Assembly (NCBI GenBank): GCA_012441205.1
Contig: GCA_012441205.1_4705.1
DNA: 64,000 bases
Source of the DNA: a phage
Direction: 5' to 3' (one strand)
Made by a program: the position numbers and the translations under genes
Notes under the pieces: generated by a model
Seen by the model: the letters and a program-made list of their open reading frames with translations, nothing else
What the model was told of the DNA's origin: nothing
The model's database searches: none
Shown here: one piece after another, positions 1 through 64,000 of the stretch
How positions within the stretch are numbered: the stretch's first letter is position 1
How the letters are laid out: every line of letters starts with the position of its first letter

Positions 1-1
1 G

Positions 2-787
2 CCGGAAGGTGCGGCGGAAGGTAGTGTCGCGTGGTGGCTCAACCGAGGCAATGTGTTACGCGATCCTGCGAAACGGGGTGATGTGCGCCAAGTTCGTTAT
101 CTGGTTAACGGTGGCTATAATGGATTACGTGACGTTGAACAGCGCTCTGCTTATTGGATTCAGGCGGCTAAGAATGGCACCCTGAAGAAAATGATGGATG
201 AGTTATCGGGATCAACATCAGGCGATCAAGCTGAAGGACCGACTACCGCCGAGCAGGTGAAGAATGAAGCAGCCCAAGAGGCAAACGGAACGCCAACTGT
301 AAGCAACGATCCGCAAGCCCCAGCACCTTCAACCACCCCTGAAGCTAAACCGTCTGCGGCTGCCGGTACGGCTCCAGCACCCGGAGAAGCATCACCAGCG
401 CCTGGAAGTTTCGAAACAGCGAAAGCTGCGGCAGGACAACCGACATCAACGCCAGCACTTAGCGATTTGCCGTCAAACCCTGGCGCAAATCGAGGGATAT
501 CGGTTCCGAATACGCCTGCACAGGTCGCGCAGTCTGCGACACAAACATCGGCCGCGAGTGAGAACTTCTACGGTAGCGCAGGTGAAATTCTCCGACAGCA
601 GCTGACCACGCAGCAGAACATCGAGAAGAACACCGGTAGAACGAATGAACTTATTTCGGAATTAATCCAAGCCGTTAAGGGTTCTTCTATCGGTAAGGGT
701 TCTGCAAGTCCTTCTCAACAACAGGCGATGTCGCTACCTAATCGTCCGCAAGGAATCTCTCCAACACGGACAAGGTACGCGCAGTAG
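2..787 (+). CDS. hypothetical protein, Ala/Pro/Thr/Ser/Gln-rich low-complexity; probably 5'-truncated by window edge
   Basis: Track ORF 53..787 starts with GTG; same frame is open back to nt 2 with no stop, so the gene likely begins upstream of the window. Confidence 0.5.
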   Translation, partial: PEGAAEGSVAWWLNRGNVLRDPAKRGDVRQVRYLVNGGYNGLRDVEQRSAYWIQAAKNGTLKKMMDELSGSTSGDQAEGPTTAEQVKNEAAQEANGTPTVSNDPQAPAPSTTPEAKPSAAAGTAPAPGEASPAPGSFETAKAAAGQPTSTPALSDLPSNPGANRGISVPNTPAQVAQSATQTSAASENFYGSAGEILRQQLTTQQNIEKNTGRTNELISELIQAVKGSSIGKGSASPSQQQAMSLPNRPQGISPTRTRYAQ

Positions 788-798
788 TCATTAGTTAA

Positions 799-824
799 GG
801 GCGGGAATCTCCCGCCCTCTTCTT
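799..824 (+). terminator. intrinsic terminator candidate (GGGCGGG-aatct-CCCGCCC followed by TCTTCTT)
   Basis: GC stem-loop immediately after stop of the first CDS, followed by a T-rich run, then an SD (GAGGAA) for the next gene. Confidence 0.5.
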
Positions 825-836
825 GAGGAATGTTAC

Positions 837-2978
837 ATGGGTATTCTTGTTCAAAACGCCCTAATCACCAAACAGGCGTTTTTATTACCGGGCGATAGCA
901 GCACGCTTAGTGCTGACATGATTAAAGCGAGACATACACCGTATTCCTACGATAACGTCGATGATACCACCTTAGGCGGGAACTGGGTGCTTAACCCACC
1001 ACCGCAATATACCAAATTTGCCGACATCAAGGAACGCCGACGTGCGGTTATGCCTGGATCAACGGGCATGGGCCGAGGCTATAGTGAAAGCATTAACAGC
1101 TTTAAAGAGGTCGTTACGTTACGATTCGGTAAACCTCGCTTTACAGGCGCAAGTATCTTCTTTACTGATTTCTACGATGCCGATGTTGCCGTAACGGTTA
1201 AAACCGGTCGCGATCCCGGTATTCTTTATTACGCAGCCAAAGCGTATACCACCGTTCTTTCTTACCTCACACCTCTACCCTACTTGTATATGGTTGGACG
1301 TATCGGTCGATATTTCCTGGGTAAGCCTACCAGTCAATATTACTATCAAGTACCAACCATGCACGTGTATTGGGCGTCTTTCCAAACGCTGGTAAACCAA
1401 ACAGCGATAAACATGGGTCTTATCGCCGGTGCCGGTAAAGATAAAGGCTATGTGGAAGAAGGGGGTACCGTACTCCACCAATATTCAATCGGTGGTCAGA
1501 ACGTTGAAGAATTCATCAACTACGCCTCTAAGACGCTACCGGGGATTTATAAGAAAGGTGGTGGGATCGATATCTACCAGATCGCAACACGACGTCAGCG
1601 CATACAGAACGCATGGGTACGTCGTATTCAATCCATGATGGAAAACGATTACTCGTCTTACGAGGAGTTCTGGAACGATCTTGATAAACGACTTGATAGC
1701 GGAGCATTTCCATCGGATGTAACCGGCCGTACGTTAACGCAGTATCTCGCCGACACGCAGAAGTCTGCTGTTTACAGTGCGACAGCTGGTGATAATAAAC
1801 AAACGATGGACGACCTTTTATTTGGAAGAGCCTCGTACACCAATAAAGATGCCGATGCTAACTTCAATGTCTCAGCGGCTACCTCCGACGGCGGTACGTC
1901 AACACAGAGTCAGGGTACAACAGCCAATGTCGGTAATTCGACGTCAGGGACAACGCAGGCTTCAACAACAGCATCAACGGCTGGAGGCGCGAACGTACAG
2001 AGCAAAGGAATCGGTCAAACGAACGCAGCCGAAGAAGCTACGTTTCTTGATCTGATGGATGCTGAACTGGCCGATGGTGCTCAGTTTATCAGTTTTCGAG
2101 TCGACTCTGTCACCAGTGTAACCGAAACGTTTTCAAACAGCGCTTCAGAAAGTTCAATCGCACAGACGATGAATAGCCGTGCACAAGCGAACATCGAACG
2201 TCGTTTCACCCTCTCCGGTGGTAATACAGGTTGGGCTGTACTAGACGAAGCCATCAAAGCCGGTTCCGATCTCGTTAATGGTGCTATTTCCGGGATGGGC
2301 CTGGATGGTATTTTTGGTGCCTTCATGGGTTCCGGCTTCGCCGACATTCCGAAATTCTATTCCGGATCATCGGTAAGTCTTCCGCGTGCAGATCTGACGA
2401 TGGAATTGCGTTCCTGGAGCGGGGACCGCTGGTCGATCTTTACGAACCTCATGGTACCTCTTTTAGCGATCCTTGCAGGTGGTTTACCTCAGGCTACCGG
2501 TAAATCGTCCTACGGGATGCCGTTCATGTGTGAGTGTTATATTCCAGGTAAAGTCCAGATTAAAATGGGCCTTATCGATAATATCACTGTGACGCGCCAT
2601 GTTGGAAACGTACCATCAACACGCGAGCGATTACCGTTGGGGATCGACGTCAGCTTCAGCGTTTATGACCTGTCGTCTATCGTCGCCATGCCGATCACAA
2701 CGACGGCCGCATCGATCGCAAAATTGGATCCTCGTGGCTTCTTAAGCGATCTTCTTGCTGACGATACGCCGCTCAACAACTATCTTGCTGTATTATCAGC
2801 ATTGACACTTACGGAACAAGTTTACATGATTCCGGATTTAAGTCGTCGCATGCATAAAACCATGGCTGATATCGATAGTTTCTGGAGCAAAGGTAATTTT
2901 GCTAGCTGGTTGTCTGACACCATGCCTGGCAGGATAGCATCAGGGCTGTTATGGAAACGTACAGAACGGCCGTTCTGA
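837..2978 (+). CDS. hypothetical 713-aa protein with Ser/Thr/Gly-rich linker and hydrophobic C-terminal segments (virion-associated?)
   Basis: Long ORF with ATG preceded by GAGGAA; no catalytic motif recognised. Confidence 0.6.
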   Translation: MGILVQNALITKQAFLLPGDSSTLSADMIKARHTPYSYDNVDDTTLGGNWVLNPPPQYTKFADIKERRRAVMPGSTGMGRGYSESINSFKEVVTLRFGKPRFTGASIFFTDFYDADVAVTVKTGRDPGILYYAAKAYTTVLSYLTPLPYLYMVGRIGRYFLGKPTSQYYYQVPTMHVYWASFQTLVNQTAINMGLIAGAGKDKGYVEEGGTVLHQYSIGGQNVEEFINYASKTLPGIYKKGGGIDIYQIATRRQRIQNAWVRRIQSMMENDYSSYEEFWNDLDKRLDSGAFPSDVTGRTLTQYLADTQKSAVYSATAGDNKQTMDDLLFGRASYTNKDADANFNVSAATSDGGTSTQSQGTTANVGNSTSGTTQASTTASTAGGANVQSKGIGQTNAAEEATFLDLMDAELADGAQFISFRVDSVTSVTETFSNSASESSIAQTMNSRAQANIERRFTLSGGNTGWAVLDEAIKAGSDLVNGAISGMGLDGIFGAFMGSGFADIPKFYSGSSVSLPRADLTMELRSWSGDRWSIFTNLMVPLLAILAGGLPQATGKSSYGMPFMCECYIPGKVQIKMGLIDNITVTRHVGNVPSTRERLPLGIDVSFSVYDLSSIVAMPITTTAASIAKLDPRGFLSDLLADDTPLNNYLAVLSALTLTEQVYMIPDLSRRMHKTMADIDSFWSKGNFASWLSDTMPGRIASGLLWKRTERPF

Positions 2979-2995
2979 TATTCACTGCATAAACC

Positions 2996-3027
2996 CCCTC
3001 TCCCTTCCCTGCTGGGTTGGGAGAGGG
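2996..3027. terminator. nested hairpin element (family copy, reverse orientation) between convergent genes
   Basis: CCCTCTCCC-ttCCCtgctGGGtt-GGGAGAGGG between stops of 837..2978 (+) and 3034..4101 (-). Confidence 0.55.
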
Positions 3028-3033
3028 ATTATG

Positions 3034-4101
3034 TTAACCTAACGTCACCGTCGGTAAATCAGGATAAAGTTTCTTCAAGCCTGCCATCGTGGTGGTAGTT
3101 GTATAATTCTTACCCATCGCAGCAAGAGATGCGTATTTCCTACTGCGAGAGAAAAGAGAATAGAACCCACTGGATGTTTCCATCCACATCGTGAGGAGTT
3201 CTGCATCGTTACCGTGATAGTTCGTTTTACCCCATCCAGGTTTAAACGCATCGGCAAAATCAATTAAACGCGAGGCTTCAGCGTCGTATTCTTTAAGGGT
3301 AAGGTACGATGGAATGCGGTAGTTACGAAACAGTAACGTAATGAGTTCAGGGACAACGCTACGGGCACGTTCAGCCGTGATAAGTTCGGTGATCACAGCA
3401 GCTGTACGGAAATCGCCGTTAAGACCAACGCTGCTTAACGATTCCGCTAAAGTGGTCGCCATCGCCACTTTATCCTCCGCTGACCCAGAGTCATACAGAC
3501 TACGCACATCGATGTAGTTGCCTGCTAATGCGGCTTGACGAATCAACGATGTGACAACTGTCCGGTTCGTCTTATAGTCGTTGTAACTGAATTCGGTTCG
3601 CGTTTTCCCTTGATCGTCGAGATACCGATCGACAATCGTTGAAAGTTTATAATACTCATCGCCCGACATCAGACTATCGAGAAGCTTAACGTTTCCATCT
3701 TTATCAATAAGCTTCCCTAACGCACCATTGGATTGCTGGTTAATGGTACTGTAAATCTGGTCTTTTACTTGCGATAGAATGTTATCGGTTGACGATATAT
3801 TCAGGCCAGTAACATCTTTGATCTTATTCATCAACGCGTTTTCATTCAGGGAGATTTTGCCTCCGCTGATATCGATGAAAGAATTAAGATCGCTTATGGA
3901 AATCAGGTTTCCTGTTAACGCCGATAATGTACTATTGATACTGTTCGTAATACTGCTGCGAAAACTGGTTAACGCATCCGCCGCTGAAACAGCGGTACCG
4001 CTAACCGCTTTAAGGAGCGTATCACGCCCTGTCGAAAAATCGCTGGTGATGGTTTTGATCTTGGACGTATCTATACTCGGCAGTTTGTCGTAAAGACTCA
4101 T
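3034..4101 (-). CDS. hypothetical protein
   Basis: Track ORF 3034..4152; internal ATG (MSLYDKLP) at 4101 is preceded by AGGAGG, so I place the start there. Confidence 0.55.
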   Translation of the reverse strand: MSLYDKLPSIDTSKIKTITSDFSTGRDTLLKAVSGTAVSAADALTSFRSSITNSINSTLSALTGNLISISDLNSFIDISGGKISLNENALMNKIKDVTGLNISSTDNILSQVKDQIYSTINQQSNGALGKLIDKDGNVKLLDSLMSGDEYYKLSTIVDRYLDDQGKTRTEFSYNDYKTNRTVVTSLIRQAALAGNYIDVRSLYDSGSAEDKVAMATTLAESLSSVGLNGDFRTAAVITELITAERARSVVPELITLLFRNYRIPSYLTLKEYDAEASRLIDFADAFKPGWGKTNYHGNDAELLTMWMETSSGFYSLFSRSRKYASLAAMGKNYTTTTTMAGLKKLYPDLPTVTLG

Positions 4102-4183
4102 CACGTCCTCCTGAAAAAGAAAAAAGAAATACGGCATAAAGCCTACCCACACAATGGTGGGTAGGCTAAGATCAACATCGATG

Positions 4184-4696
4184 TTAAACTTCTTCGTTTT
4201 CTGAACCTAATGATTCAGCATCTGGATCGTCAACAGGAATGGTTGCATCAAAATACCGTTTCGTATGCGTGGTTGTATATCCTACGCTATCTGTGATGGA
4301 AATCGTAAACGTGACTTCCCTTGCACGGATTAAGCGTAGTTTATTCATGAAGTTACGGAACGGCATCGATCCCCGATTCAACTCCTTAATGACGTTTCCC
4401 CGAATACTGGAAATGTCTTTATTCGTTTTATCAGGGTGTCGTTTCTTCACATCACGCATATGTCGGGTAATATACGAATTGAGCTGATTTGCGCCGATCC
4501 CTCTCTCCGTATAAATCTGCAACAGGAACTCCGTAAGGAAATCCTGTCTACCCGTAGGCGTCCAGAAATTGTTACCGTGATTGTAGTTAGTCGCTCGTCC
4601 TCGATTGCTTTGAGGATTTTCATCATCGCTTTCATCACGACGCTTAAGCGGATTAATGCGTGCGCGGAAAGAGACTTCATTATATTTATTTGTCAT
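4184..4696 (-). CDS. hypothetical basic protein (putative early gene)
   Basis: Track ORF 4184..4741; start MTNKYNEV at 4696 overlaps the upstream stop in an ATGA arrangement (translational coupling). Confidence 0.5.
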   Translation of the reverse strand: MTNKYNEVSFRARINPLKRRDESDDENPQSNRGRATNYNHGNNFWTPTGRQDFLTEFLLQIYTERGIGANQLNSYITRHMRDVKKRHPDKTNKDISSIRGNVIKELNRGSMPFRNFMNKLRLIRAREVTFTISITDSVGYTTTHTKRYFDATIPVDDPDAESLGSENEEV

Positions 4697-5208
4697 AATA
4701 CACCAGTGTACTGACTGAGTGCGAAGGTTAGGAGTTCGCAACAGTCTCTCGCTAGTTTCCTTGTTTTGCGTAATCCATAAGCCGCATCCAAATCGTCACG
4801 TTCCGCCAGCGCGTCTAACCACGTCGCAAGTATGCGTCCATACTCGATAACGTCACGCATGAGAACGTCGAACCGGATAACACGACCATCGGCATCAGCA
4901 AGCCAACGATTGAACGTGATTTGTGGTGCTAGTATTGCATATGTTCTCTCCTCTAATGCGATTATGTTTATGTTGCCTTCGTTATCGAACGCTTGATGCC
5001 AACGGCGAAGGTCAAGCATCAACGACTCAGCGTCCATATACCACAACGGTAAATACGTTTTACGTGCAACGCGTATATCGTAGATGTTGTGAACCCAGGA
5101 CGTTGTTTTGTAAAGCAACAAGAGTTCGTTTAACCGTTGCCTATCATCTTGAAACGTCTTCCTTTTATAACGTTGGAACGCACGCCTCAAGAAAAAGCGA
5201 TGTAACAT
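4693..5208 (-). CDS. hypothetical protein (putative early gene)
   Basis: 171-aa ORF directly downstream of the promoter-like motif pair at 5258-5313. Confidence 0.55.
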   Translation of the reverse strand: MLHRFFLRRAFQRYKRKTFQDDRQRLNELLLLYKTTSWVHNIYDIRVARKTYLPLWYMDAESLMLDLRRWHQAFDNEGNINIIALEERTYAILAPQITFNRWLADADGRVIRFDVLMRDVIEYGRILATWLDALAERDDLDAAYGLRKTRKLARDCCELLTFALSQYTGVL

Positions 5209-5257
5209 GGCATCACCTATGTATCATTCTTGCAGGCATCAATGAAGCCATCACAAG

Positions 5258-5313
5258 AAGGTAACGTTATACGTCGCCTTCATGACTGTCATCATGAAGG
5301 TAATATAGTCCTG
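5258..5313 (-). promoter_or_regulatory. tandem promoter-like motifs (AAGGTAACGTTATACGTC and AAGGTAATATAGTC on + strand; minus strand reads ...TATATTACCTT)
   Basis: Same motif family recurs at 18418, 30976-31038 and 59181, each just upstream of a minus-strand gene block. Confidence 0.45.
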
Positions 5314-5341
5314 TTATTTTTTTCAATACGGAGAATGTAAA

Positions 5342-5971
5342 ATGAGCGAATATGGTGTTGCCCCCGTAGATGATGAACCGCAAGAAGCACCTGATAAATT
5401 CGAGGTCCGTCTTGACGAAACCCGTAATATCCGCCAACGATTTATTCAACGCCTTGAAATGCTGTTAGATAGCGAATTCAAAGATTTCGAGCTTAATCCT
5501 GGCGCTGATAACAAAGCCATCGTCGACGTCGAAAACGTCGACCGAATAGGTAAGCTGTTGTTGAAATCGTTGGGCGATAACGACAAAGTCGACTTAACGT
5601 TGAAACGTATCAGTGCCGACCAGGCCATGAATGACAGCGCACTGAAAACAGCACAAGCCCTAACCGAAACCATGCTGCGCCGCTTAGGTCAGATGGATCA
5701 ACATCCTCTCGCAGCAGGGGCTGTTTATGAAGGCGAAGTCGTGAAGCCAGTCACGCCTGAAGAACGTGATCGTCGACTTGGTTTTGCGTCATTGGAAGAG
5801 TTCGATAGCAAGGAGTTCTCACCAGGCGTTCTCATCCAGGGACGTGTCGAAGAAACCAGCGATGCTTTCTATGCTAGAATGGCTCAACTGACGGCGTCGG
5901 TTCGTGAGGAGGTATCTCAGAAGATGGCTGCAGATCATCAGTCTTCGGAGGCGTCACACGAGGAGGAATAA
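5342..5971 (+). CDS. hypothetical acidic protein
   Basis: ATG preceded by GGAGA at 8 nt; 209 aa, Glu/Asp-rich. Confidence 0.6.
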   Translation: MSEYGVAPVDDEPQEAPDKFEVRLDETRNIRQRFIQRLEMLLDSEFKDFELNPGADNKAIVDVENVDRIGKLLLKSLGDNDKVDLTLKRISADQAMNDSALKTAQALTETMLRRLGQMDQHPLAAGAVYEGEVVKPVTPEERDRRLGFASLEEFDSKEFSPGVLIQGRVEETSDAFYARMAQLTASVREEVSQKMAADHQSSEASHEEE

Positions 5972-6662
5972 AATAACTGAACCATTTTATTCCAAAGAAC
6001 CGCATGAACATCACAGGCGCGTTAGAAAGTTCGATTGCTTCGTAAAGTTTGTCATAAGCCAGATCGGAATCAGGGATGGTTTCACTGATTCGTCTGGCTA
6101 CAACCAATACGTTACAAATCGGATTGTCTTCTAACAGCATCTGATTGGGGAGGTGCCAGCGTTTGAAATCGTAAAAGAACATCGCATTATACGTCTTACG
6201 GATTTCTGACGGATGCAGTGTGGCCGGATGACGGTAAATAATCTCAACGCTATCTTGCGCGCCGAGGTATTGCTGGATGCCTTCTTTTAACGCAATTGCA
6301 GCATCTCCCACAAATTCAAACGGGTACGTATTCACATGAACCGAAAAATCCGGTGCGGCAATCCCTGTCAAGCGGTCTTTCATGTAGTCCGCAACCACGT
6401 AACATAATCGCCACATCAACTCCGTCGGAATACATTTATCAAGAATGGTTTCATCGATATTTGCCAACGCACCCTTAAACTCTTCGTAAGTGTAAGTAAC
6501 ACCCGCCTGCTTTTCCGGCTCCAGGTTATAGGGTCGGTAATGCCATTTCTTCCCCCACTTTCTGATAGCCTCAGGATCCAACGTTGTTGCTACCGCCATT
6601 TCGATATCAAGCAGCGCCTCGAGTTCTACGTACACCGTCACTAACGCCGCATTTCCAGTCAT
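5874..6662 (-). CDS. hypothetical protein (3' end overlaps convergent gene 5342..5971)
   Basis: 262-aa ORF; Pro-rich C-terminal ~30 aa lie in the 98-bp overlap with the + gene. Confidence 0.5.
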   Translation of the reverse strand: MTGNAALVTVYVELEALLDIEMAVATTLDPEAIRKWGKKWHYRPYNLEPEKQAGVTYTYEEFKGALANIDETILDKCIPTELMWRLCYVVADYMKDRLTGIAAPDFSVHVNTYPFEFVGDAAIALKEGIQQYLGAQDSVEIIYRHPATLHPSEIRKTYNAMFFYDFKRWHLPNQMLLEDNPICNVLVVARRISETIPDSDLAYDKLYEAIELSNAPVMFMRFFGIKWFSYFIPPRVTPPKTDDLQPSSEIPPHEPTPSVEPF

Positions 6663-7366
6663 CGTTGCTCTCCAGCTTCACCGGTTAACATCTGCATATC
6701 GGGAGACGTTTTAATTTTCTTCTCGTACTCTTTTGTTTGTTTGAATACCAACTCACCGATTTCTTCCAATTCTTCAACGGTGACGGTATGCAAATAAAGC
6801 AACGGAATAATCCAGGTATTCGCACGAAGCATATCCCGAATATCATCAATGGTGGGTAATTCCGTAAAGAACTGTTCGTCTACCGCGAATAAATCCCGGG
6901 CGATACCATCCACCAGTTTATGATTGCTTTCATGGATCCATGCAAAACTTCCAGCAAGATGATCGATAAGCATATCGATGTCATCGACAGTTGAGAACAC
7001 TGTACGCCGAACGTGCGTTGTGAGGTCCATCGTAAAACCCATTAACGAAGGGGTTTCCTCAGAACGGAGTTCACGCCAAAGACGGATCATGTTTTCAGGG
7101 ATAAACAAATCATGGATGAACGTCACACTGAATTTCGTAACCCAGTCACGAATTGTTGCCCCTTTGGAATATTGTTGCGGTGGGGAATACAAATACACCC
7201 AGCGTTTCGTGTACGCGATAACTTCCTTTCGCATCGCCGCATCTAAAACAAGCACGTAACGATCGGAAGCAAGCTCTTCTAATAAAAGCTCGAACGCAGT
7301 ATCACTCTCTGGGGAGAACGATCGTTTTATTTCTGCGATACGTCGTGATAACCGACCACGTAACAT
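6659..7366 (-). CDS. hypothetical protein
   Basis: 235-aa ORF, 4-bp overlap with downstream gene (operon-like packing). Confidence 0.55.
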   Translation of the reverse strand: MLRGRLSRRIAEIKRSFSPESDTAFELLLEELASDRYVLVLDAAMRKEVIAYTKRWVYLYSPPQQYSKGATIRDWVTKFSVTFIHDLFIPENMIRLWRELRSEETPSLMGFTMDLTTHVRRTVFSTVDDIDMLIDHLAGSFAWIHESNHKLVDGIARDLFAVDEQFFTELPTIDDIRDMLRANTWIIPLLYLHTVTVEELEEIGELVFKQTKEYEKKIKTSPDMQMLTGEAGEQR

Positions 7367-7368
7367 AA

Positions 7369-8043
7369 TTAGCCCTCATCAAGGTTATTCTGGAGATGCA
7401 TCGCGGTGAGGATAACGCCAACCGCCGAAACCGATTTTGCCTTGCTGTCTTCAGGGAGCTGCTCCAAGCTTACGGTACCTGTTTCTAACAGCATGCGGTT
7501 CATCGCGTTGAACTTCTTATCGTCACCACCACGAGCCTGCATCAGCTCTCGGTTCACGTTCGGCATCGACCGTCCTAACGTCGCTTGCATTTCCGGCTGG
7601 CTCCAAGTGGAACCTTTACTATCACCCGTCGGCTGATTGGTGAGCTGGTCCTTGGTGTTGTTGTTTTTCGGAATCGAAATTTTAGCACTCAACGTTTCGG
7701 CTTGTCGGCGGTTTGGAATCAGGTACAATCTGGTTGGGCGGTCACGAAGCACCAATTGCCCTGTTTTCTGGTCGGTGAGATAAATGCGTTGGAAGAAAGG
7801 GAAACCGTATTTCTTACCGACTTCCAACGCACGTTTTATCGTCACCTCGTTTTTGTTCATGTTGGGTACCCAGATGGGTAGAATCTCTTTCTTATCCCGA
7901 CATAAACGCATATAGGCATCAAACGTCTCATCATCGATTTCAGCAAAACGTTTTTTGTAAATAGCGTAAGTCGGGCTCGATTCACCCACCAGGTCTTTGA
8001 TATACCCAAGAATGAATTTTTCTGCTGCAGCGCGGTTGGACAT
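7369..8043 (-). CDS. hypothetical protein
   Basis: 224-aa ORF in tight minus-strand array. Confidence 0.55.
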   Translation of the reverse strand: MSNRAAAEKFILGYIKDLVGESSPTYAIYKKRFAEIDDETFDAYMRLCRDKKEILPIWVPNMNKNEVTIKRALEVGKKYGFPFFQRIYLTDQKTGQLVLRDRPTRLYLIPNRRQAETLSAKISIPKNNNTKDQLTNQPTGDSKGSTWSQPEMQATLGRSMPNVNRELMQARGGDDKKFNAMNRMLLETGTVSLEQLPEDSKAKSVSAVGVILTAMHLQNNLDEG

Positions 8044-8052
8044 AAACGTCTC

Positions 8053-8394
8053 CTATTGTCGTGTCTGTTGCGGAAATACCCGAAACACCTGGACAATGAT
8101 GTTCTTGTCCTCGCGGTTGGCGATGTCGATCATGTGTTTTGTTCCAGGACTTTTGAAATCCCAGAACGCAATTAAATGCGTAATGACATCGCCCATCCAC
8201 TCATTGCGTCTGAATCCAGCACCTTTACGATAAGGACCATCCCAATCGGCAGGAAACGTGGTGTATTTAAACCCGTAATCCTTCGCGTAGCGGCGCACAT
8301 GCAAATCAGCGCCTGAATGCGCACCGCCAGCAATGAGATGAACTTTGTCGTGAGGAAGGTTGTGTAACATCTGGTTCATACGCTTTTCGAACAA
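8053..8394 (-). CDS. small Rossmann-like protein, possible SLOG/DUF2493-like
   Basis: Motifs LIAGGAHSGADL ... FPADWD ... GAGFRRNEWM ... LIAFWDFKSPGTKHMI resemble phage-associated SLOG proteins (from memory). Confidence 0.35.
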   Translation of the reverse strand: MFEKRMNQMLHNLPHDKVHLIAGGAHSGADLHVRRYAKDYGFKYTTFPADWDGPYRKGAGFRRNEWMGDVITHLIAFWDFKSPGTKHMIDIANREDKNIIVQVFRVFPQQTRQ

Positions 8395-8447
8395 GGGATA
8401 ATCATCCCAGTAGCGTGATCCCGATACCCCTACACGATAGGGTTCGC

Positions 8448-8768
8448 TTATCTTCCACCGCGCAATGACTTTACGTTGCGTGCGATAAAGGGTGCAACGT
8501 AATCACGGAAATTATGGATCCATCCTTTAATGGGTTGGTTGTCTAGTAAGCACTCACGTACCGAAAACGTACTTACTTCTAATACACCAAACTGTAGTCG
8601 CCAATAGCGATTGATTTCAGCTTGGGTATGTTCTAATGTCATGTACTCAGGAACACGAGCCAATAGGTCGTGTTTAAATTGCTCAGCAATCGCTGGTTGA
8701 TGTGACGCAATTGTCTGCGTGATAACATCAATCAGTTCATGTGCATGCTTGATAGCAGGTGCGGTCAT
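8448..8768 (-). CDS. hypothetical protein
   Basis: 106-aa ORF in same operon-like array. Confidence 0.5.
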   Translation of the reverse strand: MTAPAIKHAHELIDVITQTIASHQPAIAEQFKHDLLARVPEYMTLEHTQAEINRYWRLQFGVLEVSTFSVRECLLDNQPIKGWIHNFRDYVAPFIARNVKSLRGGR

Positions 8769-8780
8769 TTATTTAGCCTT

Positions 8781-10271
8781 TTATTTTTTACTCGGACGAT
8801 TCAATGCGGGTACCGGGTTCTTTGGTTGCTTTGTCTTTTCATCCATCCAGTACGGGAAGTACTCACCAGTACGCATACGCAATAAGTCCATTGTGGACAG
8901 GAACGGCAGCGGGTTAGGATCGTCCAGATACGTCCAGTAACCACGCGTGTTTAACAATACATCCCAATCGAAACCTTTTGCTTTAAGATCGTCGTACAGT
9001 TCCTGTGGGGTGCAATACAGCTGTGGGTTTTCGTAAACCTCTTGACGCCAGAGATTATGCATTTGACACAGCTCCGACGTAATTTCCAGAGCACGCTGTA
9101 AATACTCATCCTCTTCGCAGAGAGAACGAATGGTCGTACGCTGCAACGCAACATCCGGATAAATATCCAAATATACCGTTGAAGCACCATCAGCTGACTT
9201 ACCACCTGACGCATGCATACCCCAACCACGCATCCAATCTTTATCACGCAGGTAGTGGTATTCCGTTAATGATGGTTTAACCCCTTCGCTCTGACTAACC
9301 ACAATCGGGAACGGTAAGCCGGTGGGTCCGTTTTTAGCGCGCATGTTAAAGACTTGAATCAACTGCAGATCGGTATCCCCGATAAGGTTGTCACCAGGCC
9401 CACGCGGATAAAGGACGCGTTTATCCGCGTTCTGAAGAATCGTCAGTTTATCGATTTTCCAGAGGTTATTCGTATAAAACGTGAAGCGTTCCGGGACGTT
9501 CTTAAACTTCTCATCGCCCTTAAACCCTTTCAGTTTTCGTACCGGTTGCTGTCCCGGCATACCACCAACGTTTACACCGTCACCAAGGTGGGCGGTCATG
9601 GTAATGTAGATACCCGCCGACGCTGTGAGTACTGGCATCTGTGATAGAATCTGGCTTTTCGCAGCTGCTGAACGCATCGCTTCAGCATTCAGTTTTGCGC
9701 CACCCGCGGTTTCTTTATCGAACAGTGCATCAACGGCATCGATTGGTAATCCAGAGAAACTGTCGATGAGTACAACGGTCGGCAACCACCAGGTATAGTT
9801 CTCACCGTGTTTATTAATAAACGGAACGGCTTTGCGTTGAGATTTATCTTTGACCTTGTCGTCACGGAATTTCTTAATCGCATCAAACCAAATGTTACCG
9901 CTCATCTGAACAGCATCGGTGATAAACACACGTTCTTCTTCGAAAAGATCGACACCTGCGATATTAGACATGTTCATCGCAAGCGTTAAGATACGTGTTG
10001 TCGTTAACGACATTTCTGTGTCGTAAACGCTACTATTGCTGTTTGCGTAACGATCGATAACGCGTAACAAGCGAAACATTATGAACGTGGTTTTGTTCAT
10101 GTTGCCGCGAGCGCCTGCGCCCTCAACAAGCATCATGCCGCCGTTACAAATGCTTTCACCGTGTTTACCGACATAGTACCGACCACCAGATGTGGGAATA
10201 TCCATTAAGCAACCAATGTTGAGATTAAAACGCATCTCTTCACCAGGAGAAAGGTACTTATTAAGATTCAT
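8781..10271 (-). CDS. hypothetical 496-aa protein, possible RecA-fold NTPase with atypical P-loop
   Basis: NGGMMLVEGAGARGNMNKTTF resembles RecA GG...hhhhEhxG....KTT, and TVVLIDSFSG resembles Walker B hhhhDS; P-loop is non-canonical. SD AAGGAG upstream. Confidence 0.3.
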   Translation of the reverse strand: MNLNKYLSPGEEMRFNLNIGCLMDIPTSGGRYYVGKHGESICNGGMMLVEGAGARGNMNKTTFIMFRLLRVIDRYANSNSSVYDTEMSLTTTRILTLAMNMSNIAGVDLFEEERVFITDAVQMSGNIWFDAIKKFRDDKVKDKSQRKAVPFINKHGENYTWWLPTVVLIDSFSGLPIDAVDALFDKETAGGAKLNAEAMRSAAAKSQILSQMPVLTASAGIYITMTAHLGDGVNVGGMPGQQPVRKLKGFKGDEKFKNVPERFTFYTNNLWKIDKLTILQNADKRVLYPRGPGDNLIGDTDLQLIQVFNMRAKNGPTGLPFPIVVSQSEGVKPSLTEYHYLRDKDWMRGWGMHASGGKSADGASTVYLDIYPDVALQRTTIRSLCEEDEYLQRALEITSELCQMHNLWRQEVYENPQLYCTPQELYDDLKAKGFDWDVLLNTRGYWTYLDDPNPLPFLSTMDLLRMRTGEYFPYWMDEKTKQPKNPVPALNRPSKK

Positions 10272-10370
10272 TGGGTAAAGACTCCTTCGATTCTTCGACT
10301 AATTCTTAGTGTTCAGAGAATAACTATTTTTTAGTTAAGACTGACAACCGCTATTTCCACGAGGACAATC

Positions 10371-11213
10371 ATGCATAAATTTACCATTCCTGAAGACCCG
10401 ATTACACTGCAGACCCTTTGGGATTCACATCGTGCTTTATCAATGGAAGGCTTTGCGCAAGACTTCGCTTCACTTACCGCAGTAACGAATCTTCGCAGTA
10501 TGTTTACCAACGGTAAGAAGTTTGTTACCGATTGGCTTAAGAAACGTGATGTGACGGTTTATCCTAAAGTTTTCGATGACCTCGATACGATTTTTAGCAA
10601 CAACGCTTACAGCGATCTCATTGGGTATCGTGCTTTTATTCCGAATGGTTTAAATGCGCCGATGTCAGATTATGTTGTTGCTTTAACTCAGAGCCTGGAT
10701 AGCGTGATTGGCACCATCCTACCTGATTTGGATAAGCTGACCGTAACGTGCGCTAAAGCCGTCAACGACGTTAACTTCCGTCGTAGTAGTGGTATGGCTC
10801 AAACGCTACCTAAAAACGATCCAGAGAACGTTCTAGAGACGTTACGTGCGATGTTCAAACAAGGGACGGTAACACAGACCACTGTAGGCCGTGCATATAA
10901 GAACGAAGATGATATTCGTCAGATCGGAAAAGATCTGGATGCTTCCCGTATCCGTGCGCTTGACGTTAATCCTAAAGACGTGAAGAAGGCAATCGAACGT
11001 TTCATGGAGGTAGCTGACCGTTTAACCGAAATCCTGGTTCAAGACTACAATGAAGGTGCGGTGAGCAACGCGATGATTCGCGATATTAGTGACGCTATCT
11101 ACCAAACAGCCAAGCAGGCTGAACTGTATGCGTTTCTCGTGAACGCTTTGGCTGAGGCGATCATCGCATATAACGACACTTGGGACGCCGTTAAAAAGAA
11201 CGCGAAAAAATAA
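10371..11213 (+). CDS. hypothetical protein
   Basis: 280-aa ORF, ATG preceded by GAGGA at 5 nt. Confidence 0.6.
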   Translation: MHKFTIPEDPITLQTLWDSHRALSMEGFAQDFASLTAVTNLRSMFTNGKKFVTDWLKKRDVTVYPKVFDDLDTIFSNNAYSDLIGYRAFIPNGLNAPMSDYVVALTQSLDSVIGTILPDLDKLTVTCAKAVNDVNFRRSSGMAQTLPKNDPENVLETLRAMFKQGTVTQTTVGRAYKNEDDIRQIGKDLDASRIRALDVNPKDVKKAIERFMEVADRLTEILVQDYNEGAVSNAMIRDISDAIYQTAKQAELYAFLVNALAEAIIAYNDTWDAVKKNAKK

Positions 11214-11221
11214 CATAATAA

Positions 11222-11257
11222 CCCACCCTACTACCCCGTTAAGGGCGGTAGGGTGGG
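11222..11257. terminator. nested hairpin element between convergent genes
   Basis: CCCACCCTAC-taCCCCgttaaGGGcg-GTAGGGTGGG between 10371..11213 (+) and 11265..11696 (-). Confidence 0.55.
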
Positions 11258-11264
11258 ATAAGGT

Positions 11265-11696
11265 TTATTTGCCGTATAGTTGTACCACTCGTTGTGTCGT
11301 AGGAACGCAGACTCTTACCAGAAGCTTTTTAATCTCCTGACGAATCGTTGCTTTATCATCATAATAAAGCCATGGCGGAACGCGTTGCATTATGCACTGC
11401 ACGGCTTCATCGTAGTTCGTCGTCTCATTAAGTAACGTCTCACTATCCAGATCTTTCCATGCAGTAATACCAAGTCGCGCAGCAAACATCAACGCTGAAA
11501 CCGACTCAGCTATCTCCAATCGCTCATTCATATCCGCAAGACCTTTTAGCATGATGTAATTATCGTCATGCTGGTGCAGGGTACCATACAAACTTCCGAA
11601 GAGAAGTATGCGTTTAGCTTTTGCGGTTAAGAGGAACGATAGGAGAGCGTGTTTCAACGGTTGTTTCTCACGTTCTACCTGTTCGACCATCACCAT
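11265..11696 (-). CDS. hypothetical protein
   Basis: 143-aa ORF. Confidence 0.5.
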   Translation of the reverse strand: MVMVEQVEREKQPLKHALLSFLLTAKAKRILLFGSLYGTLHQHDDNYIMLKGLADMNERLEIAESVSALMFAARLGITAWKDLDSETLLNETTNYDEAVQCIMQRVPPWLYYDDKATIRQEIKKLLVRVCVPTTQRVVQLYGK

Positions 11697-11699
11697 TGA

Positions 11700-13226
11700 T
11701 TACTCCAACACATAACGTGGGTTACTGTATATGTTAGCCCATATACCAACGTCGTCTCCCGACTCAATAATCACAGCGAAACGAAACGCAACATCAGACT
11801 CGCGATATGTTACCGCGTACGCTTTCGTTTCCGGTGATGCTAAATAGCTCAAGTTCAGACGTTGAGGCAGGTCTAACCCCAAGGACATGGTACAAGACGT
11901 AACGCCCTGCTTATCGGGGGTCAGTCTGTAATTCACGTCCACCTTCAAGCTTTTCGTAACCTGCGTAATCGCACTATGCACTTTGGTAACCGTTTTGCCT
12001 TTCTTATCCTTTTCTGTTTCGAAAAGAACGTCGGTAATTTCGGTTACGACTAGACGCGGTGTGGATTCGCGGTTAGCGTCAAGCCATTCATCCAGTAACG
12101 TCTTTAAGAAGTTCAAGGAATCAATCGCACGCCAAGCAAGGTTAGGCGGGTTGCACGCTTCCATTAAAATGGCTGTGTTGGATCCACCTAGCGGAAGATG
12201 CACGCTCTTACCGAGGCCTGTCGGACGCATCGTAAGATCGCACTCACCCTCAAGAATATCGCGATGATATTGACGATGATGAAGGTTATCCGTGTATGCG
12301 ATATACACTGACTCCGTTGTCCCATGCTCTAATACCCGAGATGCATGCGTACGCATAATCTCAACAGCATCATCCGGCTTGCTTAGATAGATAACACTGT
12401 ACGCACTATCGCTAATCCTTTTCCCTAACTCAAGACGTCCCTTGTTGTCTTTATCGGTGTTACCACCGAAATAGATGTAGCGGCCATCTTTCGCACGCTC
12501 TTGCTGCTGGTTGGTGGTAAAGTAGCAGCGTGAGAACGTAAAGAACGGGCTTATTTCCGGTTCGGGGCTCCAATACCCCTTAGCCGGAAGTTCGCGGCGT
12601 ATTTGGGTTCTTACAGCCCAGTCCTGGTTTTGTGATAGATATGTTCCACGCGTTGCCAACATATCCGCACGTTCGTTACCAACATTGCCCTCATGTCCAG
12701 GAACATAGCGCAGCGAAATATCGATAGCGTCGCGCTTCGCATCCCTTATCGCGCTATCGAGTTTCCGCCACCGTTCCGCATTCATTAACGGTTTATTGTC
12801 GGATTTAACCCAGTTGTTCTCTCGCCAATTAGCAAGATGGTTGGTGGCACCTACAACAACATATTGGCTGTCCGACAACAGCTGGATCCGTTTTGCCCCC
12901 TTTGCTTTTCCAAGTTCAATCGCACGTATTGCGGCATCCAACTCAGCCTGATTGTTCGTTACATTGAAACCCAAAGCCTCTAACTCATCCACGTATTCCT
13001 TGGGTTCGACCAGCACAGCGTCTTTAGGAAAGTCGAGTTTAGGGTCAACATAACCGTATTGCGTTGGTTTGGGCTTCCCACTTTTTGAAGGTTCCAAGGT
13101 GCCTTTTATTTCTTTCACCATATCGTAGGTGTAGCCATGCACGCCATAGCCACCATACCCACTCGATGTTGGACGGGATCCTCCATCACAGTAGAAAACG
13201 GCACCAAGCTCAGTATTTCCTGCCAT
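11700..13226 (-). CDS. RNase HI-domain protein fused to ~300-aa C-terminal domain of unknown function
   Basis: N-terminal FYCDGGS, GYGGYG, TNNQAELDAAIRAIE, LLSDSQYVV, GHEGNVGNERADMLA match the RNase HI D-E-D-H-D catalytic pattern; start placed at ATG 13226 (GAGG 6 nt upstream). Confidence 0.7.
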   Translation of the reverse strand: MAGNTELGAVFYCDGGSRPTSSGYGGYGVHGYTYDMVKEIKGTLEPSKSGKPKPTQYGYVDPKLDFPKDAVLVEPKEYVDELEALGFNVTNNQAELDAAIRAIELGKAKGAKRIQLLSDSQYVVVGATNHLANWRENNWVKSDNKPLMNAERWRKLDSAIRDAKRDAIDISLRYVPGHEGNVGNERADMLATRGTYLSQNQDWAVRTQIRRELPAKGYWSPEPEISPFFTFSRCYFTTNQQQERAKDGRYIYFGGNTDKDNKGRLELGKRISDSAYSVIYLSKPDDAVEIMRTHASRVLEHGTTESVYIAYTDNLHHRQYHRDILEGECDLTMRPTGLGKSVHLPLGGSNTAILMEACNPPNLAWRAIDSLNFLKTLLDEWLDANRESTPRLVVTEITDVLFETEKDKKGKTVTKVHSAITQVTKSLKVDVNYRLTPDKQGVTSCTMSLGLDLPQRLNLSYLASPETKAYAVTYRESDVAFRFAVIIESGDDVGIWANIYSNPRYVLE

Positions 13227-13276
13227 TGTAAACCTCATTAATCATTGTCCGTATGATAGCCCAAAGTTGTACGGTA

Positions 13277-13828
13277 TTACCGATTACCGTCAGTTGACGT
13301 TGGTTGATTGCGATCGATTTTCATTGACCGTAATTTTCCACCATTAGTTACACACTGATTGCGCTGTTCGACGGAGGCCAGACTGTTACAGACATAATAA
13401 GTATCGATAAAACGCTCAACGCGTTCTTGAAACTTCCTCCCGGCAACTTGCTCTTTTTCAAAAGTTCGTAATGCACGATCGACCTCACCTTGGAGAATCC
13501 GGTTCTGTTCAACCATACTGTCTATTAAACGGCCTCGCACTTCGTTCGATGTGTAGAGTTGATGAATCAGTTCTCGGTTGGTGTCTCGCGCATAACGCAA
13601 TGTTGCATTTTCCTGACGTAAACTACTCACGTCAGCCATCAAGGTAATGATTTTTTCGCCAGCGAATAACGTCACGATACCCAATACGATGAAAAAGCCC
13701 GTAATCAAGAATATCGAGGACTGTCGAGCTCCATCTCGACGATAGCGTGTGGGCGGTCGCTTACTTCGCCGAAACAACTCGCGAAGAAAAGGGAAAAGCC
13801 AGGGCAACGCCTTGAGTGTAGTAAACAT
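13277..13828 (-). CDS. membrane protein with one TM helix followed by coiled-coil (spanin-like or other membrane factor)
   Basis: Internal start MFTTLKALPW (AAGGA upstream); hydrophobic IFLITGFFIVLGIVTLFA then heptad-like charged region. Confidence 0.45.
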   Translation of the reverse strand: MFTTLKALPWLFPFLRELFRRSKRPPTRYRRDGARQSSIFLITGFFIVLGIVTLFAGEKIITLMADVSSLRQENATLRYARDTNRELIHQLYTSNEVRGRLIDSMVEQNRILQGEVDRALRTFEKEQVAGRKFQERVERFIDTYYVCNSLASVEQRNQCVTNGGKLRSMKIDRNQPTSTDGNR

Positions 13829-13882
13829 GCGTGTGTCCTTGATAGTATGAAATTTCCAATACAACTTAACCGAGGACGTCGA

Positions 13883-15223
13883 ATGATTAGTATTTTTGGT
13901 TTTTATACGTACAAAGGGTACGCTAATAACCACCCAAAAACCACGGCGAAATTCGGTGAGTTCAGTCAGCACAGTGCTACGTTCAGTCGCGAAATCGGCA
14001 TCTATACCAACACGGCGTACGCACGTACGACCTTATTAGTGTTGAATGCCGAAAACGAAGCTGGTGAAGCACAAACGCTGAATGACGACACCGCAGGCCG
14101 CATTCTTCAGGTTGGTCAATGGTTGCTGGAAAAAGCCTCATCAGGCGAAATCCAGGATGACCGAGACCAGGTTATCGGCTACCTAAAAGACGACTTCACA
14201 ACGTATCTGGATTCTATCGACATCCCAACACCCACCACCGATGGTACCGTCTATCTACCGGCGTGGATCAGTTTCAAGATAACCGCCACCGGCGATGTCG
14301 TCAAGATTTGGTTGTCTGATAGCGTATTCCAAAGTCAATATCCAAAATACGAATATGAAGTCGTTCCCCCTGTTCCTAAGGATCAGTTAGATACCTTCTT
14401 CGAAGATCTGGCAACATTGAAGAAACTGGTTGACAGTCGAAGCAGCGAGAAACTGACCGAAGAAATCAACGAGGTGCGCGACCAATTCCCAGACACACAA
14501 TTGTGGACGAAAACATATAAAGCGTACGATTACACCGACGATTCGAAATATATTAATACCGATTGGACGGTGATTATCTACGGTGCAGCAGGTAACAACA
14601 TTGATAATATCAAGGAGTTCCTGCAAAACTGGATTCTTAGCAATAGCACGCACGGACGTCCAGACTGGGAAATCGTTCTGCCGGATCTTTTTATTCCGAC
14701 GGAACACATCTTCATTCCAATCTGGAACCGCCACAGTGCGCCAGAAATGACCAATCAGGCACGTATCTATAGTCCTATATTCGATGATTCGTTGATGGAT
14801 ACCTACCTGAAAAACTTTGCTGATGGTTACGGCGAAACCGCCGAAGTCCGTAAATCGCTTCAAGCGGTGCCGACGTTGTGGCGCTCGATCGGTTTCTTAA
14901 GCGTTGGTAACTCACGTAACCGAGACGGTAAACTTAAGTTCTACGATCGTTGGCCGCAATACGCGCTCATCAGCACAACCAGCATCGATATTAACCGTAT
15001 CGATGATGCGACACGTGAATTCATCACGTTCACTTACGAAATGCTGAAACTGGCAGAATCGCTGACCGAAGACGACCCGGTACCGTTGGGTTATAGTCGT
15101 GTTACGCGTGGTAGCAATAGCTTCTTAGCGAAAAGCCACAACGATGTTCAGTATCTCTTCTTAACAAAAGAAGCGTTCCTGAAGAAAATGCCGGATGAAG
15201 CCGACACGCCTGTTGGAGGTTGA
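13883..15223 (+). CDS. hypothetical protein
   Basis: Track ORF 13847..15223; ATG at 13883 has GAGGA 6 nt upstream. Antisense ORF 14387..14863 judged spurious. Confidence 0.6.
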   Translation: MISIFGFYTYKGYANNHPKTTAKFGEFSQHSATFSREIGIYTNTAYARTTLLVLNAENEAGEAQTLNDDTAGRILQVGQWLLEKASSGEIQDDRDQVIGYLKDDFTTYLDSIDIPTPTTDGTVYLPAWISFKITATGDVVKIWLSDSVFQSQYPKYEYEVVPPVPKDQLDTFFEDLATLKKLVDSRSSEKLTEEINEVRDQFPDTQLWTKTYKAYDYTDDSKYINTDWTVIIYGAAGNNIDNIKEFLQNWILSNSTHGRPDWEIVLPDLFIPTEHIFIPIWNRHSAPEMTNQARIYSPIFDDSLMDTYLKNFADGYGETAEVRKSLQAVPTLWRSIGFLSVGNSRNRDGKLKFYDRWPQYALISTTSIDINRIDDATREFITFTYEMLKLAESLTEDDPVPLGYSRVTRGSNSFLAKSHNDVQYLFLTKEAFLKKMPDEADTPVGG

Positions 15224-15225
15224 TT

Positions 15226-15852
15226 ATGGCTGTAACACGCATGACGCCAAGTCCCGGTGCGGTCGGGGTATTCACAGTATCAGCGCCGTTTACCGTTGGT
15301 GCGTCAACGCTATATACCGTTACAGCGTTGCGAAGATTCAGCGAAGTCATCGGTAGTGGAATCGATCTATTTACGGAACTGTACGAACCGTTATCAATAG
15401 ACAAATCCACATTCGAAGCGCATCTCGAAGCGAATGCTTATCTCGTCACGTTGCAACCGGATTACGGTGCACCCGTACTGGTACCTGATACGTATATCAC
15501 GTCGTACCCAAAGAACGATTCATTGCGGTATCGTCGCATTATTCTGGGTATCGATTTCGGGCCTCTTCCTCCCGGTCTTGACCTTTCGTATTTAACAACG
15601 ATATTGAAAGGTAAGGCCAGTGATATTCTTGGTGTCGAACCTGAAGTTAAAACGATGGAAATCACTCTCGATGATACCGTTACTCAGGAACAACATCAGA
15701 TAAACGAAGCCCGTCGTCAGGCCGCGATAAAAGAGCGAGATACCATATACGCACGTTGTGAAACGCAAGAGAAGCAGATAACGGCTTTACTTGCAACCCA
15801 AAAGCAACTTATCAAATTGCTTCAAGACGCCGGTATCAATCCGACACCTTAA
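15226..15852 (+). CDS. hypothetical protein
   Basis: ATG at 15226 preceded by GGAGG; start overlaps stop of upstream gene. Confidence 0.55.
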   Translation: MAVTRMTPSPGAVGVFTVSAPFTVGASTLYTVTALRRFSEVIGSGIDLFTELYEPLSIDKSTFEAHLEANAYLVTLQPDYGAPVLVPDTYITSYPKNDSLRYRRIILGIDFGPLPPGLDLSYLTTILKGKASDILGVEPEVKTMEITLDDTVTQEQHQINEARRQAAIKERDTIYARCETQEKQITALLATQKQLIKLLQDAGINPTP

Positions 15853-15858
15853 CATATT

Positions 15859-15890
15859 CCCTCCTCCTTCCCTGTTGGGTTGGAGGAGGG
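15859..15890. terminator. nested hairpin element (reverse orientation) between convergent genes
   Basis: CCCTCCTCC-ttCCCtgttGGGtt-GGAGGAGGG; reverse complement is nearly identical to the copy at 43673. Confidence 0.55.
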
Positions 15891-15904
15891 TTATGCTGTC
15901 AAGC

Positions 15905-15920
15905 AAAAAAAAAAAAAAAA
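15905..15920. repeat. homopolymeric A16 tract
   Basis: 16 consecutive A between the hairpin and the stop of 15966..16667; reads as U16 on the minus-strand transcript. Confidence 0.8.
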
Positions 15921-15965
15921 TGATAGTCACAGGCTCTCCAATGAAGGAGAGCCGTGACCGTCAGT

Positions 15966-16667
15966 TTAAGATGCAGATAATCTCGCGTACTTCTGGCGAA
16001 CATGGTTCTTACGGCGAACTTCGTCGTCCTCGTCGCGCCATTCGAGGTAAGCAACGAATCGACGTAACTGCGCCGCCGTCATCGTTGACGAGCGGTCTTC
16101 TACGTCTAGAACAACGTAACGAACATCACCAACGCCATCGCAATCAACGTAACTGAATACCAAAAGGCCATCGCCGTACTCAACGATGGTAACTTCGAAT
16201 CGTTTATCGAACAAATAAAACAGTTCCGATTCAATGATCATCGGAATGACGCATAAATCAGCACGATTGAGGATTTCCATCATCACCCGTAACGCGCGAG
16301 GAGTATGGCGAGCGAACTGGTCGTTAAAACGTTGTTTCATCGCTTGTTCCACGCCATCTGTTTTTGTTCCAAACCACGGACGTACTACAGATTTCGGTGG
16401 TGTAAGACGAAAGCGATATGCTTGTATAAACAACAGAATATCAGCGACGTTAGGAAATTCTTCCTGGTCTTCGTATATCTTGCGGATAATATCCGGAATC
16501 GTAACCATCAAGTATTTCTTATCGCCTCCCACTTTCTCGAGATTAGCAATATGTCCTTCTACCACAGGCTGGTAAACGAAATTATACCAATGACGGTATC
16601 TTTCAGTACGTTGGTAGTTTGGGATAAAATTAAGAATAATACTCACTGCGCGTTTTAATGGGTTCAT
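15966..16667 (-). CDS. hypothetical protein
   Basis: 233-aa ORF, last gene of the minus-strand block starting at 18392. Confidence 0.55.
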   Translation of the reverse strand: MNPLKRAVSIILNFIPNYQRTERYRHWYNFVYQPVVEGHIANLEKVGGDKKYLMVTIPDIIRKIYEDQEEFPNVADILLFIQAYRFRLTPPKSVVRPWFGTKTDGVEQAMKQRFNDQFARHTPRALRVMMEILNRADLCVIPMIIESELFYLFDKRFEVTIVEYGDGLLVFSYVDCDGVGDVRYVVLDVEDRSSTMTAAQLRRFVAYLEWRDEDDEVRRKNHVRQKYARLSAS

Positions 16668-16681
16668 CGGAAGGATCCTTC

Positions 16682-17095
16682 TTATGTTTTAATATGCACA
16701 TCGTCAATCCCCTCGGTAATCCAGCCGATGGGAAGGACAATCGTTGTTATCCTGTTATGGGTGTAGTGGTTGAGAAAATGGAAATAGTAATTTTTGTTAG
16801 ACTGTTCGATCCGCAGGTCGAGATGCGCGTCTTCAGGTAACCGTAACCAAGCACCGTACAGTTCATTAAACTTACGCTGAATTTTACCGGGGTTCATTGG
16901 AACCCCACGACCACGACGATGTAGCTGACGTAATGATTCAATCAAACACTCAGAGATACCCGTTGTCGTTCCGTTATCGCTTGTATCAATAACGATGAAC
17001 TCTCGTGACCCACGACCGAGATAAAAGCCAGCGACAAAAGCTGCAGCAACAAAAATTATCGTACCGATACCAATATACCAATAGTAAGTATCCAT
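16682..17095 (-). CDS. N-terminally membrane-anchored protein
   Basis: Start MDTYYWYIGIGTIIFVAAAFVAGFYLG (GTGAGG upstream) gives one N-terminal TM helix then a globular domain. Confidence 0.5.
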   Translation of the reverse strand: MDTYYWYIGIGTIIFVAAAFVAGFYLGRGSREFIVIDTSDNGTTTGISECLIESLRQLHRRGRGVPMNPGKIQRKFNELYGAWLRLPEDAHLDLRIEQSNKNYYFHFLNHYTHNRITTIVLPIGWITEGIDDVHIKT

Positions 17096-17106
17096 AACGA
17101 CCTCAC

Positions 17107-17634
17107 TTATACCCAATAGTCGGCAAGCGGTTTTACCTTATTAATGGGCAACTGTACTTTACCGATGTTCTCTACATCCGCATCAGCGTAGAGAACAATT
17201 TTATCACCGTCTCTTTCCCAACGAATAATGAATCGACCAGGAAGAAGATTACTCTGTTCAAGAGACGCAGTAACCTGTTGTGTTAAAACAGACAACCAAG
17301 CAGGCATCAGTGTTGCAACATCTAAGTCATTTGACCATTCAGCGCGTTGCTCCACTGGACGTAACATACGTTCGACGGTGCGTTGAACTGTTGCGGTGAT
17401 ATAGCCTTTATCTTCGTCACTGATTGGATCAGGACGAGACACAAAACGTTCAGCAGGCTTGTGGGTAATATATTCATGCAAATCGATGAGTGGTGTTGTC
17501 ATAGTACTCGCTCCATCAGAATGTAATTGGGTAACCCGTAGGGTTGTCTGCATGCTATTCAGCAGCGCAAAAGCGCCATAAACAACAACGATACCAAGTA
17601 TAGCCAAAACAGAAATCATTAACGTGTATTGCAT
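17107..17634 (-). CDS. N-terminally membrane-anchored protein
   Basis: Start MQYTLMISVLAILGIVVVYGAFALL (GGGGAG upstream); single N-terminal TM helix. Confidence 0.5.
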   Translation of the reverse strand: MQYTLMISVLAILGIVVVYGAFALLNSMQTTLRVTQLHSDGASTMTTPLIDLHEYITHKPAERFVSRPDPISDEDKGYITATVQRTVERMLRPVEQRAEWSNDLDVATLMPAWLSVLTQQVTASLEQSNLLPGRFIIRWERDGDKIVLYADADVENIGKVQLPINKVKPLADYWV

Positions 17635-17682
17635 TGTCATCTCCCCTACATACGCATCTTGAAGATCGGTTAAAAACAACAA

Positions 17683-17732
17683 AAGAAAAAACGATATAAA
17701 GCAAGGTCCTCTGATATCAGAGGACCTTGGAT
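17683..17732 (-). terminator. rho-independent terminator candidate (perfect palindrome plus T-run on minus strand)
   Basis: AGGTCCTCTGA-tat-CAGAGGACCT followed on the minus strand by CGTTTTTTCTTTTGTTGTTT, just after the stop of 17736..18392. Confidence 0.6.
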
Positions 17733-17735
17733 CAA

Positions 17736-18392
17736 TTAGCTTGCAGCTTCTTCATTTGTATCAGGTTTGCTTCCCCCTAACAAACCGTCAAACAGACCCG
17801 TATGTTTCAGGTAGAAGAGAGCGATAGCGCCCATTGCTGCTGCGCTCGTCGCCGTTAACGCAACCCCGGCACGATACTGCCATTTACGGTCAGGCTTTTG
17901 ATCAAGAGCCATACGACGCATGTATTCAGCCTCTGCTTCATTCCGATGAATTTCGGATTCAGCCAAGCGGGCTAAGGTATCGCGGTCAAGGTTATCATAA
18001 CGTACGTTCATGGTGGTTTCCTCTTGTTTGGAAGTTGATTGCTTAGTGGATTCTTGGTCAACAGTCGTTTCAGATGGTTCAAACGGCTGGTTGTTCATTT
18101 TCTGATCTTTATTGGTCATGATAGACTCCTTCGATTTTTGAGACGAAATTGATTTAAACCATCGTGGATGGCGGTATTCAGTTTTACATGTGCAGTTAAG
18201 TTTCTCGTGCAGGAAAGCGTAAAAACGTTTTGCGCCTACACGTAAGGCTTTCAGCATTACCCATCCACGAGCACTCAAACGGTGTAGCTGTTGCGGTATG
18301 TCGAGTTTCCTAGCCAAGCGAAAGTATCTTTCAATCACTTCGATAGGAAACCATTGTTGTTCCACATCGGTGAGACTGAAAGTCTTATCCAT
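17736..18392 (-). CDS. tail-anchored membrane protein (basic N-terminal domain, acidic middle, C-terminal TM helix)
   Basis: C-terminal ALTATSAAAMGAIALFYL hydrophobic segment; first gene after promoter-like motif at 18418. Confidence 0.5.
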   Translation of the reverse strand: MDKTFSLTDVEQQWFPIEVIERYFRLARKLDIPQQLHRLSARGWVMLKALRVGAKRFYAFLHEKLNCTCKTEYRHPRWFKSISSQKSKESIMTNKDQKMNNQPFEPSETTVDQESTKQSTSKQEETTMNVRYDNLDRDTLARLAESEIHRNEAEAEYMRRMALDQKPDRKWQYRAGVALTATSAAAMGAIALFYLKHTGLFDGLLGGSKPDTNEEAAS

Positions 18393-18417
18393 GATTGAAA
18401 TCTCGCTGGCTTACTTC

Positions 18418-18438
18418 ACTTAAGTAATATAGCCGTGA
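18418..18438 (-). promoter_or_regulatory. promoter-like motif (TTAAGTAATATAGCCGTGAAA on + strand; TATATTAC core on minus strand)
   Basis: About 30 bp upstream of minus-strand gene 17736..18392; same family as 5298, 31018, 59181. Confidence 0.45.
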
Positions 18439-18542
18439 AAAATGTTGGATTAAGTTAAATACCGCAACCGCAGCTAATTTTATAGGCTTTTAGCCTAAAC
18501 CAATCATCTTCGGAATCATCATCTTTGAAACAGGAATCTATC

Positions 18543-19364
18543 ATGGAAAAAGTATTTGTTTGTAAGTTGTTTACCAACGGCAATAGCCAACCAATGTATC
18601 TGACCGATCCTGTTCTAGGTAATCGGAACAGTACCGTATTCAAAGAGGCTTTCGAATACGCTAAAAATAAAGCCGTGAGAACACTGACGTCTGATGACTG
18701 TATCAACGGTATCACGTGGGCAGAGTTAATCGGTGATGCCGTTCGACACTTCGTTCGGGATGCGAGAAAACGGGAAATCTGTCTCACGACTATTGTTGTG
18801 CGTGAAAACGCAGAAATTTTATCAAACGTTTTGGTTGATTTTAATGACGTTTGTGTGTTTAATCCAGAGAACACGTTTGAACAATACCTTACTGCCCTGA
18901 ACAACCAGCTCGGTAAAGATATTCATCCCGAATTCGCCAAGTTAACATATCAGTTACTTTTTGACGACGTCGATCCAAATACGAAGATCGATACCAGCTT
19001 ATCGCCCCTGGTAAAGAAATACGGATCGGTTCTCGCTACGGCAACACCCACCACCGATGGTGGTTATGATATCGAATTGGATGATCCATTAAAAGAACAA
19101 GAGCCTACTGGGGTTAGGGCGGTACATCACAACCTCGTCGTTAAATCTGATGGATGCGATGAACATTACGCTATGATAAACGATGAAAACAATTACCGTT
19201 TAAGTCAAGCGATTGGTGTTCTACGCTATACCGAACCCACTGTTGTAGACGATTATACATCGACAACAACGCACACCACGTGTTTCATTTTCATCTATCC
19301 CAATGAAAGTGTGTACATTACCGACTGCTATGGCAATACCGTAGATAGCTTACGTCGTTATTGA
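18543..19364 (+). CDS. hypothetical protein
   Basis: Track ORF from 18525; ATG at 18543 has AGGA 8 nt upstream. Confidence 0.55.
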   Translation: MEKVFVCKLFTNGNSQPMYLTDPVLGNRNSTVFKEAFEYAKNKAVRTLTSDDCINGITWAELIGDAVRHFVRDARKREICLTTIVVRENAEILSNVLVDFNDVCVFNPENTFEQYLTALNNQLGKDIHPEFAKLTYQLLFDDVDPNTKIDTSLSPLVKKYGSVLATATPTTDGGYDIELDDPLKEQEPTGVRAVHHNLVVKSDGCDEHYAMINDENNYRLSQAIGVLRYTEPTVVDDYTSTTTHTTCFIFIYPNESVYITDCYGNTVDSLRRY

Positions 19365-19370
19365 TTATCG

Positions 19371-19398
19371 AGCCTGTCCTTCGGGGCAGGCTTTTTAT
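19371..19398 (+). terminator. rho-independent terminator
   Basis: AGCCTGTCC-ttcg-GGGCAGGCT followed by TTTTTA, directly after the stop of 18543..19364. Confidence 0.75.
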
Positions 19399-19473
19399 GC
19401 TGTTAAATATCAGGAATAAGAATTAACAAAATAGGAAAATGGTGTGTATATAACACAAAGGAGGGAGATGATT

Positions 19474-19590
19474 ATGTTACTCATTCTAATGGAGAGAGCA
19501 TTGCTGGCGGGTATCTGCGCATTCTCTGTTAAACACGCTGTTGCTATCATGGCTGAAGAAAGGCGTAATACGCATAATGTATTACGCTGA
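19474..19590 (+). CDS. small hydrophobic peptide (38 aa), unannotated short ORF
   Basis: Strongest SD in the window (AAGGAGGG) 6-7 nt before ATG; MLLILMERALLAGICAFSVKHAVAIMAEERRNTHNVLR. Below the ORF-track size cutoff. Confidence 0.4.
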   Translation: MLLILMERALLAGICAFSVKHAVAIMAEERRNTHNVLR

Positions 19591-19658
19591 AAACACTGTG
19601 TGCATTAGTGTATGACGAGAAATCGTCGAGGCCCCCGTCTTCACGAGGGCCAACACCT

Positions 19659-20009
19659 ATGCATGATTATTCATCGTCTGTTAAACAAAAGGTTATAAAC
19701 ATGAGCAATTTGAACGTTGAATTTACTTCAACAACGCCTGTCATGAATGGTGTTGGCACTGAAACCAAAATCGTATTAGAACCCATTCCAGGGTTACGCG
19801 ATCTCGGTGATTTTTATCCACTGATGCCGCGTATACGGAAGGCCTTAAACAGTATCGATCTTGATTCCAATAAAGATTTCCAACACGATACAGAAAATAC
19901 CGATCATGTATTGCTGCCATCAGGGATCGCAAAATTCACCTACACGCAAACATTGAAAGCCTCTGATGGTGAAATCCGTCGTTTTATCGTTGAAGTAGAA
20001 AGCGCATAA
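19659..20009 (+). CDS. hypothetical protein (start uncertain: 19608 GTG, 19659 ATG or 19701 ATG)
   Basis: Track ORF 19608..20009; internal ATGs at 19659 and 19701 have weak SD-like sequences. Confidence 0.45.
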   Translation: MHDYSSSVKQKVINMSNLNVEFTSTTPVMNGVGTETKIVLEPIPGLRDLGDFYPLMPRIRKALNSIDLDSNKDFQHDTENTDHVLLPSGIAKFTYTQTLKASDGEIRRFIVEVESA

Positions 20010-20013
20010 AAAC

Positions 20014-20045
20014 CATCCTCCCAACCCGTAAGGGAAGGGAGGATG
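20014..20045. terminator. nested hairpin element between convergent genes
   Basis: CATCCTCCC-aa-CCCgtaaGGG-aa-GGGAGGATG with GNRA-type GTAA tetraloop. Confidence 0.6.
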
Positions 20046-20062
20046 AAATATGCCGTTAAACG

Positions 20063-20692
20063 TTATTCAACAAACCCTGCATTCAACAGATTGTCGTAAA
20101 CACGATTAGCGACATCAACAGGAGAATGTGTGTTACTGGTATCTATACGCAGCGTTTTCGCGTCGCCGAGATAGTCCATAAAATCCATGTAACGATAACG
20201 TCGTTTATTGAATGTCGCTTCATCGATGTTATCAAACATCTGATGTTTAGCGTGACGAACACGGAACCGCCTTAAATACGTAGGATAGTCGATATCCAGA
20301 TAAACATAGTAAGACGGCATGATAATCGACGGTAGGTTCGGCAACAATGCGTCAAACAACTTAACGTTGGCATCATTAACCTGATAAACATACGTCGAAG
20401 CAATCGAACGATCGCTAAGCACAGTCTTCCCTTCGTTAAGGGCTGGATGAATCACCTTGTTGAAGAGATGATTACGTTGCGACATCATCGCCAATAGTTC
20501 AGTTTCTGGATCGAATCTGTTCGTTGGTGTCTGATCTTCCAGGATAAGTTTACGAATGGCTTCTCCGTAGAGCGTACCACCGGGTTCACGTACGACACAG
20601 ACGTTGTTTAAACGACTGTGTAAAGACGAGATAACCGAACTCTTTCCTGAATAATCCAGACCTTCAATAACGATATATTTATTACGAGACAT
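20063..20692 (-). CDS. tmk: thymidylate kinase (dTMP kinase)
   Basis: KYIVIEGLDYSGKSS (P-loop), REPGGT, VLSDRSIASTYVYQ match the Tmk motif order; start placed at MSRNKY. Confidence 0.8.
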   Translation of the reverse strand: MSRNKYIVIEGLDYSGKSSVISSLHSRLNNVCVVREPGGTLYGEAIRKLILEDQTPTNRFDPETELLAMMSQRNHLFNKVIHPALNEGKTVLSDRSIASTYVYQVNDANVKLFDALLPNLPSIIMPSYYVYLDIDYPTYLRRFRVRHAKHQMFDNIDEATFNKRRYRYMDFMDYLGDAKTLRIDTSNTHSPVDVANRVYDNLLNAGFVE

Positions 20693-20708
20693 TCCCCGCT
20701 CCAATTAA

Positions 20709-21935
20709 CTACTTCGTTTTCGCCGTTATCGGCTGCGATACTGTAATCTCGACCCGATCGACATCGGTACGTTTAACGATGATAAGGCTGCGTTCATCAC
20801 CGAATGGTTCTGAGATCTTACAAGCCTCTTTAAGATTTTCGAGAATCGTGCCATGGGGTTCAAACACCGCAAAACCGGAACTAGCGTCGATTCTTATTAA
20901 ATATACACGCACATTGTTTACGGTAATGGTGTCATCCGTCTTGAACCCACAGCAGGAGGGTAGACAGAACTGACCATTAACGCAATTAGCTAAGTATGCC
21001 TCACCACCGAACATTTCTATTAACGTCACCGGTTTAAATGTTTTCTCTGGGAAAGCATTATTAAGAATATCGTTTCCATTCACAAACCAGATCGTTACTT
21101 TATCTTCGGAATACGCTAGTCTGTATGGTTGGGTTGCGGACGCCTGCGCTTTATGCTGGTTAAATAACTTTGATTTTGTCGCAATCACAGCACGACCTTG
21201 GGCGTCAAAGTACAGAACTTCATACCCAACACATCCGATAAACACGCGACGGTTATTAAGTTCCGGAATTCTGACTACTAACGCATTACCATCTTCCGTC
21301 GGTGTAATACCACGTAGGATGATAGATTCGTTGTTCAATGTTGAGTTGCTCACGATGACGCTTCGCATTACCGCTGGCGACACTATTTCATCTGCTGCAG
21401 GTTCAAGTTGCTCCGCTGTTACAGTCACGGATCTGTCTTCCTTTTCAACTGGCCAGTTGAAAAGGATTGTTTTATTAAGACAAACAATTGGGGTAATTTC
21501 GCCGATACTCCGTATCTTGACTGAGGGGCAATTGCACACATACGGAACAAAAACATCAATATCGTTGGTCGCTTCTTCAAGCATGCTAGCATACGCCATT
21601 GCTTCGGGACGATCGGTGAGATGAATAACAGCATAGACGATATCGTCTTTTAACCACGCACGTTTCACTCGTCCTATAACACGATTGATGTCTACAATAA
21701 CTCTCTGAGCTTTCATCTCCCATTTTACTGCATCAGTACCACCCGCAACCACGTTCGGTTTATCCGTGTTTACACGATGAAGGAAACTATTGATTATTTC
21801 CTCATCGATCTGGATATCCTTTCTCGCAAAATTCAACAACGGAATAACGAACTCATTGTTACCGCACTTCTCTGCTCCGCGAATGATAGGAGTACACTTC
21901 TTGTTCTCATCTGATCCCCAGATAACTTTAGTCAT
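20709..21935 (-). CDS. hypothetical protein
   Basis: Track ORF 20709..21962; ATG at 21935 has AAGGAAAC upstream. No motif recognised. Confidence 0.55.
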   Translation of the reverse strand: MTKVIWGSDENKKCTPIIRGAEKCGNNEFVIPLLNFARKDIQIDEEIINSFLHRVNTDKPNVVAGGTDAVKWEMKAQRVIVDINRVIGRVKRAWLKDDIVYAVIHLTDRPEAMAYASMLEEATNDIDVFVPYVCNCPSVKIRSIGEITPIVCLNKTILFNWPVEKEDRSVTVTAEQLEPAADEIVSPAVMRSVIVSNSTLNNESIILRGITPTEDGNALVVRIPELNNRRVFIGCVGYEVLYFDAQGRAVIATKSKLFNQHKAQASATQPYRLAYSEDKVTIWFVNGNDILNNAFPEKTFKPVTLIEMFGGEAYLANCVNGQFCLPSCCGFKTDDTITVNNVRVYLIRIDASSGFAVFEPHGTILENLKEACKISEPFGDERSLIIVKRTDVDRVEITVSQPITAKTK

Positions 21936-21968
21936 TTTCTGTTTCCTTCTTGGGTTTTGCACAAGTTT

Positions 21969-22583
21969 CTAACGGCGTTTTGTACCGACCTTCCCATTTC
22001 GATGGTCATCAAGAATACGCCATTCTTCGAACAGGAGTTCGGCTGCGAAATAACCTACAGCGATGCTGTCTATCGCATGCTCATCAAGATTCGCTAACAC
22101 AACACCGTTTCTGGGTGTGATGTTCATGAGGTTCAACACTTTCTGGCGAACATCGTCCTTACCAACACGGGACGTCATAATCCCAACAGCGCGTTTTGCG
22201 CTTCGGTTATCAACCCCTAAGAAAGATACCGTAGGATCAAAATCGATAACCGTTGTATGAATCGCTGAAAACAGCTCGCTGAGCGCCATACCGCTTTGCT
22301 TGAAACGACCGATGAATGGCGTCTCACAAGCGACCGCTTGCGGCTGGTACTCTTGCAATAACGTTGTCAGTGAACGACGGTGTTCTTGGATACGTGCGGC
22401 ACGATTACCGTATCCAAGCGCAATATCGCCATCGGGATCATATCGACGTGAAGCGTGCCATGTCCCTGCATACAGCAGTTCAATATCTTCGACACGCACG
22501 TCCAAACGTAGTAACGACGCACCGAGTGTATCGGTGCCAGGGTCGATTGCCAGAATATCGTAAGCGTATTCTGGTGGGATCAT
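21969..22583 (-). CDS. RuvC-like Holliday-junction resolvase
   Basis: ILAIDPGTDTLG (cf. RuvC ILGIDPGSRVTG), acidic E in ACETPF, and C-terminal DEHAIDSIAVG (cf. DAADALAIAI); start overlaps upstream stop as ATGA. Confidence 0.65.
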   Translation of the reverse strand: MIPPEYAYDILAIDPGTDTLGASLLRLDVRVEDIELLYAGTWHASRRYDPDGDIALGYGNRAARIQEHRRSLTTLLQEYQPQAVACETPFIGRFKQSGMALSELFSAIHTTVIDFDPTVSFLGVDNRSAKRAVGIMTSRVGKDDVRQKVLNLMNITPRNGVVLANLDEHAIDSIAVGYFAAELLFEEWRILDDHRNGKVGTKRR

Positions 22584-23395
22584 GGTGTTACAACAGCCTC
22601 TACTGACCATGGGAAGGTTTTCGCAACAACACCTTCCAGGAAGCGTTCAACTTCCGATTGCTCATACACCGAAAGCTTTTCGAACGGCGTTTGGTCTTCG
22701 GTTAAACCTATCGCGTGAATAGGACCCAGGTCTTTAACCAGAGTGACTTCGCCTTTAACGCCTTCGCGTTTAACGATGATCGCATGATCATTAACCTTGG
22801 GATCATACAGCACGCGCATCATGGTTACCGCGTCATCCGGTTCATGACCGAAATCGATGGCAACACGAGCATTCGTCCCTTCATCATCCAGAAGCTTGCT
22901 CAGCGCTTTACAACGGTCTTCAATCCAATCCAACGCAACCACGGTTTCTTGGCGTAGCTGAACCTCAACTTCTTTTCCTTGTTCGTCGATACGTTTCACG
23001 GTAACAAAATCGTGTAATAGGCGGTCAGGAAGGAGGGAAGCAATAAGCTCAATGTTGGGTTCAGGTTTTTCGTTTTCCAGAATGATGGTCGCTTGTGCGT
23101 CCAGATGTTCTTTAAAACGGATGTAGCGCGTTAATCGCAGAACTTCATCTTGGGATTTTGCGTCTTCGGGAATAATCTCCGTCATGACGTTATAAATCTT
23201 TTCAGCGAACGTCGGAATTACGGTGATTGTAATTCGTGCTGGTGTACCACGCTCCTGGTACTCATCGGCTAACTTCTTCGCCATCCCGTTAAAGTAGGTC
23301 TGGAGAAACGGTTGCTGCGTTAAAAACATTTTCTCCAGATCGGAATAGCGATGCTTGCGTGCATGGCCTAGCTTCTTCATGGGTTTTTTCATCAA
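22580..23395 (-). CDS. hypothetical protein (no metallophosphatase motifs, so not an obvious SbcD/Mre11)
   Basis: 271-aa ORF between the SbcC-like gene and the RuvC-like gene. Confidence 0.55.
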   Translation of the reverse strand: MMKKPMKKLGHARKHRYSDLEKMFLTQQPFLQTYFNGMAKKLADEYQERGTPARITITVIPTFAEKIYNVMTEIIPEDAKSQDEVLRLTRYIRFKEHLDAQATIILENEKPEPNIELIASLLPDRLLHDFVTVKRIDEQGKEVEVQLRQETVVALDWIEDRCKALSKLLDDEGTNARVAIDFGHEPDDAVTMMRVLYDPKVNDHAIIVKREGVKGEVTLVKDLGPIHAIGLTEDQTPFEKLSVYEQSEVERFLEGVVAKTFPWSVEAVVTP

Positions 23396-23413
23396 CAGAA
23401 ATCCTTATTTGTC

Positions 23414-25933
23414 TTAAATAATCGTGACGTGTTCGTTATATGTTTCAGGGAGAATGATGTTCGTTTTATCAAGAACCATACACTCGGCTTTACGGAATGA
23501 TGCATGGTTGATCACATAGTGACTGATGAACCACACCTGGCTTACGCGGTGACCATCAACCAGACGACGAACAAAATCCATGGCATTAGATTGGTGCTGC
23601 GGATCAAATGTTGATGCGAATTCATCTAACATCAACGGATAATCCGTAAACCCCTTGTAATGCATCATCGCGATGATGAACGCGATATTGATAATTTCCT
23701 TTTGTCCCTTACTCCCATAAACAATATCTTTTCGCGGTGTCGGATACTTCTCAGTTAAAAGCGGAAAACGATAGTTCAATCCTTGCGCGTCGATAGCACA
23801 CGGGAGTATCTGAAGTTGGTATTCCCAAATACTCGCAATGATGCCGTTCATGTACTCAACGAACGCGTTGATGGGACCCGCAATTGTTTCGGCAATCAGT
23901 CCGTTGGATGGACTCAACTCATCCAGAACAAGTTGTGCGTAACTGAGCTGTTCTTCCACCTCTTTTTGTGTCGTTTCCAACTGAGCCAGAAGCTGCTGGT
24001 CGGTTTTAGCTTCCTGTAGTTGCTGTTCGACATGACTTATTCGGCGAACTGTATCAGACATCGCAGCACGTAACGATTTCGTGTAGAGGTGTTGCAGATA
24101 CTCTAACCACAGTTGCGTTAACGCTTTATCGCTGTTATCAGAACGTACCTGATCTTCCATAATCGCCGTAATGGTTTCCAATCTACCTTCCGTAGCTGTG
24201 ATGGCTTGTGTTAACCGCTCAACGGTTGTTAACAACTCTGTCCTGTTCTTATAAAGCAATTCTCGACGTTGCTGTAACGGTTCAACATCAACCGCTTGTA
24301 CACGTTCGAGCATGCCTTGAAGATGTTTACGTTCTTGTTCGGCTTGTGTATAACGTGCGAGTTTCTCGAATGCAAGCAACCAATCATTAATGATTCCAAT
24401 GCTGCGGAATCCTAATCCGTTTTTACGTCCTTCTTCCAGCAGATTGTCCCACATGGGTTTAATGGCGTAATAATCCTTCGTCCAACGTGTTAACTGACGA
24501 TGTTGTTCCATCCAGAGCGTATAACGCTGAACCTTCTCGCTAAGCTCAGCTAACGATTTCTCTTGTTCTTCAACCCAAGCACGGCCTTTCTGAATGCGTT
24601 GTTCAATACTCGCTTTGCTGGTCTTTTCCGTTTCACCAACATGAAAGCGATAATTGCATTTTGGACAGCTGGTCTGGGGTTGATGATTCAGATGGTCGAG
24701 ATGCGCTTCCAAATCGGCTAACGCATGTTTCGCGTTACGCAAACGCATTCTTGCTGCCTCTTCCTCCTTGATGTAAGCTTCAGCATCGTAAACATGATAG
24801 GTGTTGTCGGTATCAATCCATTCTTGCAATAGTTCCGTTAACGGAGCCTGAACTTGTGTGAGCTGTTGTAAACAAACCGCAGCGTCCAGATTCATCGTTA
24901 AAAGCTCACCTGGATGATCTTGCTGAAGTTGTTCGTCCAAACATGCAATGCGGGCTTTAATTTGATCGATATCACCTTCGCCAGACTGTTTCAACTGGTC
25001 AAGGATATTATCGATACCCAACAGCTCGTCAACCTGACTTTCGAGTTTTGCATTCGCATTCGCGAGTTGCTCTCTTAGTTCAGCCAGATTCTGCTGTTCT
25101 TGTTGCGATGTTCCTCCTTGGTAACGAACAACCGCACGAAGAAGCTCGCGATTAAAATGATGGGCACGTTGTGCGGATTCCAGAAGCTGTCGTTGATCAA
25201 CATCGCTATCGAATAACGGCAATCCCATCATCGCTTCGAGCGCTGAGCGTTGCTGTTTTAACTCTGCTTCCAATCCCTGGTGGTCGGTGCCCGTGTATTT
25301 CGCTTCAATGCGCTGTGATGTTTCAACCAACTTATTCAGTGTATGCTCATTCACCGCTTTCAGTGAACGTACTTGTTGCTTAACAACCTGAAACAACTCG
25401 AGCGCATAATCGACGTTAACCGGACATATCTGTGTTAATCGTTCGCGGCGTTTCATCGGTCCCATTTCGGTGAACTGATAAGCCGTTTCGTAACCTAGCA
25501 ACAAACGAATGGTGTCATCATTAAGTTCGAAATGTTCTTCAATCAGTTTCCATTGGGCCGGTTGTGTGCCACCACCGTTCAGGTTCTCGCTGTCGTTAAC
25601 GTAGAACTCATGCTTAAACCCTTTTTCTAAACGACTGATAAGACGGTATTGCTTATTACGGTGTTCGCAGCGGTACTCGTAATACCCGTCTTTATCAAAA
25701 TCAGCACGCTCAGGAACGGTCGGATACAGCAAAGGCAATAGACTACTCTTACCGGAACCATTACTGCCTAAAATGAGTTGTACGGGATTATCTGGCCGGA
25801 TGACCAGCTCCCGAATCATCCCGGTATCAAAACGATTGAATCCACGTAAGTGGAGATAGGTGCATCGCATGCTATGATAATCCTTCTTCGATACCTTCTG
25901 AACCACGGGTTCAGAATGCGAAGCTGAAGCCAT
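23414..25933 (-). CDS. SbcC/Rad50-like SMC-family ATPase with zinc-hook
   Basis: N-terminal LILGSNGSGKSSLL (Walker A), long coiled-coil middle with CPKC hook motif, C-terminal LMLDEFAS (Walker B). Functional start may be internal Met at 25870. Confidence 0.7.
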   Translation of the reverse strand: MASASHSEPVVQKVSKKDYHSMRCTYLHLRGFNRFDTGMIRELVIRPDNPVQLILGSNGSGKSSLLPLLYPTVPERADFDKDGYYEYRCEHRNKQYRLISRLEKGFKHEFYVNDSENLNGGGTQPAQWKLIEEHFELNDDTIRLLLGYETAYQFTEMGPMKRRERLTQICPVNVDYALELFQVVKQQVRSLKAVNEHTLNKLVETSQRIEAKYTGTDHQGLEAELKQQRSALEAMMGLPLFDSDVDQRQLLESAQRAHHFNRELLRAVVRYQGGTSQQEQQNLAELREQLANANAKLESQVDELLGIDNILDQLKQSGEGDIDQIKARIACLDEQLQQDHPGELLTMNLDAAVCLQQLTQVQAPLTELLQEWIDTDNTYHVYDAEAYIKEEEAARMRLRNAKHALADLEAHLDHLNHQPQTSCPKCNYRFHVGETEKTSKASIEQRIQKGRAWVEEQEKSLAELSEKVQRYTLWMEQHRQLTRWTKDYYAIKPMWDNLLEEGRKNGLGFRSIGIINDWLLAFEKLARYTQAEQERKHLQGMLERVQAVDVEPLQQRRELLYKNRTELLTTVERLTQAITATEGRLETITAIMEDQVRSDNSDKALTQLWLEYLQHLYTKSLRAAMSDTVRRISHVEQQLQEAKTDQQLLAQLETTQKEVEEQLSYAQLVLDELSPSNGLIAETIAGPINAFVEYMNGIIASIWEYQLQILPCAIDAQGLNYRFPLLTEKYPTPRKDIVYGSKGQKEIINIAFIIAMMHYKGFTDYPLMLDEFASTFDPQHQSNAMDFVRRLVDGHRVSQVWFISHYVINHASFRKAECMVLDKTNIILPETYNEHVTII

Positions 25934-25984
25934 ACTTCAGCGTTATTTTCTATATCGTTATTTAAATCAGTAGGAGATTACAGC

Positions 25985-27073
25985 ATGAGCGACCTGGCAA
26001 CAGACAATCGCACAAAAGGGAGTCAGCTAGCTCCAGACAACAACGTAAGCGTTTTCCGTATCTATGCCTTGGGTACTGTTGCTGCCGACTTTTCCAATAA
26101 AAGTCTGGAGGAAGATCCTAACCAGACGCTGGAGGTCTTTCTTGATGAGATGATGTCAGGCGCTGATGGGAAAGTTGAAGCGGTGGGAAGCGTTAAAGAA
26201 GTCAGTGCAACAGACGCTCAAGGGAACAGCTATACGGCGAAAGCGGCAACAACAACCAGCATACAGTGTTACTGGTTACCCTTCGGCAGTAACCGGATGA
26301 CAGCACCTAACTTGAGGAAAGGTCAGCGTGTGGTGGTTTGGCGTACCGCGGATGAAGAACAACTCTATTGGCAACCCAAAGGAGGGGATAGCGAGCTGAT
26401 GACCATGGAATCGGTTATCCTCACCGTCAGCGCACGTCCTAGCGCCAAGAAGGACCGTAAATCGATTTCAACGGAAGACTGCTATTACCTAATGGTTGAT
26501 ACCTTCCTCAAGAAAGCGGTTATCGGCACCAGCGCACAGCTTGGTGAAGTTACCCAAGTCTACATGGAACTTAATCTGGACGAGGGTTACCTACAGGTTG
26601 CGGACAGCGTTCATCAAAATCTGTTGTTACTCCATTTTGTCGAGCATATGCTGCGTTATCAAAACCAGGACGACAGCATCATCGACGTGACAAAAAAGAA
26701 CATCACGTTCCAGTGCGAGGATACGCTCAAAGCAATCGCTAAGAACGATATCCGAATGAAAGCAAAAAATATTTATACGGAATGTGAGAACTTTGAACGT
26801 ACCAGCAAAACAGAAAGCGTTACGAGTCAGAATGTTTCTTTGAAGTGTGATCGTTACACCGCGCAAGTATCAGGACAGACCACGTTTAAATGTCCTAATA
26901 CGGTATTCACTGGAGCTGTAAGCTTCACAGGTGAAGACGGAAACACGATGACGTTGAATGGGAACTTCGTACACATCGCAGGCTCTTGGCGTTCACCAAC
27001 CGGAACAAACGTATACACCCACGATCACGGTGGTGTAGATCGTGGTAGCGGTCGTACAGACCCGTTCCAATAA
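25985..27073 (+). CDS. hypothetical protein, possible baseplate central-spike (gpV-like) with His-rich apex
   Basis: AGGAG 8 nt upstream of ATG; C-terminal NVYTHDHGGVDRGSGRTDP recalls the HxH iron-binding tip of P2 gpV / phi92 gp138-type spikes (from memory). Confidence 0.3.
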   Translation: MSDLATDNRTKGSQLAPDNNVSVFRIYALGTVAADFSNKSLEEDPNQTLEVFLDEMMSGADGKVEAVGSVKEVSATDAQGNSYTAKAATTTSIQCYWLPFGSNRMTAPNLRKGQRVVVWRTADEEQLYWQPKGGDSELMTMESVILTVSARPSAKKDRKSISTEDCYYLMVDTFLKKAVIGTSAQLGEVTQVYMELNLDEGYLQVADSVHQNLLLLHFVEHMLRYQNQDDSIIDVTKKNITFQCEDTLKAIAKNDIRMKAKNIYTECENFERTSKTESVTSQNVSLKCDRYTAQVSGQTTFKCPNTVFTGAVSFTGEDGNTMTLNGNFVHIAGSWRSPTGTNVYTHDHGGVDRGSGRTDPFQ

Positions 27074-27104
27074 ACAGAAGAAAAAAAAAAGAAATGCAAT
27101 ACAA

Positions 27105-27139
27105 CCTCCTTCCCTAGCCGTCAAGGCCGGGGAAGGAGG
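27105..27139. terminator. nested hairpin element between convergent genes
   Basis: CCTCCTTCC-ctaGCCgtcaaGGCcgg-GGAAGGAGG, preceded by an A10 run. Confidence 0.55.
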
Positions 27140-27154
27140 ATTATAGTTTATTTA

Positions 27155-27544
27155 TTAACGCGTTGCATTCTGGATGATTTCTTTTCCGATCTTAACCAAA
27201 GCGGGTATCTGTACAGCGGTTGCGCCTCGATGACGAAACGCGGTCGTTAACGCGGTATCGATACTCACCGCACGTCCGTGAAGACGATCGAAATAGACTT
27301 GAGTGATTGCGGTAGCGTAATCCTTTCGCTGTTTCTTGGTTTGGCTCAACAGCGCCGCACTATGACTAACGATGAAGTAAGCGATTAAGAAGAACGCCGC
27401 TGACCGAGAACCAGGTAGAAAACCTTGTCGCTTAGGGAGCATCTCACAATCGCGAACACTATTATCGTTCGCCAGCTCTTCCATATCAACACAGCATAAT
27501 TTTGCATAGGTGTGGAGATAGTGGGTAAAAGTTGAATTTAACAT
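27155..27544 (-). CDS. hypothetical small protein (putative early gene)
   Basis: 129 aa; last gene of the minus-strand array downstream of the 31 kb promoter-like motifs. Confidence 0.5.
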   Translation of the reverse strand: MLNSTFTHYLHTYAKLCCVDMEELANDNSVRDCEMLPKRQGFLPGSRSAAFFLIAYFIVSHSAALLSQTKKQRKDYATAITQVYFDRLHGRAVSIDTALTTAFRHRGATAVQIPALVKIGKEIIQNATR

Positions 27545-27649
27545 TTTCTTTCCTCGATTGCCATGAGTTCAATGTATAGCTTAAACGTCACAGAACGACG
27601 TATAACGGTTTGTTTTAATTTCTAAGGGGTTTCCTTATCTAAGATTGAT

Positions 27650-28012
27650 TTAAAGCGTTCTGAAGAGTTCTGTAGCGTTCTCGTCACGTAGGCAGGCTTC
27701 GTTCAACAATTCAGCTAACAGCTTCGACCGAACTTCAACAAATGTCCTGAGGCGATGCTCCCATTCTAAACGGATAGTGTACGTATTATCCAGGTTTTTG
27801 TAATCAACGACAGATGTAGAACAACGGGCCTCGCGTTTGTTCACAGCACTCCAAACATCACGGATAACCGTCACGCCTTTCTTGGTACACGTAAACGTTA
27901 AAATAAAGCGATTATTCGCAGCTTCTTCACGGACGCCAACAAATTCACTTCGCAACGATGAGACTTTGATCAGTCGGTCAATAGCTAACGATAAACCGAT
28001 ACGTTGTTGCAT
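27650..28012 (-). CDS. hypothetical small protein (putative early gene)
   Basis: 120 aa; stop 2 nt from the next start. Confidence 0.5.
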   Translation of the reverse strand: MQQRIGLSLAIDRLIKVSSLRSEFVGVREEAANNRFILTFTCTKKGVTVIRDVWSAVNKREARCSTSVVDYKNLDNTYTIRLEWEHRLRTFVEVRSKLLAELLNEACLRDENATELFRTL

Positions 28013-28013
28013 A

Positions 28014-28439
28014 TCAAATTCCTTCTTTCAGAATCTCATTAAGACCGTCAGTAATCCAGTCGAACTTCGTCTTAATCATGGCTGGGTTCAATCCATATAC
28101 TTCCCACACAAGCTGGGGTTTATGTGTTCCATCGTCCAAACAAAGCACATCGATTGAGAGTACCATACCACCCGTCAATTTCATGTTCTCGCAACTACGA
28201 AGATATGCGGATTCTAGCAATACTTTCCCTAACGCAGTGCAAGCAAATGTTAACCGGGAAGAGTACAGGTACGATGACGTTTTACAGTAGGTTGCTGATA
28301 TCGGTTGAATATGTTTGCGGAGTTTGGCGTCTTCACGTAAAAGCAATAACGTGTGATGTAACCGCGTATGCTCGGTAACCGATGAGCTATACTCACCGAT
28401 ACACTCTTCGGCGACTGATTTAGGCCATTTAATTTTCAT
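28014..28439 (-). CDS. hypothetical small protein, paralog-like with 28455..28898
   Basis: N-terminus MKIKWPKSVA resembles MEIKFCKSIA of the neighbour. Confidence 0.5.
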   Translation of the reverse strand: MKIKWPKSVAEECIGEYSSSVTEHTRLHHTLLLLREDAKLRKHIQPISATYCKTSSYLYSSRLTFACTALGKVLLESAYLRSCENMKLTGGMVLSIDVLCLDDGTHKPQLVWEVYGLNPAMIKTKFDWITDGLNEILKEGI

Positions 28440-28454
28440 GTTCGATTCCTCGTA

Positions 28455-28898
28455 TTAACACTGTGTTCCATTCGATAAGCGGGTGGTATCAAAACGATCC
28501 AGTTGGTGTACAATGCTATCAGCAACACGATGCAAATAGTGTATTTTGTCCATTCGTGAAATCGCAGAAATCGTCCAGCAAGCCTCTGACGTCCAATAGG
28601 TGCCGTCTTCACTAAGGCTAACGTTATAAACTAACTTCGTCATCACATTTCTCGCCTTATGCTCAGCAGACCAGAATATGTTTTCTAACACATCCTTCCC
28701 CGTTTGTGAAAACACGAACCCAAGCTTCACGTCGAAGTCGGATGCTTCAAGATTAACGCAGTGAAGATGATTCTCTAACGGCGCAAAAGAGGCTAAACGT
28801 TCCAGCGCATGTTGCAGTGTGGGATGATCGAGCTTTTCGAGATCATCCGCAGGTTGTTCAGGTACAATCGCGATCGATTTACAGAATTTAATTTCCAT
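28455..28898 (-). CDS. hypothetical small protein, paralog-like with 28014..28439
   Basis: 147 aa; similar N-terminus to neighbour. Confidence 0.5.
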   Translation of the reverse strand: MEIKFCKSIAIVPEQPADDLEKLDHPTLQHALERLASFAPLENHLHCVNLEASDFDVKLGFVFSQTGKDVLENIFWSAEHKARNVMTKLVYNVSLSEDGTYWTSEACWTISAISRMDKIHYLHRVADSIVHQLDRFDTTRLSNGTQC

Positions 28899-29010
28899 GG
28901 TAGGTTCCTCTTGATAGTGGTTGATGATAGTAACGGGGACGGCGATGTCCCCTTGGTTTCTTATTGCCCCGCCTGTACCCGATGGGGTACAGGCGGGTGA
29001 TGTTGATGCG

Positions 29011-29418
29011 TTATAGCGGCATCAGACGTTCTTTAAGTTGGGTTAACTTATTTGCAACGATGTTCTCAACGTCGATCATCTTGTTCATGTTGTCGAGGGT
29101 ATCCTGCCAGATGAAAATATCCACGGAACCGGTTCCGACTAACGCGTTCTCAGGACGATGGTCACGGGTCACGTAGCGTGGTCTCTGCGGGCAGGTTTGT
29201 AACTCGATCCAAAGCGCATCTAACGGACCACGGTCCGTGACACCTAAGGCGAAGAATTCACCTCGTACGACCAGAACATCATCAGCCGTCCTGACACGGG
29301 TTGATCCTTCGTACACCAATTCCATCTTTGCTCGACAGGCTGGGTTCTCGTTCCACGCCTGGACGGCATCGGCAAGGGCTATTGACGTTGCGGTGGTGTT
29401 CGTTTGATCATGTTGCAT
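29011..29418 (-). CDS. hypothetical small protein (putative early gene)
   Basis: 135-aa ORF. Confidence 0.5.
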   Translation of the reverse strand: MQHDQTNTTATSIALADAVQAWNENPACRAKMELVYEGSTRVRTADDVLVVRGEFFALGVTDRGPLDALWIELQTCPQRPRYVTRDHRPENALVGTGSVDIFIWQDTLDNMNKMIDVENIVANKLTQLKERLMPL

Positions 29419-29495
29419 TCTAAGCTCCTGTAACGCTCTCTAAGCGTCGTTTTAAGTTAAGGTATAGTTTCCCTTCTTTGGATTCGTTTATTGCG

Positions 29496-29771
29496 TTATA
29501 CGGCTTTTCTGTGCGCGTAGAACGCCTTCGTTCCGTTGTTGATTGCTTCAACCACATCCCGGGTTAACACAACGGCGTTATCGCTTCGAGACGACGGTGC
29601 GTAATACCCTTCACCGTTCTCGGTAATCAGGCGATAACGGACTAAGCCTATGCTCGGTTCAACACGTAGCACCTTCTCAAGTTTGTATTTGATGATCTTC
29701 GTCAGGCTAACCGTGTCTGACGCGTAGATCGCTTTATAAACTTTGTTCTTTGCTGTGGGTTTCATCAACAT
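29496..29771 (-). CDS. hypothetical small protein (putative early gene)
   Basis: 91-aa ORF. Confidence 0.45.
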   Translation of the reverse strand: MLMKPTAKNKVYKAIYASDTVSLTKIIKYKLEKVLRVEPSIGLVRYRLITENGEGYYAPSSRSDNAVVLTRDVVEAINNGTKAFYAHRKAV

Positions 29772-29811
29772 GATTTCTGTTGTATTTTCCTTTTCGCTTG
29801 TTGGTGTTGGA

Positions 29812-30111
29812 TTAATGTTTAGGTTCCGTTTTGTGTTGTGCGAGTAATGTGTTGATCTGCTCCCGTTGTTCTTTTAAGCATGCAGGAAGCTGGTCTTCCC
29901 GTACCGTTCCGATTTCCAACGTGATGTACCAACGTTGTTCGGAAGCCTGCCATTGAAAACTGCTCTGTAACCTCAGGATGCTAGGATCACGTACCTTGCT
30001 TGCACTGTAACGGTTGAACCAATCCAGGTATGCTGCTTTCCCTTCCTCGTCAGCGATGTAACGCTGCACGCTGTTCTTCCCTTTGTTCTCGTATCCCGTT
30101 GCACGTATCAT
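29812..30111 (-). CDS. hypothetical small protein (putative early gene)
   Basis: Track ORF 29812..30165; start MIRATGY at 30111 overlaps the upstream stop as ATGA. Confidence 0.45.
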   Translation of the reverse strand: MIRATGYENKGKNSVQRYIADEEGKAAYLDWFNRYSASKVRDPSILRLQSSFQWQASEQRWYITLEIGTVREDQLPACLKEQREQINTLLAQHKTEPKH

Positions 30112-30890
30112 GCGAACGTTTCTCCTGTAATGTGTTGCGGATGGCGTAGCATGGTAGCATCCCATTGTACGATCTGGCTTCGGCTTACCCGCATCATGAT
30201 GGATTCGTCATCAAGCCCCTGTTGCGCAACCGGCAACCAACGTTCCCCAAGCACCTTCGCTTCAACACGTTTCTTGCGTGGGTTGTAACGCACCTCGCTA
30301 ACCCAAGCGAATCCAAGCGGATGGACTACCCGTGGATAAAACATGCGAAGCAATTGATGCATCCGATCCGTTGCCTCCAATTTGCCATCCACCATGTAAG
30401 GTTTCACCATGGTAAGCTTTTTGGTGTAATACGTTCCAACGGTATGGTTACGCCAACTTGGCAAGGCATGATCCCCTTCTCTCAGTTTGCTATCCGAGTT
30501 CATTGACCAGACCTGCTGTTTACCGGCCAGCATCGCGTACTGCCGATCAACGCAACGAACCCGATCGGCGAACAATGGATCCAGGACATCATCCACCGCG
30601 CCCTTATTGCGATAACCGTGATGTACCACCAACCTGCTTGCGCTCATCGATGCGGGATGCTGGCTCTTATGCGCATACAGCCCTCCGTCACCGCGAGCGT
30701 CGTAAAGATAACCGCATGCGCCACGCCATATCACCTTGCCTACGGTTCTCTCGTCTTCAAGCAGCATCGTCGGCCCATCAAGCAAATTGGTGAACCACTG
30801 CACCTTCACGCATTCCGCTTGGACATGCTCAGGTAATGCCTGATACTCTTTTTGGGTGTATAAGGTATCAAAAATGATTTCTTCGTTCAT
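30108..30890 (-). CDS. hypothetical protein, first gene after the AT-rich control region
   Basis: 260-aa ORF; no motif recognised. Confidence 0.55.
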   Translation of the reverse strand: MNEEIIFDTLYTQKEYQALPEHVQAECVKVQWFTNLLDGPTMLLEDERTVGKVIWRGACGYLYDARGDGGLYAHKSQHPASMSASRLVVHHGYRNKGAVDDVLDPLFADRVRCVDRQYAMLAGKQQVWSMNSDSKLREGDHALPSWRNHTVGTYYTKKLTMVKPYMVDGKLEATDRMHQLLRMFYPRVVHPLGFAWVSEVRYNPRKKRVEAKVLGERWLPVAQQGLDDESIMMRVSRSQIVQWDATMLRHPQHITGETFA

Positions 30891-31717
30891 TTAAAAAGTT
30901 CCTCTGTTTCACGTTAATTAAACAACGTATTGATTTCTATTTGACAGAATACGAACATCGTACGTATCTATCACTTAGGTAACGCTTACGCGTCGCGTTC
31001 ATGATACCATGCATCATGAAGGTAATATAGCCGTGAAAGGATTTGTGTTAACGCAAGGGTTTTGTTTGTTTTTTAAGAAGGGATGGATTTAGAAGAGGTG
31101 TTTCAAGGAAGGTAAACGAGAATAGGTATTTTGATTTAAGTAAGATGTTATCTGTATCCGTTAGAAGTGTATTGTCTAAGTTATCTTGTTTATCTTAGGT
31201 TTAATCGTTTTTATCTTGGTATGTTTAAGTTGTTTTTATTTAACTGTTAAAATGCTTATCTTCAAAACAATGGATAACATGTGTTTACTACGCTCGTTGA
31301 GTTATAACTCAACGGTAACACATGTCATCTGTGCATTACACTACGTTACATGCTAGTTAAATCGGATAACTCAAAAAAACATTTGTGATACTCTTCTTCA
31401 CGTTGTTCATCAGAGTATCTCGTCTATACTCATTGCATTCGTATACGACATAACCGTTACACGCTAACGCTACGCTTATAGCTTGATAACTCTAAGGATA
31501 AAAACATAAACTCGCTTCGCTCGTTTAGTTTTTCTTTTTCTTAGAGTTATCCTGTTGCTCGTCTCTAAAGGACTTCGCTCCTCCCCCGTCCCCCGAAGGG
31601 GCCGAGGTCGTGGAAATTTTACTTTCCAAATACATTTACAACATCTGTAAACTTTTACTCCAGGTACTTAATCTTATCATTAGAAATTATAAAAGAGAAA
31701 ATAAACACAAACATAAA
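30891..31717. other. AT-rich ORF-free region with direct and inverted repeats (candidate origin / promoter cluster / ncRNA locus)
   Basis: About 830 bp with no ORF of 60 aa or more; five TTATCT(T/G) repeats (31150-31260), GGATAAC/GAGTTATC repeats, palindrome CGTTGAGTTATAACTCAACG; no tRNA-like T-loop seen. Confidence 0.5.
30976..31038 (-). promoter_or_regulatory. tandem promoter-like motifs (TTAGGTAACGCTTACGCGTC and GAAGGTAATATAGCCGTGAAA on + strand)
   Basis: Minus strand reads CACGGCTATATTACCTTC; 90-130 bp upstream of minus gene 30108..30890. Confidence 0.45.
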
Positions 31718-31750
31718 CCTTCCCCCGACCCGTAAGGGAAGGAGGAAGGG
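31718..31750. terminator. nested hairpin element downstream of minus-strand gene 31761..32654
   Basis: CCTTCCcccga-CCCgtaaGGG-aa-GGAGGAAGG. Confidence 0.55.
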
Positions 31751-31760
31751 AGAGATTAAA

Positions 31761-32654
31761 TTATTCGGAAACGTTATAACCGAATACTGCTTTACCGTAG
31801 GTGTGAGTACCGTCAGCTAACGACAGCACCAACACATGGTTGTATGTAGCGTTAACGCCTTTATCGGTAGACCCGGTGGTAGCACCGTTATAGACAAAGG
31901 TAGCTGTTTGCAGATTGGTTTTCAGTTCATTGATGATATCATCACTTACACCAGTCTGTTCTTTAATCAGGGTGGTCAGGTTACCCGCTAAGCCTGCATC
32001 GATCTTGGTATCGTTACTGGTAATAGCTTGTAAACCTGCGGTGTAAGTACTGAAGTCTAACGGATAGGTTAACAGACGTGCTGAGGTCTTGGTACCATCG
32101 CCTTCATCAACGTAGGTTAAGTTACCCAGATTGGTAACCTTGATGATGTTAGCCAGATCCAGCGTGGTGTTATAAACTTTAACTTGAACAGAGCCATACC
32201 ACGCCAACGAATCTTCTTTGGCTTCCAGGGTGATCGTCTGGATACCATGCTGGTCGAAGGTAACCGGCGTAGCTAACGTTTCGGCTTTGATGTCTTTCGC
32301 TTTATCCAGGAACTTCTCACCGGAAGGCGTGATCATACCGTAGCGTTGAGCTACAAGGTCAACCACATCACCGATGGTGGTGTTCGCCTCAACGTTAACA
32401 CGTACAGCGATCTTCTGGAACCACTTAGCCAGATCCAGACGATGGTAGGTGACATCTCGGTTATTGAAGTAAGGGGTACCTTCACCAGGACTAAGTGTTA
32501 AAGTTGCTTCTGGAGCAGAAGGATTCTTTTCTTTAAGGACGTATTTAAGGTCGGTATATTTAAAGCTGGCACCAGTGTCAGCGTTAAGCTGGTTGATCTC
32601 ATCAACGATAAGTTGCCAAGGTGTTTTTAAAGTAAGCGATACTTGAGCAGTCAT
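31761..32654 (-). CDS. YYDR-domain paralog family member (structural protein candidate)
   Basis: Internal start MTAQVSL with GAGGAAG SD; shares YHRLDL ... LAWYGSV ... GYNV motifs with 43714, 45536, 46398 and 32794 genes. Confidence 0.55.
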   Translation of the reverse strand: MTAQVSLTLKTPWQLIVDEINQLNADTGASFKYTDLKYVLKEKNPSAPEATLTLSPGEGTPYFNNRDVTYHRLDLAKWFQKIAVRVNVEANTTIGDVVDLVAQRYGMITPSGEKFLDKAKDIKAETLATPVTFDQHGIQTITLEAKEDSLAWYGSVQVKVYNTTLDLANIIKVTNLGNLTYVDEGDGTKTSARLLTYPLDFSTYTAGLQAITSNDTKIDAGLAGNLTTLIKEQTGVSDDIINELKTNLQTATFVYNGATTGSTDKGVNATYNHVLVLSLADGTHTYGKAVFGYNVSE

Positions 32655-32793
32655 TTTCTTCCTCGATAGTTGGTACATCACTCTCAAAAGATGTAAGTGT
32701 TTACAGAAATTAATATATTTTATATTAAATGTGAATATTATGGAGAACGACTCCGAATCTCCTTTTCGACCATCAAAATCAGAGGACACGAAC

Positions 32794-33339
32794 ATGTCTA
32801 CTTTAGACTTTAACAAAGCAGCGAAATCCCTTCTGCTTGATCTTATTAACACCAAAGCGACCCGCACATTGGCTGAAGAAGAACTGCAGTTCGGTACTCC
32901 GCAGGAATCTTCCGAACATGAAAAGAACACCGTTATTCAGCTGGACGCGGCGGCTGAAGCAGCTAACCTGCAGGGTACTCAGCAGTTCTACTACGATCGT
33001 CTGGCTCTGTCTGACGTTTTCGCTGATGTAACTGGTGATGTTACTTTCGAACTGCCGCACGGTACTGACAGCATTCAGGCTTCTGAGCTGGTAAGCAAGC
33101 TGGTCACCAAATTCGGTCTGGCTTCCCTGAATGGTGAAATCAGAGAAGAAACCTTCCAGCTGTCTGCCGGTACTGTTGATGAGGTAATTCTGAATGCGAT
33201 CGAGGGTGGCCTGGTATACACTGGTACTCTGCGAGTTGCCCTGACCTACGCACTGGCACCAAAAGACGAACTGGCAACCGTTCTGGCGAATAACGTAGCT
33301 GAAGGTTTCGAGAAACCGACCGTTAGCGTTGTTGGCTAA
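32794..33339 (+). CDS. abundant small virion protein candidate, minimal member of YYDR-domain family
   Basis: Strongly biased E. coli-like codon usage; FYYDRLAL ... FGLASL ... LVYTGTLRVAL matches the family domain; GAGGA before ATG at 32794. Confidence 0.6.
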   Translation: MSTLDFNKAAKSLLLDLINTKATRTLAEEELQFGTPQESSEHEKNTVIQLDAAAEAANLQGTQQFYYDRLALSDVFADVTGDVTFELPHGTDSIQASELVSKLVTKFGLASLNGEIREETFQLSAGTVDEVILNAIEGGLVYTGTLRVALTYALAPKDELATVLANNVAEGFEKPTVSVVG

Positions 33340-33632
33340 TAAGCACATAGAGCAATAGTATGGGTTTTGTACAGCTCGGCTATTGATCTTCTACAATTTG
33401 GTTGTAACAATCTGCGTGGTTGCACGCTTATCTTTCTCATTGAACGCTTCGTATGAAGCGTGGTGTTGAAAGGGTTGTGGATCTCCTCAAGCGGCCAGGG
33501 ACCCAGACCAACCTGAATAAACACAAACACATGTTAAGCCCCTCCTCATCCGTTATTGGGTGGGGGGGGTCTTATACGTCTTTATGCGTTCCGTTCGTTC
33601 TGGAGCGTTTTAGGACGGTTTATGATGGTGTT

Positions 33633-34268
33633 TTACTCAACACTGAACCCGTTCAAGATGATCGCTTCATAACGCTTACGTTCACGACGTTTGCGTGCCT
33701 GCCAACCGTAGATGAATTTCTCATCTTTCTCACGACGTTCCGCTAATTCGATGTAATAGGTGCTCTGCATGTCCAGCATCGCATCGATGAGATAATCCTT
33801 ACCGGTTGCACCACGCTTAGCGATGTAAGCGTCGAGCGCGCTTAACGTCGCAGGTCCCATCAAACCGTCGGCGTTGATATTCTTCCAGTACGTTTGTCGG
33901 TTGTTCATGACGTTCAGATAACGTTGGAGGTTCTTAACCGGGACGGTTTTGCCAGCATTGATACCCAGGTCAAAGAGACGGTCAGCTAAGAACACAGAAC
34001 GTTTCATGACTTCGTCAAGTTTCATCTTATCCCAGAAGTGGGTCTTGTAGATAAAGAACGCCATTTCCGTGGTAAGGTTACGCATGTTACCGTCCCAGCC
34101 GAATTTCGTTTTCAGCGTGGTTTTGTATTGATCGGCGAGTGTTTTCGTAATGCCGTGGTTCGTGATTCCACCCGAGTCATCGGGATCGTCGACGTAACCT
34201 GCTTCGATGCTGGTTTTATCGCGAATGATAAATTCGCACGTGAAATCTTTCTCAGTAATCTTAGCCAT
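33633..34268 (-). CDS. endolysin, GH108-type muramidase with C-terminal peptidoglycan-binding domain
   Basis: EAGYVDDPDDSGGITNHGIT matches the GH108 signature EGGYxxDPxDxGGxTxxGIT; Trp/Gly-rich C-terminal half is consistent with PG_binding_3. Confidence 0.75.
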   Translation of the reverse strand: MAKITEKDFTCEFIIRDKTSIEAGYVDDPDDSGGITNHGITKTLADQYKTTLKTKFGWDGNMRNLTTEMAFFIYKTHFWDKMKLDEVMKRSVFLADRLFDLGINAGKTVPVKNLQRYLNVMNNRQTYWKNINADGLMGPATLSALDAYIAKRGATGKDYLIDAMLDMQSTYYIELAERREKDEKFIYGWQARKRRERKRYEAIILNGFSVE

Positions 34269-34394
34269 TAGAACTCCTCGTTTAAATAACGATTTAGAGG
34301 AACAGGAAGGGTCTAGAACGCGATAAACGATTTAACCCAGGCAAACCCTAGATTAAACTTTTCGAAGCGTTACAACGCGTTCTAGAACGTTGAA

Positions 34395-36443
34395 TTAAAT
34401 ACCCTTGGTTCCCTTCACGTGATGTGCAATTTCTTCAACCATTGCACGCAGAGCACGAAGTTGTTGGTCATGTTCGTACCAACCACCCAACAGAACCCCG
34501 CTATACACCATGGTGTCAAGACTTAACAGCCCTTTATCTGATACGTTGATCATTTCCGGGAACTGTTCTTGAACACGCTGTGCGATAACACCGATCTTCT
34601 CGACATCAGGATCGTAGTTGTGACGGAAACGGGCAAGTCCGGTATACGCCATTTCACGTAAACGATCACTGAAAGATTCCGGATGATCTTTCAGATAACG
34701 AATGTCATGTTTACTACGTTCATCCGAGCGAATGTAAGCGTTAGGAACATCGATATTGCTGTTGAAGTACAGCGCACTACCACCGCCTGCAGAGTTCCCC
34801 CAATAGAAGCGTGTGATCTCACCGCCACCATTCTCCGTGATGATGACATGTTTACCTAAACGCGTACCGCCACTACCATCAACGAAGACCAGTTTGTTTC
34901 CGCTGTAAGAACCCCAGAACAAACGTGTATCGATGATGTGCGTTGCAGCGAGGCGGGCGTTACGTGGCGTAGAATACACGGTGTTAACATCTTGCTGCGC
35001 TTGCGCATCGGAAGCGATACCATAGTTCTGTACGTTACCTAACCCAACCTGCGCTTTCGTAACCGCGTGTGGGTTATCACGACGGTTAGCGTGAGCGTTA
35101 ACCAGATCACCCGCTAATTTCTGAATTGCCCAGTTGGTAGACTGTGGTGTCATGTAACGGTTAGTTGCAGAACCACCTTGCGCTTCAGCTTGGTTAGCGG
35201 TTGGATAGTTCTCAACGCTTCCCAAACCGACCTGCGCTTTGGTTACTCTGTGTGGGTTGTTCTTGTCAGCGATGTGCGCATTAAGCGGAACTAACGCAAA
35301 GGTCTCAATGGACGCTTTGGTTGTGTTCGGTGCCATTAATCGGTTAGCTGCAACACCGGCACGCGCTTCTTCTTCAGAAGCCATCGGATAGTCTTGCACA
35401 TTCCCTAACCCAACCTGCGCTTTGGTTACTCTGTGTGGGTTGTTGTAATCGGCTTTATGTGCATTAAGTGGAATCAATGCGAACTGTTCAATCGCTGCAA
35501 CAGTGCGTAGCGGCGTCATGAAACGGTTGTTCGCTGTTCCGGCTTTCGCCTCATCATCCGAAGCGGTCGGGAAGTTATCAACGTTCCCAAGGTTAACCTG
35601 TGCTTTGGTGACGCTATGCGGGTTGTCTCGACGGTTAGCGTGAGCGTCGACTAGATCGCCCGCCAGTTTAGCAATCGCCCATCCAACCGTTTGTGCTGTC
35701 ATGTAACGGTCTGGTGCGGTACCGGCTTCTGCCTCCGCCTTGTTGGCAGTAGGATAGTTCTGTACATTACCTAGTCCGACTTGGGCTTTTGTGGTTTCGT
35801 GCGGGTTATCGGTACGGTTAGCATGTGCGTAATGCAGATCGGTCAGATCTTTATCCGCTGCTTGCATGTCTTTGCGTAACTGATCGATTGCCGCCCAGAG
35901 ACGGTTATCGGATGCAGCATCACCGATAAGTATTGCGGCTTTCAGTGAATAGATCGCTAAGCAAAGATGTTCGGTACCGTAGATAGCACTAACGTGGTGG
36001 ATGTGTGGTTCAGGCGGATAAAGTTCCGGTTTGTTCTTGATGTCGTCCCAGTTGATCGGACGATCGTCAAGTTTGAGTTCTTCGATAGCCTGATACAACG
36101 CGTCAATAAGACTTACGTAAACACCACCGATGATACGATAGTCGTTAACTAACGTCCCCTCGATATCATCGTTGATGATGGCGATGGCTGCACAGATTTC
36201 TTTACCAGCGTAAAGCGTAGCGTCCTGATACAAGAAGATGGGTTTGTAATCCACGCCGCGTACCAGTGTCTTACCGGTAAGCTTTTCAGTGATGACCAGA
36301 CTTTCGGTGAAGAACGGTCCGCCATCAAGAGCGTAACATTTGTTCTCGGTTCGTGGAACGGTATGCTCTTCACCAACGATGTGGTTGCTATCGAGCGTGC
36401 CGGTCCAGTCCTCGGGGTACTTCAGGGTAATTGGTGTTGACAT
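34395..36443 (-). CDS. tail fibre protein with five ~45-aa fibre repeats and C-terminal intramolecular chaperone (S74-like) domain
   Basis: Five repeats of NRxDNPHxVTKAQVGLGNVxNY...NRYMT (about 35125-35835); C-terminal SDERSKHDI ... GVIAQRVQEQFPEM ... LRALRAMVEE resembles the autoproteolytic chaperone of endosialidase/T5 pb1-type fibres. Confidence 0.8.
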   Translation of the reverse strand: MSTPITLKYPEDWTGTLDSNHIVGEEHTVPRTENKCYALDGGPFFTESLVITEKLTGKTLVRGVDYKPIFLYQDATLYAGKEICAAIAIINDDIEGTLVNDYRIIGGVYVSLIDALYQAIEELKLDDRPINWDDIKNKPELYPPEPHIHHVSAIYGTEHLCLAIYSLKAAILIGDAASDNRLWAAIDQLRKDMQAADKDLTDLHYAHANRTDNPHETTKAQVGLGNVQNYPTANKAEAEAGTAPDRYMTAQTVGWAIAKLAGDLVDAHANRRDNPHSVTKAQVNLGNVDNFPTASDDEAKAGTANNRFMTPLRTVAAIEQFALIPLNAHKADYNNPHRVTKAQVGLGNVQDYPMASEEEARAGVAANRLMAPNTTKASIETFALVPLNAHIADKNNPHRVTKAQVGLGSVENYPTANQAEAQGGSATNRYMTPQSTNWAIQKLAGDLVNAHANRRDNPHAVTKAQVGLGNVQNYGIASDAQAQQDVNTVYSTPRNARLAATHIIDTRLFWGSYSGNKLVFVDGSGGTRLGKHVIITENGGGEITRFYWGNSAGGGSALYFNSNIDVPNAYIRSDERSKHDIRYLKDHPESFSDRLREMAYTGLARFRHNYDPDVEKIGVIAQRVQEQFPEMINVSDKGLLSLDTMVYSGVLLGGWYEHDQQLRALRAMVEEIAHHVKGTKGI

Positions 36444-36456
36444 AACCTGGAGGTCC

Positions 36457-39054
36457 TTATAACGTGACTGTACCTAATTTGGTTGTCTTATTGAGATTAA
36501 TGACTGAGATCTGGGTATCGCTGGTCGTGATGGTGCCGATATTAACGCGCTGTCCTTTATCATCCTCTTGCTTGTGGATGGTTAATTCCAGCTCTAACTG
36601 GTTACCATTAGGAACAACGGAAACGTACCATGTTTTATTACCTGGTGAGCTATTATAGTCTTTTAGGTTATAATGGCCTTTAGGTAAGGTCATGGCCTTA
36701 CCAGCAAACAAACATGAAATATCCTCGTTGATATAAACGTCGAAACCGGAAGAAGCGATGACTGTTGAGGCCATTATTCGAGACGCGACGATACCACGAT
36801 TATAGTCGTCGATTGTGGTACCTATGACATTGAATACTTGCCCCCCGTTACCCATAATGGTCGATTCGCTAGTGTTTACGTAGCCGATACCCCAAGTCGG
36901 ATGAATGTTCCAGCGGTACCCACTGTTTTGTAAATATGTATACAAGTCTTCATAGGCCGCATTCACCCAACTACCATCACTTTTTCGTCCAGCCCTAAAT
37001 TGGAATGTATTGCTATTTCCAGATGTTCCTCGGCCAAGAGGGACATGTCCCGCCACTAACCAACCATCTGTACTTTGCATATACGCGAACGAACCGTACG
37101 CTCTGTTATCGGCCCAAATATTCACGGTATCAACACGTTCAACGTAGGCGATCACCTTTTGTACGCCGGTTATAGCGATCGAACCCTTGCGTGCCGACAC
37201 ACTAACTTCAGCAATTACGACACCCATTTTCCGCTGGCTGCTGTTAAATCCCAATACAACCATTAAACACGGTGCGTTTGTTGTTTCTGGAGGAATCGTT
37301 ATCGATTGTTTCCAGTCGGTGATTCCGCTGAGTTTTGTTCCAGTATATGCGTTCCAGACGGTTTGTCCAGCCGATTTCAGATTCTGTTCAGAAATAGAAA
37401 TGGCCTCGCCCTCAGGGATTAACGTGTCGTAATTGAGACCAATGTTGCTGGATAGACGAAGGTCGTTTAAGTAAGATCCGCTGAGTGTGACGTTACCGTT
37501 ACGATAAATTGTCAAGAATGGCGCAGCCAGGGAGTTTAATACCGTAAAGTTACTCGATGGCATGAAACCATAGACATCGATGCCATTACCGTGGTAATGG
37601 TAGTTTGTCCAACTACCTTGATAACTTACGGTACGTGCATCGTAGTGGCCTTGTCCAAGACCGCTGCTGGATAACGTGTATATCTTGGTTGCTGATAGAA
37701 ATGCGAGATATCCATGCGCTGCCAGAGCTCCAACTACCCTGTCTTTTATCTTTAACCAAGCTGAAGTATACAACGTACTGTCGGGATTCATTTTGGCTAT
37801 TTCATCGTAAGCCGTGCCTGCGAAGTTTCCGATAGTGTACGTACGTATATCCGGCTGTCCGTTATTGTCGTTCTGTACAGCAATTACTTGCCCAGAATCA
37901 TTGATATCGATATTACCGATACAGTTGTGAGCCCCCCACACCCAATATCCATCTTTATAATTGGATTCTCCTTGTGTAAATGTCGACGGTCCTCGCCACG
38001 CGATGCCGTTCGATTCGGCGTAGTAGGTAGCTTGTCCCGATCCTGGATTCATGGCGTATCTGTTATTGGTCGGGTCAAAATCGATGTAAAAATGATGCAT
38101 TCCTTGACGTTGACGGTTGTCCCGATCATTTGTCCACCACGACGAACCGACCAGAATTCGCGCCTTACCATTTTTTACAGTGGACCATAAACGTATTGCG
38201 GCGCGCCAGACGATTTGACCGATCCCGTTGGACGGGAAACTATTCGTACTGATGCTGTTGCAGACAACGAGCTCGCTGCTGTTGTTTATTTGAGTCCCTT
38301 CAATTGTAACGCCGTTTATGTTAGTAATCAGTGTTGCCGATACACTACCCCCTGTAGGGGCGATAGAGGAACGTTGAACGGTGTAAATTTTTAGTGATAA
38401 TTTATAGCCGCTCCGAATAGCTATACCAATGTAAATAGTTCCGTTAATTTCCCAACAACAAACATCGGGCATTGTTTCTTTGAAATCGGATAAAGCACCG
38501 TCGATATACATCGCAACGTGTTTACTGGCGTCGAATGTGCCGTCCGTTAACGCGATGAACATTTTGGCGTTATTGCCGTTGATATCAGCCGCTAATCCGA
38601 GTAGTATGTTGTTCTGATGACAGTAGATGGCTTTAGGTGCTAGATCCAACATAGCTGGTTGGTACTGTCGGCTTGTTGGTATTACGCTAGTAACTGCACC
38701 ATTTTGATCCGTTTTACAAATAACGTAATATACACCGTGTATGATGCTGTTTGTCGCTGACCTCAGTAGGACGATCGTCCCGTCAGATTCACGACATATA
38801 CCGTAATGGCGATAGTCGGTGATTAAACCGATAGCGCCATCGGCCGAACCTTCGATTGCCAGAGGAAAATAACTTTGGTCCCCAACCTGTTCGATATCGG
38901 TTGCGCCGATATCGATGTATTTTTCCATCTCAGTGTTGAACTCAGCGGTACTGTAGGCACCGAGATCGCTCGCCTTTAGTCCCGTTGGGTTGTCACGACT
39001 GGCGATACGTGTAGTAACGCTACTCACCAGTTCGCTGAACTTTTTCATTGCCAT
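36457..39054 (-). CDS. distal tail fibre / receptor-binding protein candidate
   Basis: 865 aa, Gly/Asn/Ser/Thr/Trp/Tyr-rich; N-terminus carries one degenerate fibre-repeat-like motif (RDNPTGLKASDLG). Confidence 0.6.
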   Translation of the reverse strand: MAMKKFSELVSSVTTRIASRDNPTGLKASDLGAYSTAEFNTEMEKYIDIGATDIEQVGDQSYFPLAIEGSADGAIGLITDYRHYGICRESDGTIVLLRSATNSIIHGVYYVICKTDQNGAVTSVIPTSRQYQPAMLDLAPKAIYCHQNNILLGLAADINGNNAKMFIALTDGTFDASKHVAMYIDGALSDFKETMPDVCCWEINGTIYIGIAIRSGYKLSLKIYTVQRSSIAPTGGSVSATLITNINGVTIEGTQINNSSELVVCNSISTNSFPSNGIGQIVWRAAIRLWSTVKNGKARILVGSSWWTNDRDNRQRQGMHHFYIDFDPTNNRYAMNPGSGQATYYAESNGIAWRGPSTFTQGESNYKDGYWVWGAHNCIGNIDINDSGQVIAVQNDNNGQPDIRTYTIGNFAGTAYDEIAKMNPDSTLYTSAWLKIKDRVVGALAAHGYLAFLSATKIYTLSSSGLGQGHYDARTVSYQGSWTNYHYHGNGIDVYGFMPSSNFTVLNSLAAPFLTIYRNGNVTLSGSYLNDLRLSSNIGLNYDTLIPEGEAISISEQNLKSAGQTVWNAYTGTKLSGITDWKQSITIPPETTNAPCLMVVLGFNSSQRKMGVVIAEVSVSARKGSIAITGVQKVIAYVERVDTVNIWADNRAYGSFAYMQSTDGWLVAGHVPLGRGTSGNSNTFQFRAGRKSDGSWVNAAYEDLYTYLQNSGYRWNIHPTWGIGYVNTSESTIMGNGGQVFNVIGTTIDDYNRGIVASRIMASTVIASSGFDVYINEDISCLFAGKAMTLPKGHYNLKDYNSSPGNKTWYVSVVPNGNQLELELTIHKQEDDKGQRVNIGTITTSDTQISVINLNKTTKLGTVTL

Positions 39055-39066
39055 TATTCACCTCGA

Positions 39067-39552
39067 TTAAATAGGCGAGTCGGGTAGCTGACCATCATCG
39101 ATCTCGATGGTGGCCACCTTACGTGTTGCAGCAAGATGTGATGTACCCTGGATTTTGTTCCAGGTGCCGATACGCATGGCGTTTTTGTAGCTGCTATCGC
39201 TATCGTTCAGCGTGTAAACAAAACCGCTATCGGTTACGGCAAGATAGATCCAGCCTACAGACTCACTGATGCCTGACACATCCAAAGTTGCTGCTGGCAC
39301 CGTCCCTACCACCGTGTTGTATTCCGCTGTACCTTGACCAATGCTGATCCGGCCGTTGCTGTAAGTGGCTGCCGGAAGCGTTTTATTTCGACTGAAGAAA
39401 AGAAACGGAAGGTAACGCTGAGTAACAAGCGGTGCAAGTTTAGGAGCCACTTCGGTCTTAACGTAGACATTTGTTTGTGCTGGCGTTACCTCGTGAGGGT
39501 TCTTTTGGGTGAGATACGCTCCCCATTCAGAAAGCAATGTTGATAGCTTCAT
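39067..39552 (-). CDS. small tail-fibre-associated protein (paralog of 39557..40072)
   Basis: N-terminus LSEWGAYLTQKNPHEVTPAQ carries the NPHxVTxAQ motif of the fibre repeats. Confidence 0.5.
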   Translation of the reverse strand: MKLSTLLSEWGAYLTQKNPHEVTPAQTNVYVKTEVAPKLAPLVTQRYLPFLFFSRNKTLPAATYSNGRISIGQGTAEYNTVVGTVPAATLDVSGISESVGWIYLAVTDSGFVYTLNDSDSSYKNAMRIGTWNKIQGTSHLAATRKVATIEIDDGQLPDSPI

Positions 39553-39556
39553 GCGG

Positions 39557-40072
39557 TTACCCCATGTAACGTTTTTGGCCGAGGATGAAGACTTTGTTGA
39601 ATACCACCGAAGTGATTCCTGTTGCGTTACAGCTCACCTGCCCGACGCGAATTGCTGTTGATGTATCGACCCCAGCACTACTCTGCCAGATCCAATCGAT
39701 CGATCCGTCTTTCTGACGAATGAAAAGATAACCGGTTTTGTTCGCCCAGTCGGAAGTAAGTTTTTTGATGTCTAGCGTTCCCTTCGCCAGAATATAGTCG
39801 GTACCGGCGATCATGACGGGTATTTCAGGATACGAGATTACCGTACCGCTGGCAGTAACGTTGCTGATGCGTTCGCTACGAATATCGGTACAGTCACCGA
39901 AATACGCTACGGGGAGTATCCCCTTAGGGAGCTTTTTGCCGATTCTCGTATCGATCGTGTTTTTATCGGGTGCGTCGATTTGCGCTGCGGTGACTTGGTT
40001 AGGGTTATCCTTCCTTGCGTACCATGTCGTCATGCGAGCACCCAATTCACTCATTTTTGTGCCCATTTTCAC
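39557..40072 (-). CDS. small tail-fibre-associated protein (paralog of 39067..39552)
   Basis: N-terminus MSELGARMTTWYARKDNPNQVTAAQ; similar layout to neighbour. Confidence 0.5.
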   Translation of the reverse strand: MKMGTKMSELGARMTTWYARKDNPNQVTAAQIDAPDKNTIDTRIGKKLPKGILPVAYFGDCTDIRSERISNVTASGTVISYPEIPVMIAGTDYILAKGTLDIKKLTSDWANKTGYLFIRQKDGSIDWIWQSSAGVDTSTAIRVGQVSCNATGITSVVFNKVFILGQKRYMG

Positions 40073-40123
40073 ATCCTATCGAAAAATAAAAAGAAGGAAA
40101 GGTGGGTAGAACCCACCCATCCG

Positions 40124-42277
40124 TTATAACGTTTCGAAGTCGGTTGCTTTGATAACCGCGTTGAAGTTGGCAAGGAATTCCTTAAGCAGTGCTTGGAAGA
40201 CATCACGAAACGCTGTGTTCGTCTGCAAGCTGGTTAAATAATCGTTCTTAAGGTAATCGCTCAGCTTACCGATCTTCTGCATCTTCTCGCCGTCTTGGTT
40301 CTCTCCAGGTTCTTGGCTGTTGATGTTAACCCATTTGATCCCTTCGAGATCACCATCGGCAAGGAAGTTGGCGGGTGTCTCATCGTCGTTCAGGATTTTA
40401 ATCGTATCACTGGATTCAATGCCACCGTAAGCTTCCAGAAGCTGGTTGACTGTTAGCTTATTGGTGTTGATTGAACCATTGACACCATCGATACCGATGC
40501 CTGCACCTGTGATGGATGTCGCCGAAAGATCGATCGGTCCGGTTAACTTACCACCGTTGATCGGTAACGCACCAACTTGCTCAGCGGTGTGTGTATGGTC
40601 AGCTAACGCCGCAAACGCCACGATAGACTTATATGTCGAATACGGCGTCATATACGCTGATTGGTTGGTGTTGTCAGCCGCTTCAGTATCGGTAGCGACA
40701 TTAAAGTTCTGCACGTTGCTGAGACCGACCTGCACCTTCGTTACTTCATGCGGGTTGTTCTTATTGACAACGTGTGCTGCAAAACCATCACCAGCTAAAG
40801 CAGTGATTGCCGCTTTTGTCGCAGCCGGTGTCATATAGCGGTTGGTTGCTTCACCCGTTTGCGCCTCTTCGTCGGAAGCAACAGGATAGTTCTCAACGCT
40901 TCCCAAACCGACCTGAGATTTTGTTACTTGGTGTGGGTTTTCGGTATTCGCAATATGACTACTGAACCCTTGACCCGCCAGTTGCTCGATTGCGTAACGA
41001 ACAAGTATTGGTGTCATGTACTTGTTGTTAACTTGACCATCGATAGCTTCTTGGGTGGTGGCAACCCCGAAGTTTTGCACGCTCCCCAACCCAACTTGAG
41101 ATTTTGTTACCCCATGGGGGTTATTGGTGTTACCGATGTGTTCGGTTACAGTTGGGGTGATTAATGCTGCGATAGCGGCTGCTGTGGTCGCAGGTGTCAT
41201 GTATTTATCGTTAGCAACACCCGCAGCAGCTTCTACGTTAGATGCTAAACCGTAGTTCAATACACTACCCAACCCAACCTGAGCCTTGGTTACCCCATGG
41301 GGGTTGTTCTTGTCTCCGGTATGGGTTGTCAACGAAGCATTAACGTTATCGATACGTGTACTTAAGCCATCGGTGATTGCTTTGATTGCGGCTCGTACAC
41401 CCGCTGGAGTCGTGTACAGATTTGTGGCCGTACCGGTAATAGTTGTATTACTATCGGCTACACCGTAGTTCTCAACGTTTCCGAGTCCGATCTGTGCCTT
41501 GGTCACCTTGTGTGGGTTGTTGTAGTTGCTGATGTGCGCAGCGGCACTATCACCACTCAGGTTAGCGATCATCTTACGTGTCATCGCCAACGTCATGTAC
41601 AGATTTTCACCGATGGTTTCCAGATCGCTCTCGGTCGCCGTTGTGAAGTTCTGCACATTCCCTAACCCAACCTGAGCCTTGGTTACCCCGTGGGGGTTAT
41701 CGCGACGATTCTCGTGCTGCAACAATGCGGTCATTGCTTTATTGAACCCTTCTTCAAGCGGTTCTTTCAATGATTCGATTGCAGCTACCACATCGTCCCA
41801 CGTCATTGTGTCGGTTTCGACATTATGCTGGTGGTTAATTGGCGGGAATACGGAAGGAACGTCGGCAACCTTTTCCCAGAATGTAACGCGAGGGTCGTAA
41901 AGGTTGTTGGCTAAAACGTTAAGAATTTGCTGCTGATCGAGTGTAAACTCACCCCCCAGTGAATAGTAGTTCAGTTGCAACTGTCCACTGAATGCGGTGT
42001 CCAACAGCATGATGGAACCGTATAATTCCAGGCCGGTCAGCGCAGCCATGGCACGGAAGGGGTGAGTGCATAAAAAGTCAACGCCTTCTTCCAGATACGC
42101 GTTTGTTTCAGGGTTATAGATCTTTAACCCATTACGAAAATATGGCGCGTATTTAGGAACGAGAAAGTTAAATCCGGTCCCCGTGGAAGGACGGACAGTG
42201 ACGAGTTCTTCTGGAACCCATGCGCCATCCAAATTCCCCTGCGGGTTATACGGAAGGCGTTTAATTTCATCTGTCAT
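40124..42277 (-). CDS. tail fibre protein with six fibre repeats
   Basis: Six repeats of NPHGVTK(A/S)QVGLG(N/S)V(Q/E)N(F/Y) (about 40867-41710); N-terminal domain resembles that of 34395..36443. Confidence 0.8.
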   Translation of the reverse strand: MTDEIKRLPYNPQGNLDGAWVPEELVTVRPSTGTGFNFLVPKYAPYFRNGLKIYNPETNAYLEEGVDFLCTHPFRAMAALTGLELYGSIMLLDTAFSGQLQLNYYSLGGEFTLDQQQILNVLANNLYDPRVTFWEKVADVPSVFPPINHQHNVETDTMTWDDVVAAIESLKEPLEEGFNKAMTALLQHENRRDNPHGVTKAQVGLGNVQNFTTATESDLETIGENLYMTLAMTRKMIANLSGDSAAAHISNYNNPHKVTKAQIGLGNVENYGVADSNTTITGTATNLYTTPAGVRAAIKAITDGLSTRIDNVNASLTTHTGDKNNPHGVTKAQVGLGSVLNYGLASNVEAAAGVANDKYMTPATTAAAIAALITPTVTEHIGNTNNPHGVTKSQVGLGSVQNFGVATTQEAIDGQVNNKYMTPILVRYAIEQLAGQGFSSHIANTENPHQVTKSQVGLGSVENYPVASDEEAQTGEATNRYMTPAATKAAITALAGDGFAAHVVNKNNPHEVTKVQVGLSNVQNFNVATDTEAADNTNQSAYMTPYSTYKSIVAFAALADHTHTAEQVGALPINGGKLTGPIDLSATSITGAGIGIDGVNGSINTNKLTVNQLLEAYGGIESSDTIKILNDDETPANFLADGDLEGIKWVNINSQEPGENQDGEKMQKIGKLSDYLKNDYLTSLQTNTAFRDVFQALLKEFLANFNAVIKATDFETL

Positions 42278-42308
42278 GATGCGCCCTTTACAAGTTGTTA
42301 GTAAGAGT

Positions 42309-42326
42309 GGGATACCCTGGGGTATC
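42309..42326. promoter_or_regulatory. palindrome GGATACC-ctgg-GGTATCC in divergent promoter region
   Basis: Perfect 7-bp inverted repeat between starts of 40124..42277 (-) and 42382..43662 (+); followed by AAAATATTACTGTAACTATAAAATAAG. Confidence 0.35.
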
Positions 42327-42381
42327 CTGTGTTAACAGCGGTAAAATATTACTGTAACTATAAAATAAGGGGGCCTCTACC

Positions 42382-43662
42382 ATGTATACATTGGTAAAAA
42401 CTTACGGATTACCCGTAGGTTCTGGCACGGCCTGGACAGCACTTGAGGCGGGTGAAAGTGTCCTGAGTACGTTGTTCTCAACGTATCAAAAACTCAAGAT
42501 CCAGGTTCATGAAAGCTATGCTGACCAGCAACAAGTTATTGATCTGTACGCATTTCAATCCGAGCTTCAAAATAGTAGCGATACGCTTAATGCGTGGTTG
42601 AAAGCGAAATCGGATGCGCATACCAACCTTCGCGGACAGCCCGGCGAGCTGTCGATTAAAACCCACAAGCTCTATTGCCATGACGCTATTACAGTAGGCT
42701 TTCTTCCCAAAGTCGGTAATAGCGGCTATCATCCGAGCAACGCGATCCCTGAGTCGGAACGCACTGATATCCTGTTGACGAAAGCAAATACGAATTACGA
42801 AAATATCGGCAAACATTGTCTATTCACCGTAGGCGGTTATGTTCACCCTCATGTCTACGGTAAAGATGTTGGCGTCTATATCCAGGGTGGGTTCAAAACA
42901 GCACAGCGCAGCCAAGAAAACGATATCGGCATGATTGATTTTAGCCGTATCGGGAGTTTGGAAATTCATGCTATCACAGAAGAGATGATTGCTGATTCCA
43001 CGAAGCTCTTGCCGTATAAGGACGAGATGTACTTACGGCTACCGCGCAAGGTCGCCGAAGATGAAACCGTTGCGCTGGTGTTCGGGGGATATTTACATCT
43101 TCTTGACGATTGTTACACGATCGTTAGTGACACGACAGCGAAAATAAACTGCATTAATATGTTTCTGTATGAAAGATACTTCCGCTCCCGCAAATACCTT
43201 GATTTAACATCCCTTGGTATTCTGCTGAACGAAGAAGACCCGCAGTCCGACATTGTTGCCAATCGTTTACTGTCCGATAAAGCATTAAAAGCTTGGGTGA
43301 CGCACCCCTGCAGTTTCTGGGTGTATATCAAAGCAACATCGATTCAGGTTACGCAAGAACCTTTACCACGAAGTGGCGTACCAGGACAATATTTCTTAGG
43401 TAAGAAACCGGAAGGACTGATTCGAGCCGATCTCGGCGAGTTACCGGCTTACGTGCAGACCTATGAAAAACCGTTATGGGTACTTCACTCGCGTTGGGGA
43501 CTTCGTAAGAACATGTTGTTTGAAAATACATTGTACAAACATACCCGCGTTAAGAGACTTAACGATACGCCTTATCTTCACCAGGTTTGGTTGGAAACGC
43601 ATGCGACGTTACAGACAGTACACAAGCTCGAATTGATCGATTCCAGTCAGAAAAACAAATAA
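42382..43662 (+). CDS. hypothetical protein
   Basis: 426-aa ORF; no motif recognised. Confidence 0.6.
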   Translation: MYTLVKTYGLPVGSGTAWTALEAGESVLSTLFSTYQKLKIQVHESYADQQQVIDLYAFQSELQNSSDTLNAWLKAKSDAHTNLRGQPGELSIKTHKLYCHDAITVGFLPKVGNSGYHPSNAIPESERTDILLTKANTNYENIGKHCLFTVGGYVHPHVYGKDVGVYIQGGFKTAQRSQENDIGMIDFSRIGSLEIHAITEEMIADSTKLLPYKDEMYLRLPRKVAEDETVALVFGGYLHLLDDCYTIVSDTTAKINCINMFLYERYFRSRKYLDLTSLGILLNEEDPQSDIVANRLLSDKALKAWVTHPCSFWVYIKATSIQVTQEPLPRSGVPGQYFLGKKPEGLIRADLGELPAYVQTYEKPLWVLHSRWGLRKNMLFENTLYKHTRVKRLNDTPYLHQVWLETHATLQTVHKLELIDSSQKNK

Positions 43663-43672
43663 CCAAACATAA

Positions 43673-43704
43673 CCCTCCTCCAACCCGTAAGGGAAGGAGG
43701 AGGG
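43673..43704. terminator. nested hairpin element (archetype copy) between convergent genes
   Basis: CCCTCCTCC-aa-CCCgtaaGGG-aa-GGAGGAGGG: perfect 9-bp outer stem, symmetric AA bulges, 3-bp inner stem, GTAA tetraloop. Confidence 0.65.
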
Positions 43705-43713
43705 AATATGCTG

Positions 43714-44619
43714 TTATGCTACATATAACGTCAGATAACCGTCGATGAGCGTATTCATCACACTGAGTTGAAGTACGACAGCTTTACTACCATCTGTACG
43801 TACACCGAACGGTAGTGTTTTGAATTGCTCTGGATCGGCTATTACTTGCGCATTCTGCAAGTTGAGCGGTCCAGGCATTGCTGACAATACCCAGCGATCG
43901 TTGACCATAAGGCCGTCGATCTCTTCAGAGAGACCCAATTGCAGTGCGTTCATTTCTGCGATTAGTGCCTCCGATTGCGTATCGCCTGAGGTTAGCGTAT
44001 ACCCATCGGTAAGCGATGCCAGAACACCAGCAGATACGAACCAGTTGTACGAAACAATAGCGCCTGGGAGTTTACTGCTATCTCGATCGATGATATAATT
44101 CAACCCAGCCAACATATTGTTGCGAACGAGGTTGTTGAGGTCATTATGTCCTGAGGTTAACTCAACAAGTAACTGACCAACCCATACTTGGTTACCGGGT
44201 TTAGGTGTTATCATAACCTGTATCGGTGACTTGGACTTATCCAGATCCGCGTCGACAATCTCGGTTTTGTTGAGAAGGATACCGTACGTCGATGCTAAGA
44301 CAGGTAGGATCTCAGAGACCTTGGTTAATGCATCTAAGGTTTCGATCTCGATGGGCCAGCGGTGCTGTCCGCCAGACCAGGTACCCAGTTTACCAAGATC
44401 GATGCGGTTATAATAGATGTCGACAGAGTTCACCAACCCTGAACCCGGTTGGGGATGCACGGTTAACTTGCTGTTACGCTTGTACCATGTGCTTTCAGAA
44501 GCCTCACCGATAACCAGTTTATCCAGCGTTACGCCTCGAGCATCGAAATCGCTATGCTTTCGAATCAGCAGAAAGAGGATTTCTTTCGATTCTAACCCCA
44601 GGATTTCACTGTACTCCAT
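43714..44619 (-). CDS. YYDR-domain paralog family member (structural protein candidate)
   Basis: IYYNRIDLG ... VWVGQLLVEL ... DRWVLSAMPGPLNLQNAQV shared with 46398 (DRWVLDDNIAPYNLYNAKV). Confidence 0.6.
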   Translation of the reverse strand: MEYSEILGLESKEILFLLIRKHSDFDARGVTLDKLVIGEASESTWYKRNSKLTVHPQPGSGLVNSVDIYYNRIDLGKLGTWSGGQHRWPIEIETLDALTKVSEILPVLASTYGILLNKTEIVDADLDKSKSPIQVMITPKPGNQVWVGQLLVELTSGHNDLNNLVRNNMLAGLNYIIDRDSSKLPGAIVSYNWFVSAGVLASLTDGYTLTSGDTQSEALIAEMNALQLGLSEEIDGLMVNDRWVLSAMPGPLNLQNAQVIADPEQFKTLPFGVRTDGSKAVVLQLSVMNTLIDGYLTLYVA

Positions 44620-44634
44620 TTAACACCCCTTAGG

Positions 44635-45519
44635 TTACGGTAGGATTTCTGCGCCCGTCGGGCCTGCCTTACGAGCTTCCAACGCACCAAGGTCGTATTT
44701 CAACGTCAGCGTATCGTTGGTGGTAAATAGGTTGTGATAAGTCGAAATCAGATCGGTAACCTGTGCGCCTACGATTTCGTTCATGTCGAAGGCAGAACCT
44801 TGACCATCATCAGCACGAACGATTTTGTCGCCAGCAGAGACCATCCCAATTTCAGAAATAACCGCGTACTCTTCACCACCTTCGGTGAGTTTAGCCACAT
44901 TGAGGTATTCGCTGATATCCCACGGCGTCCAGACCAAAGAGACTTTACAGCTATAATCGTAGTACTCTCCGGTTGCCACCAGAATTCCTGTTGTTGGAAT
45001 ATCCGGTCGGGGTGGGTTGAGGTTCTTGTCGGTTGGATGCCATTCAATAGTCTGAGCAACACCATCGATGTACTTGGTATATCGCGTGGAGCGGACAACG
45101 TTATCGAAATCGATGCGACGGCCGTAATAACAGATGTACTTTTTACCGTTTTCCAGTGTCTCAATACGACGTAACCCAAATCTAGCACGTTCGTCCGTGG
45201 TTAAATCGTTACCAACTTCACGCATCACGAAAGGTTTGATTTTCCATGGTGAAAGATCGCTTGCTTCGTGAGCGATCGGCATCGAGGAAGGGATGCCGTT
45301 AGCGTTGCGGATGAATTCGTGACCTTGGTTGCCGATACAGAAGTAACGTACAGCAGGATTACCCTCGGGGTAAACCTTTGATTGAATCTGAAGCTTTTCG
45401 TTCAAGGTGCTGTGTTCTTCCCATGCGTGAGGAAGACCGAGCGTAAGGTTAGTTTGTACTTGACCGCCGATAATCGTACGGACGATACGATCGGTAGCAC
45501 GGATTTGTGTAGAAGCCAT
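44635..45519 (-). CDS. hypothetical protein, possibly divergent member of the same family
   Basis: YYGRRIDF ... SLVWTPW weakly matches the family motifs. Confidence 0.5.
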   Translation of the reverse strand: MASTQIRATDRIVRTIIGGQVQTNLTLGLPHAWEEHSTLNEKLQIQSKVYPEGNPAVRYFCIGNQGHEFIRNANGIPSSMPIAHEASDLSPWKIKPFVMREVGNDLTTDERARFGLRRIETLENGKKYICYYGRRIDFDNVVRSTRYTKYIDGVAQTIEWHPTDKNLNPPRPDIPTTGILVATGEYYDYSCKVSLVWTPWDISEYLNVAKLTEGGEEYAVISEIGMVSAGDKIVRADDGQGSAFDMNEIVGAQVTDLISTYHNLFTTNDTLTLKYDLGALEARKAGPTGAEILP

Positions 45520-45535
45520 GTCTTTTCCTATTTAA

Positions 45536-46387
45536 TCAGTTATATTGCATCAACAGGATACCGCCGTAGTTCGTGCAGTAATCTTGGCTAAGCGTAACGA
45601 TAACAGCGTTAGCGAACGCAGGGTTAACAGGATAACCCTGTGCGATAAGTTCTGTTGTTTTACCGGTTGCAAGCACGGTGGCTCCGTAAAGGTTGTTTTC
45701 GTCTTCACGGCCGTTATAAACCCATGGGGTTGGCGCAACGTTGTTGAATAAGCTAACCAATGCGCTTAAGTTACCACCAACTTTTAACCCGGCGAGATCG
45801 GAACGGATAGCTGTACAGTCTATAGCGTAACTGTAGACCAATGCCTGGATACGATTTGCGGTGTAGTACGGGAAATTGAGACCGGTCATCACCGAAGTCT
45901 TCATCATCCCCGCAATATCGTGGGCACTATCGAGGAGATAGAACGTAACACTTCCCGTCCAAGCCAATCCGGTTGTTTTCAATTCTACGGTGTGAGGGAA
46001 CGGATACTCATCACCTCGTACGATCGGAGAATCGACGCAGCTATCCTGATCGATAACGATTCCGTACGTTGATTGAATCAGAGGGATAAGATCGTGCGTT
46101 GTTTTAACCCCAGCATCGATAGCAAGCTTCGGTTCCATTCCCAAGAAGAAGTCTTGGATAGGGATACGATCGTACCACACGTAGCTGCTTTCGCGGTATT
46201 GTGCTGGTGTTACTGTTGCCGAAGGGGATACCTTAGCGCGAGTGTTTCGGCTATACGCGTGGTTTCCGTTTTCAGCAACATCCGTGATATCAATTGCATC
46301 GAAGTTAAAGTCGAAGTCAGGATTGGCTGCCTGAATAAGTTCAGCGACCAGTACTTTAGGACTTTTGTTTAACAATTTCTGACTCAT
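45536..46387 (-). CDS. YYDR-domain paralog family member
   Basis: VWYDRIPIQ ... LAWTGSVTFYL ... QDYCTNYGGILLMQYN. Confidence 0.6.
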   Translation of the reverse strand: MSQKLLNKSPKVLVAELIQAANPDFDFNFDAIDITDVAENGNHAYSRNTRAKVSPSATVTPAQYRESSYVWYDRIPIQDFFLGMEPKLAIDAGVKTTHDLIPLIQSTYGIVIDQDSCVDSPIVRGDEYPFPHTVELKTTGLAWTGSVTFYLLDSAHDIAGMMKTSVMTGLNFPYYTANRIQALVYSYAIDCTAIRSDLAGLKVGGNLSALVSLFNNVAPTPWVYNGREDENNLYGATVLATGKTTELIAQGYPVNPAFANAVIVTLSQDYCTNYGGILLMQYN

Positions 46388-46397
46388 TGTTTATTCC

Positions 46398-47333
46398 TTA
46401 GCCTTGTTCTTCTGGAGAACGACCCTGGAGGCTTGCGGTATGTCCGTCGACGTTGTAATAGAAAATCAATGGACCGCCGACAGCAGTACAGTAGTTTTCA
46501 TCCAGACTGATCTCGATACCGTATTGGTAACCTGCTCGTGCTGGAATACGTCCACCTAACTCGCCGTTGAAAGCCACTTTAGCGTTATACAGGTTATACG
46601 GTGCGATGTTGTCGTCTAATACCCAACGATCGGTAGTCATTTCAGCCAGAAGATCGGCAACCACCACATCGCTAATAACGGTACCTGTTACCAGCGAAGC
46701 CAGCAGTTCACCGTAATCAGAGGTATCACGACTGTAACTGTAAATCTCACCGCTAGCGCGTACGCCTTGACCAAAGAACTTAAGACCATCCAGCTCCTTG
46801 ATCGCGATAATATCATCAAGATTCGGTACACGCGACTTCATCAAGATACGAACGCTCCCCGTCCAAGCCAGGCAGTTAGATGCGACACGAAGCAATTGTC
46901 CGTTAACAGTATCCCAGTTAAGTTCGTCGTTGACGATTTCTTCCGCGGTAAGACCAAGACCGAAACGTTCTTTGATGATAGGCCAGATATCACGCATCTT
47001 GGCGGCGTCTGGCGCATCGATAAGAATAGGCGCTACGTTACGCAGATACGCACCGATATTGATACGATCGTAATACAGCGTCGTCGAACCTTCATAATCG
47101 TCTAACTCGGTAAGCTTAGCGGTTGCTGTCGCCGTAATCTGGGTGTCGCGCTCATAGGCGCTTTGGTTGGTGGTTGGTGTTCCTAAAACCAATAATTCAG
47201 GGGTTAGGATATGCTCTCCGTTCTGAGGTGGGTTATCGTGGTTGATAAGACCATACACGAGATCGGATGAGGGTAAAGAGACGTCGACCGGGTAAAGTTC
47301 GGTGTCGTCAATAGTTGTTACCGTATCACTCAC
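46398..47333 (-). CDS. YYDR-domain paralog family member
   Basis: LYYDRINIG ... LAWTGSVRILM ... DENYCTAVGGPLIFYYN. Confidence 0.6.
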   Translation of the reverse strand: MSDTVTTIDDTELYPVDVSLPSSDLVYGLINHDNPPQNGEHILTPELLVLGTPTTNQSAYERDTQITATATAKLTELDDYEGSTTLYYDRINIGAYLRNVAPILIDAPDAAKMRDIWPIIKERFGLGLTAEEIVNDELNWDTVNGQLLRVASNCLAWTGSVRILMKSRVPNLDDIIAIKELDGLKFFGQGVRASGEIYSYSRDTSDYGELLASLVTGTVISDVVVADLLAEMTTDRWVLDDNIAPYNLYNAKVAFNGELGGRIPARAGYQYGIEISLDENYCTAVGGPLIFYYNVDGHTASLQGRSPEEQG

Positions 47334-47392
47334 GGTGACCTCCTCGCCAGGAATTAGATAAAAAAGACTTTACGATTTGCTGCGCTATCACG

Positions 47393-49804
47393 TTAAACGT
47401 CCTCGATAGGCAAAGGTTTAACAATCAAACGATTGAGCGGATTCGATAGACGCATACTGATAGGCTTATACGCAGCATGATTCGTCTCACTTAGAGCCAC
47501 TGATCTGAAACGACCGTTCAACTGTTTGTAAATCGGTTCTATCCAGAGACCTCGAAGATCACGTTTACGGAAACGTTGTTCGAACGGTTTGATTGGGGTT
47601 ACGGTTAACCCACGCAACGACTCTGATGGCAGACGCTCACGAAGGTCGCGTGGTGCCCGACCTGGGAACGGTGCAAGCCACAAACCATCGAGCGGATTTT
47701 TACGGAAACGCAACGAGACAGGATCGCTAATGACTTGTGCCCAATATTGCGTACTGAATCGAACGGTTTGGGTGTTCTCGTAACCACTACAATCACACCA
47801 GGTTGGTTTCGGAGGCGCTTCCAAACTTTCAACCGCTGATTCACGCCAGTTCGTCATCGGGTTGTTATCATGCACGAATTTGATAACTTCCGTAGCCTGG
47901 TTATCCGTATCATGAACGTTTGCCTGTGCCCAGTCTTCCCACAGTTCTTCACTACCACTTACTAAACTCGAACCGAGACGAACGGCGATTTTATTTAGTG
48001 GTTTGATTGGGTCACTGTTGATTGTCTGGATAAAATGGATGGTGTAACTGCTCAATGTCTTAAGCAGCTGCAGCATTCCGTATTGAATATCCTTAAGACT
48101 GGTGACATCTTCCAAATCCTGGCCGGTGGCCTTTGTGAAGATATCGAGAGCCAGAATACCCGCCTCTTCTTGACTGATTGCGTCAAGCTCCCAATCCATC
48201 GATAAGAACCATTCCTTGTAAAGCTGTCCAATACCGAAGTCGACACCAACATCCATGTAGAAGTTTTCAACGATTGCTTCAGCCATGCCTCGAGCTTGAT
48301 AATGTTCTTGGAGCTGATACATGAACTGATGGCGACGCCAGCCCTGGTAAATCTCGGTAACGGCGCTCAGAAACTCTTCAGTACTGACGACAGCACGCAG
48401 CGTCACTTGCTTATCCAAACACCACCAGATCAGTTTATCGGGAATGATAGCAGGATCGGTAATGCTACGGAGATGGTCGAATGTCGGTAGCGTTAACACC
48501 CTGACGTGGTTAGCATGGATCTTAGGTACTTCAATCAGCGTCATGCCCATCGAATAGTTCAGCAAATACAAGAACAGCTTGTATGCATCTTTCATCGACA
48601 TCGTCATGGTATCACCCGTCACCGGGTTGGTTGTCGTTAACCGTGACTGATACATGCCTATCGCGCTAAGATGAATCCATTCGTTCAGCAGGAAATCATA
48701 CTTAGGATACAGTTCACTGTCTGTAAGGTCTTCGGCTTCACTTTCCAACACCTTGGTCGTTAAGGTATTGTTGTCATGCATCGACATCTTCTCTATCGTG
48801 CGGTTAAGCTCGGTATAATACTCCGCTTCGTTATCCCGCGCTAAAGGGAACTGTTGCTGCATCACGGTGGTGACCTTACGTCTTACCGTGCCATTACCGA
48901 CGATCTCTTGAAGGTTAAGCGGTTTACGCTCCATGTAAACAGCAGGTTTTAACGTCTGGGGTATCTCGGAAGCGTCTTGTTTGATCGAGAACGCACCGAT
49001 TGGAATTCCACGATCGGTTAATACCTTTTGAATGAGCTTATCGTAGTTTTCCGTTCTGCCCATGTTTCTTTCAACGTAAGCGATGTTACGATAGAACCAG
49101 AGCATTTGGGATTCGGTCATGTATCGCTTGAATCGATCGAGACCTTGATGGCTTGCCAGATAACTCCAGATATGGAAGCTATGGGCATAATGGGTATGAC
49201 AGTTTTCCCAACGAATACCTTTTATCATCTCAGGTATTTGTGTGAATAGGATGGCGTATAGCGCAGGCCAATGAAGCATATCGACGCTCTCGTATGCCGG
49301 ATGTTCCCAGCGTCTGAAGTAATCGTCGATTTCTTGCTGTAAACGTGGAATAAGATTGGCCTCGCGTGACTCAACCTCTTGTGTATCGTACCAGAGAATC
49401 TCATGATTGCGTGCCGCAATTGCTTTCTCGATATCGATGGGGTTAAGGATACCCAAGATCAACATACGTTGTTCCGGGTACCGCGCAATTAAACGATTGA
49501 AATAATCTCCACCATACGCGTACTCCCTTGCCGTCATGCGATGCCGTAACATGTTTTCCTTAGTGAACTCGATCTCTTCGAGCGTATCCAGGGAATTTAC
49601 GGTCATCATTGTCTGACAAGGATGATACTCGCCAGCGAGATTCATGTAGTATAACCACGTGCGTGGGTCGTCCCCGACGGCCATCTGGTAGACTTCGGAA
49701 ACCTTGAGGTTTAACCGTTCTGCCGTGATGTCGCTTTTAATAATCAGGGTGTCCGTTAGACGCTGCACGCTTTCCGAATAAAGCTGATAGTCAGTGTTGG
49801 ACAC
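47393..49804 (-). CDS. large hypothetical protein with C-terminal R/L/W repeat motifs
   Basis: Track ORF to 49873 (TTG); GTG at 49804 has GGAGGA 6 nt upstream. C-terminus repeats SLRFRKNPLDGLWLAPF / RKRDLRGLWIEPIYK / RFRSVALSE. Confidence 0.55.
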   Translation of the reverse strand: MSNTDYQLYSESVQRLTDTLIIKSDITAERLNLKVSEVYQMAVGDDPRTWLYYMNLAGEYHPCQTMMTVNSLDTLEEIEFTKENMLRHRMTAREYAYGGDYFNRLIARYPEQRMLILGILNPIDIEKAIAARNHEILWYDTQEVESREANLIPRLQQEIDDYFRRWEHPAYESVDMLHWPALYAILFTQIPEMIKGIRWENCHTHYAHSFHIWSYLASHQGLDRFKRYMTESQMLWFYRNIAYVERNMGRTENYDKLIQKVLTDRGIPIGAFSIKQDASEIPQTLKPAVYMERKPLNLQEIVGNGTVRRKVTTVMQQQFPLARDNEAEYYTELNRTIEKMSMHDNNTLTTKVLESEAEDLTDSELYPKYDFLLNEWIHLSAIGMYQSRLTTTNPVTGDTMTMSMKDAYKLFLYLLNYSMGMTLIEVPKIHANHVRVLTLPTFDHLRSITDPAIIPDKLIWWCLDKQVTLRAVVSTEEFLSAVTEIYQGWRRHQFMYQLQEHYQARGMAEAIVENFYMDVGVDFGIGQLYKEWFLSMDWELDAISQEEAGILALDIFTKATGQDLEDVTSLKDIQYGMLQLLKTLSSYTIHFIQTINSDPIKPLNKIAVRLGSSLVSGSEELWEDWAQANVHDTDNQATEVIKFVHDNNPMTNWRESAVESLEAPPKPTWCDCSGYENTQTVRFSTQYWAQVISDPVSLRFRKNPLDGLWLAPFPGRAPRDLRERLPSESLRGLTVTPIKPFEQRFRKRDLRGLWIEPIYKQLNGRFRSVALSETNHAAYKPISMRLSNPLNRLIVKPLPIEDV

Positions 49805-49831
49805 GATCGGTCCTCCAAGGAGCCAGTGTAA

Positions 49832-52741
49832 ATGAACGATATAAATAAAGGGCGCGTCGCCCTCGAACGTCAAATGAGCAATAATGACGTTGCGAAGGCA
49901 CTCATGAACAAATTTGTCGCTCCTGCTCCGCAGTCACGTCTTTATAATACACGTGATGCGGAAGGAGCGAACGGTCGTTTCGGGTTAGTTGTTCCCGACC
50001 AAATGACGATGAACACGGTTACGCGTGCTACCGCGACAAACATCGAGGATAATAAAAACATCCTCGAGCTGTTCCCTGAACTTAAACGCGTGATGCAGAT
50101 CTATGTTGCCGCGTTGACGAACCCTAACGATCTTAAGACGGTCGAGATGTTTATCGACAGCGAAGATTTCCCCGGCAGAGTCGCAGAAATCGTTCAGCCG
50201 ATGATCGATACCATCGACACGCATTTTAAGAATATCTATAAAATAAAGACGCTTATCCCTCGTATCATCGAAGACGTCTTCTTTATCAAGGGCAGTTATA
50301 ACTTCGTTGTTCTGCCGGAAAGCACGCTCGACCGCGCCATTAATGGTAACGGTCAACTGAAACTTGAAGAATACGGATTTAAAGACAACCATTTTGCAAG
50401 TTGGGGGCTTCTAGGTAACGACAGTCGCAAACGCCACGAAAATCAATTACCTGCGACGGTTTCGATGGAAGATTATTTCTCGGGTGTTAATGAAACCATA
50501 CCGTACGATCCTGTTGTTCGCATAGACAGCATCAAGTTTACCAATACCCTGCTTCGCGATAAGGACGGTAAATTCATTGAAGCGAAGATCGATATTCCGG
50601 ATATGGTTACGGTTGTCGATAACCCAGACATCCTCCGCATGCCTATTCTGCATCAACGTCGAGCAGCGACAGCAGTGCAGCGTGCGTTACGCGCAAACAC
50701 GTTAGGAGGTAGTGGTTTGGTAACGCTGTCAGGCGATCCGACCCTAACCGCTAACCGACGTGAGCTGTCGCAAGAACAGGTTAACGAGATCTGGAATAAG
50801 CTCAACATCCAGCGCCACACCAAGGTATCGCCCGTTTACGCGCTGGCAACCCCAGATACGCTTGATCGTCAAAGCGTTGGCCATCCTGGCGTGATGCATG
50901 TACCACCTGAGGCATTAGAACCCGTACATGCGCCCGGTGATCCTGAGAACCATATCGGGTATTTGGTTCAGTTGGATGAGTTTGGTTATCCAGTACGTTT
51001 GGTTGAAGATGCGGCGTATTACAAGCAGTTGGAAGGTCGGTTGTCGAAGATCACCGCAGATATCGCAGGTACGTCAAGCAACGGCATGGCGAGCGAGATG
51101 ATTGGTGCAGCCAAGAACATGATCCAAGGTACGTCATGTAATCAGGTAGACATGTCGGCCTTCGTATCATCGTACGAATCGCTGATGCAACGTTACATTG
51201 TCGAACGTATCGTTAACGGTTATCTTGGCAGTGCGGTGGAGATCGGTGCGACATCATCGTTTTATCTGTCGATGCTTGCTCGTAGCCTCGCTCACAAGCA
51301 GACCCGTGTTTTGTTTATTCCTCGAGAGATGGTGACTTACATCGCCTATGAATACAACAAATACGGTATCGGTCGTTCGCTGCTTGAAAGTACGAAGATG
51401 ATCTCATCGCAACGAGCCATGCTCATGGTTCAAGAACTGATGGCGAAAATCAAAAGTTCGTTGAACTATACGACGCTAAGCGTAATGCTTGAAGACACCG
51501 ACAGAAACCCGGTCGATACCGTCGAACAAGCACTGCATAGTTTCGCTCGTGTCTACCAGTCTGGTTTCCCGTTGGGTGAAACTAACCCGATGGATATCAT
51601 CAACGCGTACGAACGAAGCTCGATTAGATTGAAGGTTGAGGGGAATAACCCACGCTTCCCGAAATTGAATACAGACGTCAGTGTTGAGCAGCGTAACTAT
51701 CAGTCTCCTGATAATGAGCTGATGGATCGTTACCGTCGTGACCATTTCATGGGCTTGGGTGTGTCTCCGGAGATTATCGATACTTCCTACCAATCTGAAT
51801 TCGCAGCTTCTGTGATTACAGCTAACGCGATGCAAGAGAAACAGTTCACGGTTTGTCGTGAGGTGATCACGAATGGGTTATCGGACCACATCAAGAAATA
51901 TACGGCATACAGTCCCGTGTTGTTGACGTCGTTACGAAACACGGTTCGTGCGAACATGTCTAAGCTTTCCCAGGCACAATTGAAGCAGCTTTTTGGTAGC
52001 GATTTCGAAAACGGTGTTATCCGTAACGTTAACGCCTATCAGGAGATTGACGACCAATCAGCAACAATGGATCTGGATTACACTAAACCAGAAGTCCAGG
52101 AAGTTATTGCCGATGCTTATGTGTCCATGTTCTTAAACAGCCTGCGTGTGCGTTTACCGGATAGCAATGCCCGTCGCCTTGAAGATCAGGTACGTGAATA
52201 TAATCAGTACAAGGAAGCGATTACTGCGCAACTTGATGATTATTTAACGCCTGATTACGTCATGGGTCTGGGTGGGGTTGATGAAACAACGCTGCAGATG
52301 ATCCGCGCATGCATTATTGGTACCGCGATGCGTACGTGGGCAAAAGAGAACAACTTCAATCAGGAGCTGGCTGATCTCTTCAGTCTTGACGATAAGAAGA
52401 ATGCCGTGCAAGATTGGAAACGTATGTCCATGGAACATATTGAAGTCATGGGTAAATGCATGGGTGATTTTGCATTGTATATTCAGAATCTGACGAAGAA
52501 GATTGAAGAGAAGATGGGAGCTCAAGCACAGGACGGTAGCGTTTCATCTGATGGTTCGTGGTCATCCGATTCAAGTAGCGATACCGGTTCTTCTGATGAC
52601 TTCGGTGGCGGTGACGATTTCGGAGATACCGATTTCGATACCGAAACGATGGAGGAAACCTCAACAGAAGAAACAACCACATCTGAGGAAACGACGACCG
52701 ACACAACGTCAGAAGACGACACTTCAGGTGACATTGTCTAA
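49832..52741 (+). CDS. large hypothetical protein (969 aa) with extremely acidic Ser/Asp/Thr/Glu-rich C-terminal tail
   Basis: AAGGAG 9 nt upstream of ATG; last ~70 aa are DGSVSSDGSWSSDSSSDTGSSDDFGGGDDFGDTDFDTETMEETSTEETTTSEETTTDTTSEDDTSGDIV. Confidence 0.6.
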   Translation: MNDINKGRVALERQMSNNDVAKALMNKFVAPAPQSRLYNTRDAEGANGRFGLVVPDQMTMNTVTRATATNIEDNKNILELFPELKRVMQIYVAALTNPNDLKTVEMFIDSEDFPGRVAEIVQPMIDTIDTHFKNIYKIKTLIPRIIEDVFFIKGSYNFVVLPESTLDRAINGNGQLKLEEYGFKDNHFASWGLLGNDSRKRHENQLPATVSMEDYFSGVNETIPYDPVVRIDSIKFTNTLLRDKDGKFIEAKIDIPDMVTVVDNPDILRMPILHQRRAATAVQRALRANTLGGSGLVTLSGDPTLTANRRELSQEQVNEIWNKLNIQRHTKVSPVYALATPDTLDRQSVGHPGVMHVPPEALEPVHAPGDPENHIGYLVQLDEFGYPVRLVEDAAYYKQLEGRLSKITADIAGTSSNGMASEMIGAAKNMIQGTSCNQVDMSAFVSSYESLMQRYIVERIVNGYLGSAVEIGATSSFYLSMLARSLAHKQTRVLFIPREMVTYIAYEYNKYGIGRSLLESTKMISSQRAMLMVQELMAKIKSSLNYTTLSVMLEDTDRNPVDTVEQALHSFARVYQSGFPLGETNPMDIINAYERSSIRLKVEGNNPRFPKLNTDVSVEQRNYQSPDNELMDRYRRDHFMGLGVSPEIIDTSYQSEFAASVITANAMQEKQFTVCREVITNGLSDHIKKYTAYSPVLLTSLRNTVRANMSKLSQAQLKQLFGSDFENGVIRNVNAYQEIDDQSATMDLDYTKPEVQEVIADAYVSMFLNSLRVRLPDSNARRLEDQVREYNQYKEAITAQLDDYLTPDYVMGLGGVDETTLQMIRACIIGTAMRTWAKENNFNQELADLFSLDDKKNAVQDWKRMSMEHIEVMGKCMGDFALYIQNLTKKIEEKMGAQAQDGSVSSDGSWSSDSSSDTGSSDDFGGGDDFGDTDFDTETMEETSTEETTTSEETTTDTTSEDDTSGDIV

Positions 52742-52771
52742 ACGGATGTAAAAAAAATAACACATAGTTAA

Positions 52772-52806
52772 CCTTCTCCCCAACCCGATGAGGGAAGGGG
52801 AGAAGG
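52772..52806. terminator. nested hairpin element between convergent genes
   Basis: CCTTCTCCCC-aa-CCCgatgaGGG-aa-GGGGAGAAGG. Confidence 0.6.
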
Positions 52807-52826
52807 GCTATGCGCTATTTAATTTA

Positions 52827-53099
52827 TTACGAGGTTAACCACGATTCAATTGTGGTGAGTTTGCTTCTCAGTACGCGCCAACTAGGGTGTGGTGGGATCA
52901 CAGCGCCTTTGTCGATTACGGTTAACTGAACCTGGTACTTCTGCTGCATACGCGCTACCGTGTCGCTTATCGAGAGGAAAAGCTGGTAACGTTCATATGC
53001 CGTCAGTTCACTGTCCTGTTGAACTGCGTTGGCCGCTAACGTAATTTCGCGTAAGTCCTTTGCATCCACAGAGACGGTAATGAGTTTATATTGACTCAT
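52827..53099 (-). CDS. hypothetical small protein
   Basis: 90-aa ORF at the 3' end of the 59.2-52.8 kb minus-strand block. Confidence 0.45.
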   Translation of the reverse strand: MSQYKLITVSVDAKDLREITLAANAVQQDSELTAYERYQLFLSISDTVARMQQKYQVQLTVIDKGAVIPPHPSWRVLRSKLTTIESWLTS

Positions 53100-53160
53100 A
53101 CGGTTTCCTTATCAACTAGGGTATTGCAAATACAATACCCACCGTCGGACGATAAGTTAA

Positions 53161-55719
53161 TTACTGCTCTTCACGTTCCAGCAGATACTCGGAAGCGGTA
53201 ATACCGTTTACCGTACGTACTGCTTTCAGACGAGTATCATCGCTCAGAATTACAGTAACAGATTGCAGACCTTTTACTTTGGTTTCGAAGGTCTTGAACA
53301 CCTGATCCAGCATACGAGCAATGCTTGGGTTGGTTGCAGCCGATGCGTGGGTGTAACCGCTTTGGTTCAGCTTCAGAATCTTGGCGTTGGTCGGTACGCG
53401 AACAACAACATGCGGACGCATCGCGAACACGCTATGATTAAACCAGTAAGCATCGTTGCTATCTTCGTCGGTAACGATGTCTGGATTAACACGCATATCC
53501 TCGACAGCCGCATCCGCCAAACGACGTTCGATTTCATCGGCGTCCAGAGAGCCATCTTTCTCCAGTTCTGCACGATACTCACTCATGGCAACCAGATGAC
53601 GTTCACGATTCGCTGCGGATTTTTCGTGAGCGGCTTTCAGGTAGTCATGCATGTTGTACAGTTCTGCCATGGAAAGACGAATGTTCCACTGACCTTCGCC
53701 GTCACGATTGCAGTAGAGACACTTCAGCATGTTGACCCAGGTATAGTAGCAATTGGAGAATTCATCTTCAATGAACTTCTGGTCCATTTTAAGATCGTGA
53801 ATCAGCCAACCGGACAGTTCTCCGATATCATCAACGAAGCTAGAGATGGTGGTTTCAGAGAAGTTCTTCGGTACGATACGTTTGATCAGCTTATTGACGT
53901 CTTTGGTCATGCTATCGTTCAGGAAATGCCAGATACGCAGAGGAATAACATCTCGATACTGTTGCATGATCTGACGATAAGCTTTGATATCGTCGCTACG
54001 ACCTTTATCAATAGACAACGCATCCAGGAATTCATGGATTGCATCCAGCTCTTTGTCGGTATAGGTTCCCAGATAGGAATTGACGGTGGCAAGGAATGCT
54101 AATGCGTCGTTTTGGTTGACGTCGGTGTTGGTCTGCTGAATGATTGCCACTGAAGCTTTGGTTTCAGCATCCTCAACGCTTGACGCTGCGATTGCGTCGG
54201 TGACGGTAAACAGTTTCATTTCGCGCTGCTCACCGACAACGATTGGCTCACGTTGAACCGGTTTGTTAAGACTAACACGAACAACTTCTGCTTGCGCGAT
54301 ACGATCCAGTTTTGCCATTTCCTGCTCTGCCATACGACGAGCGGTTGGATCTGATTCAAGTTCGATGTATTCCACTTCTTCCTCCGTGAGGGATGTAATG
54401 TCAACAATGGTTTCATGAAGAATTCCGTTTTCGTCGATACGTGCTCGACGAGCGAAGTGCCTGAAGTCATACAACGTCGGCCAACGACTATTAGGTGCAA
54501 AGTCTTTGGCTTTCAGACGCATCTGCATAAATTCTTCATGTTGAACAACACGACCGTAACGCTTAGCATCTTCGGTCGCATCAATTGGATTAACGGTCTT
54601 TGTTACCGTAGCAGAACGAGCCGTACGAACGGGTTCCGGTTTCACCTGCGCAGGTTCAGGTTGAACGGGTTTCTGCTGCCCAGCCTTAACATGCCATTCT
54701 GGCTCTTCGTACTGTTCAGCAAACTGTTCAGCCGCTGCAAAGATATCGTTGATACCACCAATATCTCCTTCAGGATTTGTCGAGTAAATCCGTGGTTGTG
54801 GTGCCTCGTAACGCGGCGCTGTAGTAGCAGGCACCTCATCAACGATAGGATCGTCATCACCAACATCATACAAACGGTTGAACGCACAATCCTTCGAATC
54901 AATGTACGATGGCGCTTGTGGTTGGACAACCGTCGGCCGAGGTTGTGCACCGTATCCTGGTGTTGTTGGAGCCATGCCGCGCATAACTGCCGGACTAGGT
55001 TGGTATTGCGGTTGCGGATAGGTTCCACCATACATAGCGTACGCAGGCTGTTGTGGTTGACCATACCCGTTGCTAACCATCGCGCTTGCTTGCGGCCCAC
55101 GATAAGTCATCCCCATCTGCATCACCTGCTGCTTCAAACCACGTGACTTCTGAGCGATTTGCGCTAGGCTTCCGCTTTTATTCAGCTGCGTGTACTTATT
55201 CGCGGCTTCCGGGTTAATGCGTGATAATTCGATCGCGCGATAATATTCCGGGTACTGATTCGGTTCAAAGAGCCACGTTACAAGGTGATACAGCGCAACT
55301 GTGCTCACAGCAGCAGAGACGATCTGGTCGTCGGACGCGTTCTGCGGCATCGGGTTGATGTAAGAGAATACGTTCCAACAACAGTCTTCAACAAGCGATT
55401 CCATCATCATATCGTTATTGGTATAACGTGCGACGAACTCGGTTTGTATTTTGTCTTGCTGAGCGAAGTCTTTCAGGACATTAAAGATGGCTTGACGGAT
55501 TTTGACGATCGTCGCTTCTTGGGTGATGAAGTTATAGTTCTGCTGATATGAGGGTTGTTGGTATTGTGGTGGTTGATAGGCGTTATTCGGGTATGCGCCG
55601 TACGGAGATTGCTGATACTGTTGCTGACGAACCTGTTCAGCCGCATAATTAACCGTGCTCGTATAAGGGTTTTCGCTATAACCCATTTGTTGATACATGT
55701 TGTTACTGCCATTATACAT
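53161..55719 (-). CDS. 852-aa protein with prion-like Q/Y/P/G-rich low-complexity regions
   Basis: N-terminal ~60 aa (YQQMGY ... QQQYQQSPYGAYPNNAYQPPQYQQPSYQQNYN) and a second stretch (GYGQPQQPAYAMYGGTYPQPQYQPSP...); AAGGA upstream of ATG. Confidence 0.6.
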   Translation of the reverse strand: MYNGSNNMYQQMGYSENPYTSTVNYAAEQVRQQQYQQSPYGAYPNNAYQPPQYQQPSYQQNYNFITQEATIVKIRQAIFNVLKDFAQQDKIQTEFVARYTNNDMMMESLVEDCCWNVFSYINPMPQNASDDQIVSAAVSTVALYHLVTWLFEPNQYPEYYRAIELSRINPEAANKYTQLNKSGSLAQIAQKSRGLKQQVMQMGMTYRGPQASAMVSNGYGQPQQPAYAMYGGTYPQPQYQPSPAVMRGMAPTTPGYGAQPRPTVVQPQAPSYIDSKDCAFNRLYDVGDDDPIVDEVPATTAPRYEAPQPRIYSTNPEGDIGGINDIFAAAEQFAEQYEEPEWHVKAGQQKPVQPEPAQVKPEPVRTARSATVTKTVNPIDATEDAKRYGRVVQHEEFMQMRLKAKDFAPNSRWPTLYDFRHFARRARIDENGILHETIVDITSLTEEEVEYIELESDPTARRMAEQEMAKLDRIAQAEVVRVSLNKPVQREPIVVGEQREMKLFTVTDAIAASSVEDAETKASVAIIQQTNTDVNQNDALAFLATVNSYLGTYTDKELDAIHEFLDALSIDKGRSDDIKAYRQIMQQYRDVIPLRIWHFLNDSMTKDVNKLIKRIVPKNFSETTISSFVDDIGELSGWLIHDLKMDQKFIEDEFSNCYYTWVNMLKCLYCNRDGEGQWNIRLSMAELYNMHDYLKAAHEKSAANRERHLVAMSEYRAELEKDGSLDADEIERRLADAAVEDMRVNPDIVTDEDSNDAYWFNHSVFAMRPHVVVRVPTNAKILKLNQSGYTHASAATNPSIARMLDQVFKTFETKVKGLQSVTVILSDDTRLKAVRTVNGITASEYLLEREEQ

Positions 55720-55753
55720 TTCTTACGATCCTTTTTATTTATTCGGTTATGTG

Positions 55754-57553
55754 TCAATCGATTATGTCGTGATCGTTAATTTCTACAATTTCTTCATCGA
55801 ATCGACCGACGTCTTTCTTCAAGCCTGCATTGGTTGCTGCAACGTCATTTGCAATTTGTGGGGTAATGATTAACCGACCGCGCTCATCGATAGGTGCGTA
55901 CATACTGAACTTCTGACGTCCGGTTGGTTCGGAGTGTGGAAGATTCAGATAGCTTGCACAGAACGGGATGGAACCACTAACCAAACGACTCTCGTCAGCC
56001 AATGCAGCACCGCCTGCGTTTTGGCTCTGGAGAACAACATGCGTGCTCACTTTGAACAGCATGCAATCACCCGGTGACTGAATCGATGTTGCCACTTTCT
56101 CACGTTTATCACGATTGCTCTGGATATTGAGAATCGCTTCCGTTGCAACTTGATTTCGCAACGCCTTCTGTACATCACGATTGGTCATCTCTTTACGGTT
56201 GTTCTGTCGTTTACCACGTTCTGTGGTTTTAAGATGGAACCCCAGTTTAAAGATGCTCTTACGCACATCCTCCATGACATATTCCAACACCATCAATTCC
56301 TTACCGAACATCGTCGTGGTATCAACACGACTCATTTCGATAGTGACATTGTCAATCAGATACGCCATAAATTCGTAGAAGTCGTCGCAAGGAATATTTT
56401 CCTGTTTGAACTTCTTCTGTTGAATTTCATCAACGTAAAGATCGAGACTGTCGATGTGGTGGTTTACATCACGCAACAAACGCGCATCCGCGTTGTTGTT
56501 ATTAAAGATAATCAAACCGAGTAATGTACGCCAATGGTCTGGCGCATTCGCGAACTCTTCAACCGGATAGTCTTCCGGAAAACGATCGTAATAACGGTCG
56601 ATGAGATACAAGAATGCACCGACAAGGCCAAGAACAATACGTTCCGTGCCTCCACGTCTTACTGCAATTTGAATATCAGGATGTTTGTAACGTACAGCGC
56701 TAGCGCTACGGCTTTTACCGCTTTTGCTGATACTAAAACCTTTAGGAATAACCCCCATGGTGCGATAGATTACCCATTGGTCACGCGGAAAATCACGTTC
56801 AGCAAGGTTCCGTCCGGTTACGGCTTCGACACCTGCAAAACGTCGGAAACACTCACCCACCCCGTACTTCGCAAAGAGATAGTGACCCAGTGTGGTTACG
56901 CTGGTGTGGTTGATGTTGTCACCGTTCACTTTACTTTGTTTGGTAAGATGATAGATTTGTGACCAGGGTAATGACAGGTAATGACGATAATCGATACCGG
57001 TCGGTGTATCATTGCTCAGGAACTGATACGGTGTACGTTTAACCGTGATTTTGTCACGCGGAAGCATGATGAACGCCATGTCTTTCGTGTAACTGATTAC
57101 CGGGTCAGCGAGCACTGCACTGAGAATGAAGTTCGCACCACGTAGACGCATTTTACCACCCTGACCTACCGCGGGTAATAGGAGAGGATGTCGGATAATG
57201 CAGTAGTCCTTTCCGGGTTCACGACGGTCACCTGATTCCATCGCTCCGTACCAGCGGAATTCTAGCATCACCATAAACACATCGGATGGCGCAAGGTCGA
57301 AGGTCAGCTTACCGCTATCCTTCCCTTTGGTTTTCTTTCCTCCGCTTAAGTAGTGGAACTGTTCGCGGGCCATACAGCGACGCAGGCCATGATACACCAG
57401 ATCCTTAGGTAAACTATCTTTGCTGTTCCGCCAAAGACGATCAACATAGGACTCAACATCTTGCATCTTATCGACGACGATGTTGCGTGCTATCTTCTCG
57501 TTCATCTTCGGTGCAAGCCCAGCGACAGCTTTGCAGAATCTAGGATCCATCAC
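55754..57553 (-). CDS. 599-aa hypothetical protein in putative early operon (worth testing as nuclear-shell/chimallin-like)
   Basis: Long ORF tightly linked to neighbours; no motif recognised. The chimallin idea is pure inference from size and operon context. Confidence 0.55.
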   Translation of the reverse strand: MMDPRFCKAVAGLAPKMNEKIARNIVVDKMQDVESYVDRLWRNSKDSLPKDLVYHGLRRCMAREQFHYLSGGKKTKGKDSGKLTFDLAPSDVFMVMLEFRWYGAMESGDRREPGKDYCIIRHPLLLPAVGQGGKMRLRGANFILSAVLADPVISYTKDMAFIMLPRDKITVKRTPYQFLSNDTPTGIDYRHYLSLPWSQIYHLTKQSKVNGDNINHTSVTTLGHYLFAKYGVGECFRRFAGVEAVTGRNLAERDFPRDQWVIYRTMGVIPKGFSISKSGKSRSASAVRYKHPDIQIAVRRGGTERIVLGLVGAFLYLIDRYYDRFPEDYPVEEFANAPDHWRTLLGLIIFNNNNADARLLRDVNHHIDSLDLYVDEIQQKKFKQENIPCDDFYEFMAYLIDNVTIEMSRVDTTTMFGKELMVLEYVMEDVRKSIFKLGFHLKTTERGKRQNNRKEMTNRDVQKALRNQVATEAILNIQSNRDKREKVATSIQSPGDCMLFKVSTHVVLQSQNAGGAALADESRLVSGSIPFCASYLNLPHSEPTGRQKFSMYAPIDERGRLIITPQIANDVAATNAGLKKDVGRFDEEIVEINDHDIID

Positions 57554-57589
57554 ACACTCCTTTCAGAAAGTTGCTTAAGCAGATTAAAG

Positions 57590-59032
57590 TTACTTTTTCG
57601 ATGACACTTTCTCAAGAATCTTGAAAAAGGTCATACCTATACCGACAACGGCCGCGGTTATGCTCGCAGCGGCTTTCCAAACATCGACGTTACGTTGACG
57701 TCGCGCTTCTTCCGCTTCACGTTGTCTTTTTGCCTCTTCATCACGTCGACGTATCTCAGCAGCAAACTCGTCGTGCTTACGTTTGGATTCTTCGTCTCGA
57801 CGACGAAGTTCAGCGACGAATTCTTCATGTTTGCGTTTAGCCTCGTCGTCACGACGTTTTAAATCAGCTTGATAATCTTCGTGTATTTGTCTACGTAGAT
57901 CATCTTGACGCTTCATTTCGGCTTGGTGTTGTTCCATCCTACGTTTTTGTTCGTCTTTAAGCTGATCGAGTTCGGCTTTATGTTGTTCATCACGCAGCTT
58001 TGCGTCGGCGCGATGCGCCTCATGCATCTGTGCGATAACTGCCTTGTGTTCATCCGCCATACGTCGCATTTCAGCCATCACCCCTTTAAGGGTTTCTTCT
58101 GATGCCTTACGTTCGTAGCTACGTTGGTCGAAATCATTTTTGTAGGCTTCTTTTTGGATGGGGTCGCGCCAATGCAATGCCGATTCACGTGTCGGAAAAA
58201 CATTGTACTTCCACATCTCTTTTTCCAAATCTTCGACCGGTACGAAGATGGAGTCATTATTCCCGAAGGTAACCAACATACCTGGCGCGCCTGCTCCATT
58301 CGTTGGTTTTATTTCGAACGCTTTCCCCAACACGTTAACCCATAAGCTATACGGATTATGAAAGTCGGGCGGCGTCCAATGGATAGTGAGTTGCGTTCCG
58401 AGAATCCGGAAACCCTCTGTTTTTCCCGTCAAGCTCCGCGCGCACGTTGCGATGTAGGGGTGATCAATCCCTTTCGTAACGTGGTCTGCGCTTTTGTATT
58501 CTCCTTTAACTTTTACGATTGCCACGTTGATTTGCGCGACATAAGCGGGTTGATTAAAGTTCAGCGTGTTGAGGTCAATTTGACATATCTCATCCAGCGT
58601 ATCGTACCAGTCTTGCTGGTCTAATAGACGCGGCATTTTCTCAGCGTTAACAATACGACGGATATGCGGTTTCCTTATCGCGTAACCTGTACCGTTTTTA
58701 ACACGGAGTATATCCCGACGTCTACCCGCGTAGACGAAGTTTCTGAATGCACCATTCGCATTAGATACGTCATGGCTGTCAACTATTACAGGACTACGAA
58801 ATTTTGAACGTCGTACGATCCTGAATGTATTGCCGTCCTCAACCCTACCAGGAATGTACTGGAACATATTGTCGGAGGTGATAACCAACACGGTATGGCC
58901 AGATTCATTAATACATGCCCATCCTAATTCCAGGTCATATAACGGTTCAGCATAACCGTCAATGCGATAAGCGTGCGTACCATCCCACGGTTCGAACGCG
59001 GTATCACATATTGGCATGGAGGGCATCGTCAA
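57590..59032 (-). CDS. tail-anchored protein: globular N-domain, K/R/E/D-rich coiled-coil with tandem repeats, C-terminal TM helix
   Basis: Repeats KRRDDEAKRKHEEFVAELRRRDEESKRKHDEFAAEIRRRDEEAKRQ then AAASITAAVVGIGMTFFKIL at the C-terminus. Confidence 0.6.
   Translation of the reverse strand: MTMPSMPICDTAFEPWDGTHAYRIDGYAEPLYDLELGWACINESGHTVLVITSDNMFQYIPGRVEDGNTFRIVRRSKFRSPVIVDSHDVSNANGAFRNFVYAGRRRDILRVKNGTGYAIRKPHIRRIVNAEKMPRLLDQQDWYDTLDEICQIDLNTLNFNQPAYVAQINVAIVKVKGEYKSADHVTKGIDHPYIATCARSLTGKTEGFRILGTQLTIHWTPPDFHNPYSLWVNVLGKAFEIKPTNGAGAPGMLVTFGNNDSIFVPVEDLEKEMWKYNVFPTRESALHWRDPIQKEAYKNDFDQRSYERKASEETLKGVMAEMRRMADEHKAVIAQMHEAHRADAKLRDEQHKAELDQLKDEQKRRMEQHQAEMKRQDDLRRQIHEDYQADLKRRDDEAKRKHEEFVAELRRRDEESKRKHDEFAAEIRRRDEEAKRQREAEEARRQRNVDVWKAAASITAAVVGIGMTFFKILEKVSSKK
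57710..57880 (-). repeat. in-frame ~54-bp tandem repeat inside CDS 57590..59032
   Basis: DNA repeats encode the ~18-aa RRRDEE(S/A)KRKH(D/E)EF(V/A)AE(L/I) unit about 2.5 times. Confidence 0.5.
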
Positions 59033-59180
59033 CCTCCATCAGATTGAAAACTATCACGCATAATACATTTCCCTTTTCTTGTTCTTATCGAGCCGACAGC
59101 CGACGGTTTCAGCATCGTTCCTAGCGCGAGAACGACCTTACGTGTTGTCTATGCCTTATTCATCGCAGGCGTCTGTCACC

Positions 59181-59200
59181 TAGGTAATGTAAGCGTCAAA
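59181..59200 (-). promoter_or_regulatory. promoter-like motif (TAGGTAATGTAAGCGTCAAA on + strand)
   Basis: Same family as 5258, 18418 and 30976; about 150 bp upstream of minus gene 57590..59032 and downstream of the hairpin that follows the 740-aa gene. Confidence 0.4.
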
Positions 59201-59234
59201 TTTTTTCTATTCGCAACAATAAACGGCATAGAAA

Positions 59235-59264
59235 CCTCCCCCAACCCTTGCGGGCTGAGGGAGG
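59235..59264. terminator. nested hairpin element downstream of the 740-aa virion protein gene
   Basis: CCTCCCcc-aa-CCCttgcGGG-ctga-GGGAGG; a second small hairpin CCGGA-tgaatg-TCCGG lies at about 59285. Confidence 0.55.
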
Positions 59265-59363
59265 CTGACTTATGTATCACGGTGCCGGATGAATGTCCGG
59301 TGCAATGAAACCATCCGCAACGTTGTCGTCAAGAATATCATCCAACGAAGCAGCTACGGTAGT

Positions 59364-61586
59364 TCAGTTAGTCTGAACAGGCAGCTTGATGTTTTCAGTG
59401 TAGACCTTACGCAGGTTCACAACGTTAATCAGACCCAGCAGCGGGCAGTTGTTAACGAAGCGGCAGCGCGGCTGAACCATGGTTTCTTTAGAAACCTGAC
59501 CGTTACGGGTAACCTGAGCAACAGATACCAGTTCCGGTACATACAGGAACATACCGAAGGTCAGCGGATCCGGAGAACCCTGGATACCACGAGACAGGGT
59601 CACGAAGATCTTATCGCGCAGCATGACGTTCGGGTTATCTACAACTACGAAGTTGAAGCTTACACCAACGGTACGGAAATCACCATCGGTCTGCAGGAAC
59701 TGCGGGATGTAGTTGTCAGTTGCTACTACGCAACGCGGTTTCTCATCAGCGTTGGAAGACAGCAGCTGCAGAGCTGGCTGATAACCAGACTCGGAGTACA
59801 TGCGGTATGCCATCTCACGAATCACGTTCATGATCGCAGCAGACACTTCAGCACGACGTTCTGCAGTGGTGGTACCCTGAACAGATTTCTCCAGGTCCAG
59901 ATTGATTTCTTCGAACCACGGACGGATCAGGTAACGACCGAAACCTTCGATCTGGATGTCACCGAACTGACGGAAGCGAGAGGTCGCAACCGCTTTCAGT
60001 GCGTCTTTGTAGCTGAACAGTTTCTCAACCATCAGGTTGTCGAAACGTGCGTTAGCAGCTTGGATCAGAACGTCCAGGTCAGCAGCGTTTTCTTCCCAAT
60101 CCAGCGGACGAGGAATGGAGAACGGAGCCAGCAGGCCGATTGCGTAACGTTCTTGCTTCATGTTGAAGTCAAGGTGCTTACCGCGCTCACGACGGTTGCT
60201 GTTGTTACGGCGGATACGCAGTTCGTAACCAACCAGTTTGAAGCTCAGGTCTTCAGCCAGTTGTTTGAACTCTTCGCTCTTACGCGGTTGTTCGATGTTG
60301 TCCTGATCAACCAGGCGATACAGTTCAGCGTTAGCGCCGTTAACACGCAGACCGGCTTTCTCTACGTTGGAAGAACCGTAAACTTCGATCGCCAGCTGAG
60401 CAGCAGATTTCGCATCGATGATGTCCTGCAGCGCTTCAGCTTTCGCGCCTTTAACGTCTTTGGTGTTCTCATCAACGAAGATGGAGTGGGTGTCGAACGC
60501 CAGGGTCATTTTGCGGAAGTCGCCTTCCAGGGATTTCTGGAAACCGTTGGTGATCAGACCAGATACGTCGAACGGTACGTAAGAGGTTTTGCTGTGCTTG
60601 GTAGATTTGATTTCCACCAGGATTTTGGTCAGCGTGATCTGGGCGTCCAGCGCGTCGGTGTTGTCGCTGTAACCGTTAGCCAGGATGCTATCGTCTTCAG
60701 CAATACCGATCATGTCGATCAGTTTATCAACAGCCAGGTAAGACGTTTTGTAAGTTACGCCTTTAATTTCGATGTCGCGCGGAGCAACGATAGCTTTGTC
60801 AACGAAGTACTGTGCGTTAGCATCGTCAGCACGATAGATCGGATGCAGATCGGTCACGTCGTTGGACAGAACGTCGTTGTACATGAACGCATCCAGCAGC
60901 GGACGACGTACCCAATCAGCCGGAGTACCGTCAGCGTTACGACGCAGGTGGTTGAACACCAGCGGACGACGGAAAGATACGTCGTAACCGATCTGGTTCG
61001 GAGCCAGAACGATGGTGTTGTACAGTTCGTTACCCATGCGGCTCAGACGAGAAGCCTTCACGTTGAACACAACGGAGTACGGCATCATGTCACGCAGTTC
61101 TTTCTGGTCGTAGGACAGCTGAACCAGTTCTTCAGATTCGCAACCGCAGGAATCAGCAGCCATCATGACGAAGTTAGAGCTGTCAACTTCACGGCCAGAC
61201 GGAGTGGTGCTGATGTTCATGGAACGTGCTTGTTTAGCATATTCTACCGGGTTACCATGAGCCAGCATGATCAGTGCTGCTGCACGAGCCTGCTGTGCGT
61301 TCATGGTGAACAGCTGTTCTTCAATACGCTGCTTCTCTTCCGGAGTGGTGGTTTCGAAGCCCAGCATGGACAGAACCGGTTCTTCGGCTTTACGGATGTC
61401 GCTGCTGAAGCTCTTAACATCCATTTCGTTAACCAGTTTGTCCATGGATTTGAAATCAACCTTAGAAGCAGATTCCATAGACAGGAAGGTGTTCTCCAGA
61501 CCTTTGTCTGCTGGTTTGCTACCATTAGCGGTCAGGAACTGGCGAGTGGCCGCGACCTGTTGGCTAAGAAGGGTTTTATCATTCAT
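59364..61586 (-). CDS. highly expressed 740-aa virion protein; candidate major capsid protein of a jumbo phage (tail sheath not excluded)
   Basis: Strongest codon-usage bias in the window; size matches phiKZ-type capsid proteins (~740-750 aa, from memory). The antisense 766-aa ORF on + strand is a shadow ORF. Confidence 0.45.
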   Translation of the reverse strand: MNDKTLLSQQVAATRQFLTANGSKPADKGLENTFLSMESASKVDFKSMDKLVNEMDVKSFSSDIRKAEEPVLSMLGFETTTPEEKQRIEEQLFTMNAQQARAAALIMLAHGNPVEYAKQARSMNISTTPSGREVDSSNFVMMAADSCGCESEELVQLSYDQKELRDMMPYSVVFNVKASRLSRMGNELYNTIVLAPNQIGYDVSFRRPLVFNHLRRNADGTPADWVRRPLLDAFMYNDVLSNDVTDLHPIYRADDANAQYFVDKAIVAPRDIEIKGVTYKTSYLAVDKLIDMIGIAEDDSILANGYSDNTDALDAQITLTKILVEIKSTKHSKTSYVPFDVSGLITNGFQKSLEGDFRKMTLAFDTHSIFVDENTKDVKGAKAEALQDIIDAKSAAQLAIEVYGSSNVEKAGLRVNGANAELYRLVDQDNIEQPRKSEEFKQLAEDLSFKLVGYELRIRRNNSNRRERGKHLDFNMKQERYAIGLLAPFSIPRPLDWEENAADLDVLIQAANARFDNLMVEKLFSYKDALKAVATSRFRQFGDIQIEGFGRYLIRPWFEEINLDLEKSVQGTTTAERRAEVSAAIMNVIREMAYRMYSESGYQPALQLLSSNADEKPRCVVATDNYIPQFLQTDGDFRTVGVSFNFVVVDNPNVMLRDKIFVTLSRGIQGSPDPLTFGMFLYVPELVSVAQVTRNGQVSKETMVQPRCRFVNNCPLLGLINVVNLRKVYTENIKLPVQTN

Positions 61587-61735
61587 TGAAAGTATCCTTT
61601 ACAGAATTAACTTATATAAGTCGGTCGATAGACCATAGCGTACACGCGTGCATGCGCCACTATAGTATCAGTAAACACTTACCGTTATTGAGGTCGTGAT
61701 ACAACACTAAAAATGCCGCATAACTTTTCCCTACG

Positions 61736-62356
61736 TCACAAACGACGCAGGCGATAATGGATGGAACGATTGGTGCAATATGAACGGAACAGCGGCAATT
61801 GCGCAACTTCCGCAAGACTCATATTAATTCGCAGGTGTTCAATAACGGCGCTGTAGTTATCAGCAATACGATCGCTCAATAACTCTTCTGCCAATAAAGG
61901 AAGACAATCGACAACAATCGCGATCACATCCTCATTAACATAACGCACCCGAACACTCAACGGACGTTTGTCTGGGCTGTAAGTTGGATCCGCCAAACGA
62001 CGTTCAATATCACGCGGATAGCTCGTCAGTAAATGGTAATAACCATTGTCATAACGATTGATGTACTCACACAGCACATCAACATTCTTCTCTGGCGGCA
62101 AACCTGTTTCGTCATAGTGATACGCAAACATACCACCAAGCAGGTTGTTAAGATGAACCGCAGGGTTCGCTTGTTCGTGTTCTTTCGTGATGAAGAAAGG
62201 CACGTTCTGGGCTGCGAAATAAAAACCTACATCATTGGGCGATAGTATGCCGAAAAGACTTTTAGGGTCTAATAACACCTGTAAGTCATCACGCGCATTT
62301 CGAATAATCGCGTGTTCTACCCAATTCGGAACGACGAGATATCGGAGTTCCTTCAT
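61736..62356 (-). CDS. hypothetical protein
   Basis: 206-aa ORF upstream (minus strand) of the 740-aa gene. Confidence 0.55.
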   Translation of the reverse strand: MKELRYLVVPNWVEHAIIRNARDDLQVLLDPKSLFGILSPNDVGFYFAAQNVPFFITKEHEQANPAVHLNNLLGGMFAYHYDETGLPPEKNVDVLCEYINRYDNGYYHLLTSYPRDIERRLADPTYSPDKRPLSVRVRYVNEDVIAIVVDCLPLLAEELLSDRIADNYSAVIEHLRINMSLAEVAQLPLFRSYCTNRSIHYRLRRL

Positions 62357-62395
62357 TATGATTACCTCTTTGCAAGTATCGAAAGGATTGAGTCG

Positions 62396-64000
62396 ATGGA
62401 CCCAAAACAGATAGCCATTAAGATTATTACGTTACTGTTTCGTAATGCACAATTGAACCATCCCGATCCCAGTACGATCGAACATGTTAAATCCGTCTTA
62501 GATAAAGTCGAACCCCCGAAAAACCATCTCGCTACAGACGTAGATAGAGAGGTTTTCAACAACCTGATGAATACCATTCATTGGATGTTGGAACAACCAT
62601 TATCGGAACCTTTCGATAAACAACAGTTGTTACAAAGGATACGTTTGGATTGCCTTGAACAAAGCAATCTTTACGAGATTCTTGCCGACGGACTGTACGA
62701 TATCGAAGACGACGCTCATATCAGTAAGGTCTGTTCACTCTATTACAACGAATTACGTAATCTGATTACCCGTCGTCGTGTTTTCGAAACCTTTAGAAAC
62801 ACGTACATGGATATCAGTAACGGGCGACTTGGGGATAAAGAATTTTTCGATGCAATGGCGAATCTGAAATTATCGCTAGACAGTATCGAAATGGATACCG
62901 AAAATCCCGAAGAGATGTCGTGTATGATTGACGGCTTTATCGCTGACAGCGAAGACGATATCGAGAAAGTCGAACGTATGTTCGTCAAAGCGATGGAACG
63001 TAACAGTCCTGAAGGTGGATTTGTAACCGGCTGGCAAGGCTTTAATAAAATGTTGGGGTCGGTCGGTGTTTTACGTCGCGGTACCTTAGGACTGATTGGT
63101 GCAATGCAGCACCGGAACAAGTCAGGCGTGTTGTTAAAACTGTTCACACATCTGGCATTGTACAACAAACCCCATTTCTTTTTCCCGGAGCGAGCAAAGA
63201 AAGCATTACTGATTCATTTGTCGACAGAAAACGAAGTGGAAGAAAACACGCTTCAGATATACAAGAACATGCGAGAACAGGAAACAGGCGAATATGTCGA
63301 TATTCGTAAGATTGACCCTCGCGAGGCATCACGTTATGTGTTGAAGGTGTTCAACGATGCGGGTTTCTCTGTTTGTATGCGTCGTGTTGATGGGATGAGT
63401 TATAAACAACTCGCTAATCTCATCGACCATTTCGAACGCATGGGTTATGAAGTCATGGCGTTGTTCATTGACTATCTGAAAATGTTCTCATCGGAAGGGC
63501 TGGATAGAAATGGACCGACCGGCGCATGGCTCCAAGAACTCTTCAACAAAGTCCGTAACCTCTGCAGTGTTAAACGTATTTTAGGCATGACCGTACACCA
63601 GCTGTCATCCGATGCGAAGATGCGTGCACGTGATGGCAACGATGAAGAGTTTGTTGACCAAGTCGCAGGTTTAAGTTACTGGGATGGTTGTAAAGGGATT
63701 GACCGTGAGATTGACCTTGAAGTGATTGTTGATATCGTTAAGGAACCGGGCAAACGTCAAAGCTGGCAAGTCTTTGCATTAGGGAAAGACCGTCAACCGG
63801 ATAACGGTTCAACGAAACCTGAAGACAAACACTTCGCAATGCCATTCCAAACCATCGGGATGCTTCCTGATGATTACGGTAAGAAAGCAGTGTATTGCCG
63901 CAAGGTTGGCGGACAACCTGTCTCCGAGGGAGGTAAAGGTCCGTGGAACAAGTTCGATGAAAACGCAGCACCGAGTAATGAATTACAATTTGATTTAGAA
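62396..64000 (+). CDS. DnaB/SF4-like helicase candidate, 3'-truncated by window edge (not in ORF track)
   Basis: ATG at 62396 (AAAGGA 8 nt upstream) opens a frame with no stop to nt 64000 (535 codons, my own translation). GFVTGWQGFNKMLGSVGVLRRGTLGLIGAMQHRNKSG, LFIDYLKMF and HQLSSD resemble DnaB H1/H2/H3, but the P-loop is atypical. Confidence 0.45.
   Translation, partial: MDPKQIAIKIITLLFRNAQLNHPDPSTIEHVKSVLDKVEPPKNHLATDVDREVFNNLMNTIHWMLEQPLSEPFDKQQLLQRIRLDCLEQSNLYEILADGLYDIEDDAHISKVCSLYYNELRNLITRRRVFETFRNTYMDISNGRLGDKEFFDAMANLKLSLDSIEMDTENPEEMSCMIDGFIADSEDDIEKVERMFVKAMERNSPEGGFVTGWQGFNKMLGSVGVLRRGTLGLIGAMQHRNKSGVLLKLFTHLALYNKPHFFFPERAKKALLIHLSTENEVEENTLQIYKNMREQETGEYVDIRKIDPREASRYVLKVFNDAGFSVCMRRVDGMSYKQLANLIDHFERMGYEVMALFIDYLKMFSSEGLDRNGPTGAWLQELFNKVRNLCSVKRILGMTVHQLSSDAKMRARDGNDEEFVDQVAGLSYWDGCKGIDREIDLEVIVDIVKEPGKRQSWQVFALGKDRQPDNGSTKPEDKHFAMPFQTIGMLPDDYGKKAVYCRKVGGQPVSEGGKGPWNKFDENAAPSNELQFDLE

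Follow-up and report, generated by a model that had tools for sequence, protein, structure and literature searches.

A non-coding locus with an ultra-conserved hairpin-rich core, a candidate structured RNA, in Goslar-like nucleus-forming jumbo phages

Anatomy of the gap between the gp021 and gp022 homologues

The window, that is, the whole stretch of 64,000 nucleotides that was analysed, was found by megablast to derive from a relative of the Escherichia coli jumbo phage vB_EcoM_Goslar, a nucleus-forming chimallivirus with a 237-kb genome. Local alignment gave 96-97.6% identity between the window and Goslar across most of the 64 kb, and it delimited a divergent block at 30802-36993, in which identity fell to 89.7% and on both sides of which the sequences could not be aligned. 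The locus considered here is a gap of 870 bp (30891-31760), free of ORFs and bounded by the minus-strand homologues of gp021 and gp022. It had been noted in a preliminary description as an AT-rich, ORF-free region of 830 bp and as the longest non-coding stretch in the window, and both statements hold: the gap is slightly longer than was given, its GC content of 0.35-0.36 lies below the 0.467 of the window, and no other gap in a crude gene map is as large. The Goslar counterpart (14972-15825) is unannotated in the reference genome. The minus strand is the sense strand of both flanking genes, and all elements of the gap are read on it, in the following order:

Stop codon at 31761, minus strand: gp022 homologue, a late virion-protein gene (DUF7941)
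31718-31742, minus strand: intrinsic terminator of the gp022 homologue, a 9-pair GC-rich hairpin followed by UUUAUGUUUG (terminator scan)
31659-31717, minus strand: AT-rich stretch of ~60 nt between terminator and core, a possible promoter zone of the core
31373-31658, minus strand: ultra-conserved hairpin-rich core of ~290 nt, delimited by column identity, fold and strand-specific pairing
31273-31329, minus strand: optional hairpin with a 13-bp stem (GAUGACAUGUGUU/AACACAUGUUAUC) and a hypervariable loop, recognised by its inverted repeats
31148-31262, minus strand: array of five repeats in the same orientation, with the consensus YWAAGATAAM (TTATCT when read on the plus strand)
31054-31147, minus strand: strand-asymmetric spacer, with little G and much C, T and A on the minus strand, hence rich in G and T on the plus strand
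31022-31053, minus strand: phage early-type promoter motif GTTAACACAAATCCTTTCACGGCTATATTAC, preceding the gp021-gp014 small-gene block
30891-31021, minus strand: 5′ leader of the gp021 operon, with a GAGG ribosome-binding site at 30901-30904 and the ATG at 30890
30108-30890, minus strand: gp021 homologue, a hypothetical protein whose start bounds the gap

No tRNA or tmRNA was found in a scan for such genes. The homologous gap was gathered from 23 further Goslar-like genomes (24 with the window), which were drawn from IMG/VR, from public assemblies that were traced by their gp022 homologues (75-94% identity), and from a metagenome pattern scan. The gp022 proteins are 75-94% identical among the Goslar-like genomes used for comparison. 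The gp021 proteins are 40-92% identical across the family and 42% identical between the two main genome groups, and the gp021 homologue of the window had no match in Pfam, PHROGs, NCBIfam or the PDB sequences.

The terminator of gp022 begins 19 nt past the stop codon. Its stem is kept in the relatives, with changes in both loop and stem, and it belongs to a family of hairpins found at many 3′ ends genome-wide. At the other end of the gap, the extended form of the GTTAACACAAATCCTTTCACGGCTATATTAC motif is one of three copies in the window, the others being placed at 5300 and 18424. Goslar carries ~14 copies of the early-promoter motif, all of them intergenic and in gene sense, including one located 73 nt upstream of chmA, and the Goslar-type promoter consensus GTTAAY...TTTCACGnCTAYATTAC was derived from sequence alone. 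The genes reported as detected at 5 min post-infection include chmA (Armbruster et al., preprint), and the early promoters of jumbo phages were described in a review as conserved AT-rich motifs of ~10 nt near position -10. On the strength of its recurrence, of the chmA copy, of the detection of chmA at 5 min and of the description given in the review, GTTAACACAAATCCTTTCACGGCTATATTAC is read as the putative virion-RNA-polymerase early promoter of the gp021-gp014 block. It resembles the early promoters of the phiKZ and AR9 type in being a short, AT-rich, highly conserved motif placed before presumed early operons, and differs from them in that the Goslar-type consensus is known here from genome sequence only.

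The Goslar-type motif also resembles a sigma-70 promoter (TTAACA, 16-nt spacer, TATATT). Promoter-like motifs had been listed in the preliminary description; sigma-70-like matches were at chance level (4 found vs 3.5 expected). The direct repeat GTTTATGTTT, considered as a late (TATG) promoter, was rejected for lack of a genome-wide motif, and the upstream regions of late genes displayed no shared motif. Another motif, TCTGTAAAC..TTAC, occurs in three intergenic copies only. The leader of gp021 holds an optional hairpin-bearing insert of 43 nt (~30976-31018), which behaves as an indel among the genomes.

The hairpin-rich core

The distribution of conservation along the gap is markedly uneven. 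In the column-identity profile, built on an alignment of nine genomes, the flanking coding DNA reached 0.5-0.83 and most of the gap outside the core 0.2-0.7, the promoter (31058-31019) reached 0.90 and the leader beside the gp021 ribosome-binding site 0.87, and the core (31658-31373) stood at 0.90-1.00. With values of 0.90-1.00 against 0.5-0.83 in flanking coding DNA, and with gp021 falling to ~40% identity, the core far exceeds the adjacent genes in conservation. The conserved block ends exactly at a run of U, and this 3′ end reads ACAAAUG followed by U6-9 across genomes. The predicted fold comprises 7-8 hairpins, which were placed as follows:

31634-31652, minus strand: hairpin H1
31611-31628, minus strand: hairpin H2
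31584-31607, minus strand: hairpin H3, with a cUUCGg tetraloop
31568-31583, minus strand: hairpin H4
31485-31551, minus strand: hairpin H5
31424-31481, minus strand: long hairpin H6/7
31387-31419, minus strand: hairpin H8, the last of the core
31373-31379, minus strand: U7 run at the 3′ end of the core

The minus strand of the core folds with -130 kcal/mol (z = -5.2 against shuffled sequences) and the plus strand with -104 kcal/mol (z = -4.7). The 24 genomes hold 20 distinct variants of the core, nearly all variation being confined to the apical part of H6/7, and 98.8% of the stem cells of these 20 variants are paired in the structure that we specified. The same structure, applied to an earlier alignment of 14 sequences, was paired in 98.6% of the cells on the minus strand vs 91.0% on the plus strand. 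Fourteen stem pairs vary, and standard pairs are kept, through G·U, in 12 of 17 alternative states when the minus strand is read and in 3 of 17 when the plus strand is. No single transition in a stem disrupts pairing, for which the null value is ~0.54 per transition and the probability, by our own estimate, roughly 1e-3. Pairing is thus preserved on one strand, the strand on which the flanking genes are also read.

Covariation within the Goslar group was not significant, the one double-sided pair being equalled by 190 of 500 shuffles, and an alternative fold proposed by RNAalifold contained two compensatory pairs at the tip of H7. The genome L035 displays an inverted H3 tetraloop (UUCG to CGAA) with the stem kept, as well as a change from U·G to U-A at pair 74:95. 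Inversion of the loop with retention of the stem indicates that H3 is a real helix and, by the same token, that the tetraloop is useless for the choice of strand.

A more distant genome, L030, in which gp022 is 55% identical and the gap spans ~850 nt, extended the comparison. With a covariance model built on the 5′ domain (H1-H4), L030 gave a match that is syntenic and equally oriented (E ~0.003-0.01); H1 is kept there, and H3 carries two compensatory double changes. When L030 and L035 were added, four double-sided pairs were counted in the 5′ domain, a number equalled by 1 of 500 shuffles in an alignment that was fitted to the model and is biased towards structure. The 5′ domain of L030 starts right at the stop codon of the upstream gene, and ~120 nt past it, in the same direction, lies a hairpin with a U-rich tail, which is read as a putative intrinsic terminator and is itself followed by the early-promoter motif. 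The full-length covariance model, when run on distant relatives, did not recover L030, and in L015, more distant still (gp022 50% identical), the element is absent.

The element thus ranges over the Goslar lineage, with a partial homologue in one uncultured relative. Goslar was the sole match among named phages, even in distant mode, and the IMG/VR and metagenome pattern scans returned nothing beyond near-identical Goslar-like copies. Acquisition from the host or from a plasmid was considered and rejected, no blastn match to the locus being found in E. coli genomes and plasmids. The core has no paralogues in Goslar, where it is single-copy; the modules of the locus that recur are the terminator and the promoter only. 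Rfam gave no match at E up to 1 on either strand of 29500-33000.

The loops and linkers of the core are as invariant as its stems. Such invariance is unusual for a purely structural RNA, and a DNA site would fit it too. Single-nucleotide deletions also occur inside the core. H8 with its U-run does not have the canonical form of a terminator and was not called in the intrinsic-terminator scan. A promoter for the core was not identified either, and no known promoter motif was matched in 31659-31717; this stretch contains a conserved ATAAGATTA(A/G)GTA motif at 31669-31677, of which ATAAGATTA is the same in every aligned genome, whereas the sequence around it differs between the two groups. Taking strand-specific pairing, fold and conservation together, the core is probably a structured RNA.

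The comparative support for a non-coding RNA at this locus lies in the ~290-nt core, which had not been singled out earlier, and not in the repeats or the palindrome to which attention had been drawn.

The AAGATAA array and the question of a replication origin

Beyond the core, on its 3′ side, the gap contains the elements that had first marked it out. The 20-bp palindrome CGTTGAGTTATAACTCAACG exists, at 31295-31314, and it represents the expanded loop of the otherwise conserved optional hairpin, whose 13-bp stem is present in 19 of the 24 genomes (it is absent in L005, for instance). The palindrome itself occurs in one genome of the 24, that of the window, and being strain-specific it is therefore not a functional core.

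The five TTATCT(T/G) direct repeats are also real. Their plus-strand copies start at 31148, 31181, 31190, 31211 and 31256, all within 115 bp, against ~0.03 expected (Poisson P ~1.6e-10, or ~9e-8 after correction for window position), so that the claim of a repeat cluster holds far beyond chance. An array of 4-7 copies, nearly all in the same orientation, is kept in 16 of 16 related genomes examined, and nowhere else in the 237 kb of Goslar do 3 or more copies fall within 250 nt. Copy number, spacing (9, 21, 33 and 45 nt in the window) and spacer sequence vary among the relatives. Since 4-7 copies are kept despite variable spacing and spacers, and since the cluster is unique in Goslar, the motif is selected as an array, which would most likely be bound by a phage protein, as DNA or possibly as RNA. 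Conservation of the repeats in related phages, which had been proposed as a test of the region, extends through the 16 Goslar-like genomes examined and stops short of L030 and L015, from which the array is absent.

The array lies in DNA of extreme composition, very AT-rich, strongly strand-asymmetric and poor in G on the minus strand. No 150-nt interval of the window has less GC than 31122-31271, with 24.7%, and the homologous stretch of Goslar is the most AT-rich 300 nt of the genome, with 27.7% GC vs 33% for the next. The adjacent spacer (31054-31147) shows a plus-strand GC skew of +0.5 to +0.8 and is conserved within one genome group and partly between groups.

DnaA-box-like cores had also been proposed for the region, and this suggestion did not survive. 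The hexamer GTTATC/GATAAC occurs in 6 copies in 405 bp of the region. Window-wide, however, GATAAC is 2.3x over-represented (85 copies vs 36 expected), an excess that forms part of a genome-wide CGATAACG-type k-mer bias with no switch of orientation; since the over-representation is genome-wide, the local copies mean little, and GATAAC was rejected as an oriented signal. DnaA-box 9-mers (TTATNCACA, with at most 1 mismatch) are not enriched in the window (54 vs 61.9 expected), and the region contains a single 1-mismatch match, at 31330-31338.

Since the array is unique in the genome and lies in its most AT-rich stretch, an origin independent of DnaA is the main rival of the RNA reading, with a minor share of the probability. 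The AAGATAA repeats would then be iteron-like initiator sites in the most readily melted DNA of the genome, a combination that is typical circumstantial evidence of an origin, and the core would be an auxiliary DNA element or a pre-primer transcript that runs into the AT-rich zone, as in ColE1, T4 or T7. Besides the singularity of the cluster and of the AT-rich stretch, the persistence of the array in every Goslar-like relative examined despite turnover of its spacers, the strong strand asymmetry of composition, the length of the gap and the direction of the candidate transcript, which points into the array, all agree with this possibility; Goslar also encodes an RNase H, and no origin has been described for these phages in the literature searched. 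Several observations speak against it, starting with the lack of DnaA-box enrichment, of any flip in the orientation of GATAAC and of the array itself in L030 and L015. The product of the adjacent gp021 is without family assignment and fast-evolving, unlike an initiator. The slope of the GC skew changes near 15 kb following gene blocks, with no clean switch of polarity; because changes of this kind follow the gene blocks and have no diagnostic value, cumulative GC skew was rejected as an indicator of the origin. The geometry of the repeats is also at variance with classical iterons. In iteron origins, direct repeats of ~17-22 bp, 3-4 or more in number, follow one another in regular helical phase. 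The locus shares with the origins of lambda and of iteron plasmids a unique cluster of direct repeats beside the most AT-rich DNA of the replicon, but its repeats are of ~9-10 nt, irregularly spaced (9-45 nt) and variable in number, and no recognisable initiator gene is adjacent. Compared with DnaA-dependent origins of the oriC type, an AT-rich unwinding element is present here and the cluster of DnaA boxes is absent.

The readings as an RNA gene and as an origin can also be merged, in an origin primed by a transcript, which is judged improbable. By analogy, the structured RNA would act as a pre-primer directed into the AAGATAA array and would be made into a primer by a phage protein and RNase H in the phage nucleus. 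The analogy is with ColE1 RNA II, the T4 origins oriF and oriG and the primary origin of T7, with which the locus would share a candidate structured transcript aimed at an AT-rich zone, together with the RNase H of the phage. It differs from them in that no G-rich, hybrid-forming segment was identified at the Goslar-type locus, and we know of no counterpart to the AAGATAA array in these systems.

A proposed structured RNA gene within a composite locus

The alternative that would make the least of the locus, an ordinary cis-regulatory spacer with neither RNA gene nor origin, also appears improbable. The core would then be a 3′ trailer of gp022 or a read-through leader into gp021, and the repeats would be operators tuning the early promoter. 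Untranslated regions are not normally 97-100% identical beside proteins that are 40-80% identical, and a strong terminator separates gp022 from the core, which sets this explanation against two salient features of the locus; moreover, the promoter is not overlapped by the repeats, which precede it by 95-240 nt. The well-supported terminator and early promoter, the single transcriptional orientation throughout, the lack of an identified promoter for the core and the start of the L030 5′ domain at a stop codon, as in a 3′ UTR, would nonetheless be expected of such a spacer.

Even less can be said for a DNA site serving some other process (pac packaging initiation, genome anchoring or a recombination hotspot), or for the recent recombinational spread of one core allele, both of which are unlikely. 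The substitution pattern of the core is strand-specific and tolerates G·U, and the 20 near-identical variants come from many independent samples and from both flank groups, which argues for sustained constraint and not for a single sweep. Packaging, in particular, is tied to the site by neither a terminase small-subunit context nor information on genome ends. These possibilities draw on the mosaic flanks, with 89.7% identity in the divergent block and unalignable sequence on both of its sides, on the uniqueness of the array in the genome, and on the hairpin indels and the loop inversion, which point to active hairpin dynamics at the DNA level. That the core encodes a small protein, for instance through the 36-codon, ATG-initiated minus-strand ORF at 31525-31635, is the least probable of all and was rejected, for although the ATG is conserved, the ORF has no Shine-Dalgarno sequence, the small ORFs have no family matches, the few substitutions are mostly non-synonymous, conservation runs well past the ORF on both sides, the 1-nt deletions in the core break the frame, and the L030 homologue has, in our reading, an unrelated 19-codon frame.

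Three options had been offered for the region in the preliminary description, namely a replication origin, a regulatory hub and a non-coding RNA locus. The regulatory option is supported by sequence, through the terminator and the early promoter; the non-coding RNA has the best comparative support; and the origin has lost the DnaA basis on which it had been put forward. The explanation preferred here, to which a probability of about 0.5 is assigned, is that Goslar-like nucleus-forming jumbo phages have in this gap a conserved non-coding locus of composite nature, in which a minus-strand gene for a structured non-coding RNA is followed by a protein-binding array and then by an early promoter. 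The order on the minus strand would thus run from the gp022 terminator through the AT-rich stretch to the core, and from there to the array and to the early promoter with its leader.

Under this explanation, the core would be transcribed leftward by a phage RNA polymerase, giving a structured non-coding RNA of 7-8 hairpins whose promoter may lie in the AT-rich stretch upstream; both the transcription of the core and the position of its promoter are points that we infer from the arrangement of the sequence. The transcript would end at H8 and the U-run, and sometimes at the next hairpin. Constraint on nearly every base, loops and linkers included, could be accounted for if the RNA were contacted along its length by conserved machinery. 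The AAGATAA array, with its 4-7 repeats, would serve as a platform bound by a phage protein, and the virion-RNA-polymerase early promoter and its leader would drive the fast-evolving gp021-gp014 genes.

Inside a protein shell, nucleus-forming jumbo phages carry out replication and transcription with polymerases of their own. A non-coding phage RNA would not be without parallel in such phages: phiKZ has been reported, in reviews, to express non-coding and antisense RNAs, and the resemblance lies in a candidate phage-encoded non-coding RNA in a nucleus-forming phage, while the Goslar-type core differs in having no sequence or Rfam relationship. Neither a replication origin nor a characterised structured non-coding RNA was described for Goslar in the literature searched, which also made no mention of the core or the array. 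The promoter and the terminator belong to motif families of the phage itself and are nothing unusual; the core and the array have not been described before.

The interest of the locus lies in a core that exceeds the neighbouring proteins in conservation, that has no annotation in the reference genome and that is placed beside an array found once in the genome. If the core were merely part of a long untranslated region, the result would be an ordinary one. The locus is directly testable with existing Goslar data and tools, and an RNA gene or an origin at this site, if true, would provide a new cis- or trans-acting component for chimallivirus biology.

Probable early-promoter motif and leader hairpin

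It was observed that a motif of the form GTTAAY...TTTCACGnCTAYATTACCTnnGTGA recurred in the window and in the genome of the jumbo phage Goslar, where it preceded minus-strand gene blocks, the one containing chmA among them. This motif, which is absent from the GenBank annotation, probably represents a Goslar-type early promoter, and it also scored as sigma-70-like (TTAACA, 16-nt spacer, TATATT).

Copies of the GTTAAY...GTGA motif
Window 5300-5316, minus strand, motif copy
Window 18424-18440, minus strand, motif copy
Window 31022-31053, minus strand, motif copy
Goslar 2567, 43266, 49732, 86705, 113797 and 142800, motif copies
Goslar 160791, 166069, 172978, 187639, 201944 and 226695, further motif copies

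The leader of the gp021 homologue carried a 43-nt insert bearing a hairpin (window 30976-31018), found in four of 24 genomes. Since the promoter copy at 5300 was likewise followed by a similar sequence (window ~5230-5299), promoter and hairpin may be mobile together as a single module.

Terminator hairpins and the variable gp021 region

Near-identical terminator hairpins (CCTTCCTCCTTCCC...GGGAAGGAGGAAGG) formed another family, whose members recurred at the ends of many genes. Among the public contigs, three short ones (L017, L027 and L029) stopped 34-39 nt past the gp022 stop codon, within or at the terminator hairpin, and an assembly break at this repeated element would explain their ends.

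Copies of the terminator hairpin
Window 31718-31742, 43683-43701 and 20024-20038, terminator hairpins
Goslar 61006, 27744, 71988, 97912, 134583, 48110 and both record ends, terminator hairpins

The gp021 homologue (window 30108-30890), which opens the early block, differed very strongly from one Goslar-like phage to another (amino-acid identity 40-92%), gave no match in the family search, and directly adjoined the near-invariant non-coding core, a hairpin-rich element. Such a pattern would be compatible with a gene for host interaction or anti-defence. Window 30457-37885 constituted a mosaic block in which identity to Goslar fell from ~97% to 89.7%, with two stretches unalignable to that genome (30458-30801 and 36994-37884). 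The internal repeats of the Peptidase_S74 tail-protein gene (about 35000-35800) cross-matched a paralogue.

Sequence features of the core and its flanks

Within hairpin H1 of the core, the 16-mer TCTGTAAACTTTTACT (window ~31640-31655, plus strand) had an identical copy in Goslar, upstream of gp245, a gene divergent from chmA, and also resembled a sequence upstream of gp022.

Matches to the 16-mer in Goslar
173084-173099 and 16770 (minus), identical or similar copies of TCTGTAAACTTTTACT

This 16-mer may be a second promoter-type motif, in which case plus-strand transcription leading out of the core would be implied. In one metagenomic genome (L035, 1239-1262, homologous to window 31584-31607), the H3 loop was exactly inverted, from UUCG to CGAA, with the stem intact, the pattern that marks a hairpin-templated inversion of the DNA itself.

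GATAAC/GTTATC and the overlapping hexamers CGATAA, ATAACG, AACGAT and ACGATA were over-represented throughout the window and the Goslar genome (~2.3-2.8 times the expected count), an excess that placed them near the top of all permutations with the same base composition. In the distant relative L030 (2270-2740), the place of the AAGATAA repeat array, between the core-like element and the early promoter, was taken by several tiny hydrophobic ORFs that run on the opposite strand.

The 16S rRNA of E. coli ends in GATCACCTCCTT at its 3′ side. In one genome group, that of L014 (~5560-5600 in L014 itself), the spacer contained GATAACCTCCTTCC at a site homologous to window ~31060-31110, and this sequence matched the 16S 3′ end in 11 of 12 bases. 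If transcribed on the minus strand, it would mimic the anti-Shine-Dalgarno sequence.

Follow-up and report, generated by a model that had tools for sequence, protein, structure and literature searches.

The stretch of phage DNA analysed here (64,000 nucleotides, hereafter the window) is 96.5% identical to phage Goslar. Six open reading frames between positions 31,761 and 47,333 had been predicted, from the sequence letters, to form one paralogous family. All six are present at their coordinates, each preceded by a plausible ribosome-binding site. Five of them (A, B, C, E and F) are paralogs in the Pfam family DUF7941, which is identical with 'paralog family B' of phage SPN3US, in a Goslar-type nucleus-forming jumbo phage, while the sixth (D) is unrelated to them. 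The genes and their relevant neighbours are as follows.

A, 31761..32654, minus strand: full-length DUF7941 protein of 297 aa, ortholog of Goslar gp22 (Pfam PF25613, E 5.7e-52); N-terminal domain (NTD) aa 6-163, linker aa 164-193, C-terminal domain (CTD) aa 194-294
B, 32794..33339, plus strand: short DUF7941 protein of 181 aa, ortholog of Goslar gp23 (PF25613, E 1.2e-18); NTD aa 5-153 and a linker-like tail, CTD absent, positions 4-174 of the 276 in the Pfam profile covered
phiKZ gp130 homolog, 42382..43662, plus strand: ortholog of Goslar gp30, matching PDB chain 9xqd_L (PHIKZ130) at E 4.5e-24
C, 43714..44619, minus strand: full-length DUF7941 protein of 301 aa, ortholog of Goslar gp31 (PF25613, E 5.2e-54)
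D, 44635..45519, minus strand: DUF7208 baseplate spoke protein of 294 aa, ortholog of Goslar gp32 and homolog of phiKZ gp139
E, 45536..46387, minus strand: full-length DUF7941 protein of 283 aa, ortholog of Goslar gp33 (PF25613, E 3.3e-47)
F, 46398..47333, minus strand: full-length DUF7941 protein of 311 aa with a GTG start, ortholog of Goslar gp34
Baseplate wedge gene, 47393..49804, minus strand: ortholog of Goslar gp35, homolog of phiKZ gp128 and SPN3US gp82

Five paralogs and an unrelated spoke gene

Pairwise BLASTP comparisons among A, B, C, E and F give E values between 2e-19 and 4e-5 except for two pairs, A-B (0.61) and B-E (0.07), both of which are bridged by the remaining members. If a profile is made from any four members and searched against the 303 open reading frames of the window, the fifth is retrieved at E values ranging from 1e-9 (B) to 4e-33 (F), with the runner-up at 0.05 or above; the profile made without B finds B at 1.3e-9. 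All five also exceed the Pfam gathering threshold of PF25613 (27 bits), scoring 177 (A), 68 (B), 184 (C), 162 (E) and 213 bits (F). They are acidic (pI 4.3-5.0) and assigned to PHROG 1037/2935, and the PHROGs category of the family is 'head and packaging'. The domain, which was not recognised at first, has already been described, in Pfam, in PHROGs, in the SPN3US papers and in a 2026 Goslar preprint on orthologs of exactly these genes. F matches 124 phage records, every one a genome of 210-322 kb, and named BFVD structural matches likewise come from phiKZ-like (chimallivirus) jumbo phages; Spiroplasma proteins are reportedly also in the InterPro listing for DUF7941 (PMC13375240).

How, then, did D come to be counted, more weakly, as a member? 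It shares short motif-like likenesses with the family, such as YYGRRIDF beside YYDRI, and on these a six-gene family built on one domain is hardly credible. D matches Pfam PF23838 (DUF7208) at E 3.3e-95 and lacks a match to PF25613; BLASTP against each DUF7941 member gives E > 0.5 in all comparisons, and D is missing from every family profile search of the window's reading frames. A profile-profile comparison of DUF7941 with DUF7208 yields 2% probability, and chains of gp32 and gp139 are absent among the structural matches to the predicted model of F. D is instead 97.6% identical to Goslar gp032 and aligns with PDB chains 11lx/11pb/36za at E 5.5e-199 and with phiKZ gp139 (9xpg/9xqd) at E 1.5e-42, and is hence a DUF7208 baseplate spoke protein with orthologs of solved structure, the spoke role being known from work on Goslar (bioRxiv 10.64898/2026.04.21.720040) and phiKZ (PMC13250141). 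The supposed run of four members comprises three DUF7941 genes, with a DUF7208 gene lying among them.

Modules, neighbourhood and divergence

The shared unit is larger than the ~90 residues first proposed. It consists of an NTD of ~150 aa, a conserved linker of ~28 aa with the motif L......L.GL.YP, and an optional CTD of ~100 aa, which is present in four of the five members (A, C, E and F) and absent from B. The conserved blocks named in the original prediction are real, since they hold across 106 diverse homologs, where the consensus reads Y.RL.L, YGL.L, S..W.G, WV and C....G.L.LHYN and conservation reaches at least 90% at six positions (Y88, R90, G159, W237, G257 and G287). When 156 proteins (the top representatives of 2,381 clusters together with the six genes of the window) were scanned, about 22 were covalent arrays of two or three NTDs, with the linker motif following each NTD. 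In other proteins the NTD is fused, at the N-terminal side, to Laminin_G_3, He_PIG, Ig_2, SPRY or Gly_rich_2 domains, and Goslar gp86, gp92 and gp161 are fusions to glycoside hydrolase, carbohydrate-binding and leucine-rich-repeat domains (bioRxiv 10.64898/2026.04.21.720040).

C, E and F are interleaved with the spoke gene D, the wedge gene and the gp130 homolog. The matching gene order in phiKZ is gp126-gp127-gp128-gp129-gp130, where gp130 is the star-lobe connector of the outer peripheral baseplate (PMC13250141), and the SPN3US counterpart is gp81-gp82-gp83-gp84. The wedge protein matches PDB chain 11lx_Bh with 1854 bits, phiKZ gp128 at E 1.9e-110 and SPN3US gp82 at E 6e-64; as the first of these alignments begins at query residue 25 and a GGAGG motif precedes the GTG at 49804, this GTG is likely to be the start rather than the TTG at 49873. 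A and B lie apart from this module, B being divergent from A and convergent with an endolysin gene at 33633-34268.

The direct orthologs in Goslar (gp22, gp23, gp31, gp33 and gp34) keep the same gene order and the same layout, with gp22 full length and gp23 without a CTD. Amino acid identities are 88.9% for A (gp022), 87% for B (gp023), 98.7% for C (gp031), 98.2% for E (gp033) and ~98% for F. A and B, which sit in a mosaic block of 89.7% DNA identity to Goslar, are thus about ten times more diverged in protein (dN 0.06-0.07) than the copies in the baseplate module (dN 0.006-0.011), and beyond this the set does not differ from that of Goslar. The dN/dS of A is 0.28 and that of B 0.29, against 0.004-0.12 for neighbouring genes at similar dS. 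It is to be noted that aa 137-209 of A, the end of the NTD and the linker, carry zero substitutions, while the rest of the protein carries 11-14 per 100 residues.

An abundant pair and a proposed polymer

In the predicted model of F, the NTD has the fold of the NTD of phiKZ gp127 (9xqd_0), the only solved DUF7941 member. This is also the only structural match of the model, at ~14-17% identity; a significant match of the shared domain to a canonical tail tube, sheath or baseplate fold was not obtained with it, so that the original prediction's own counter-case, a mapping to some well-known fold of tail tube or baseplate, did not turn up in the strict sense.

The short gene had also been singled out for its codon bias, second to that of the 740-aa gene, and for a presumably abundant product. 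Both points hold. B ranks second among 59 genes with an Nc of 34.5, behind the 740-aa capsid gene (30.1), and in adaptation to capsid-gene codon usage B ranks second and A fourth. The Goslar ortholog gp23, at ~2,140 copies per virion by mass spectrometry, is the most abundant virion protein outside the atomic model, and gp22, the ortholog of A, is present at ~580 copies (bioRxiv 10.64898/2026.04.21.720040), with which the codon bias of A and B is consistent. The other orthologs are of low copy number, ~8.5 for gp31 (C) and ~112 for gp33 (E), both from the supplementary mass-spectrometry table, and ~27 for gp34 (F) (bioRxiv 10.64898/2026.04.21.720040).

What do so many copies build? The Goslar orthologs are non-enzymatic virion proteins; self-assembly into filaments has been shown for one of them, gp22, in purified form, and the head-to-tail dimers predicted by AlphaFold 3 have the linker of one subunit, with the CTD, docked on the next NTD (bioRxiv 10.64898/2026.04.21.720040). 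In our model of a natural tandem protein (pTM only 0.56), the linker between its two NTDs has a pLDDT of 91-95 while the linker at the end of the chain, where a following NTD is lacking, has 49-57. This pattern, the covalent NTD arrays and the unchanged linker region of A support head-to-tail assembly indirectly. The best explanation overall, to which we give a probability of roughly 0.6, is a bulk polymer of A and B, with C, E and F as adaptors or anchors, forming an external adhesive appendage. Docking of one subunit's linker (with the CTD) on its neighbour's NTD would extend a head-to-tail filament, for which the codon-optimised short protein B, together with A, would supply the mass. The low-copy proteins C, E and F, encoded amid spoke, wedge and gp130-like genes, may act as adaptors or anchors, and the gp32 spoke is probably capped by one or more of them, in the way that gp127 forms the cap in phiKZ. 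Lectin, Ig and SPRY domains are attached to this N-terminal module in other proteins, which makes an external, adhesive polymer the most likely; the dN/dS of A and B, high beside that of their neighbours, points the same way.

In chaperone-usher pili, an extension of each subunit completes or docks on the next one. The two systems would be alike on paper, in that a flexible segment binds the next globular domain to give a thin fibre able to carry an adhesin. However, DUF7941 proteins have neither sequence nor fold similarity to pilus subunits, and neither chaperone nor usher, and their docking is only predicted.

Baseplate, head or cytoplasm

Where on the particle such an appendage would sit is a matter on which the related phages disagree. 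In phiKZ, only residues 1-150 of gp127, its NTD, have been modelled, with a single copy on each star lobe, where it occupies the distal end of a band made of five gp139 dimers; the AlphaFold model was docked into a ~4.4 Å map, and gp126, placed by fitting, lies like gp127 in the outer peripheral baseplate (PDB 9xqd; PMC13250141). These two proteins differ from those here, with ~14-17% identity to F, and phiKZ has just three DUF7941 members. In the Goslar maps, density was seen for none of the DUF7941 proteins (bioRxiv 10.64898/2026.04.21.720040).

SPN3US gives another picture. Its family B (gp83, gp138-154, gp160 and gp237) belongs to the same Pfam family and has the same NTD, linker and CTD modules (PMC5105663, PMC5694885, PMC10052503). 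Like the set here, it includes one abundant full-length member (gp141) and one abundant short member (gp160), and gp83, like E and F, is located between wedge and spoke genes. It differs in size, with ~20 members of which most form a single tandem array, whereas Goslar has 10, five of them represented in the window, and at 20-30% identity to Goslar-type members orthology is not one-to-one. BLASTP pairs A with gp141 (4e-13), E with gp143 (5e-20), F with gp138 (1e-15), B with gp140 (2e-8) and C with gp139 (5e-10). Table S2 lists 19 family B proteins (gp83, gp138-154 and gp160), and all of them, including the abundant gp141 and gp160, are retained in the tailless but DNA-filled heads that the tail-tube amber mutant 255(am107) produces, purified over two gradients. 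Their normalised head/wild-type ratios are 1.06-1.67, compared with 1.39 for the capsid protein, 1.40 for the portal and less than 0.07 for tail and baseplate proteins. Even gp83 is retained though the products of the flanking wedge and spoke genes are lost, and a second, independent tailless mutant shows the same (PMC5105663). The exception is gp237, composed of NTD and linker, which appears in the 2017 family list without being labelled as family B in Table S2; with a ratio of 0.06 it is a tail protein. All other members are thus assigned to the head by experiment, which argues against general baseplate anchorage and conflicts with the location proposed for Goslar.

It is therefore conceivable, although we place it somewhat below even odds, that most DUF7941 members, the orthologs of A and B included, are head-associated as fibres or decorations of capsid or neck, and that only a specialised type represented by phiKZ gp127 and SPN3US gp237 is on the tail. 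The two tailless mutants and the tail assignment of gp237 speak for it, as does gp141, abundant and head-retained, being the top match of A beyond the Goslar group. Adhesin-type fusions suit an external appendage at any attachment site, and Ig-like domains on head decorations are a known theme, as in Hoc of T4. On the other side, DUF7941 density has been reported on neither Goslar nor phiKZ capsids or necks, the density assigned to gp127 and, through fitting, to gp126 belongs to the baseplate, identities of 20-30% between SPN3US and Goslar members leave room for a location that varies by phage, and self-assembling filaments could tangle with heads during purification. It is unlikely that the abundant proteins reside inside the head, having been packaged along with the DNA in the manner of the PF12699 ejection and inner-body proteins. 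Head retention in SPN3US, the PHROGs category and the acidic pI would fit, and the ~2,140 copies of gp23 resemble the ~2,150 of the internal protein gp58 (bioRxiv 10.64898/2026.04.21.720040). Yet the eight head proteins that the 2017 SPN3US study found to be cleaved by the prohead protease include none of family B, gp127 is modelled outside the particle, and A and B have dN/dS values three to six times those of neighbouring structural genes; moreover, lectin, Ig, SPRY, glycoside hydrolase and leucine-rich-repeat fusions are implausible within a capsid.

A more radical revision, which we regard as doubtful, is that the published 'baseplate fiber cloud' is wrong for the bulk of the family: the orthologs of A and B would be on or in the head, a few copies at the spoke tips, and the short paralog perhaps also a regulator of holin timing. 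If so, ~2,700 subunits of the A and B orthologs, roughly 60 MDa per virion, would be head-attached or internal, and a short paralog in the cytoplasm might link virion assembly with lysis. For DUF7941, the head proteomics of SPN3US, the cryo-EM of Goslar and phiKZ and the lysis study of phiKZ have so far been unconnected; the Goslar preprint is silent on SPN3US, and the lysis study treats gp143 purely as a cytoplasmic regulator.

This phiKZ gp143 is itself an NTD-only DUF7941 protein (E 4e-12, ~177 aa), a non-essential cytoplasmic holin regulator that advances holin triggering by 10-15 min via the N-terminal domain of the holin (PMC12894885). Might B, by analogy, be mainly a lysis-timing regulator binding a holin, its presence in the virion being secondary? 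Both are short paralogs beside endolysin and fibre genes, but such a role for B appears improbable. The gene for gp143 is on the same strand as the holin and endolysin genes between which it lies, whereas B converges on an endolysin gene of another family, is not co-transcribed with that gene and is not inside a cassette of that type, and homologs of phiKZ gp141, gp141.1 and gp142 (holin and spanin) were detectable nowhere in the window. B further differs from gp143 in its extreme codon bias and in the standing of its ortholog as a major component of the virion; both the bias and the ~2,140 copies go far beyond a regulator's need. As for gp143, its cytoplasmic, non-essential behaviour counts against the explanation by a virion polymer.

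DUF7941 genes of the window and an unrelated neighbour

Over positions 43000-48000, the window shares 96.5% identity with Escherichia phage vB_EcoM_Goslar, a nucleus-forming jumbo phage of 237 kb (genus Goslarvirus), and the gene order of Goslar gp018-gp042 is collinear with the entire window region 29-62 kb. The six genes that the original prediction grouped together, here A to F, all have a Goslar counterpart, and upstream Shine-Dalgarno-like sequences are found in 6/6 of them.

Genes A to F and neighbouring genes (window positions, strand, identity at the amino-acid level)
31761-32654, minus: A, Goslar gp022, 88.9%
32794-33339, plus: B, Goslar gp023, 87.3%
34395-36443, minus: fibre gene, ortholog of Goslar gp25
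40124-42277, minus: fibre gene, ortholog of Goslar gp29
42382-43662: homolog of phiKZ star-lobe connector gp130
43714-44619, minus: C, Goslar gp031, 98.7%
44635-45519, minus: D, Goslar gp032, 97.6%
45536-46387, minus: E, Goslar gp033, 98.2%
46398-47333, minus: F, Goslar gp034, 97.7%
47393-49804 (probable extent), minus: baseplate wedge gene, Goslar gp35, phiKZ gp128

Are the six genes really one paralogous family? A, B, C, E and F are genuine paralogs, but D is not. Pairwise BLASTP links the five at E 2e-19 to 4e-5, A to B and B to E via other members, and in leave-one-out searches of all 303 window ORFs, profiles made from four members find the fifth at E 1e-9 to 4e-33, while the best unrelated ORF comes at E of at least 0.05. 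Each of the five hits Pfam PF25613 (DUF7941) with E between 1e-18 and 7e-63, as well as PHROG 1037/2935, 'virion structural protein'. D, which had been supposed to be a weaker sixth member, gives no BLASTP or profile signal and belongs to another Pfam family, PF23838 (DUF7208; E 3e-95); remote homology between D and DUF7941 was rejected by BLASTP, profile search, fold search and profile-profile comparison of the two families (106 versus 62 sequences, 2% probability). The PDB already has the structure of its Goslar ortholog (11lx/11pb/36za, E 5e-199) and likewise that of its homolog phiKZ gp139. When all 303 window ORFs of 60 aa or more were scanned with the profile, no additional DUF7941 gene came up.

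The sequence blocks by which the family was first noticed hold when 106 diverse homologs are aligned; the consensus contains Y.RL.L, YGL.L, S..W.G, WV and C....G.L.LHYN, with Y88, R90, G159, W237, G257 and G287 conserved in at least 90%. The homologous unit is larger than the ~90-aa domain proposed at that time, and is made up of an N-terminal domain (NTD, ~150 aa), a linker (~28 aa) and a C-terminal domain (CTD, ~100 aa); B lacks the CTD, having just the NTD with a linker-like tail. The strong codon bias ascribed to B as the shortest member is indeed there (Nc 34.5, rank 2 of 59 genes, behind the 740-aa capsid gene with Nc 30.1), and A takes rank 4 by adaptation to capsid-gene codon usage.

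Searched with a DUF7941 profile, 1.84 billion cluster representatives yielded 2,381 matching clusters at E <= 1e-3, of which 940 reach E <= 1e-10, and tblastn with F matched 124 phage genomes, all of 210-322 kb, with up to nine copies per genome. When the top cluster representatives and the six window genes were scanned for architecture (n=156), the canonical NTD-linker-CTD arrangement was seen in 96, an NTD alone, as in B, in ~14, two or three covalently joined NTDs in ~22, and a duplicated CTD in 7; in a few, the DUF7941 module is fused to the N-terminus of very long proteins. Fusion partners include Laminin_G_3 (ConA-like lectin), He_PIG with Ig_2 (immunoglobulin-like), SPRY and Gly_rich_2.

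Three separate bodies of published work

The domain was not recognised in the original prediction. It is, however, catalogued in Pfam, and the window genes, the domain, the abundance of the proteins and a proposed mechanism are all in the literature already. The finding is to be regarded as already known because, besides the Pfam entry, the same genes have been published with a proposed mechanism in a preprint on Goslar (bioRxiv 10.64898/2026.04.21.720040). What is gained here is removal of the false sixth member and joining of unconnected bodies of work, of which there are three. In 2016, Thomas and colleagues described for Salmonella phage SPN3US a '17-member paralog family (gp138 to gp154)' (PMC5105663), which in 2017 was named paralog family B, with 20 members, gp141 and gp160 being present in >300 copies each (PMC5694885). 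The DUF7941 NTD was confirmed in SPN3US gp83, gp138-145, gp148, gp151, gp154, gp160 and gp237. Six other listed proteins, gp146, gp147, gp149, gp150, gp152 and gp153, match neither the Pfam DUF7941 profile nor the NTD or CTD profiles; a divergent subfamily is one possibility, a mixed published family another. An attempt to pair the window genes one-to-one with SPN3US and phiKZ orthologs was given up, as identities of 20-30% are too low, the one suggestive pair being A and SPN3US gp141.

Taken together, the comparison unites in one family SPN3US paralog family B, Pfam DUF7941 and two phiKZ proteins, gp127 and the lysis regulator gp143. It also shows that the published claims are in conflict, both on location (head versus baseplate) and on role (structural versus lysis-regulating). 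The Goslar preprint further holds DUF7941 to be exclusive to chimalliviruses, which is contradicted by an InterPro-based report of the domain in Spaid-like proteins of a male-killing Spiroplasma and also in three further species of that genus (PMC13375240, 2026). In chimallivirus particles, DUF7941 proteins rank with the most abundant components, with ~2,700 subunits per virion in Goslar and up to ~20 paralogs in SPN3US, and they may represent a novel type of appendage for finding the host.

Location on the virion and possible roles

Where, then, does the bulk of this protein sit? Gene neighbourhood links C, E and F with the baseplate module: the wedge gene 47393-49804 and the spoke gene D enclose F and E, and C is flanked by D and the phiKZ gp130 homolog, an arrangement kept in phiKZ (gp126-127-128-129-130) and in SPN3US (gp81-82-83-84). 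The Goslar preprint, which does not mention SPN3US, proposes that the family is 'universally' baseplate-associated. The SPN3US data say otherwise. In DNA-filled tailless heads of a tail-tube amber mutant, purified on two CsCl gradients, the 19 labelled paralog family B proteins of Table S2 are kept, at normalised head/wild-type ratios of 1.06-1.67 (capsid protein 1.39, portal 1.40), against less than 0.07 for proteins of the tail and baseplate. Even gp83 is retained (1.20), although the wedge gp82 (0.018) and spoke gp84 (0.056) encoded on either side of it are lost; the sole tail-like member is gp237 (0.06), an NTD plus linker in the 2017 family list. A second, independent tailless mutant gave the same head assignment (PMC5105663). 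The bulk DUF7941 protein, and with it A and B, may be associated with the head, most plausibly on its exterior, at a probability of roughly 0.4. That the bulk lies inside the head is improbable, because none of the eight head proteins cut by the prohead protease belongs to family B (PMC5694885), the fusion partners seem to be extracellular domains, and dN/dS is elevated. The latter is 0.28-0.29 in A and B, compared with 0.004-0.12 in neighbours of similar dS and 0.03 in the capsid gene; such values are unusual for very abundant proteins and would be expected for exposed surfaces. The lectin, Ig and SPRY fusions likewise speak for an external role in adhesion.

The best-supported mechanism is most likely a polymer: the NTD-plus-linker repeat would self-assemble head-to-tail into thin flexible filaments, some of which would bear adhesin or hydrolase domains. 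Published support comes from gp22 filaments and AlphaFold 3 dimers (Goslar preprint). Indirect support is added here by five observations, two of which are the dN/dS values and the fusions given above. Natural covalent NTD arrays keep an L......L.G motif after each NTD, and in a model of a tandem-NTD protein the inter-NTD linker has pLDDT 91-95 and the terminal linker, with nothing beyond it, 49-57, though with a pTM of only 0.56 and from just 18 aligned sequences. Residues 137-209 of A (NTD end and linker) carry zero substitutions relative to Goslar, the remainder 11-14 per 100 residues. A literature search for 'hairy' or 'curly' fibres on Goslar gave only unrelated Rak2-like phages.

Could B be primarily a lysis regulator instead? 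Work published in 2026 on the lysis cassette of phiKZ found that gp143, shown here to be an NTD-only DUF7941 protein, speeds holin triggering via the N-terminal domain of the holin (PMC12894885). B is convergent with the gene of an endolysin from a different family, its codon bias and virion copy number far exceed the needs of a regulator, and a phiKZ-type holin or spanin is undetectable in the window; phmmer with gp140-gp144 gave only a gp140 homolog at 21972-22646. A primarily regulatory B therefore seems unlikely. Two transposon-ESSENTIALITY preprints cover phiKZ and PCH45, not Goslar, and report on this family only that phiKZ gp143 is dispensable.

Other features of the region

The wedge gene as mechanically called (ORF 47393-49873, minus) has a TTG start and 826 aa. 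The true gene is probably 47393-49804, because the solved Goslar chain of 803 aa aligns from residue 25 and a GTG preceded by GGAGG stands at codon 24; with this start, the gene no longer runs into the portal gene, whose start lies at 49832. Between the gp21-like gene and A lies an AT-rich stretch of 870 nt (30891-31760) without an ORF of at least 80 aa, whose Goslar counterpart is also unannotated; a strong terminator-like hairpin (31742-31718, minus) stands directly past the A stop codon, and an Rfam scan of the window, this gap included, found no family. The block 30458-37884 is mosaic relative to Goslar: 30802-36993 has only 89.7% identity with 130 gap columns, against ~96-96.5% in the rest of the region, and 30458-30801 and 36994-37884 have zero blastn match to Goslar. 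At the gp26-like gene (36457-39054), protein identity to Goslar drops to 66% and dS is saturated, which suggests a swapped receptor-binding region. The two fibre genes have multiple NPHxVTKAQVGLGNVxN repeats in common and cross-match at the DNA level, and a Peptidase_S74 chaperone domain is annotated at the end of gp25. An antisense stop-free frame of 776 codons (59259-61586, plus) runs across the entire major capsid gene (59364-61586, minus); its Nc of 31.5 mirrors the extreme bias of that gene, and it is most likely a by-product of capsid codon bias, not a gene.

Follow-up and report, generated by a model that had tools for sequence, protein, structure and literature searches.

Tail fibres of the kind described here are known from the jumbo phage phiKZ. 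Cryo-EM of phiKZ placed gp131, gp133, gp134 and gp135 in twelve tail fibres, where their N-terminal domains form hetero-hexamers under gp130, an outer-baseplate platform beneath which the fibres dock, and where the C-terminal propeller of gp131 lies at the fibre's distal end (PMC13250141). No transposon insertions were tolerated in gp131-135 (PMC12676376). We found the NPHxVT motif, discussed below, in phiKZ gp131-135. For phage Goslar, gp25 and gp29 have been named among the likely components of the tail fibres, and the record examined (NC_048170) gives gp026-028 no annotation beyond 'hypothetical protein'. The peripheral baseplate and fibres are unassigned in the Goslar cryo-EM maps, and the placement of these five proteins in fibres, in Goslar as in the phage studied here, is probable by analogy with phiKZ.

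The window, that is, the whole stretch of 64,000 nucleotides that was analysed, was collinear with the chimallivirus Goslar at ~96-97% nucleotide identity. By this comparison, the source phage is a jumbo, nucleus-forming (Chimalliviridae), Goslar-like E. coli/Salmonella phage and close kin of Goslar. Five minus-strand ORFs, here called A to E, were all co-oriented with intergenic gaps of 4-51 nt, and they filled exactly the span (34395-42277) that an earlier note on this DNA had given for a five-gene module (Table 1). Their Goslar counterparts, gp029-gp025 (NC_048170, 18462-26350), have the same gene order and lengths, and four of the five proteins were 97-98.5% identical. For B the ORF caller gave 171 aa (39557-40072), but the shorter form in the table is likelier, as in all homologues. 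Upstream and divergently transcribed lies a gene for a 426-aa protein that matched phiKZ gp130 over residues 1-337 (blastp, E 1e-26) and was 99.8% identical to Goslar gp030. Directly downstream of the fibre genes, and co-oriented with them, is an endolysin-like gene; virion preparations of Goslar contain its homologue, gp024, with an LFQ value similar to those of both fibres.

Table 1. Features of the fibre cluster and its neighbours; positions are those of the window.
Feature	Position	Strand	Residues	Basis
Fibre A, 717 aa	40124..42277	-		ORF call; Goslar gp029
A, gp131-like N-terminal anchor domain		-	~1-181	sequence
A, six 61-aa repeats	40610-41734	-	182-556	motif/profile
A, degenerate seventh half-unit ADHTHTAEQVGALP, then 150-aa C-terminal tip		-		sequence
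GC-rich terminator-like hairpin	40100..40118	-		pattern scan
Small protein B, 169 aa from ATG at 40066	39557..40066	-		Goslar gp028
B, N-terminal adaptor (~60 aa) with half-repeat DNPNQVTAAQ, then C-terminal beta-sandwich	within 39557..40066	-		
Small protein C, 161 aa	39067..39552	-		ORF call; Goslar gp027
C, N-terminal adaptor with NPHEVTPAQ, paralogous to B adaptor	within 39067..39552	-		
Protein D, 865 aa	36457..39054	-		ORF call; Goslar gp026
D, N-terminal adaptor	38875-39054	-	~1-60	
D, predicted beta-propeller	37555-38805	-	~84-500	model
D, beta-sandwich region	36940-37527	-	~510-705	
D, C-terminal domain, B-homologous	36460-36777	-	~760-865	
D, hypervariable tract	~36600-38900	-		comparison with Goslar
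Fibre E, 682 aa	34395..36443	-		ORF call; Goslar gp025
E, five 61-aa repeats, behind a gp131-like N-terminal anchor	34929-35843	-	201-505	
E, short tip, ~67 aa		-	506-572	
E, Peptidase_S74 intramolecular chaperone domain	34398..34727	-	573-682	Pfam PF13884
gp130-like neighbour, 426 aa	42382..43662	+		phiKZ gp130 / Goslar gp030 homologue, phrog_3337 match
Endolysin-like protein, GH108 + PG_binding_3	33633..34268	-		Pfam E 1e-20 and 1e-18

Fibres A and E both gave strong matches to PHROG tail and virion-structural families (phrog_2163 at E 1e-136 and phrog_13857 at E 1e-114 for A; phrog_2163 at E 2.5e-144 for E). By blastp, A matched phiKZ gp131 (E 2e-43), and E matched the phiKZ paralogues gp135 (E 8e-31) and gp131, gp134 and gp133 (down to E 9e-21); identity to the Goslar counterpart was 98.5% for A and 98.1% for E. 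Behind the anchor, the unit NPHxVTKAQVGLGNV recurs in both with a period of ~61 aa. Its NPH motif occurs six times in A (residues 194, 254, 325, 386, 447 and 508) and five times in E (residues 213, 274, 335, 396 and 457), in agreement with the two long fibres of five and six repeats claimed earlier. The two arrays matched each other at E 1e-89 (blastp), so their likeness is not due to chance. Tandem Repeats Finder, run on the DNA, did not detect the repeats of A and E, which are too diverged at that level and so are old duplications. A profile of the 11 units run against a six-frame translation of the window gave extra matches only in B (E 0.004) and C (E 0.05), and the unit matched no Pfam or NCBIfam model, Phage_fiber_2, which had been proposed as a check, included.

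The C-terminus of fibre E had been claimed to be S74-like with an SDxxxK cleavage-site context, and this was confirmed at the sequence level: residues 573-631 matched PF13884 (E 7.7e-6; a score of 26.6 bits where the cut-off is 22), and SDERSK (S573-K578) stands exactly at the start of that match. SDERSK aligns with SDRRIK of phage S16 gp37 (PDB 6f45; common pattern SDxRxK), and its spacing from serine to lysine equals that of Ser1264/Lys1269 in T5 pb1 (PMC4690869). Cleavage is predicted at the bond R572|S573, and K578 would be the activating lysine. The C-terminal domain of fibre E resembles those of K1F endosialidase, T5 pb1 and S16/T2-type gp37 in starting with a serine, followed by a lysine five residues on and then a helical region. 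However, only ~67 residues separate the last repeat of the fibre from the predicted autoproteolytic site, whereas the receptor-binding domains of pb1 and the endosialidase are far larger. Among the peptides listed for Goslar gp25, those from the mature part are present and two from the chaperone domain that fall in the listed alphabetical range are absent; it is on these two, among those listed, that the mass-spectrometry evidence for a loss of the gp25 chaperone rests.

B, C and D are without a gp131-like anchor domain, and common to them is an N-terminal adaptor of ~55-70 aa. In profile-profile comparisons, the repeat remnant was recovered in B (89% probability, E 2e-6) and C (hhalign, 74.5%, E 3e-5) and was not significant in D taken alone (E 0.01). 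The N-terminus of D matched that of B (profile-profile, 96%, E 4e-9), and we accept the D remnant only through this homology. Thus the motif or a remnant of it, which the earlier note had claimed for all five proteins, is present in A, E, B and C, and in D by a transitive argument. B and C matched each other over residues 1-71 (blastp, E 1e-7; hhalign, 94.5% probability for the N-termini). Their description as two small paralogs therefore holds for the N-terminal 60-70 residues but not for the C-terminal parts: that of C had no relationship to B or D detectable with hhalign (not significant), and that of B is, by hhalign, a homologue of D's C-terminal domain.

The same modules are arranged differently in other jumbo phages. 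Erwinia phage Deimos-Minion (Agricanvirus; gp17-gp20) and the phrog_3573 proteins share with the present phage the anchor, the repeat, a junction motif (hPhxx[FY]G), the D-like body and the B-like C-terminal domain. Deimos-Minion gp18 consists of anchor, repeat and B-like C-terminal domain, gp19 of anchor, repeat and D-like body, and gp20 of repeat and D-like body; phrog_3573 covers the N-terminal part of a fibre plus the D body. Single polypeptides unite the distal modules with anchor and repeat in those phages, whereas here the modules are separate genes, and for this reason we regard B, C and D as detached fibre-distal modules. The A-like fibre of a distant relative, L010, has an Invasin_D3/Big_1 domain at its end; the E-like fibre of L010 is without S74, and the gene after it encodes a Phage_tail_APC-like chaperone (24.6 bits, just under the Pfam cut-off of 26.6). 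These sequences support an exchange of both fibre tips as cassettes.

Divergence among close relatives was concentrated in D. Its identity to Goslar gp026 (867 aa) was 65.5%, with the centre replaced, compared to 97-98.5% for its neighbours, and its identity to relative L008 was 48%, compared to 84-99%. Against Goslar, D is the largest divergent tract, and the single most divergent one, in the window; it is also a divergence hot spot against a Salmonella-associated relative, and identities within the D allele series go down to 34%. The structural model of D predicts a propeller fold like those of lectins, sialidases and GH43 enzymes. As D distinguishes phages that are otherwise near-identical, we single out this one hypervariable protein as the likely determinant of host specificity: D is most likely what sets the surface glycan/host recognised. 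The C-terminal domain of D is, however, conserved rather than variable, an unusual trait in a receptor-binding tip, and the divergence could instead stem from recombination that left the receptor unchanged. Together, the D hot spot and the L010 cassettes lend comparative support to the modular host-range switching suggested in the earlier note.

Altogether, we read the locus as a Goslar-like tail-fibre cluster in which A and E are anchored fibres, B, C and D are detached distal modules and D is the likely specificity determinant (probability about 0.8). Judging from their phiKZ homologues, A and E would dock with their N-terminal domains under the gp130-like outer-baseplate protein and may together form mixed hexameric stubs there, and their repeats would build a trimeric shaft. 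Folding of fibre E would be aided by its own C-terminal S74 intramolecular chaperone, and self-cleavage at R572/S573 after trimer formation would yield a mature fibre of 572 residues bearing a short tip. B, C and D keep only a ~55-aa N-terminal adaptor, which stems from the repeat's first part, and would join the fibre apparatus non-covalently through it. D, presumably placed distally, would recognise the surface glycan/host with its propeller and beta-sandwich, and the tips of A and E may be further exchangeable binding modules.

The stoichiometry of B, C and D bears on their arrangement. All five Goslar homologues (gp25-gp29) are present in purified virions (published mass spectrometry, Table S4), with LFQ-estimated copies per virion of ~87 for gp25, ~75 for gp29, ~14 each for gp28 and gp27 and ~13 for gp26, so that the B/C/D homologues are equimolar at about one sixth of the gp25/gp29 level. 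For baseplate proteins whose copy number is known, the estimates from this data set are 1.5-3.7-fold too high, and rescaling would give ~4.5-9.5 copies each for the B/C/D homologues and ~26-58 per fibre. Directly after the fibre A stop codon lies a terminator-like hairpin whose stem-loop is identical in Goslar and L008; it may attenuate transcription ahead of the three low-copy genes B, C and D.

B, C and D may be three independent homotrimeric receptor-binding proteins (RBPs), each docking by the same adaptor on equivalent fibre or baseplate sites and so branching as in multi-tailspike phages. We hold this possibility tentatively. The three have a common adaptor on differing bodies; the C-terminal domain of B is similar in fold to the trimeric RBP heads known from lactococcal phages p2 and 1358, as well as to other phage fibres; the Erwinia phages carry B-like and D-like modules on separate anchor-bearing proteins; and an estimated 9-22 copies is compatible with 18. 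However, the model does not require the equimolarity that was observed, rescaling favours ~6 over 18 copies, and propeller bodies are more often monomeric per blade set. Slightly less likely, in our view, is a single 1:1:1 heterotrimer of B, C and D, assembled via the adaptors into a pseudo-trimeric stalk with one monomeric propeller protein, at ~6 per virion, on or capping the homotrimeric fibres and paralleling the single-copy gp133/gp134/gp135 of phiKZ. Equimolarity at one sixth of the fibres, the rescaled copy numbers and a likeness confined to the N-terminal 55-70 residues all argue for it, as do the phiKZ fibre base, which already has three paralogues in single copy, and the B, C and D genes of L010, which remain contiguous though the rest of that cluster is rearranged. 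Yet LFQ is rough and 18 copies (six homotrimers each) lie within the published range, RBP-like heads such as that of B are normally homotrimeric, and C-D adaptor similarity is weak in direct comparison.

The long fibre of T4 is encoded in the gene order gp34-35-36-37, and A-B-C-D might form one serial fibre of that type, with A as the proximal half, B and C as hinge connectors, D as the distal half and E as a separate second fibre. The order of sizes (long, small, small, long), the equimolarity of B, C and D and the hairpin between A and these three genes are in keeping with this, but we consider it improbable: in Goslar virions A outnumbers each of B, C and D ~6x, contrary to prediction, A and E share an anchor and a similar abundance, which points to a joint role, and no similarity to T4 gp35/gp36 was found in any library searched. 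That B and C are non-structural assembly chaperones for D or the fibres, as their small size and position between fibre genes might suggest from many tail-fibre chaperones, is very improbable, since CsCl-purified virions contain both Goslar homologues, detected at 36-61% sequence coverage and at the level of gp26, neither B nor C matched a chaperone family, and the B C-terminal domain is homologous to D's own.

By homology, then, the cluster is a set of tail-fibre (peripheral baseplate fibre) genes, the counterpart of phiKZ gp131-gp135 and of a kind already known. The PHROG families, the gp131-like N-terminal domains, the gp130 neighbour, phiKZ cryo-EM and presence in Goslar virions all uphold the tail-fibre assignment made earlier. 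New here are the divergence of D, the adaptor and equimolarity of B, C and D, and the tip/chaperone swap in a distant relative. The B/C/D trio with its common short adaptor has no described equivalent in phiKZ, whose paralogues, in the region examined, also lack the S74 domain found in fibre E; anchor-bearing paralogues number four in phiKZ, each with 1-2 repeats, and two in the present phage, with 5-6. What the two phages share is the NPHxVT repeat behind a gp131-like N-terminal domain, a row of five co-oriented genes beside a divergently transcribed gp130 gene, an anchor-less member (gp132, with one repeat, in phiKZ), and a family of paralogues with varied distal parts and a propeller, which in phiKZ is distal.

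Five co-oriented ORFs and their repeats were found where the earlier note had placed a fibre module. In transcription order they encode the long fibre A, the small proteins B and C, the large protein D and the second long fibre E, separated by gaps of 51, 4, 12 and 13 nt, and they correspond to Goslar gp029-gp025. The module region was 93.4% identical to Escherichia phage Goslar across 82% of its length, and the entire window was collinear with Goslar at about 96-97.6%. Judging from sequence, the cluster is closely related to Goslar gp25-29 and corresponds to phiKZ gp131-135, and is thus of a kind already known; we regard it as ordinary but interesting. As called by the ORF finder, B begins with GTG. 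Since nine of nine database homologues and Goslar gp028 begin two codons later, at MGTKMSEL, the real start of B is likely the ATG at 40066, giving a protein of 169 aa.

Positions of the fibre cluster, its neighbours and stretches that diverge from Goslar
Feature	Position	Strand	Length	Basis or remark
Cluster A-E	34395-42277	-		ORF calling
A (Goslar gp029)	40124-42277	-	717 aa	ORF calling
B (gp028)	39557-40072	-	171 aa	ORF calling
C (gp027)	39067-39552	-	161 aa	ORF calling
D (gp026)	36457-39054	-	865 aa	ORF calling
E (gp025)	34395-36443	-	682 aa	ORF calling
Repeat array of A	40610-41734	-		unit profile
Repeat array of E	34929-35843	-		unit profile
Terminator-like hairpin	40100-40118	-		directly 3' of the stop codon of A
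gp130 homologue	42382-43662	+	426 aa	divergent from fibre genes; phiKZ gp130 match E 1e-26
Endolysin-like gene (GH108 + PG_binding_3)	33633-34268	-		directly downstream of E
Divergent tract in D	36600-38900			largest divergent tract in 64 kb vs Goslar
DUF7941 proteins (homologues of gp22, gp23, gp31)	31761-33339; 43714-44619	both; -
Stretch in ORF 20709-21962	21300-21950	-	~650 bp	no nucleotide match to Goslar; replaces N-terminal half of hypothetical gp009 homologue
Stretch in ORF 30108-30890	30300-30900	-		little or no Goslar match; hypothetical gp021 homologue

Six NPHxVTKxQVGLGxV motifs were counted in A and five in E, at a spacing of about 61 residues, which agrees with the repeat numbers first proposed. 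Across the 11 aligned units H7, N13-P14-H15, T18, K19, Q21, L24, V27 and A33 were invariant; each unit runs from a short helix-like segment (xxxAHxxxxxNPH) through a VTKAQVGLGNV(Q/E)NY core to A(S/T)xxEAxxGxxxxxYMTPxxxxxAI. The unit profile scored every copy at E 1e-27 to 1e-33 and, in a six-frame translation of the 64-kb window, reached only B (E 0.004) and C (E 0.05) beyond the two arrays, which matched each other at E 1e-89. Tandem Repeats Finder detected no array in the DNA of the fibre genes, the repeats being visible only in the protein, which argues that the units of A and E are old duplications. The expected match to Phage_fiber_2 (PF03406) failed: no Pfam family matched the repeat in the whole proteins at E<=0.1, nor the isolated array or a single unit at E<=10, and no NCBIfam model matched the repeat. 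Despite this, the repeat is real and fibre-associated. At E<=1e-3 the 11-unit profile matched 16,776 cluster representatives, a number that falls to 817 at E<=1e-30; single proteins carry up to 29 units. The repeat thus belongs to a very large family that had neither a Pfam model nor a solved structure in these searches. Pfam and NCBIfam likewise gave no model for the anchor (the gp131-like N-terminal domain of A and E), the tip of A, or B, C and D; weak matches to Lyase_8, Blr_divisome and LIC10280 fell short of the cut-off and were set aside. Searching PDB sequences with A, D and the repeat profile returned nothing meaningful and no chain carrying the repeat, matches to ribosomal proteins at E 0.01 being judged spurious, and a literature search for YomR together with tail fiber found no papers.

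The C-terminal chaperone proposed for the 682-aa fibre E was confirmed at the sequence level, together with its SDxxxK context. Residues 573-631 matched positions 1-56 of the 58 in Peptidase_S74 (PF13884) at E 7.7e-6, the score of 26.6 bits exceeding the gathering cut-off of 22; a precomputed match to the same family was flagged 'weak' on related contigs. The first matched residue is S573, in the motif SDERSK (573-578), where K578 follows five residues later. The domain comprises the last 110 residues of E, whose other features include tail-fibre PHROG matches and an anchor of the gp131 type. Phage S16 gp37 (PDB 6f45) also bears a chaperone at its C-terminus, and the C-terminus of E aligns with it, its SDRRIK included. 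In T5 pb1 the Thr1263-Ser1264 bond is cleaved, the serine being activated by Lys1269 (PMC4690869). Because the Ser-to-Lys spacing is the same in pb1 and E, a cut is predicted between R572 and S573 that would free the 110-residue chaperone. When an in-silico digest of Goslar gp25 was compared with the A-D range of the Goslar virion peptide list, peptides of the mature part were present and the chaperone-domain peptides AMVEEIAHHVK and DHPESLSER were absent; with two peptides only, this pattern is consistent with chaperone removal and is no proof of it. In the distant relative L010, a natural example, the intramolecular chaperone is swapped for a separate intermolecular one.

B, C and D have an N-terminal adaptor in common. 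The first ~70 residues are common to B and C (blastp E 1e-7) and the first ~55 to B and D (E 7e-5). In hhalign comparisons of adaptors, repeat and C-terminal parts, all based on small family alignments, the N-termini matched with 96% probability for B-D (E 4e-9) and 94.5% for B-C (E 8e-8), the repeat matched the N-terminus of B (89%, E 2e-6 over 22 columns) and C (74.5%, E 3e-5) and gave no significant match to D taken alone (E 0.01), and the C-terminal domains of B and D proved homologous (95.5%, E 1.5e-8), the C-terminal part of C showing no relation to either. The view that all five proteins carry the motif or a remnant of it thus stands for four of them, and for D only transitively. Similarly, B and C had been described as two small paralogs; homology of their C-terminal parts was tested and unsupported, and the term is therefore limited to the adaptor.

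We compared the proteins with their Goslar counterparts. Identity was 99.8% for the gp30 homologue, 98.5% for A, 97.7% for B, 96.9% for C, 98.1% for E and 65.5% for D, in which the first ~40 and last ~80 residues were ~100% identical and the centre 42-65%. Database alleles of D stood at 96, 89, 80, 66, 48 and 34% identity, and among five alleles compared the adaptor and C-terminal domain were conserved while the propeller and sandwich varied. In L008, a relative from a Salmonella assembly, D was again lowest (48%, against 84% for C, 89% for B, 93% for A, 97% for E and 99% for gp30). D is thus singled out as the main natural variable of the cluster and is likely its specificity determinant. In L010 the genes run in the order gp30-like, A-like, E-like, a 197-aa chaperone-like gene (Phage_tail_APC-like, 24.6 bits, just below cut-off), then B-like, C-like and D-like; in the stretch L010:1395-6308 the A-like fibre has an Invasin_D3/Big_1 Ig-like domain at its end, and the E-like fibre lacks the S74 domain, its identity being 61% as far as residue 501. 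These differences indicate that fibre tips and their chaperones are exchanged as cassettes, the B-C-D trio moving together. Both this exchange and the variation of D support the modular host-range switching suggested at the outset. Chimalliviruses, Goslar and phiKZ among them, serve as models for phages that form a nucleus and are therapy candidates. The allele series of D, from 96% to 34% identity, is newly described here as a natural variation hot spot, and D therefore suggests itself as a target when host range is to be engineered or the receptor mapped.

Further variation was seen outside the cluster. The homologues of gp22 (88.9%) and gp23 (87.3%) have low identity to Goslar, unlike that of gp31 (98.7%), and therefore mark a second variable zone just downstream of the fibre genes; a passage of the Goslar cryo-EM preprint (10.64898/2026.04.21.720040) proposes that these three DUF7941 proteins form a host-recognising 'fibre cloud'. 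The endolysin-like protein (92.4% aa) is more diverged than most of its neighbours, and its Goslar homologue gp024, at ~76 estimated copies in virion LFQ, equals gp25 and gp29; it could be a virion-associated hydrolase of the fibre/baseplate complex, or else lysate carry-over. The exact D protein is also encoded on 238-240-kb contigs of two NCBI bacterial assemblies. Goslar-like genomes occur, each as one contig of 236-240 kb, in bacterial-isolate assemblies (L011 and L013, GCA_020395325.1 and GCA_020241865.1; L008, GCA_014829495.1), and some homologues bear Salmonella enterica protein names, which suggests that lytic Goslar-like jumbo phages are carried in sequenced cultures and that their host range reaches Salmonella.

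Passages of the Goslar preprint (10.64898/2026.04.21.720040) describe the peripheral baseplate and fibres as not assignable in the maps and name gp25 and gp29 as likely fibre/baseplate components; the literature passages searched contained no Goslar receptor or tail-fibre assignment. Table S4 of the preprint records all five module proteins in purified virions, with LFQ estimates per virion of ~87 gp25, ~75 gp29, ~14 gp28, ~14 gp27 and ~13 gp26. These LFQ values overestimate baseplate proteins of known copy number (gp32, 179 estimated for 48 modelled; gp220, 26 for 12; gp13, 8.5 for 3; gp48, 4.7 for 3), and for gp30 the estimate is 18, whereas phiKZ has 12 copies of gp130. Rescaling by these factors, our own inference from the published table, puts gp25 and gp29 at ~26-58 copies each and gp26-28 at ~4.5-9.5. 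gp25 and gp29 were about equal and each compatible with 36 copies; by analogy with phiKZ, 36 + 36 anchor domains would build twelve hexameric bases, each perhaps A3E3. For B, C and D the rescaled values can be read as about six copies per protein, which motivates a 1:1:1 heterotrimer. In our most far-reaching, tentative reading, which we rate at roughly one chance in four, B, C and D would trimerise through the common half-repeat adaptor and deprive the fibre of its three-fold symmetry, leaving about six single copies per virion of D, a hypervariable, monomeric lectin-like propeller protein, as specificity sensors, with the abundant A and E in mixed hexameric bases as in phiKZ. Six homotrimers of each protein, at 18 copies apiece, are a possible alternative. 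The idea that B and C merely act as chaperones was discarded, since virion mass spectrometry detects both homologues. If true, the heterotrimer would provide a concrete, testable architecture for the Goslar tail fibres, and with it a new stoichiometric model of the cluster. The GC-rich hairpin behind A (GGGTGGGTTCTACCCACC followed by a T-rich tail), identical in Goslar and L008, may be one reason why B, C and D are less abundant; against this, E also lies downstream of it and is abundant in the Goslar virion LFQ. Sigma-70 promoter-like sites were rarer than in shuffled sequence, a scan that is uninformative because the phage has its own RNA polymerases.

Comparison with phiKZ places the cluster in a characterised fibre system. 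A matched phiKZ gp131 at E 2e-43, and E matched gp135 (best, 8e-31), gp131, gp134 and gp133 down to 9e-21. The NPHxVT motif occurs twice in gp131 and once each in gp132-135, as against six and five times in A and E, and in phiKZ (133101-141381) the fibre genes likewise adjoin the gp130 gene on the opposite strand. Together, these matches argue that the module is the Goslar-lineage version of the known gp131-135 system, and newly tie the Goslar-type five-gene cluster to phiKZ gp130/gp131-135. In the phiKZ atlas, six gp131-like N-domains (three of gp131 and one each of gp133, gp134 and gp135) and a six-helix bundle lie under each gp130, with twelve gp130 copies and twelve fibres per virion and gp131's propeller, C-terminal and with seven blades, at the distal end (PMC13250141); phiKZ gp131-135 received no transposon insertions (PMC12676376). 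In the present cluster a propeller is predicted in a separate polypeptide, D, with a possible relationship to that of gp131. The gp131-like anchor is absent from B, C and D, whose only matches to phiKZ (E 5e-4 to 9e-3) run through the repeat motif; phiKZ gp132 amounts to little more than one repeat and has no anchor. A serial long fibre of the T4 type implies equal stoichiometry, whereas A:B:C:D in the Goslar virion is ~6:1:1:1, and B and C had no match to any family, the hinge proteins gp35/gp36 included, in Pfam, PHROG or NCBIfam. Fused forms occur in Erwinia phage Deimos-Minion, in which gp18 combines anchor, repeat and a B-like C-terminal domain in one chain, gp19 anchor, repeat and a D-like body, and gp20 repeat and a D-like body. 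In these proteins, as in B, C and D, the repeat is followed by the junction motif hPhxx[FY]G, and phrog_3573 extends over the N-part of the fibre as well as the body of D. By their domain arrangement, the three 'hypothetical' gp26-28-type proteins are thus newly recognised as putative detached distal modules of the fibre that are present in virions, separate polypeptides here and parts of single anchored chains in Deimos-Minion gp18 and gp19.

Follow-up and report, generated by a model that had tools for sequence, protein, structure and literature searches.

Hairpins followed by a TATG-C-Y-G-T box at gene 3′ ends of a Goslar-like jumbo phage: probable Chimalliviridae-type transcription terminators, bidirectional at convergent junctions

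Between two convergent phage genes, 42382..43662 (+) and 43714..44619 (-), lies a nested GC-rich hairpin at positions 43673-43704, and hairpins of similar build recur at other gene 3′ ends in the window (the whole 64,000-nucleotide stretch of DNA under analysis). The question raised by this locus is what such a repeated structure does. The original prediction read the family as a phage-specific bidirectional terminator or an RNA-processing or stability element. The reading favoured here, with a probability of roughly 0.8, is that the hairpins are transcription terminators of the Chimalliviridae type, which depend on a hairpin, have no long U-tract and act bidirectionally at convergent junctions; for the window phage, termination would follow from homology in sequence, structure and position to terminators mapped in related phages.

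The window belongs to a close relative of Escherichia phage vB_EcoM_Goslar, with an identity of about 96-97%. The 4 kb around the 43673 element are 96.5% identical to Goslar, the element itself is the same in both phages, and the whole window is colinear with the circularly permuted Goslar genome at 92-98% identity. A nucleus-forming jumbo phage, Goslar has multisubunit RNA polymerases of its own, and Goslar-type phages are a main E. coli model in phage-nucleus biology. The polymerase genes lie outside the window, and membership among such phages is read from the Goslar GenBank record, in which several phiKZ-like homologues of the RNA polymerase beta and beta′ subunits are annotated. The same record attaches the label 'putative transcriptional terminator' to the orthologues of window elements 43673, 27105, 11222, 33539 and 19371. 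The ends of this record share 55 bp, at window 15866-15920, and its break falls inside hairpin 15859-15890, beside an A16 run; the overlap looks like an assembly circularisation overlap and not a biological terminus.

All nine hairpins of the original prediction were located at the coordinates claimed, and RNA folding predicts a strong hairpin for each on both strands (dG -20 to -35 kcal/mol, z -2.7 to -7.4). In every copy the stem-loop is GC-rich, its 5′ arm being rich in C/Y and its 3′ arm in G/R. A covariance model, R1, built from 17 Goslar-lineage copies recovered these nine sites and no others in the window at E<0.01, and found about 26 loci across the whole Goslar genome. Polypyrimidine 7-mers with their reverse complement within 30 nt occur at 7 window loci (19 overlapping windows), against 0.13 windows expected and a maximum of 2 in dinucleotide shuffles. 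When 15 distinct window and Goslar copies are compared, 9/9 pairs of the outer stem covary with changes on both sides; 97% of the alignment cells are paired, a value equalled in 0/500 shuffles and nowhere approached when the register is slid. An Rfam scan of the whole window returned no match at the gathering threshold.

The general fold consists of an outer A/U helix (CAUA/UAUG), a C/U-G/A stem of 6-11 bp, a small internal loop and an inner helix of three pairs, CCC/GGG or GCC/GGC, and is departed from by the sense strand of 59235, which forms a continuous 15-bp stem. The plan of AA / CCC-tetraloop-GGG / AA that had been proposed for all copies applies strictly to six, whereas 52772 has a pentaloop, and 11222 and 27105 have 1x1 internal loops with loops of 6 and 5 nt. 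The claim of three identical cores has to be reduced to two, since the 16-nt AACCCGTAAGGGAAGG is exact only at 20023 and 43682, and 31727 has one mismatch (GACCC...). Three family-related members, 33539-33569 (+), 4141-4166 (-) and 19371-19392 (+), were absent from the earlier list. The elements are as follows, with dG in kcal/mol and with the box, a TATG-containing sequence that adjoins the hairpin, given for each strand on which it occurs.

2984..3039, unstranded: putative bidirectional terminator element; hairpin 2996-3027, CCCTCTCCC TT CCC TGCT GGG TT GGGAGAGGG; boxes ATTATGTT at 3028-3035 (+) and GGTTTATGCAGT at 2995-2984 (-); between convergent genes 837..2978 (+) and 3034..4101/4152 (-); dG -30.8 / -27.6; covariance model 57 and 52 bits; core inverted relative to the Goslar orthologue.
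4131..4166, - strand: element assigned to the same functional class, with another stem sequence; hairpin 4141-4166, then TTTATGCCGT; between tandem - strand genes; differs from the 3′ half of the phiKZ motif by 1 mismatch.
11206..11257, unstranded: element; hairpin 11222-11257, in which a 1x1 internal loop separates the 11-bp outer stem from an inner CCC/GGG helix; box TTATTATGTT on the - side only, the + side being A/U-rich; between convergent genes 10371..11213 (+) and 11265..11696 (-); covariance model 21 bits, E 5e-4.
15847..15899, unstranded: putative bidirectional element in TT orientation; hairpin 15859-15890; boxes TTATGCTGT at 15891-15899 (+) and AATATGTT (-); 3′ of gene 15220..15852 (+); dG -29.3 / -28.3; model match at E<0.01.
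15916..15953, - strand: canonical terminator outside the family; hairpin 15932-15953 (stem to 15926-15959), then U16; ends the - strand gene 15966..16667; dG -28.2, z -9.6.
19371..19403, + strand: element assigned to the same functional class; UUCG-loop hairpin 19371-19392 with a sense-strand G.U pair, then TTTTTATGCTGT; 3′ of gene 18525..19364 (+); dG -18.0 (+) vs -11.4 (-).
20002..20056, unstranded: putative bidirectional element; hairpin 20014-20045, CATCCTCCC AA CCC GTAA GGG AA GGGAGGATG; boxes AAATATGCCGT (+) and GTTTTTATGCGC (-); between convergent genes 19608..20009 (+) and 20063..20704 (-); dG -26.5 / -29.0; core exactly inverted in metagenomic relative B.
27095..27150, unstranded: element; hairpin 27105-27139, its outer stem of 11 bp followed by a 1x1 loop and GCC-GTCAA-GGC; TATAG in place of TATG on the + side, and on the - side TATTG in the window and TATAG in Goslar; between convergent genes 25985..27073 (+) and 27155..27544 (-); dG -28.4 / -29.7; covariance model 25.6 bits.
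31707..31749, - strand: putative unidirectional element; hairpin 31718-31749, box TTTATGTTTGT at 31717-31707; would serve the - strand gene 31761..32930; dG -20.1 (+) / -21.9 (-).
33539..33590, + strand: diverged member; 13-bp stem with G.U pairs, CTTATACGT next and TTTATGCGT after it; 3′ of gene 32731..33339 (+); folds well on the + strand only, dG -28.2 (+) vs -17.6 (-).
43663..43714, unstranded: the element from which the question arose; hairpin 43673-43704, CCCTCCTCC AA CCC GTAA GGG AA GGAGGAGGG; boxes AATATGCTGT at 43705-43714 (+) and TTATGTTTGG at 43672-43663 (-); dG -26.8 / -30.7; covariance model 69.8 bits.
52760..52816, unstranded: putative bidirectional element; hairpin 52772-52806 with 10-bp arms, AA, CCC-GATGA-GGG, AA; boxes GCTATGCGCT (+) and TTAACTATGTGT (-); between convergent genes 49832..52741 (+) and 52827..53099 (-); dG -31.9 / -35.0; model match at E<0.01.
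59223..59264, - strand: putative unidirectional element; continuous stem with G.U pairs and a GCAA loop, then TTTCTATGCCGT at 59234-59223; 3′ of the major capsid gene 59364..61586 (-); dG -31.3 on the - (sense) strand and -21.4 on +.

The position of these elements relative to genes is that of a transcript end. In the window they lie about 7-30 nt past stop codons, and a family member is present at 8 of the 9 convergent junctions. That most copies lie between convergent genes, as had been proposed, holds for seven of them; 59235 stands between tandem - strand genes, and 31718 faces a gene-free stretch. That stretch, window 30891-31717, spans ~830 nt, is A/T-rich and without gene annotation in Goslar, and includes numerous words resembling TTATC as well as a C-rich hairpin near 31573-31603; window 30454-31013 is a part without alignment to Goslar. 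The sole convergent junction of the window that lacks an element is at 5874-5971, where the two genes, which correspond to Goslar_00237 and Goslar_00238 as orthologues, overlap by ~98 nt. On the Goslar genome, which is about 94% coding, 43 of the 49 polypyrimidine/polypurine hairpin loci are intergenic, with the upstream stop codon at a median of 15 nt (15-18 across counts) and the next start at 62 nt (range -12 to 275). By an automatic gene call an element occupies 14/28 convergent and 24/189 tandem junctions of Goslar, and 18 Goslar elements are in convergent contexts once four contexts are corrected to the GenBank annotation. The phiKZ type of placement, just 3′ of genes and with bidirectional copies at convergent junctions, is thus found here as well.

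Canonical intrinsic (Rho-independent) termination does not describe the family. With a U-tract defined as at least 5 T in the 8 nt right after the stem, plus an upstream A-tract if bidirectional, a scan for hairpins followed by a T-run calls none of the copies, in agreement with the earlier observation that they lack a long U-tract; in window 40-60 kb, 43673, 52772 and 59235 all went uncalled, and TATG boxes flank the hairpins instead. The description of the elements as something other than canonical intrinsic terminators is accurate in this respect, although they would still be hairpin-dependent and intrinsic-like. Bacterial bidirectional intrinsic terminators use one symmetric GC-rich hairpin for both converging transcripts, with an upstream A-tract and a downstream U-tract; the window elements share the symmetric hairpin, whereas their flanks are CATA and TATG boxes that the canonical scan leaves uncalled. 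Matches to sigma-70-like promoters are scarce in window 40001-60000 (14 vs 29.8 +/- 5.0 in shuffles), and both this depletion and the silence of the canonical scan are consistent with transcription under the phage's own control. The canonical U16 terminator of a - strand gene sits 40 nt from family element 15859, which follows a + strand gene, and that convergent junction would therefore be served by two different terminator types side by side. Intergenic window hairpins at 798, 17702, 28968, 40101 and 53119 have no box, which indicates that the box-bearing type is not the only terminator class.

The sequence that follows the hairpin is conserved and oriented. In Goslar, TATG lies within 14 nt of the hairpin in the sense direction on 40 of 54 sides, against a background of 4%, at a spacing of mostly 1-7 nt with a mode of 2 nt; the count for antisense sides is 10 of 32, several of which were later recognised as mis-assigned sense sides. 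Anchoring the Goslar sequences on TATG yields the consensus W-T-TATG-C-Y-G-T-T. In eight of the nine window copies at least one sense side has TATG within 8 nt, the exception being 27105, and no box is present on the + sides of 11222 and 31718. The palindromic flanks 'CATAA...TTATG' noted earlier are real, and arise at convergent junctions because the box occurs on both strands; they are better described as a conserved TATG-C-Y-G-T box on each strand. Hairpins 4141-4166 (-) and 19371-19392 (+) have unrelated stems and an identical type of box.

Folding is also strand-dependent. Among one-directional Goslar elements, folding favours the sense strand by more than 4 kcal/mol in 6/22, owing to G.U pairs, and the reverse is true of 0/22; the same sense-strand advantage is seen at window 59235, 33539 and 19371. 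Relative to Goslar, the substitution at 31718 gives a G.U pair on the - (sense) strand and a C.A mismatch on the + strand, and the substitutions at 33539 likewise are G.U pairs in the sense RNA and C.A mismatches on the other strand. Because G.U pairs favour the sense strand, the element works as RNA.

Terminators of this appearance have been mapped in two relatives. In phiKZ, ONT-cappable-seq identified 61 terminators with the motif 5′-BCCYCCCCHWWDGGGRRGGBYTTATKYYGT-3′ (Putzeys et al. 2024, PMC10914365). The same study places six overlapping regions of bidirectional termination between convergent genes. In 201phi2-1, motif A (n=59 terminators) bears a strong resemblance to the phiKZ motif, a combination of motifs A and B elongates the hairpin, and 15/132 mapped termination sites were assigned as bidirectional; eight terminators were strongly active in vivo in a two-reporter trap, and the 201phi2-1 versions stop the host RNA polymerase in vivo (PMC11512511).

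The window elements and the phiKZ motif have in common a C/Y-rich 5′ arm, a G/R-rich 3′ arm, no long U-tract and then TTAT-K-Y-Y-G-T, as well as a location at gene 3′ ends with bidirectional copies at convergent junctions, where phiKZ has CATAA-hairpin-(C)TTATG just as the window does. The 3′ half of the phiKZ motif occurs at 9 window sites (2.6 expected), with 7 matches at six terminator hairpins, and window 15882-15899, GGAGGAGGG-TTATGCTGT, agrees with the phiKZ description in arm and box. Model R1 in turn matches hairpins at gene 3′ ends in phiKZ and 201phi2-1 with E from 2.5e-6 to 1e-2. The two groups differ in that phiKZ stems are simple (about 7 bp and a tetraloop), whereas in most window copies an outer stem of 9-11 bp is joined through an AA/AA or UU/UU internal loop to an inner CCC-loop-GGG helix, and in the spacer before TATG, which is A/T in the window and B-Y-T in phiKZ. 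The 201phi2-1 elements resemble those of the window in their elongated stems, their bidirectional sites and a post-capsid hairpin followed by TTTATGTTGT, and differ in stem sequence (for example GGCCAGTCC-TTCG-GGACTGGC), a comparison made by locus and not by motif letters.

Syntenic sites in more distant relatives give a similar picture. A strong hairpin followed by TATG(C/T)(C/T)GT stands 3′ of the major capsid gene in the window, phiKZ (CCCTCCC-TTCG-GGGAGGG-CTTTATGTTGT), 201phi2-1, Xoo-sp14, Ea35-70 and RP12, in agreement with the expectation of the original prediction that related genomes would have the element at such sites, and the capsid proteins of these relatives are only 24-34% identical. 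PhiEaH1 and SEGD1 have canonical U-tracts 3′ of the capsid gene instead. TATG within 8 nt of GC-rich hairpins is enriched over control tetramers in all sampled lineages but SEGD1. Window 15891-15911 and the distant Xanthomonas phage Xoo-sp14 (10167-10187, 3′ of the capsid gene) have a 21-nt string, TTATGCYGTCAAGCAAAAAAA, in common; the match runs about 12-13 nt past the box, with the extension GTCAAGCAAAAAA, and occurs once per genome. An exact-core search of viral contigs found Goslar, two close metagenomic relatives and three unrelated contigs. On one of the unrelated contigs, IMGVR_UViG_3300020577_003345 (53% GC), positions 1948-1996 read CCCCC-AA-CCC-GTAA-GGG-AA-GGGGG followed by a U-rich tract, and the nested core is thus found beyond the Goslar lineage too, in what looks like a canonical terminator.

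The box invites a different interpretation, as TATG on the non-template strand is the core of the phiKZ late promoter, where it is bound by the polymerase (PMC4666361, PMC12809450), and the identical tetranucleotide appears in the terminators 1-7 nt past the hairpin. Each element could then end one transcript and begin the next, the post-hairpin TATG acting as a late promoter of the non-virion polymerase with a start at the G as in phiKZ, and antisense RNAs would arise at convergent junctions. Tandem boxes do sometimes lie 30-200 nt upstream of the next gene (window 4131 and 59223, for example), and phiKZ antisense RNAs have been reported (cited in PMC11077065). Such a dual module is nonetheless unlikely: the box is on both sides at 12-13/18 convergent junctions, where no gene is downstream, and the elements follow the upstream stop (median 15 nt) and not the downstream start (-12 to 275 nt). 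The phiKZ late promoters, moreover, have no conserved sequence after TATG and therefore lack the C-Y-G-T that the terminator box adds, and the model promoter P119L has no upstream hairpin. In tandem contexts such a role may exist, but it cannot account for the family in general. The box is taken here to be part of the terminator and not a promoter, because it occurs on both sides of convergent junctions with nothing downstream, tracks stops instead of starts, and has extra conserved positions. A general function in translation initiation, with the 3′ arm as Shine-Dalgarno sequence and the ATG of the box as start codon, was rejected, as it fits only a handful of sites; most box ATGs open reading frames of 2-60 codons, and only 3-5/42 are at plausible gene starts. 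The box ATG is the annotated start of Goslar_00047 (49770-49772), Goslar_00111 (117664-117666) and Goslar_00183 (166922-166924), and at these three genes the purine-rich 3′ arm of the hairpin occupies the Shine-Dalgarno position.

The hairpins might alternatively set mRNA ends by blocking 3′ exonucleases or by being cut by RNase III in their internal loops, as T7 processing sites are, in place of releasing the polymerase. Stable 3′ hairpins are a general means of mRNA protection. T7 RNase III sites have coaxial stems of about two helical turns that include an internal loop, and the window fold is loosely similar to these: with the outer CAUA/UAUG helix, the 9-bp stem, the 2x2 loop and the 3-bp stem counted together, the predicted structure is some 16-20 bp long and contains internal loops. 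Stability or processing would leave the conserved, oriented TATGCYGT box past the stem unexplained, the plain phiKZ stems of 7 bp fall short of what RNase III requires, and the 201phi2-1 elements terminate in the two-reporter trap (PMC11512511). This half of the original prediction is accordingly quite improbable and is not needed to explain the data. Least probable, and very unlikely indeed, is a purely DNA-level role as protein-binding or cruciform sites, recombination hot spots or REP/MITE-like repeats with no function in RNA. The elements are near-perfect inverted repeats, many of them nearly identical, and flipped cores and one replaced element between close relatives speak for hairpin or recombination activity at the DNA level; on the other hand, the G.U pairs of the sense strand are C.A mismatches on the opposite strand, as they would be in any cruciform, the orientation of the box matches gene direction, and three relatives show no presence/absence polymorphism or target-site duplication at the covered sites. 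A comparison of the 54-nt element with 5,426 E. coli genomes gave no match, and a host origin was rejected; a mobile repeat of the REP/MITE type was also rejected, the element being present at every covered Goslar element site in Goslar and in two metagenomic relatives and having no match in the E. coli genomes. The nucleus-associated RNA-binding protein ChmC was considered as a ligand and set aside, its eCLIP peaks lying near start codons with no motif and no link to the hairpins.

Under the terminator reading, the RNA would fold, just past the stop codon, into a GC-rich hairpin whose 5′ arm is rich in C/U and whose 3′ arm is rich in G/A, and the box (T)TATG-C-Y-G-T a few nucleotides beyond it would substitute for a long U-tract. 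Judging from the phiKZ and 201phi2-1 data, the phage RNA polymerase would most likely release the transcript about 7-10 nt past the stem, in or just after the box; the phiKZ 3′ ends at such hairpins could in part reflect exonuclease stalling and not release. At convergent junctions, one near-palindromic hairpin with a box on each strand would halt both transcripts. The arrangement of outer stem, 2x2 internal loop and CCC-tetraloop-GGG would be an elaboration of the 7-bp phiKZ stem-loop in the Goslar lineage. Position, orientation, flanks and the phiKZ box thus all favour the bidirectional terminator without canonical U-tract that was originally predicted, with the correction that it is family-wide in Chimalliviridae and not specific to one phage.

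Comparison of close relatives shows how the elements change. At orthologous sites the 14-nt core can be exactly reverse-complemented, from AACCCGTAAGGGAA to TTCCCTTACGGGTT, with unchanged flanks, as at Goslar 4151, 48107 and 174260 relative to one metagenomic relative and at 63715 relative to another; window 2996 vs Goslar 224384 is a fifth locus with a flip of the same kind and extra loop changes. This flipping accounts for the two core orientations recorded in the original prediction, and suggests that both are functional; template switching or recombination across the short inverted arms is the origin to which it points. The entire element at Goslar 93445 has been replaced, with a double compensatory change in the arms, and between the window and Goslar loops evolve faster than stems. 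In three relatives, the Goslar elements whose orthologous site was covered showed neither presence/absence polymorphism nor target-site duplication. In IMGVR_UViG_3300045988_173921, at about 3450-3950, there is an insertion of ~460 nt relative to Goslar 86760-86798, which contains an extra element with flanks like those of the Goslar 49776 element. Frequent flipping of the 14-nt core might change the strength of termination on each strand.

The terminator kind has already been published for phiKZ and 201phi2-1 and is partly annotated in GenBank, and the family is in this sense largely ordinary. Exact core flipping, unlike the element itself, seems to be a new point, as does the TATG common to the terminator box and the late-promoter core, and these two features together with the nested architecture are the parts that merit follow-up. 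We know of no mechanistic study of termination by phiKZ-type non-canonical polymerases. A speculative possibility, with the odds against it, is that the box is a polymerase-specific release signal, in which the pocket of the beta-like subunit of the non-virion RNA polymerase re-engages TATG and pauses the enzyme, and that flips alter the strength on either strand. If so, the pause would let the hairpin dislodge the transcript without a U-tract, and promoter and terminator would share one recognition element across Chimalliviridae. The outcome of the analysis is a ready terminator map for Goslar-type phages, whose elements, as compact bidirectional insulators, may be of use in phage engineering. 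The conservation of the phiKZ terminator box from Pseudomonas phages to phages of Escherichia, Xanthomonas, Erwinia and Ralstonia argues that it is the phages' own polymerases that read it.
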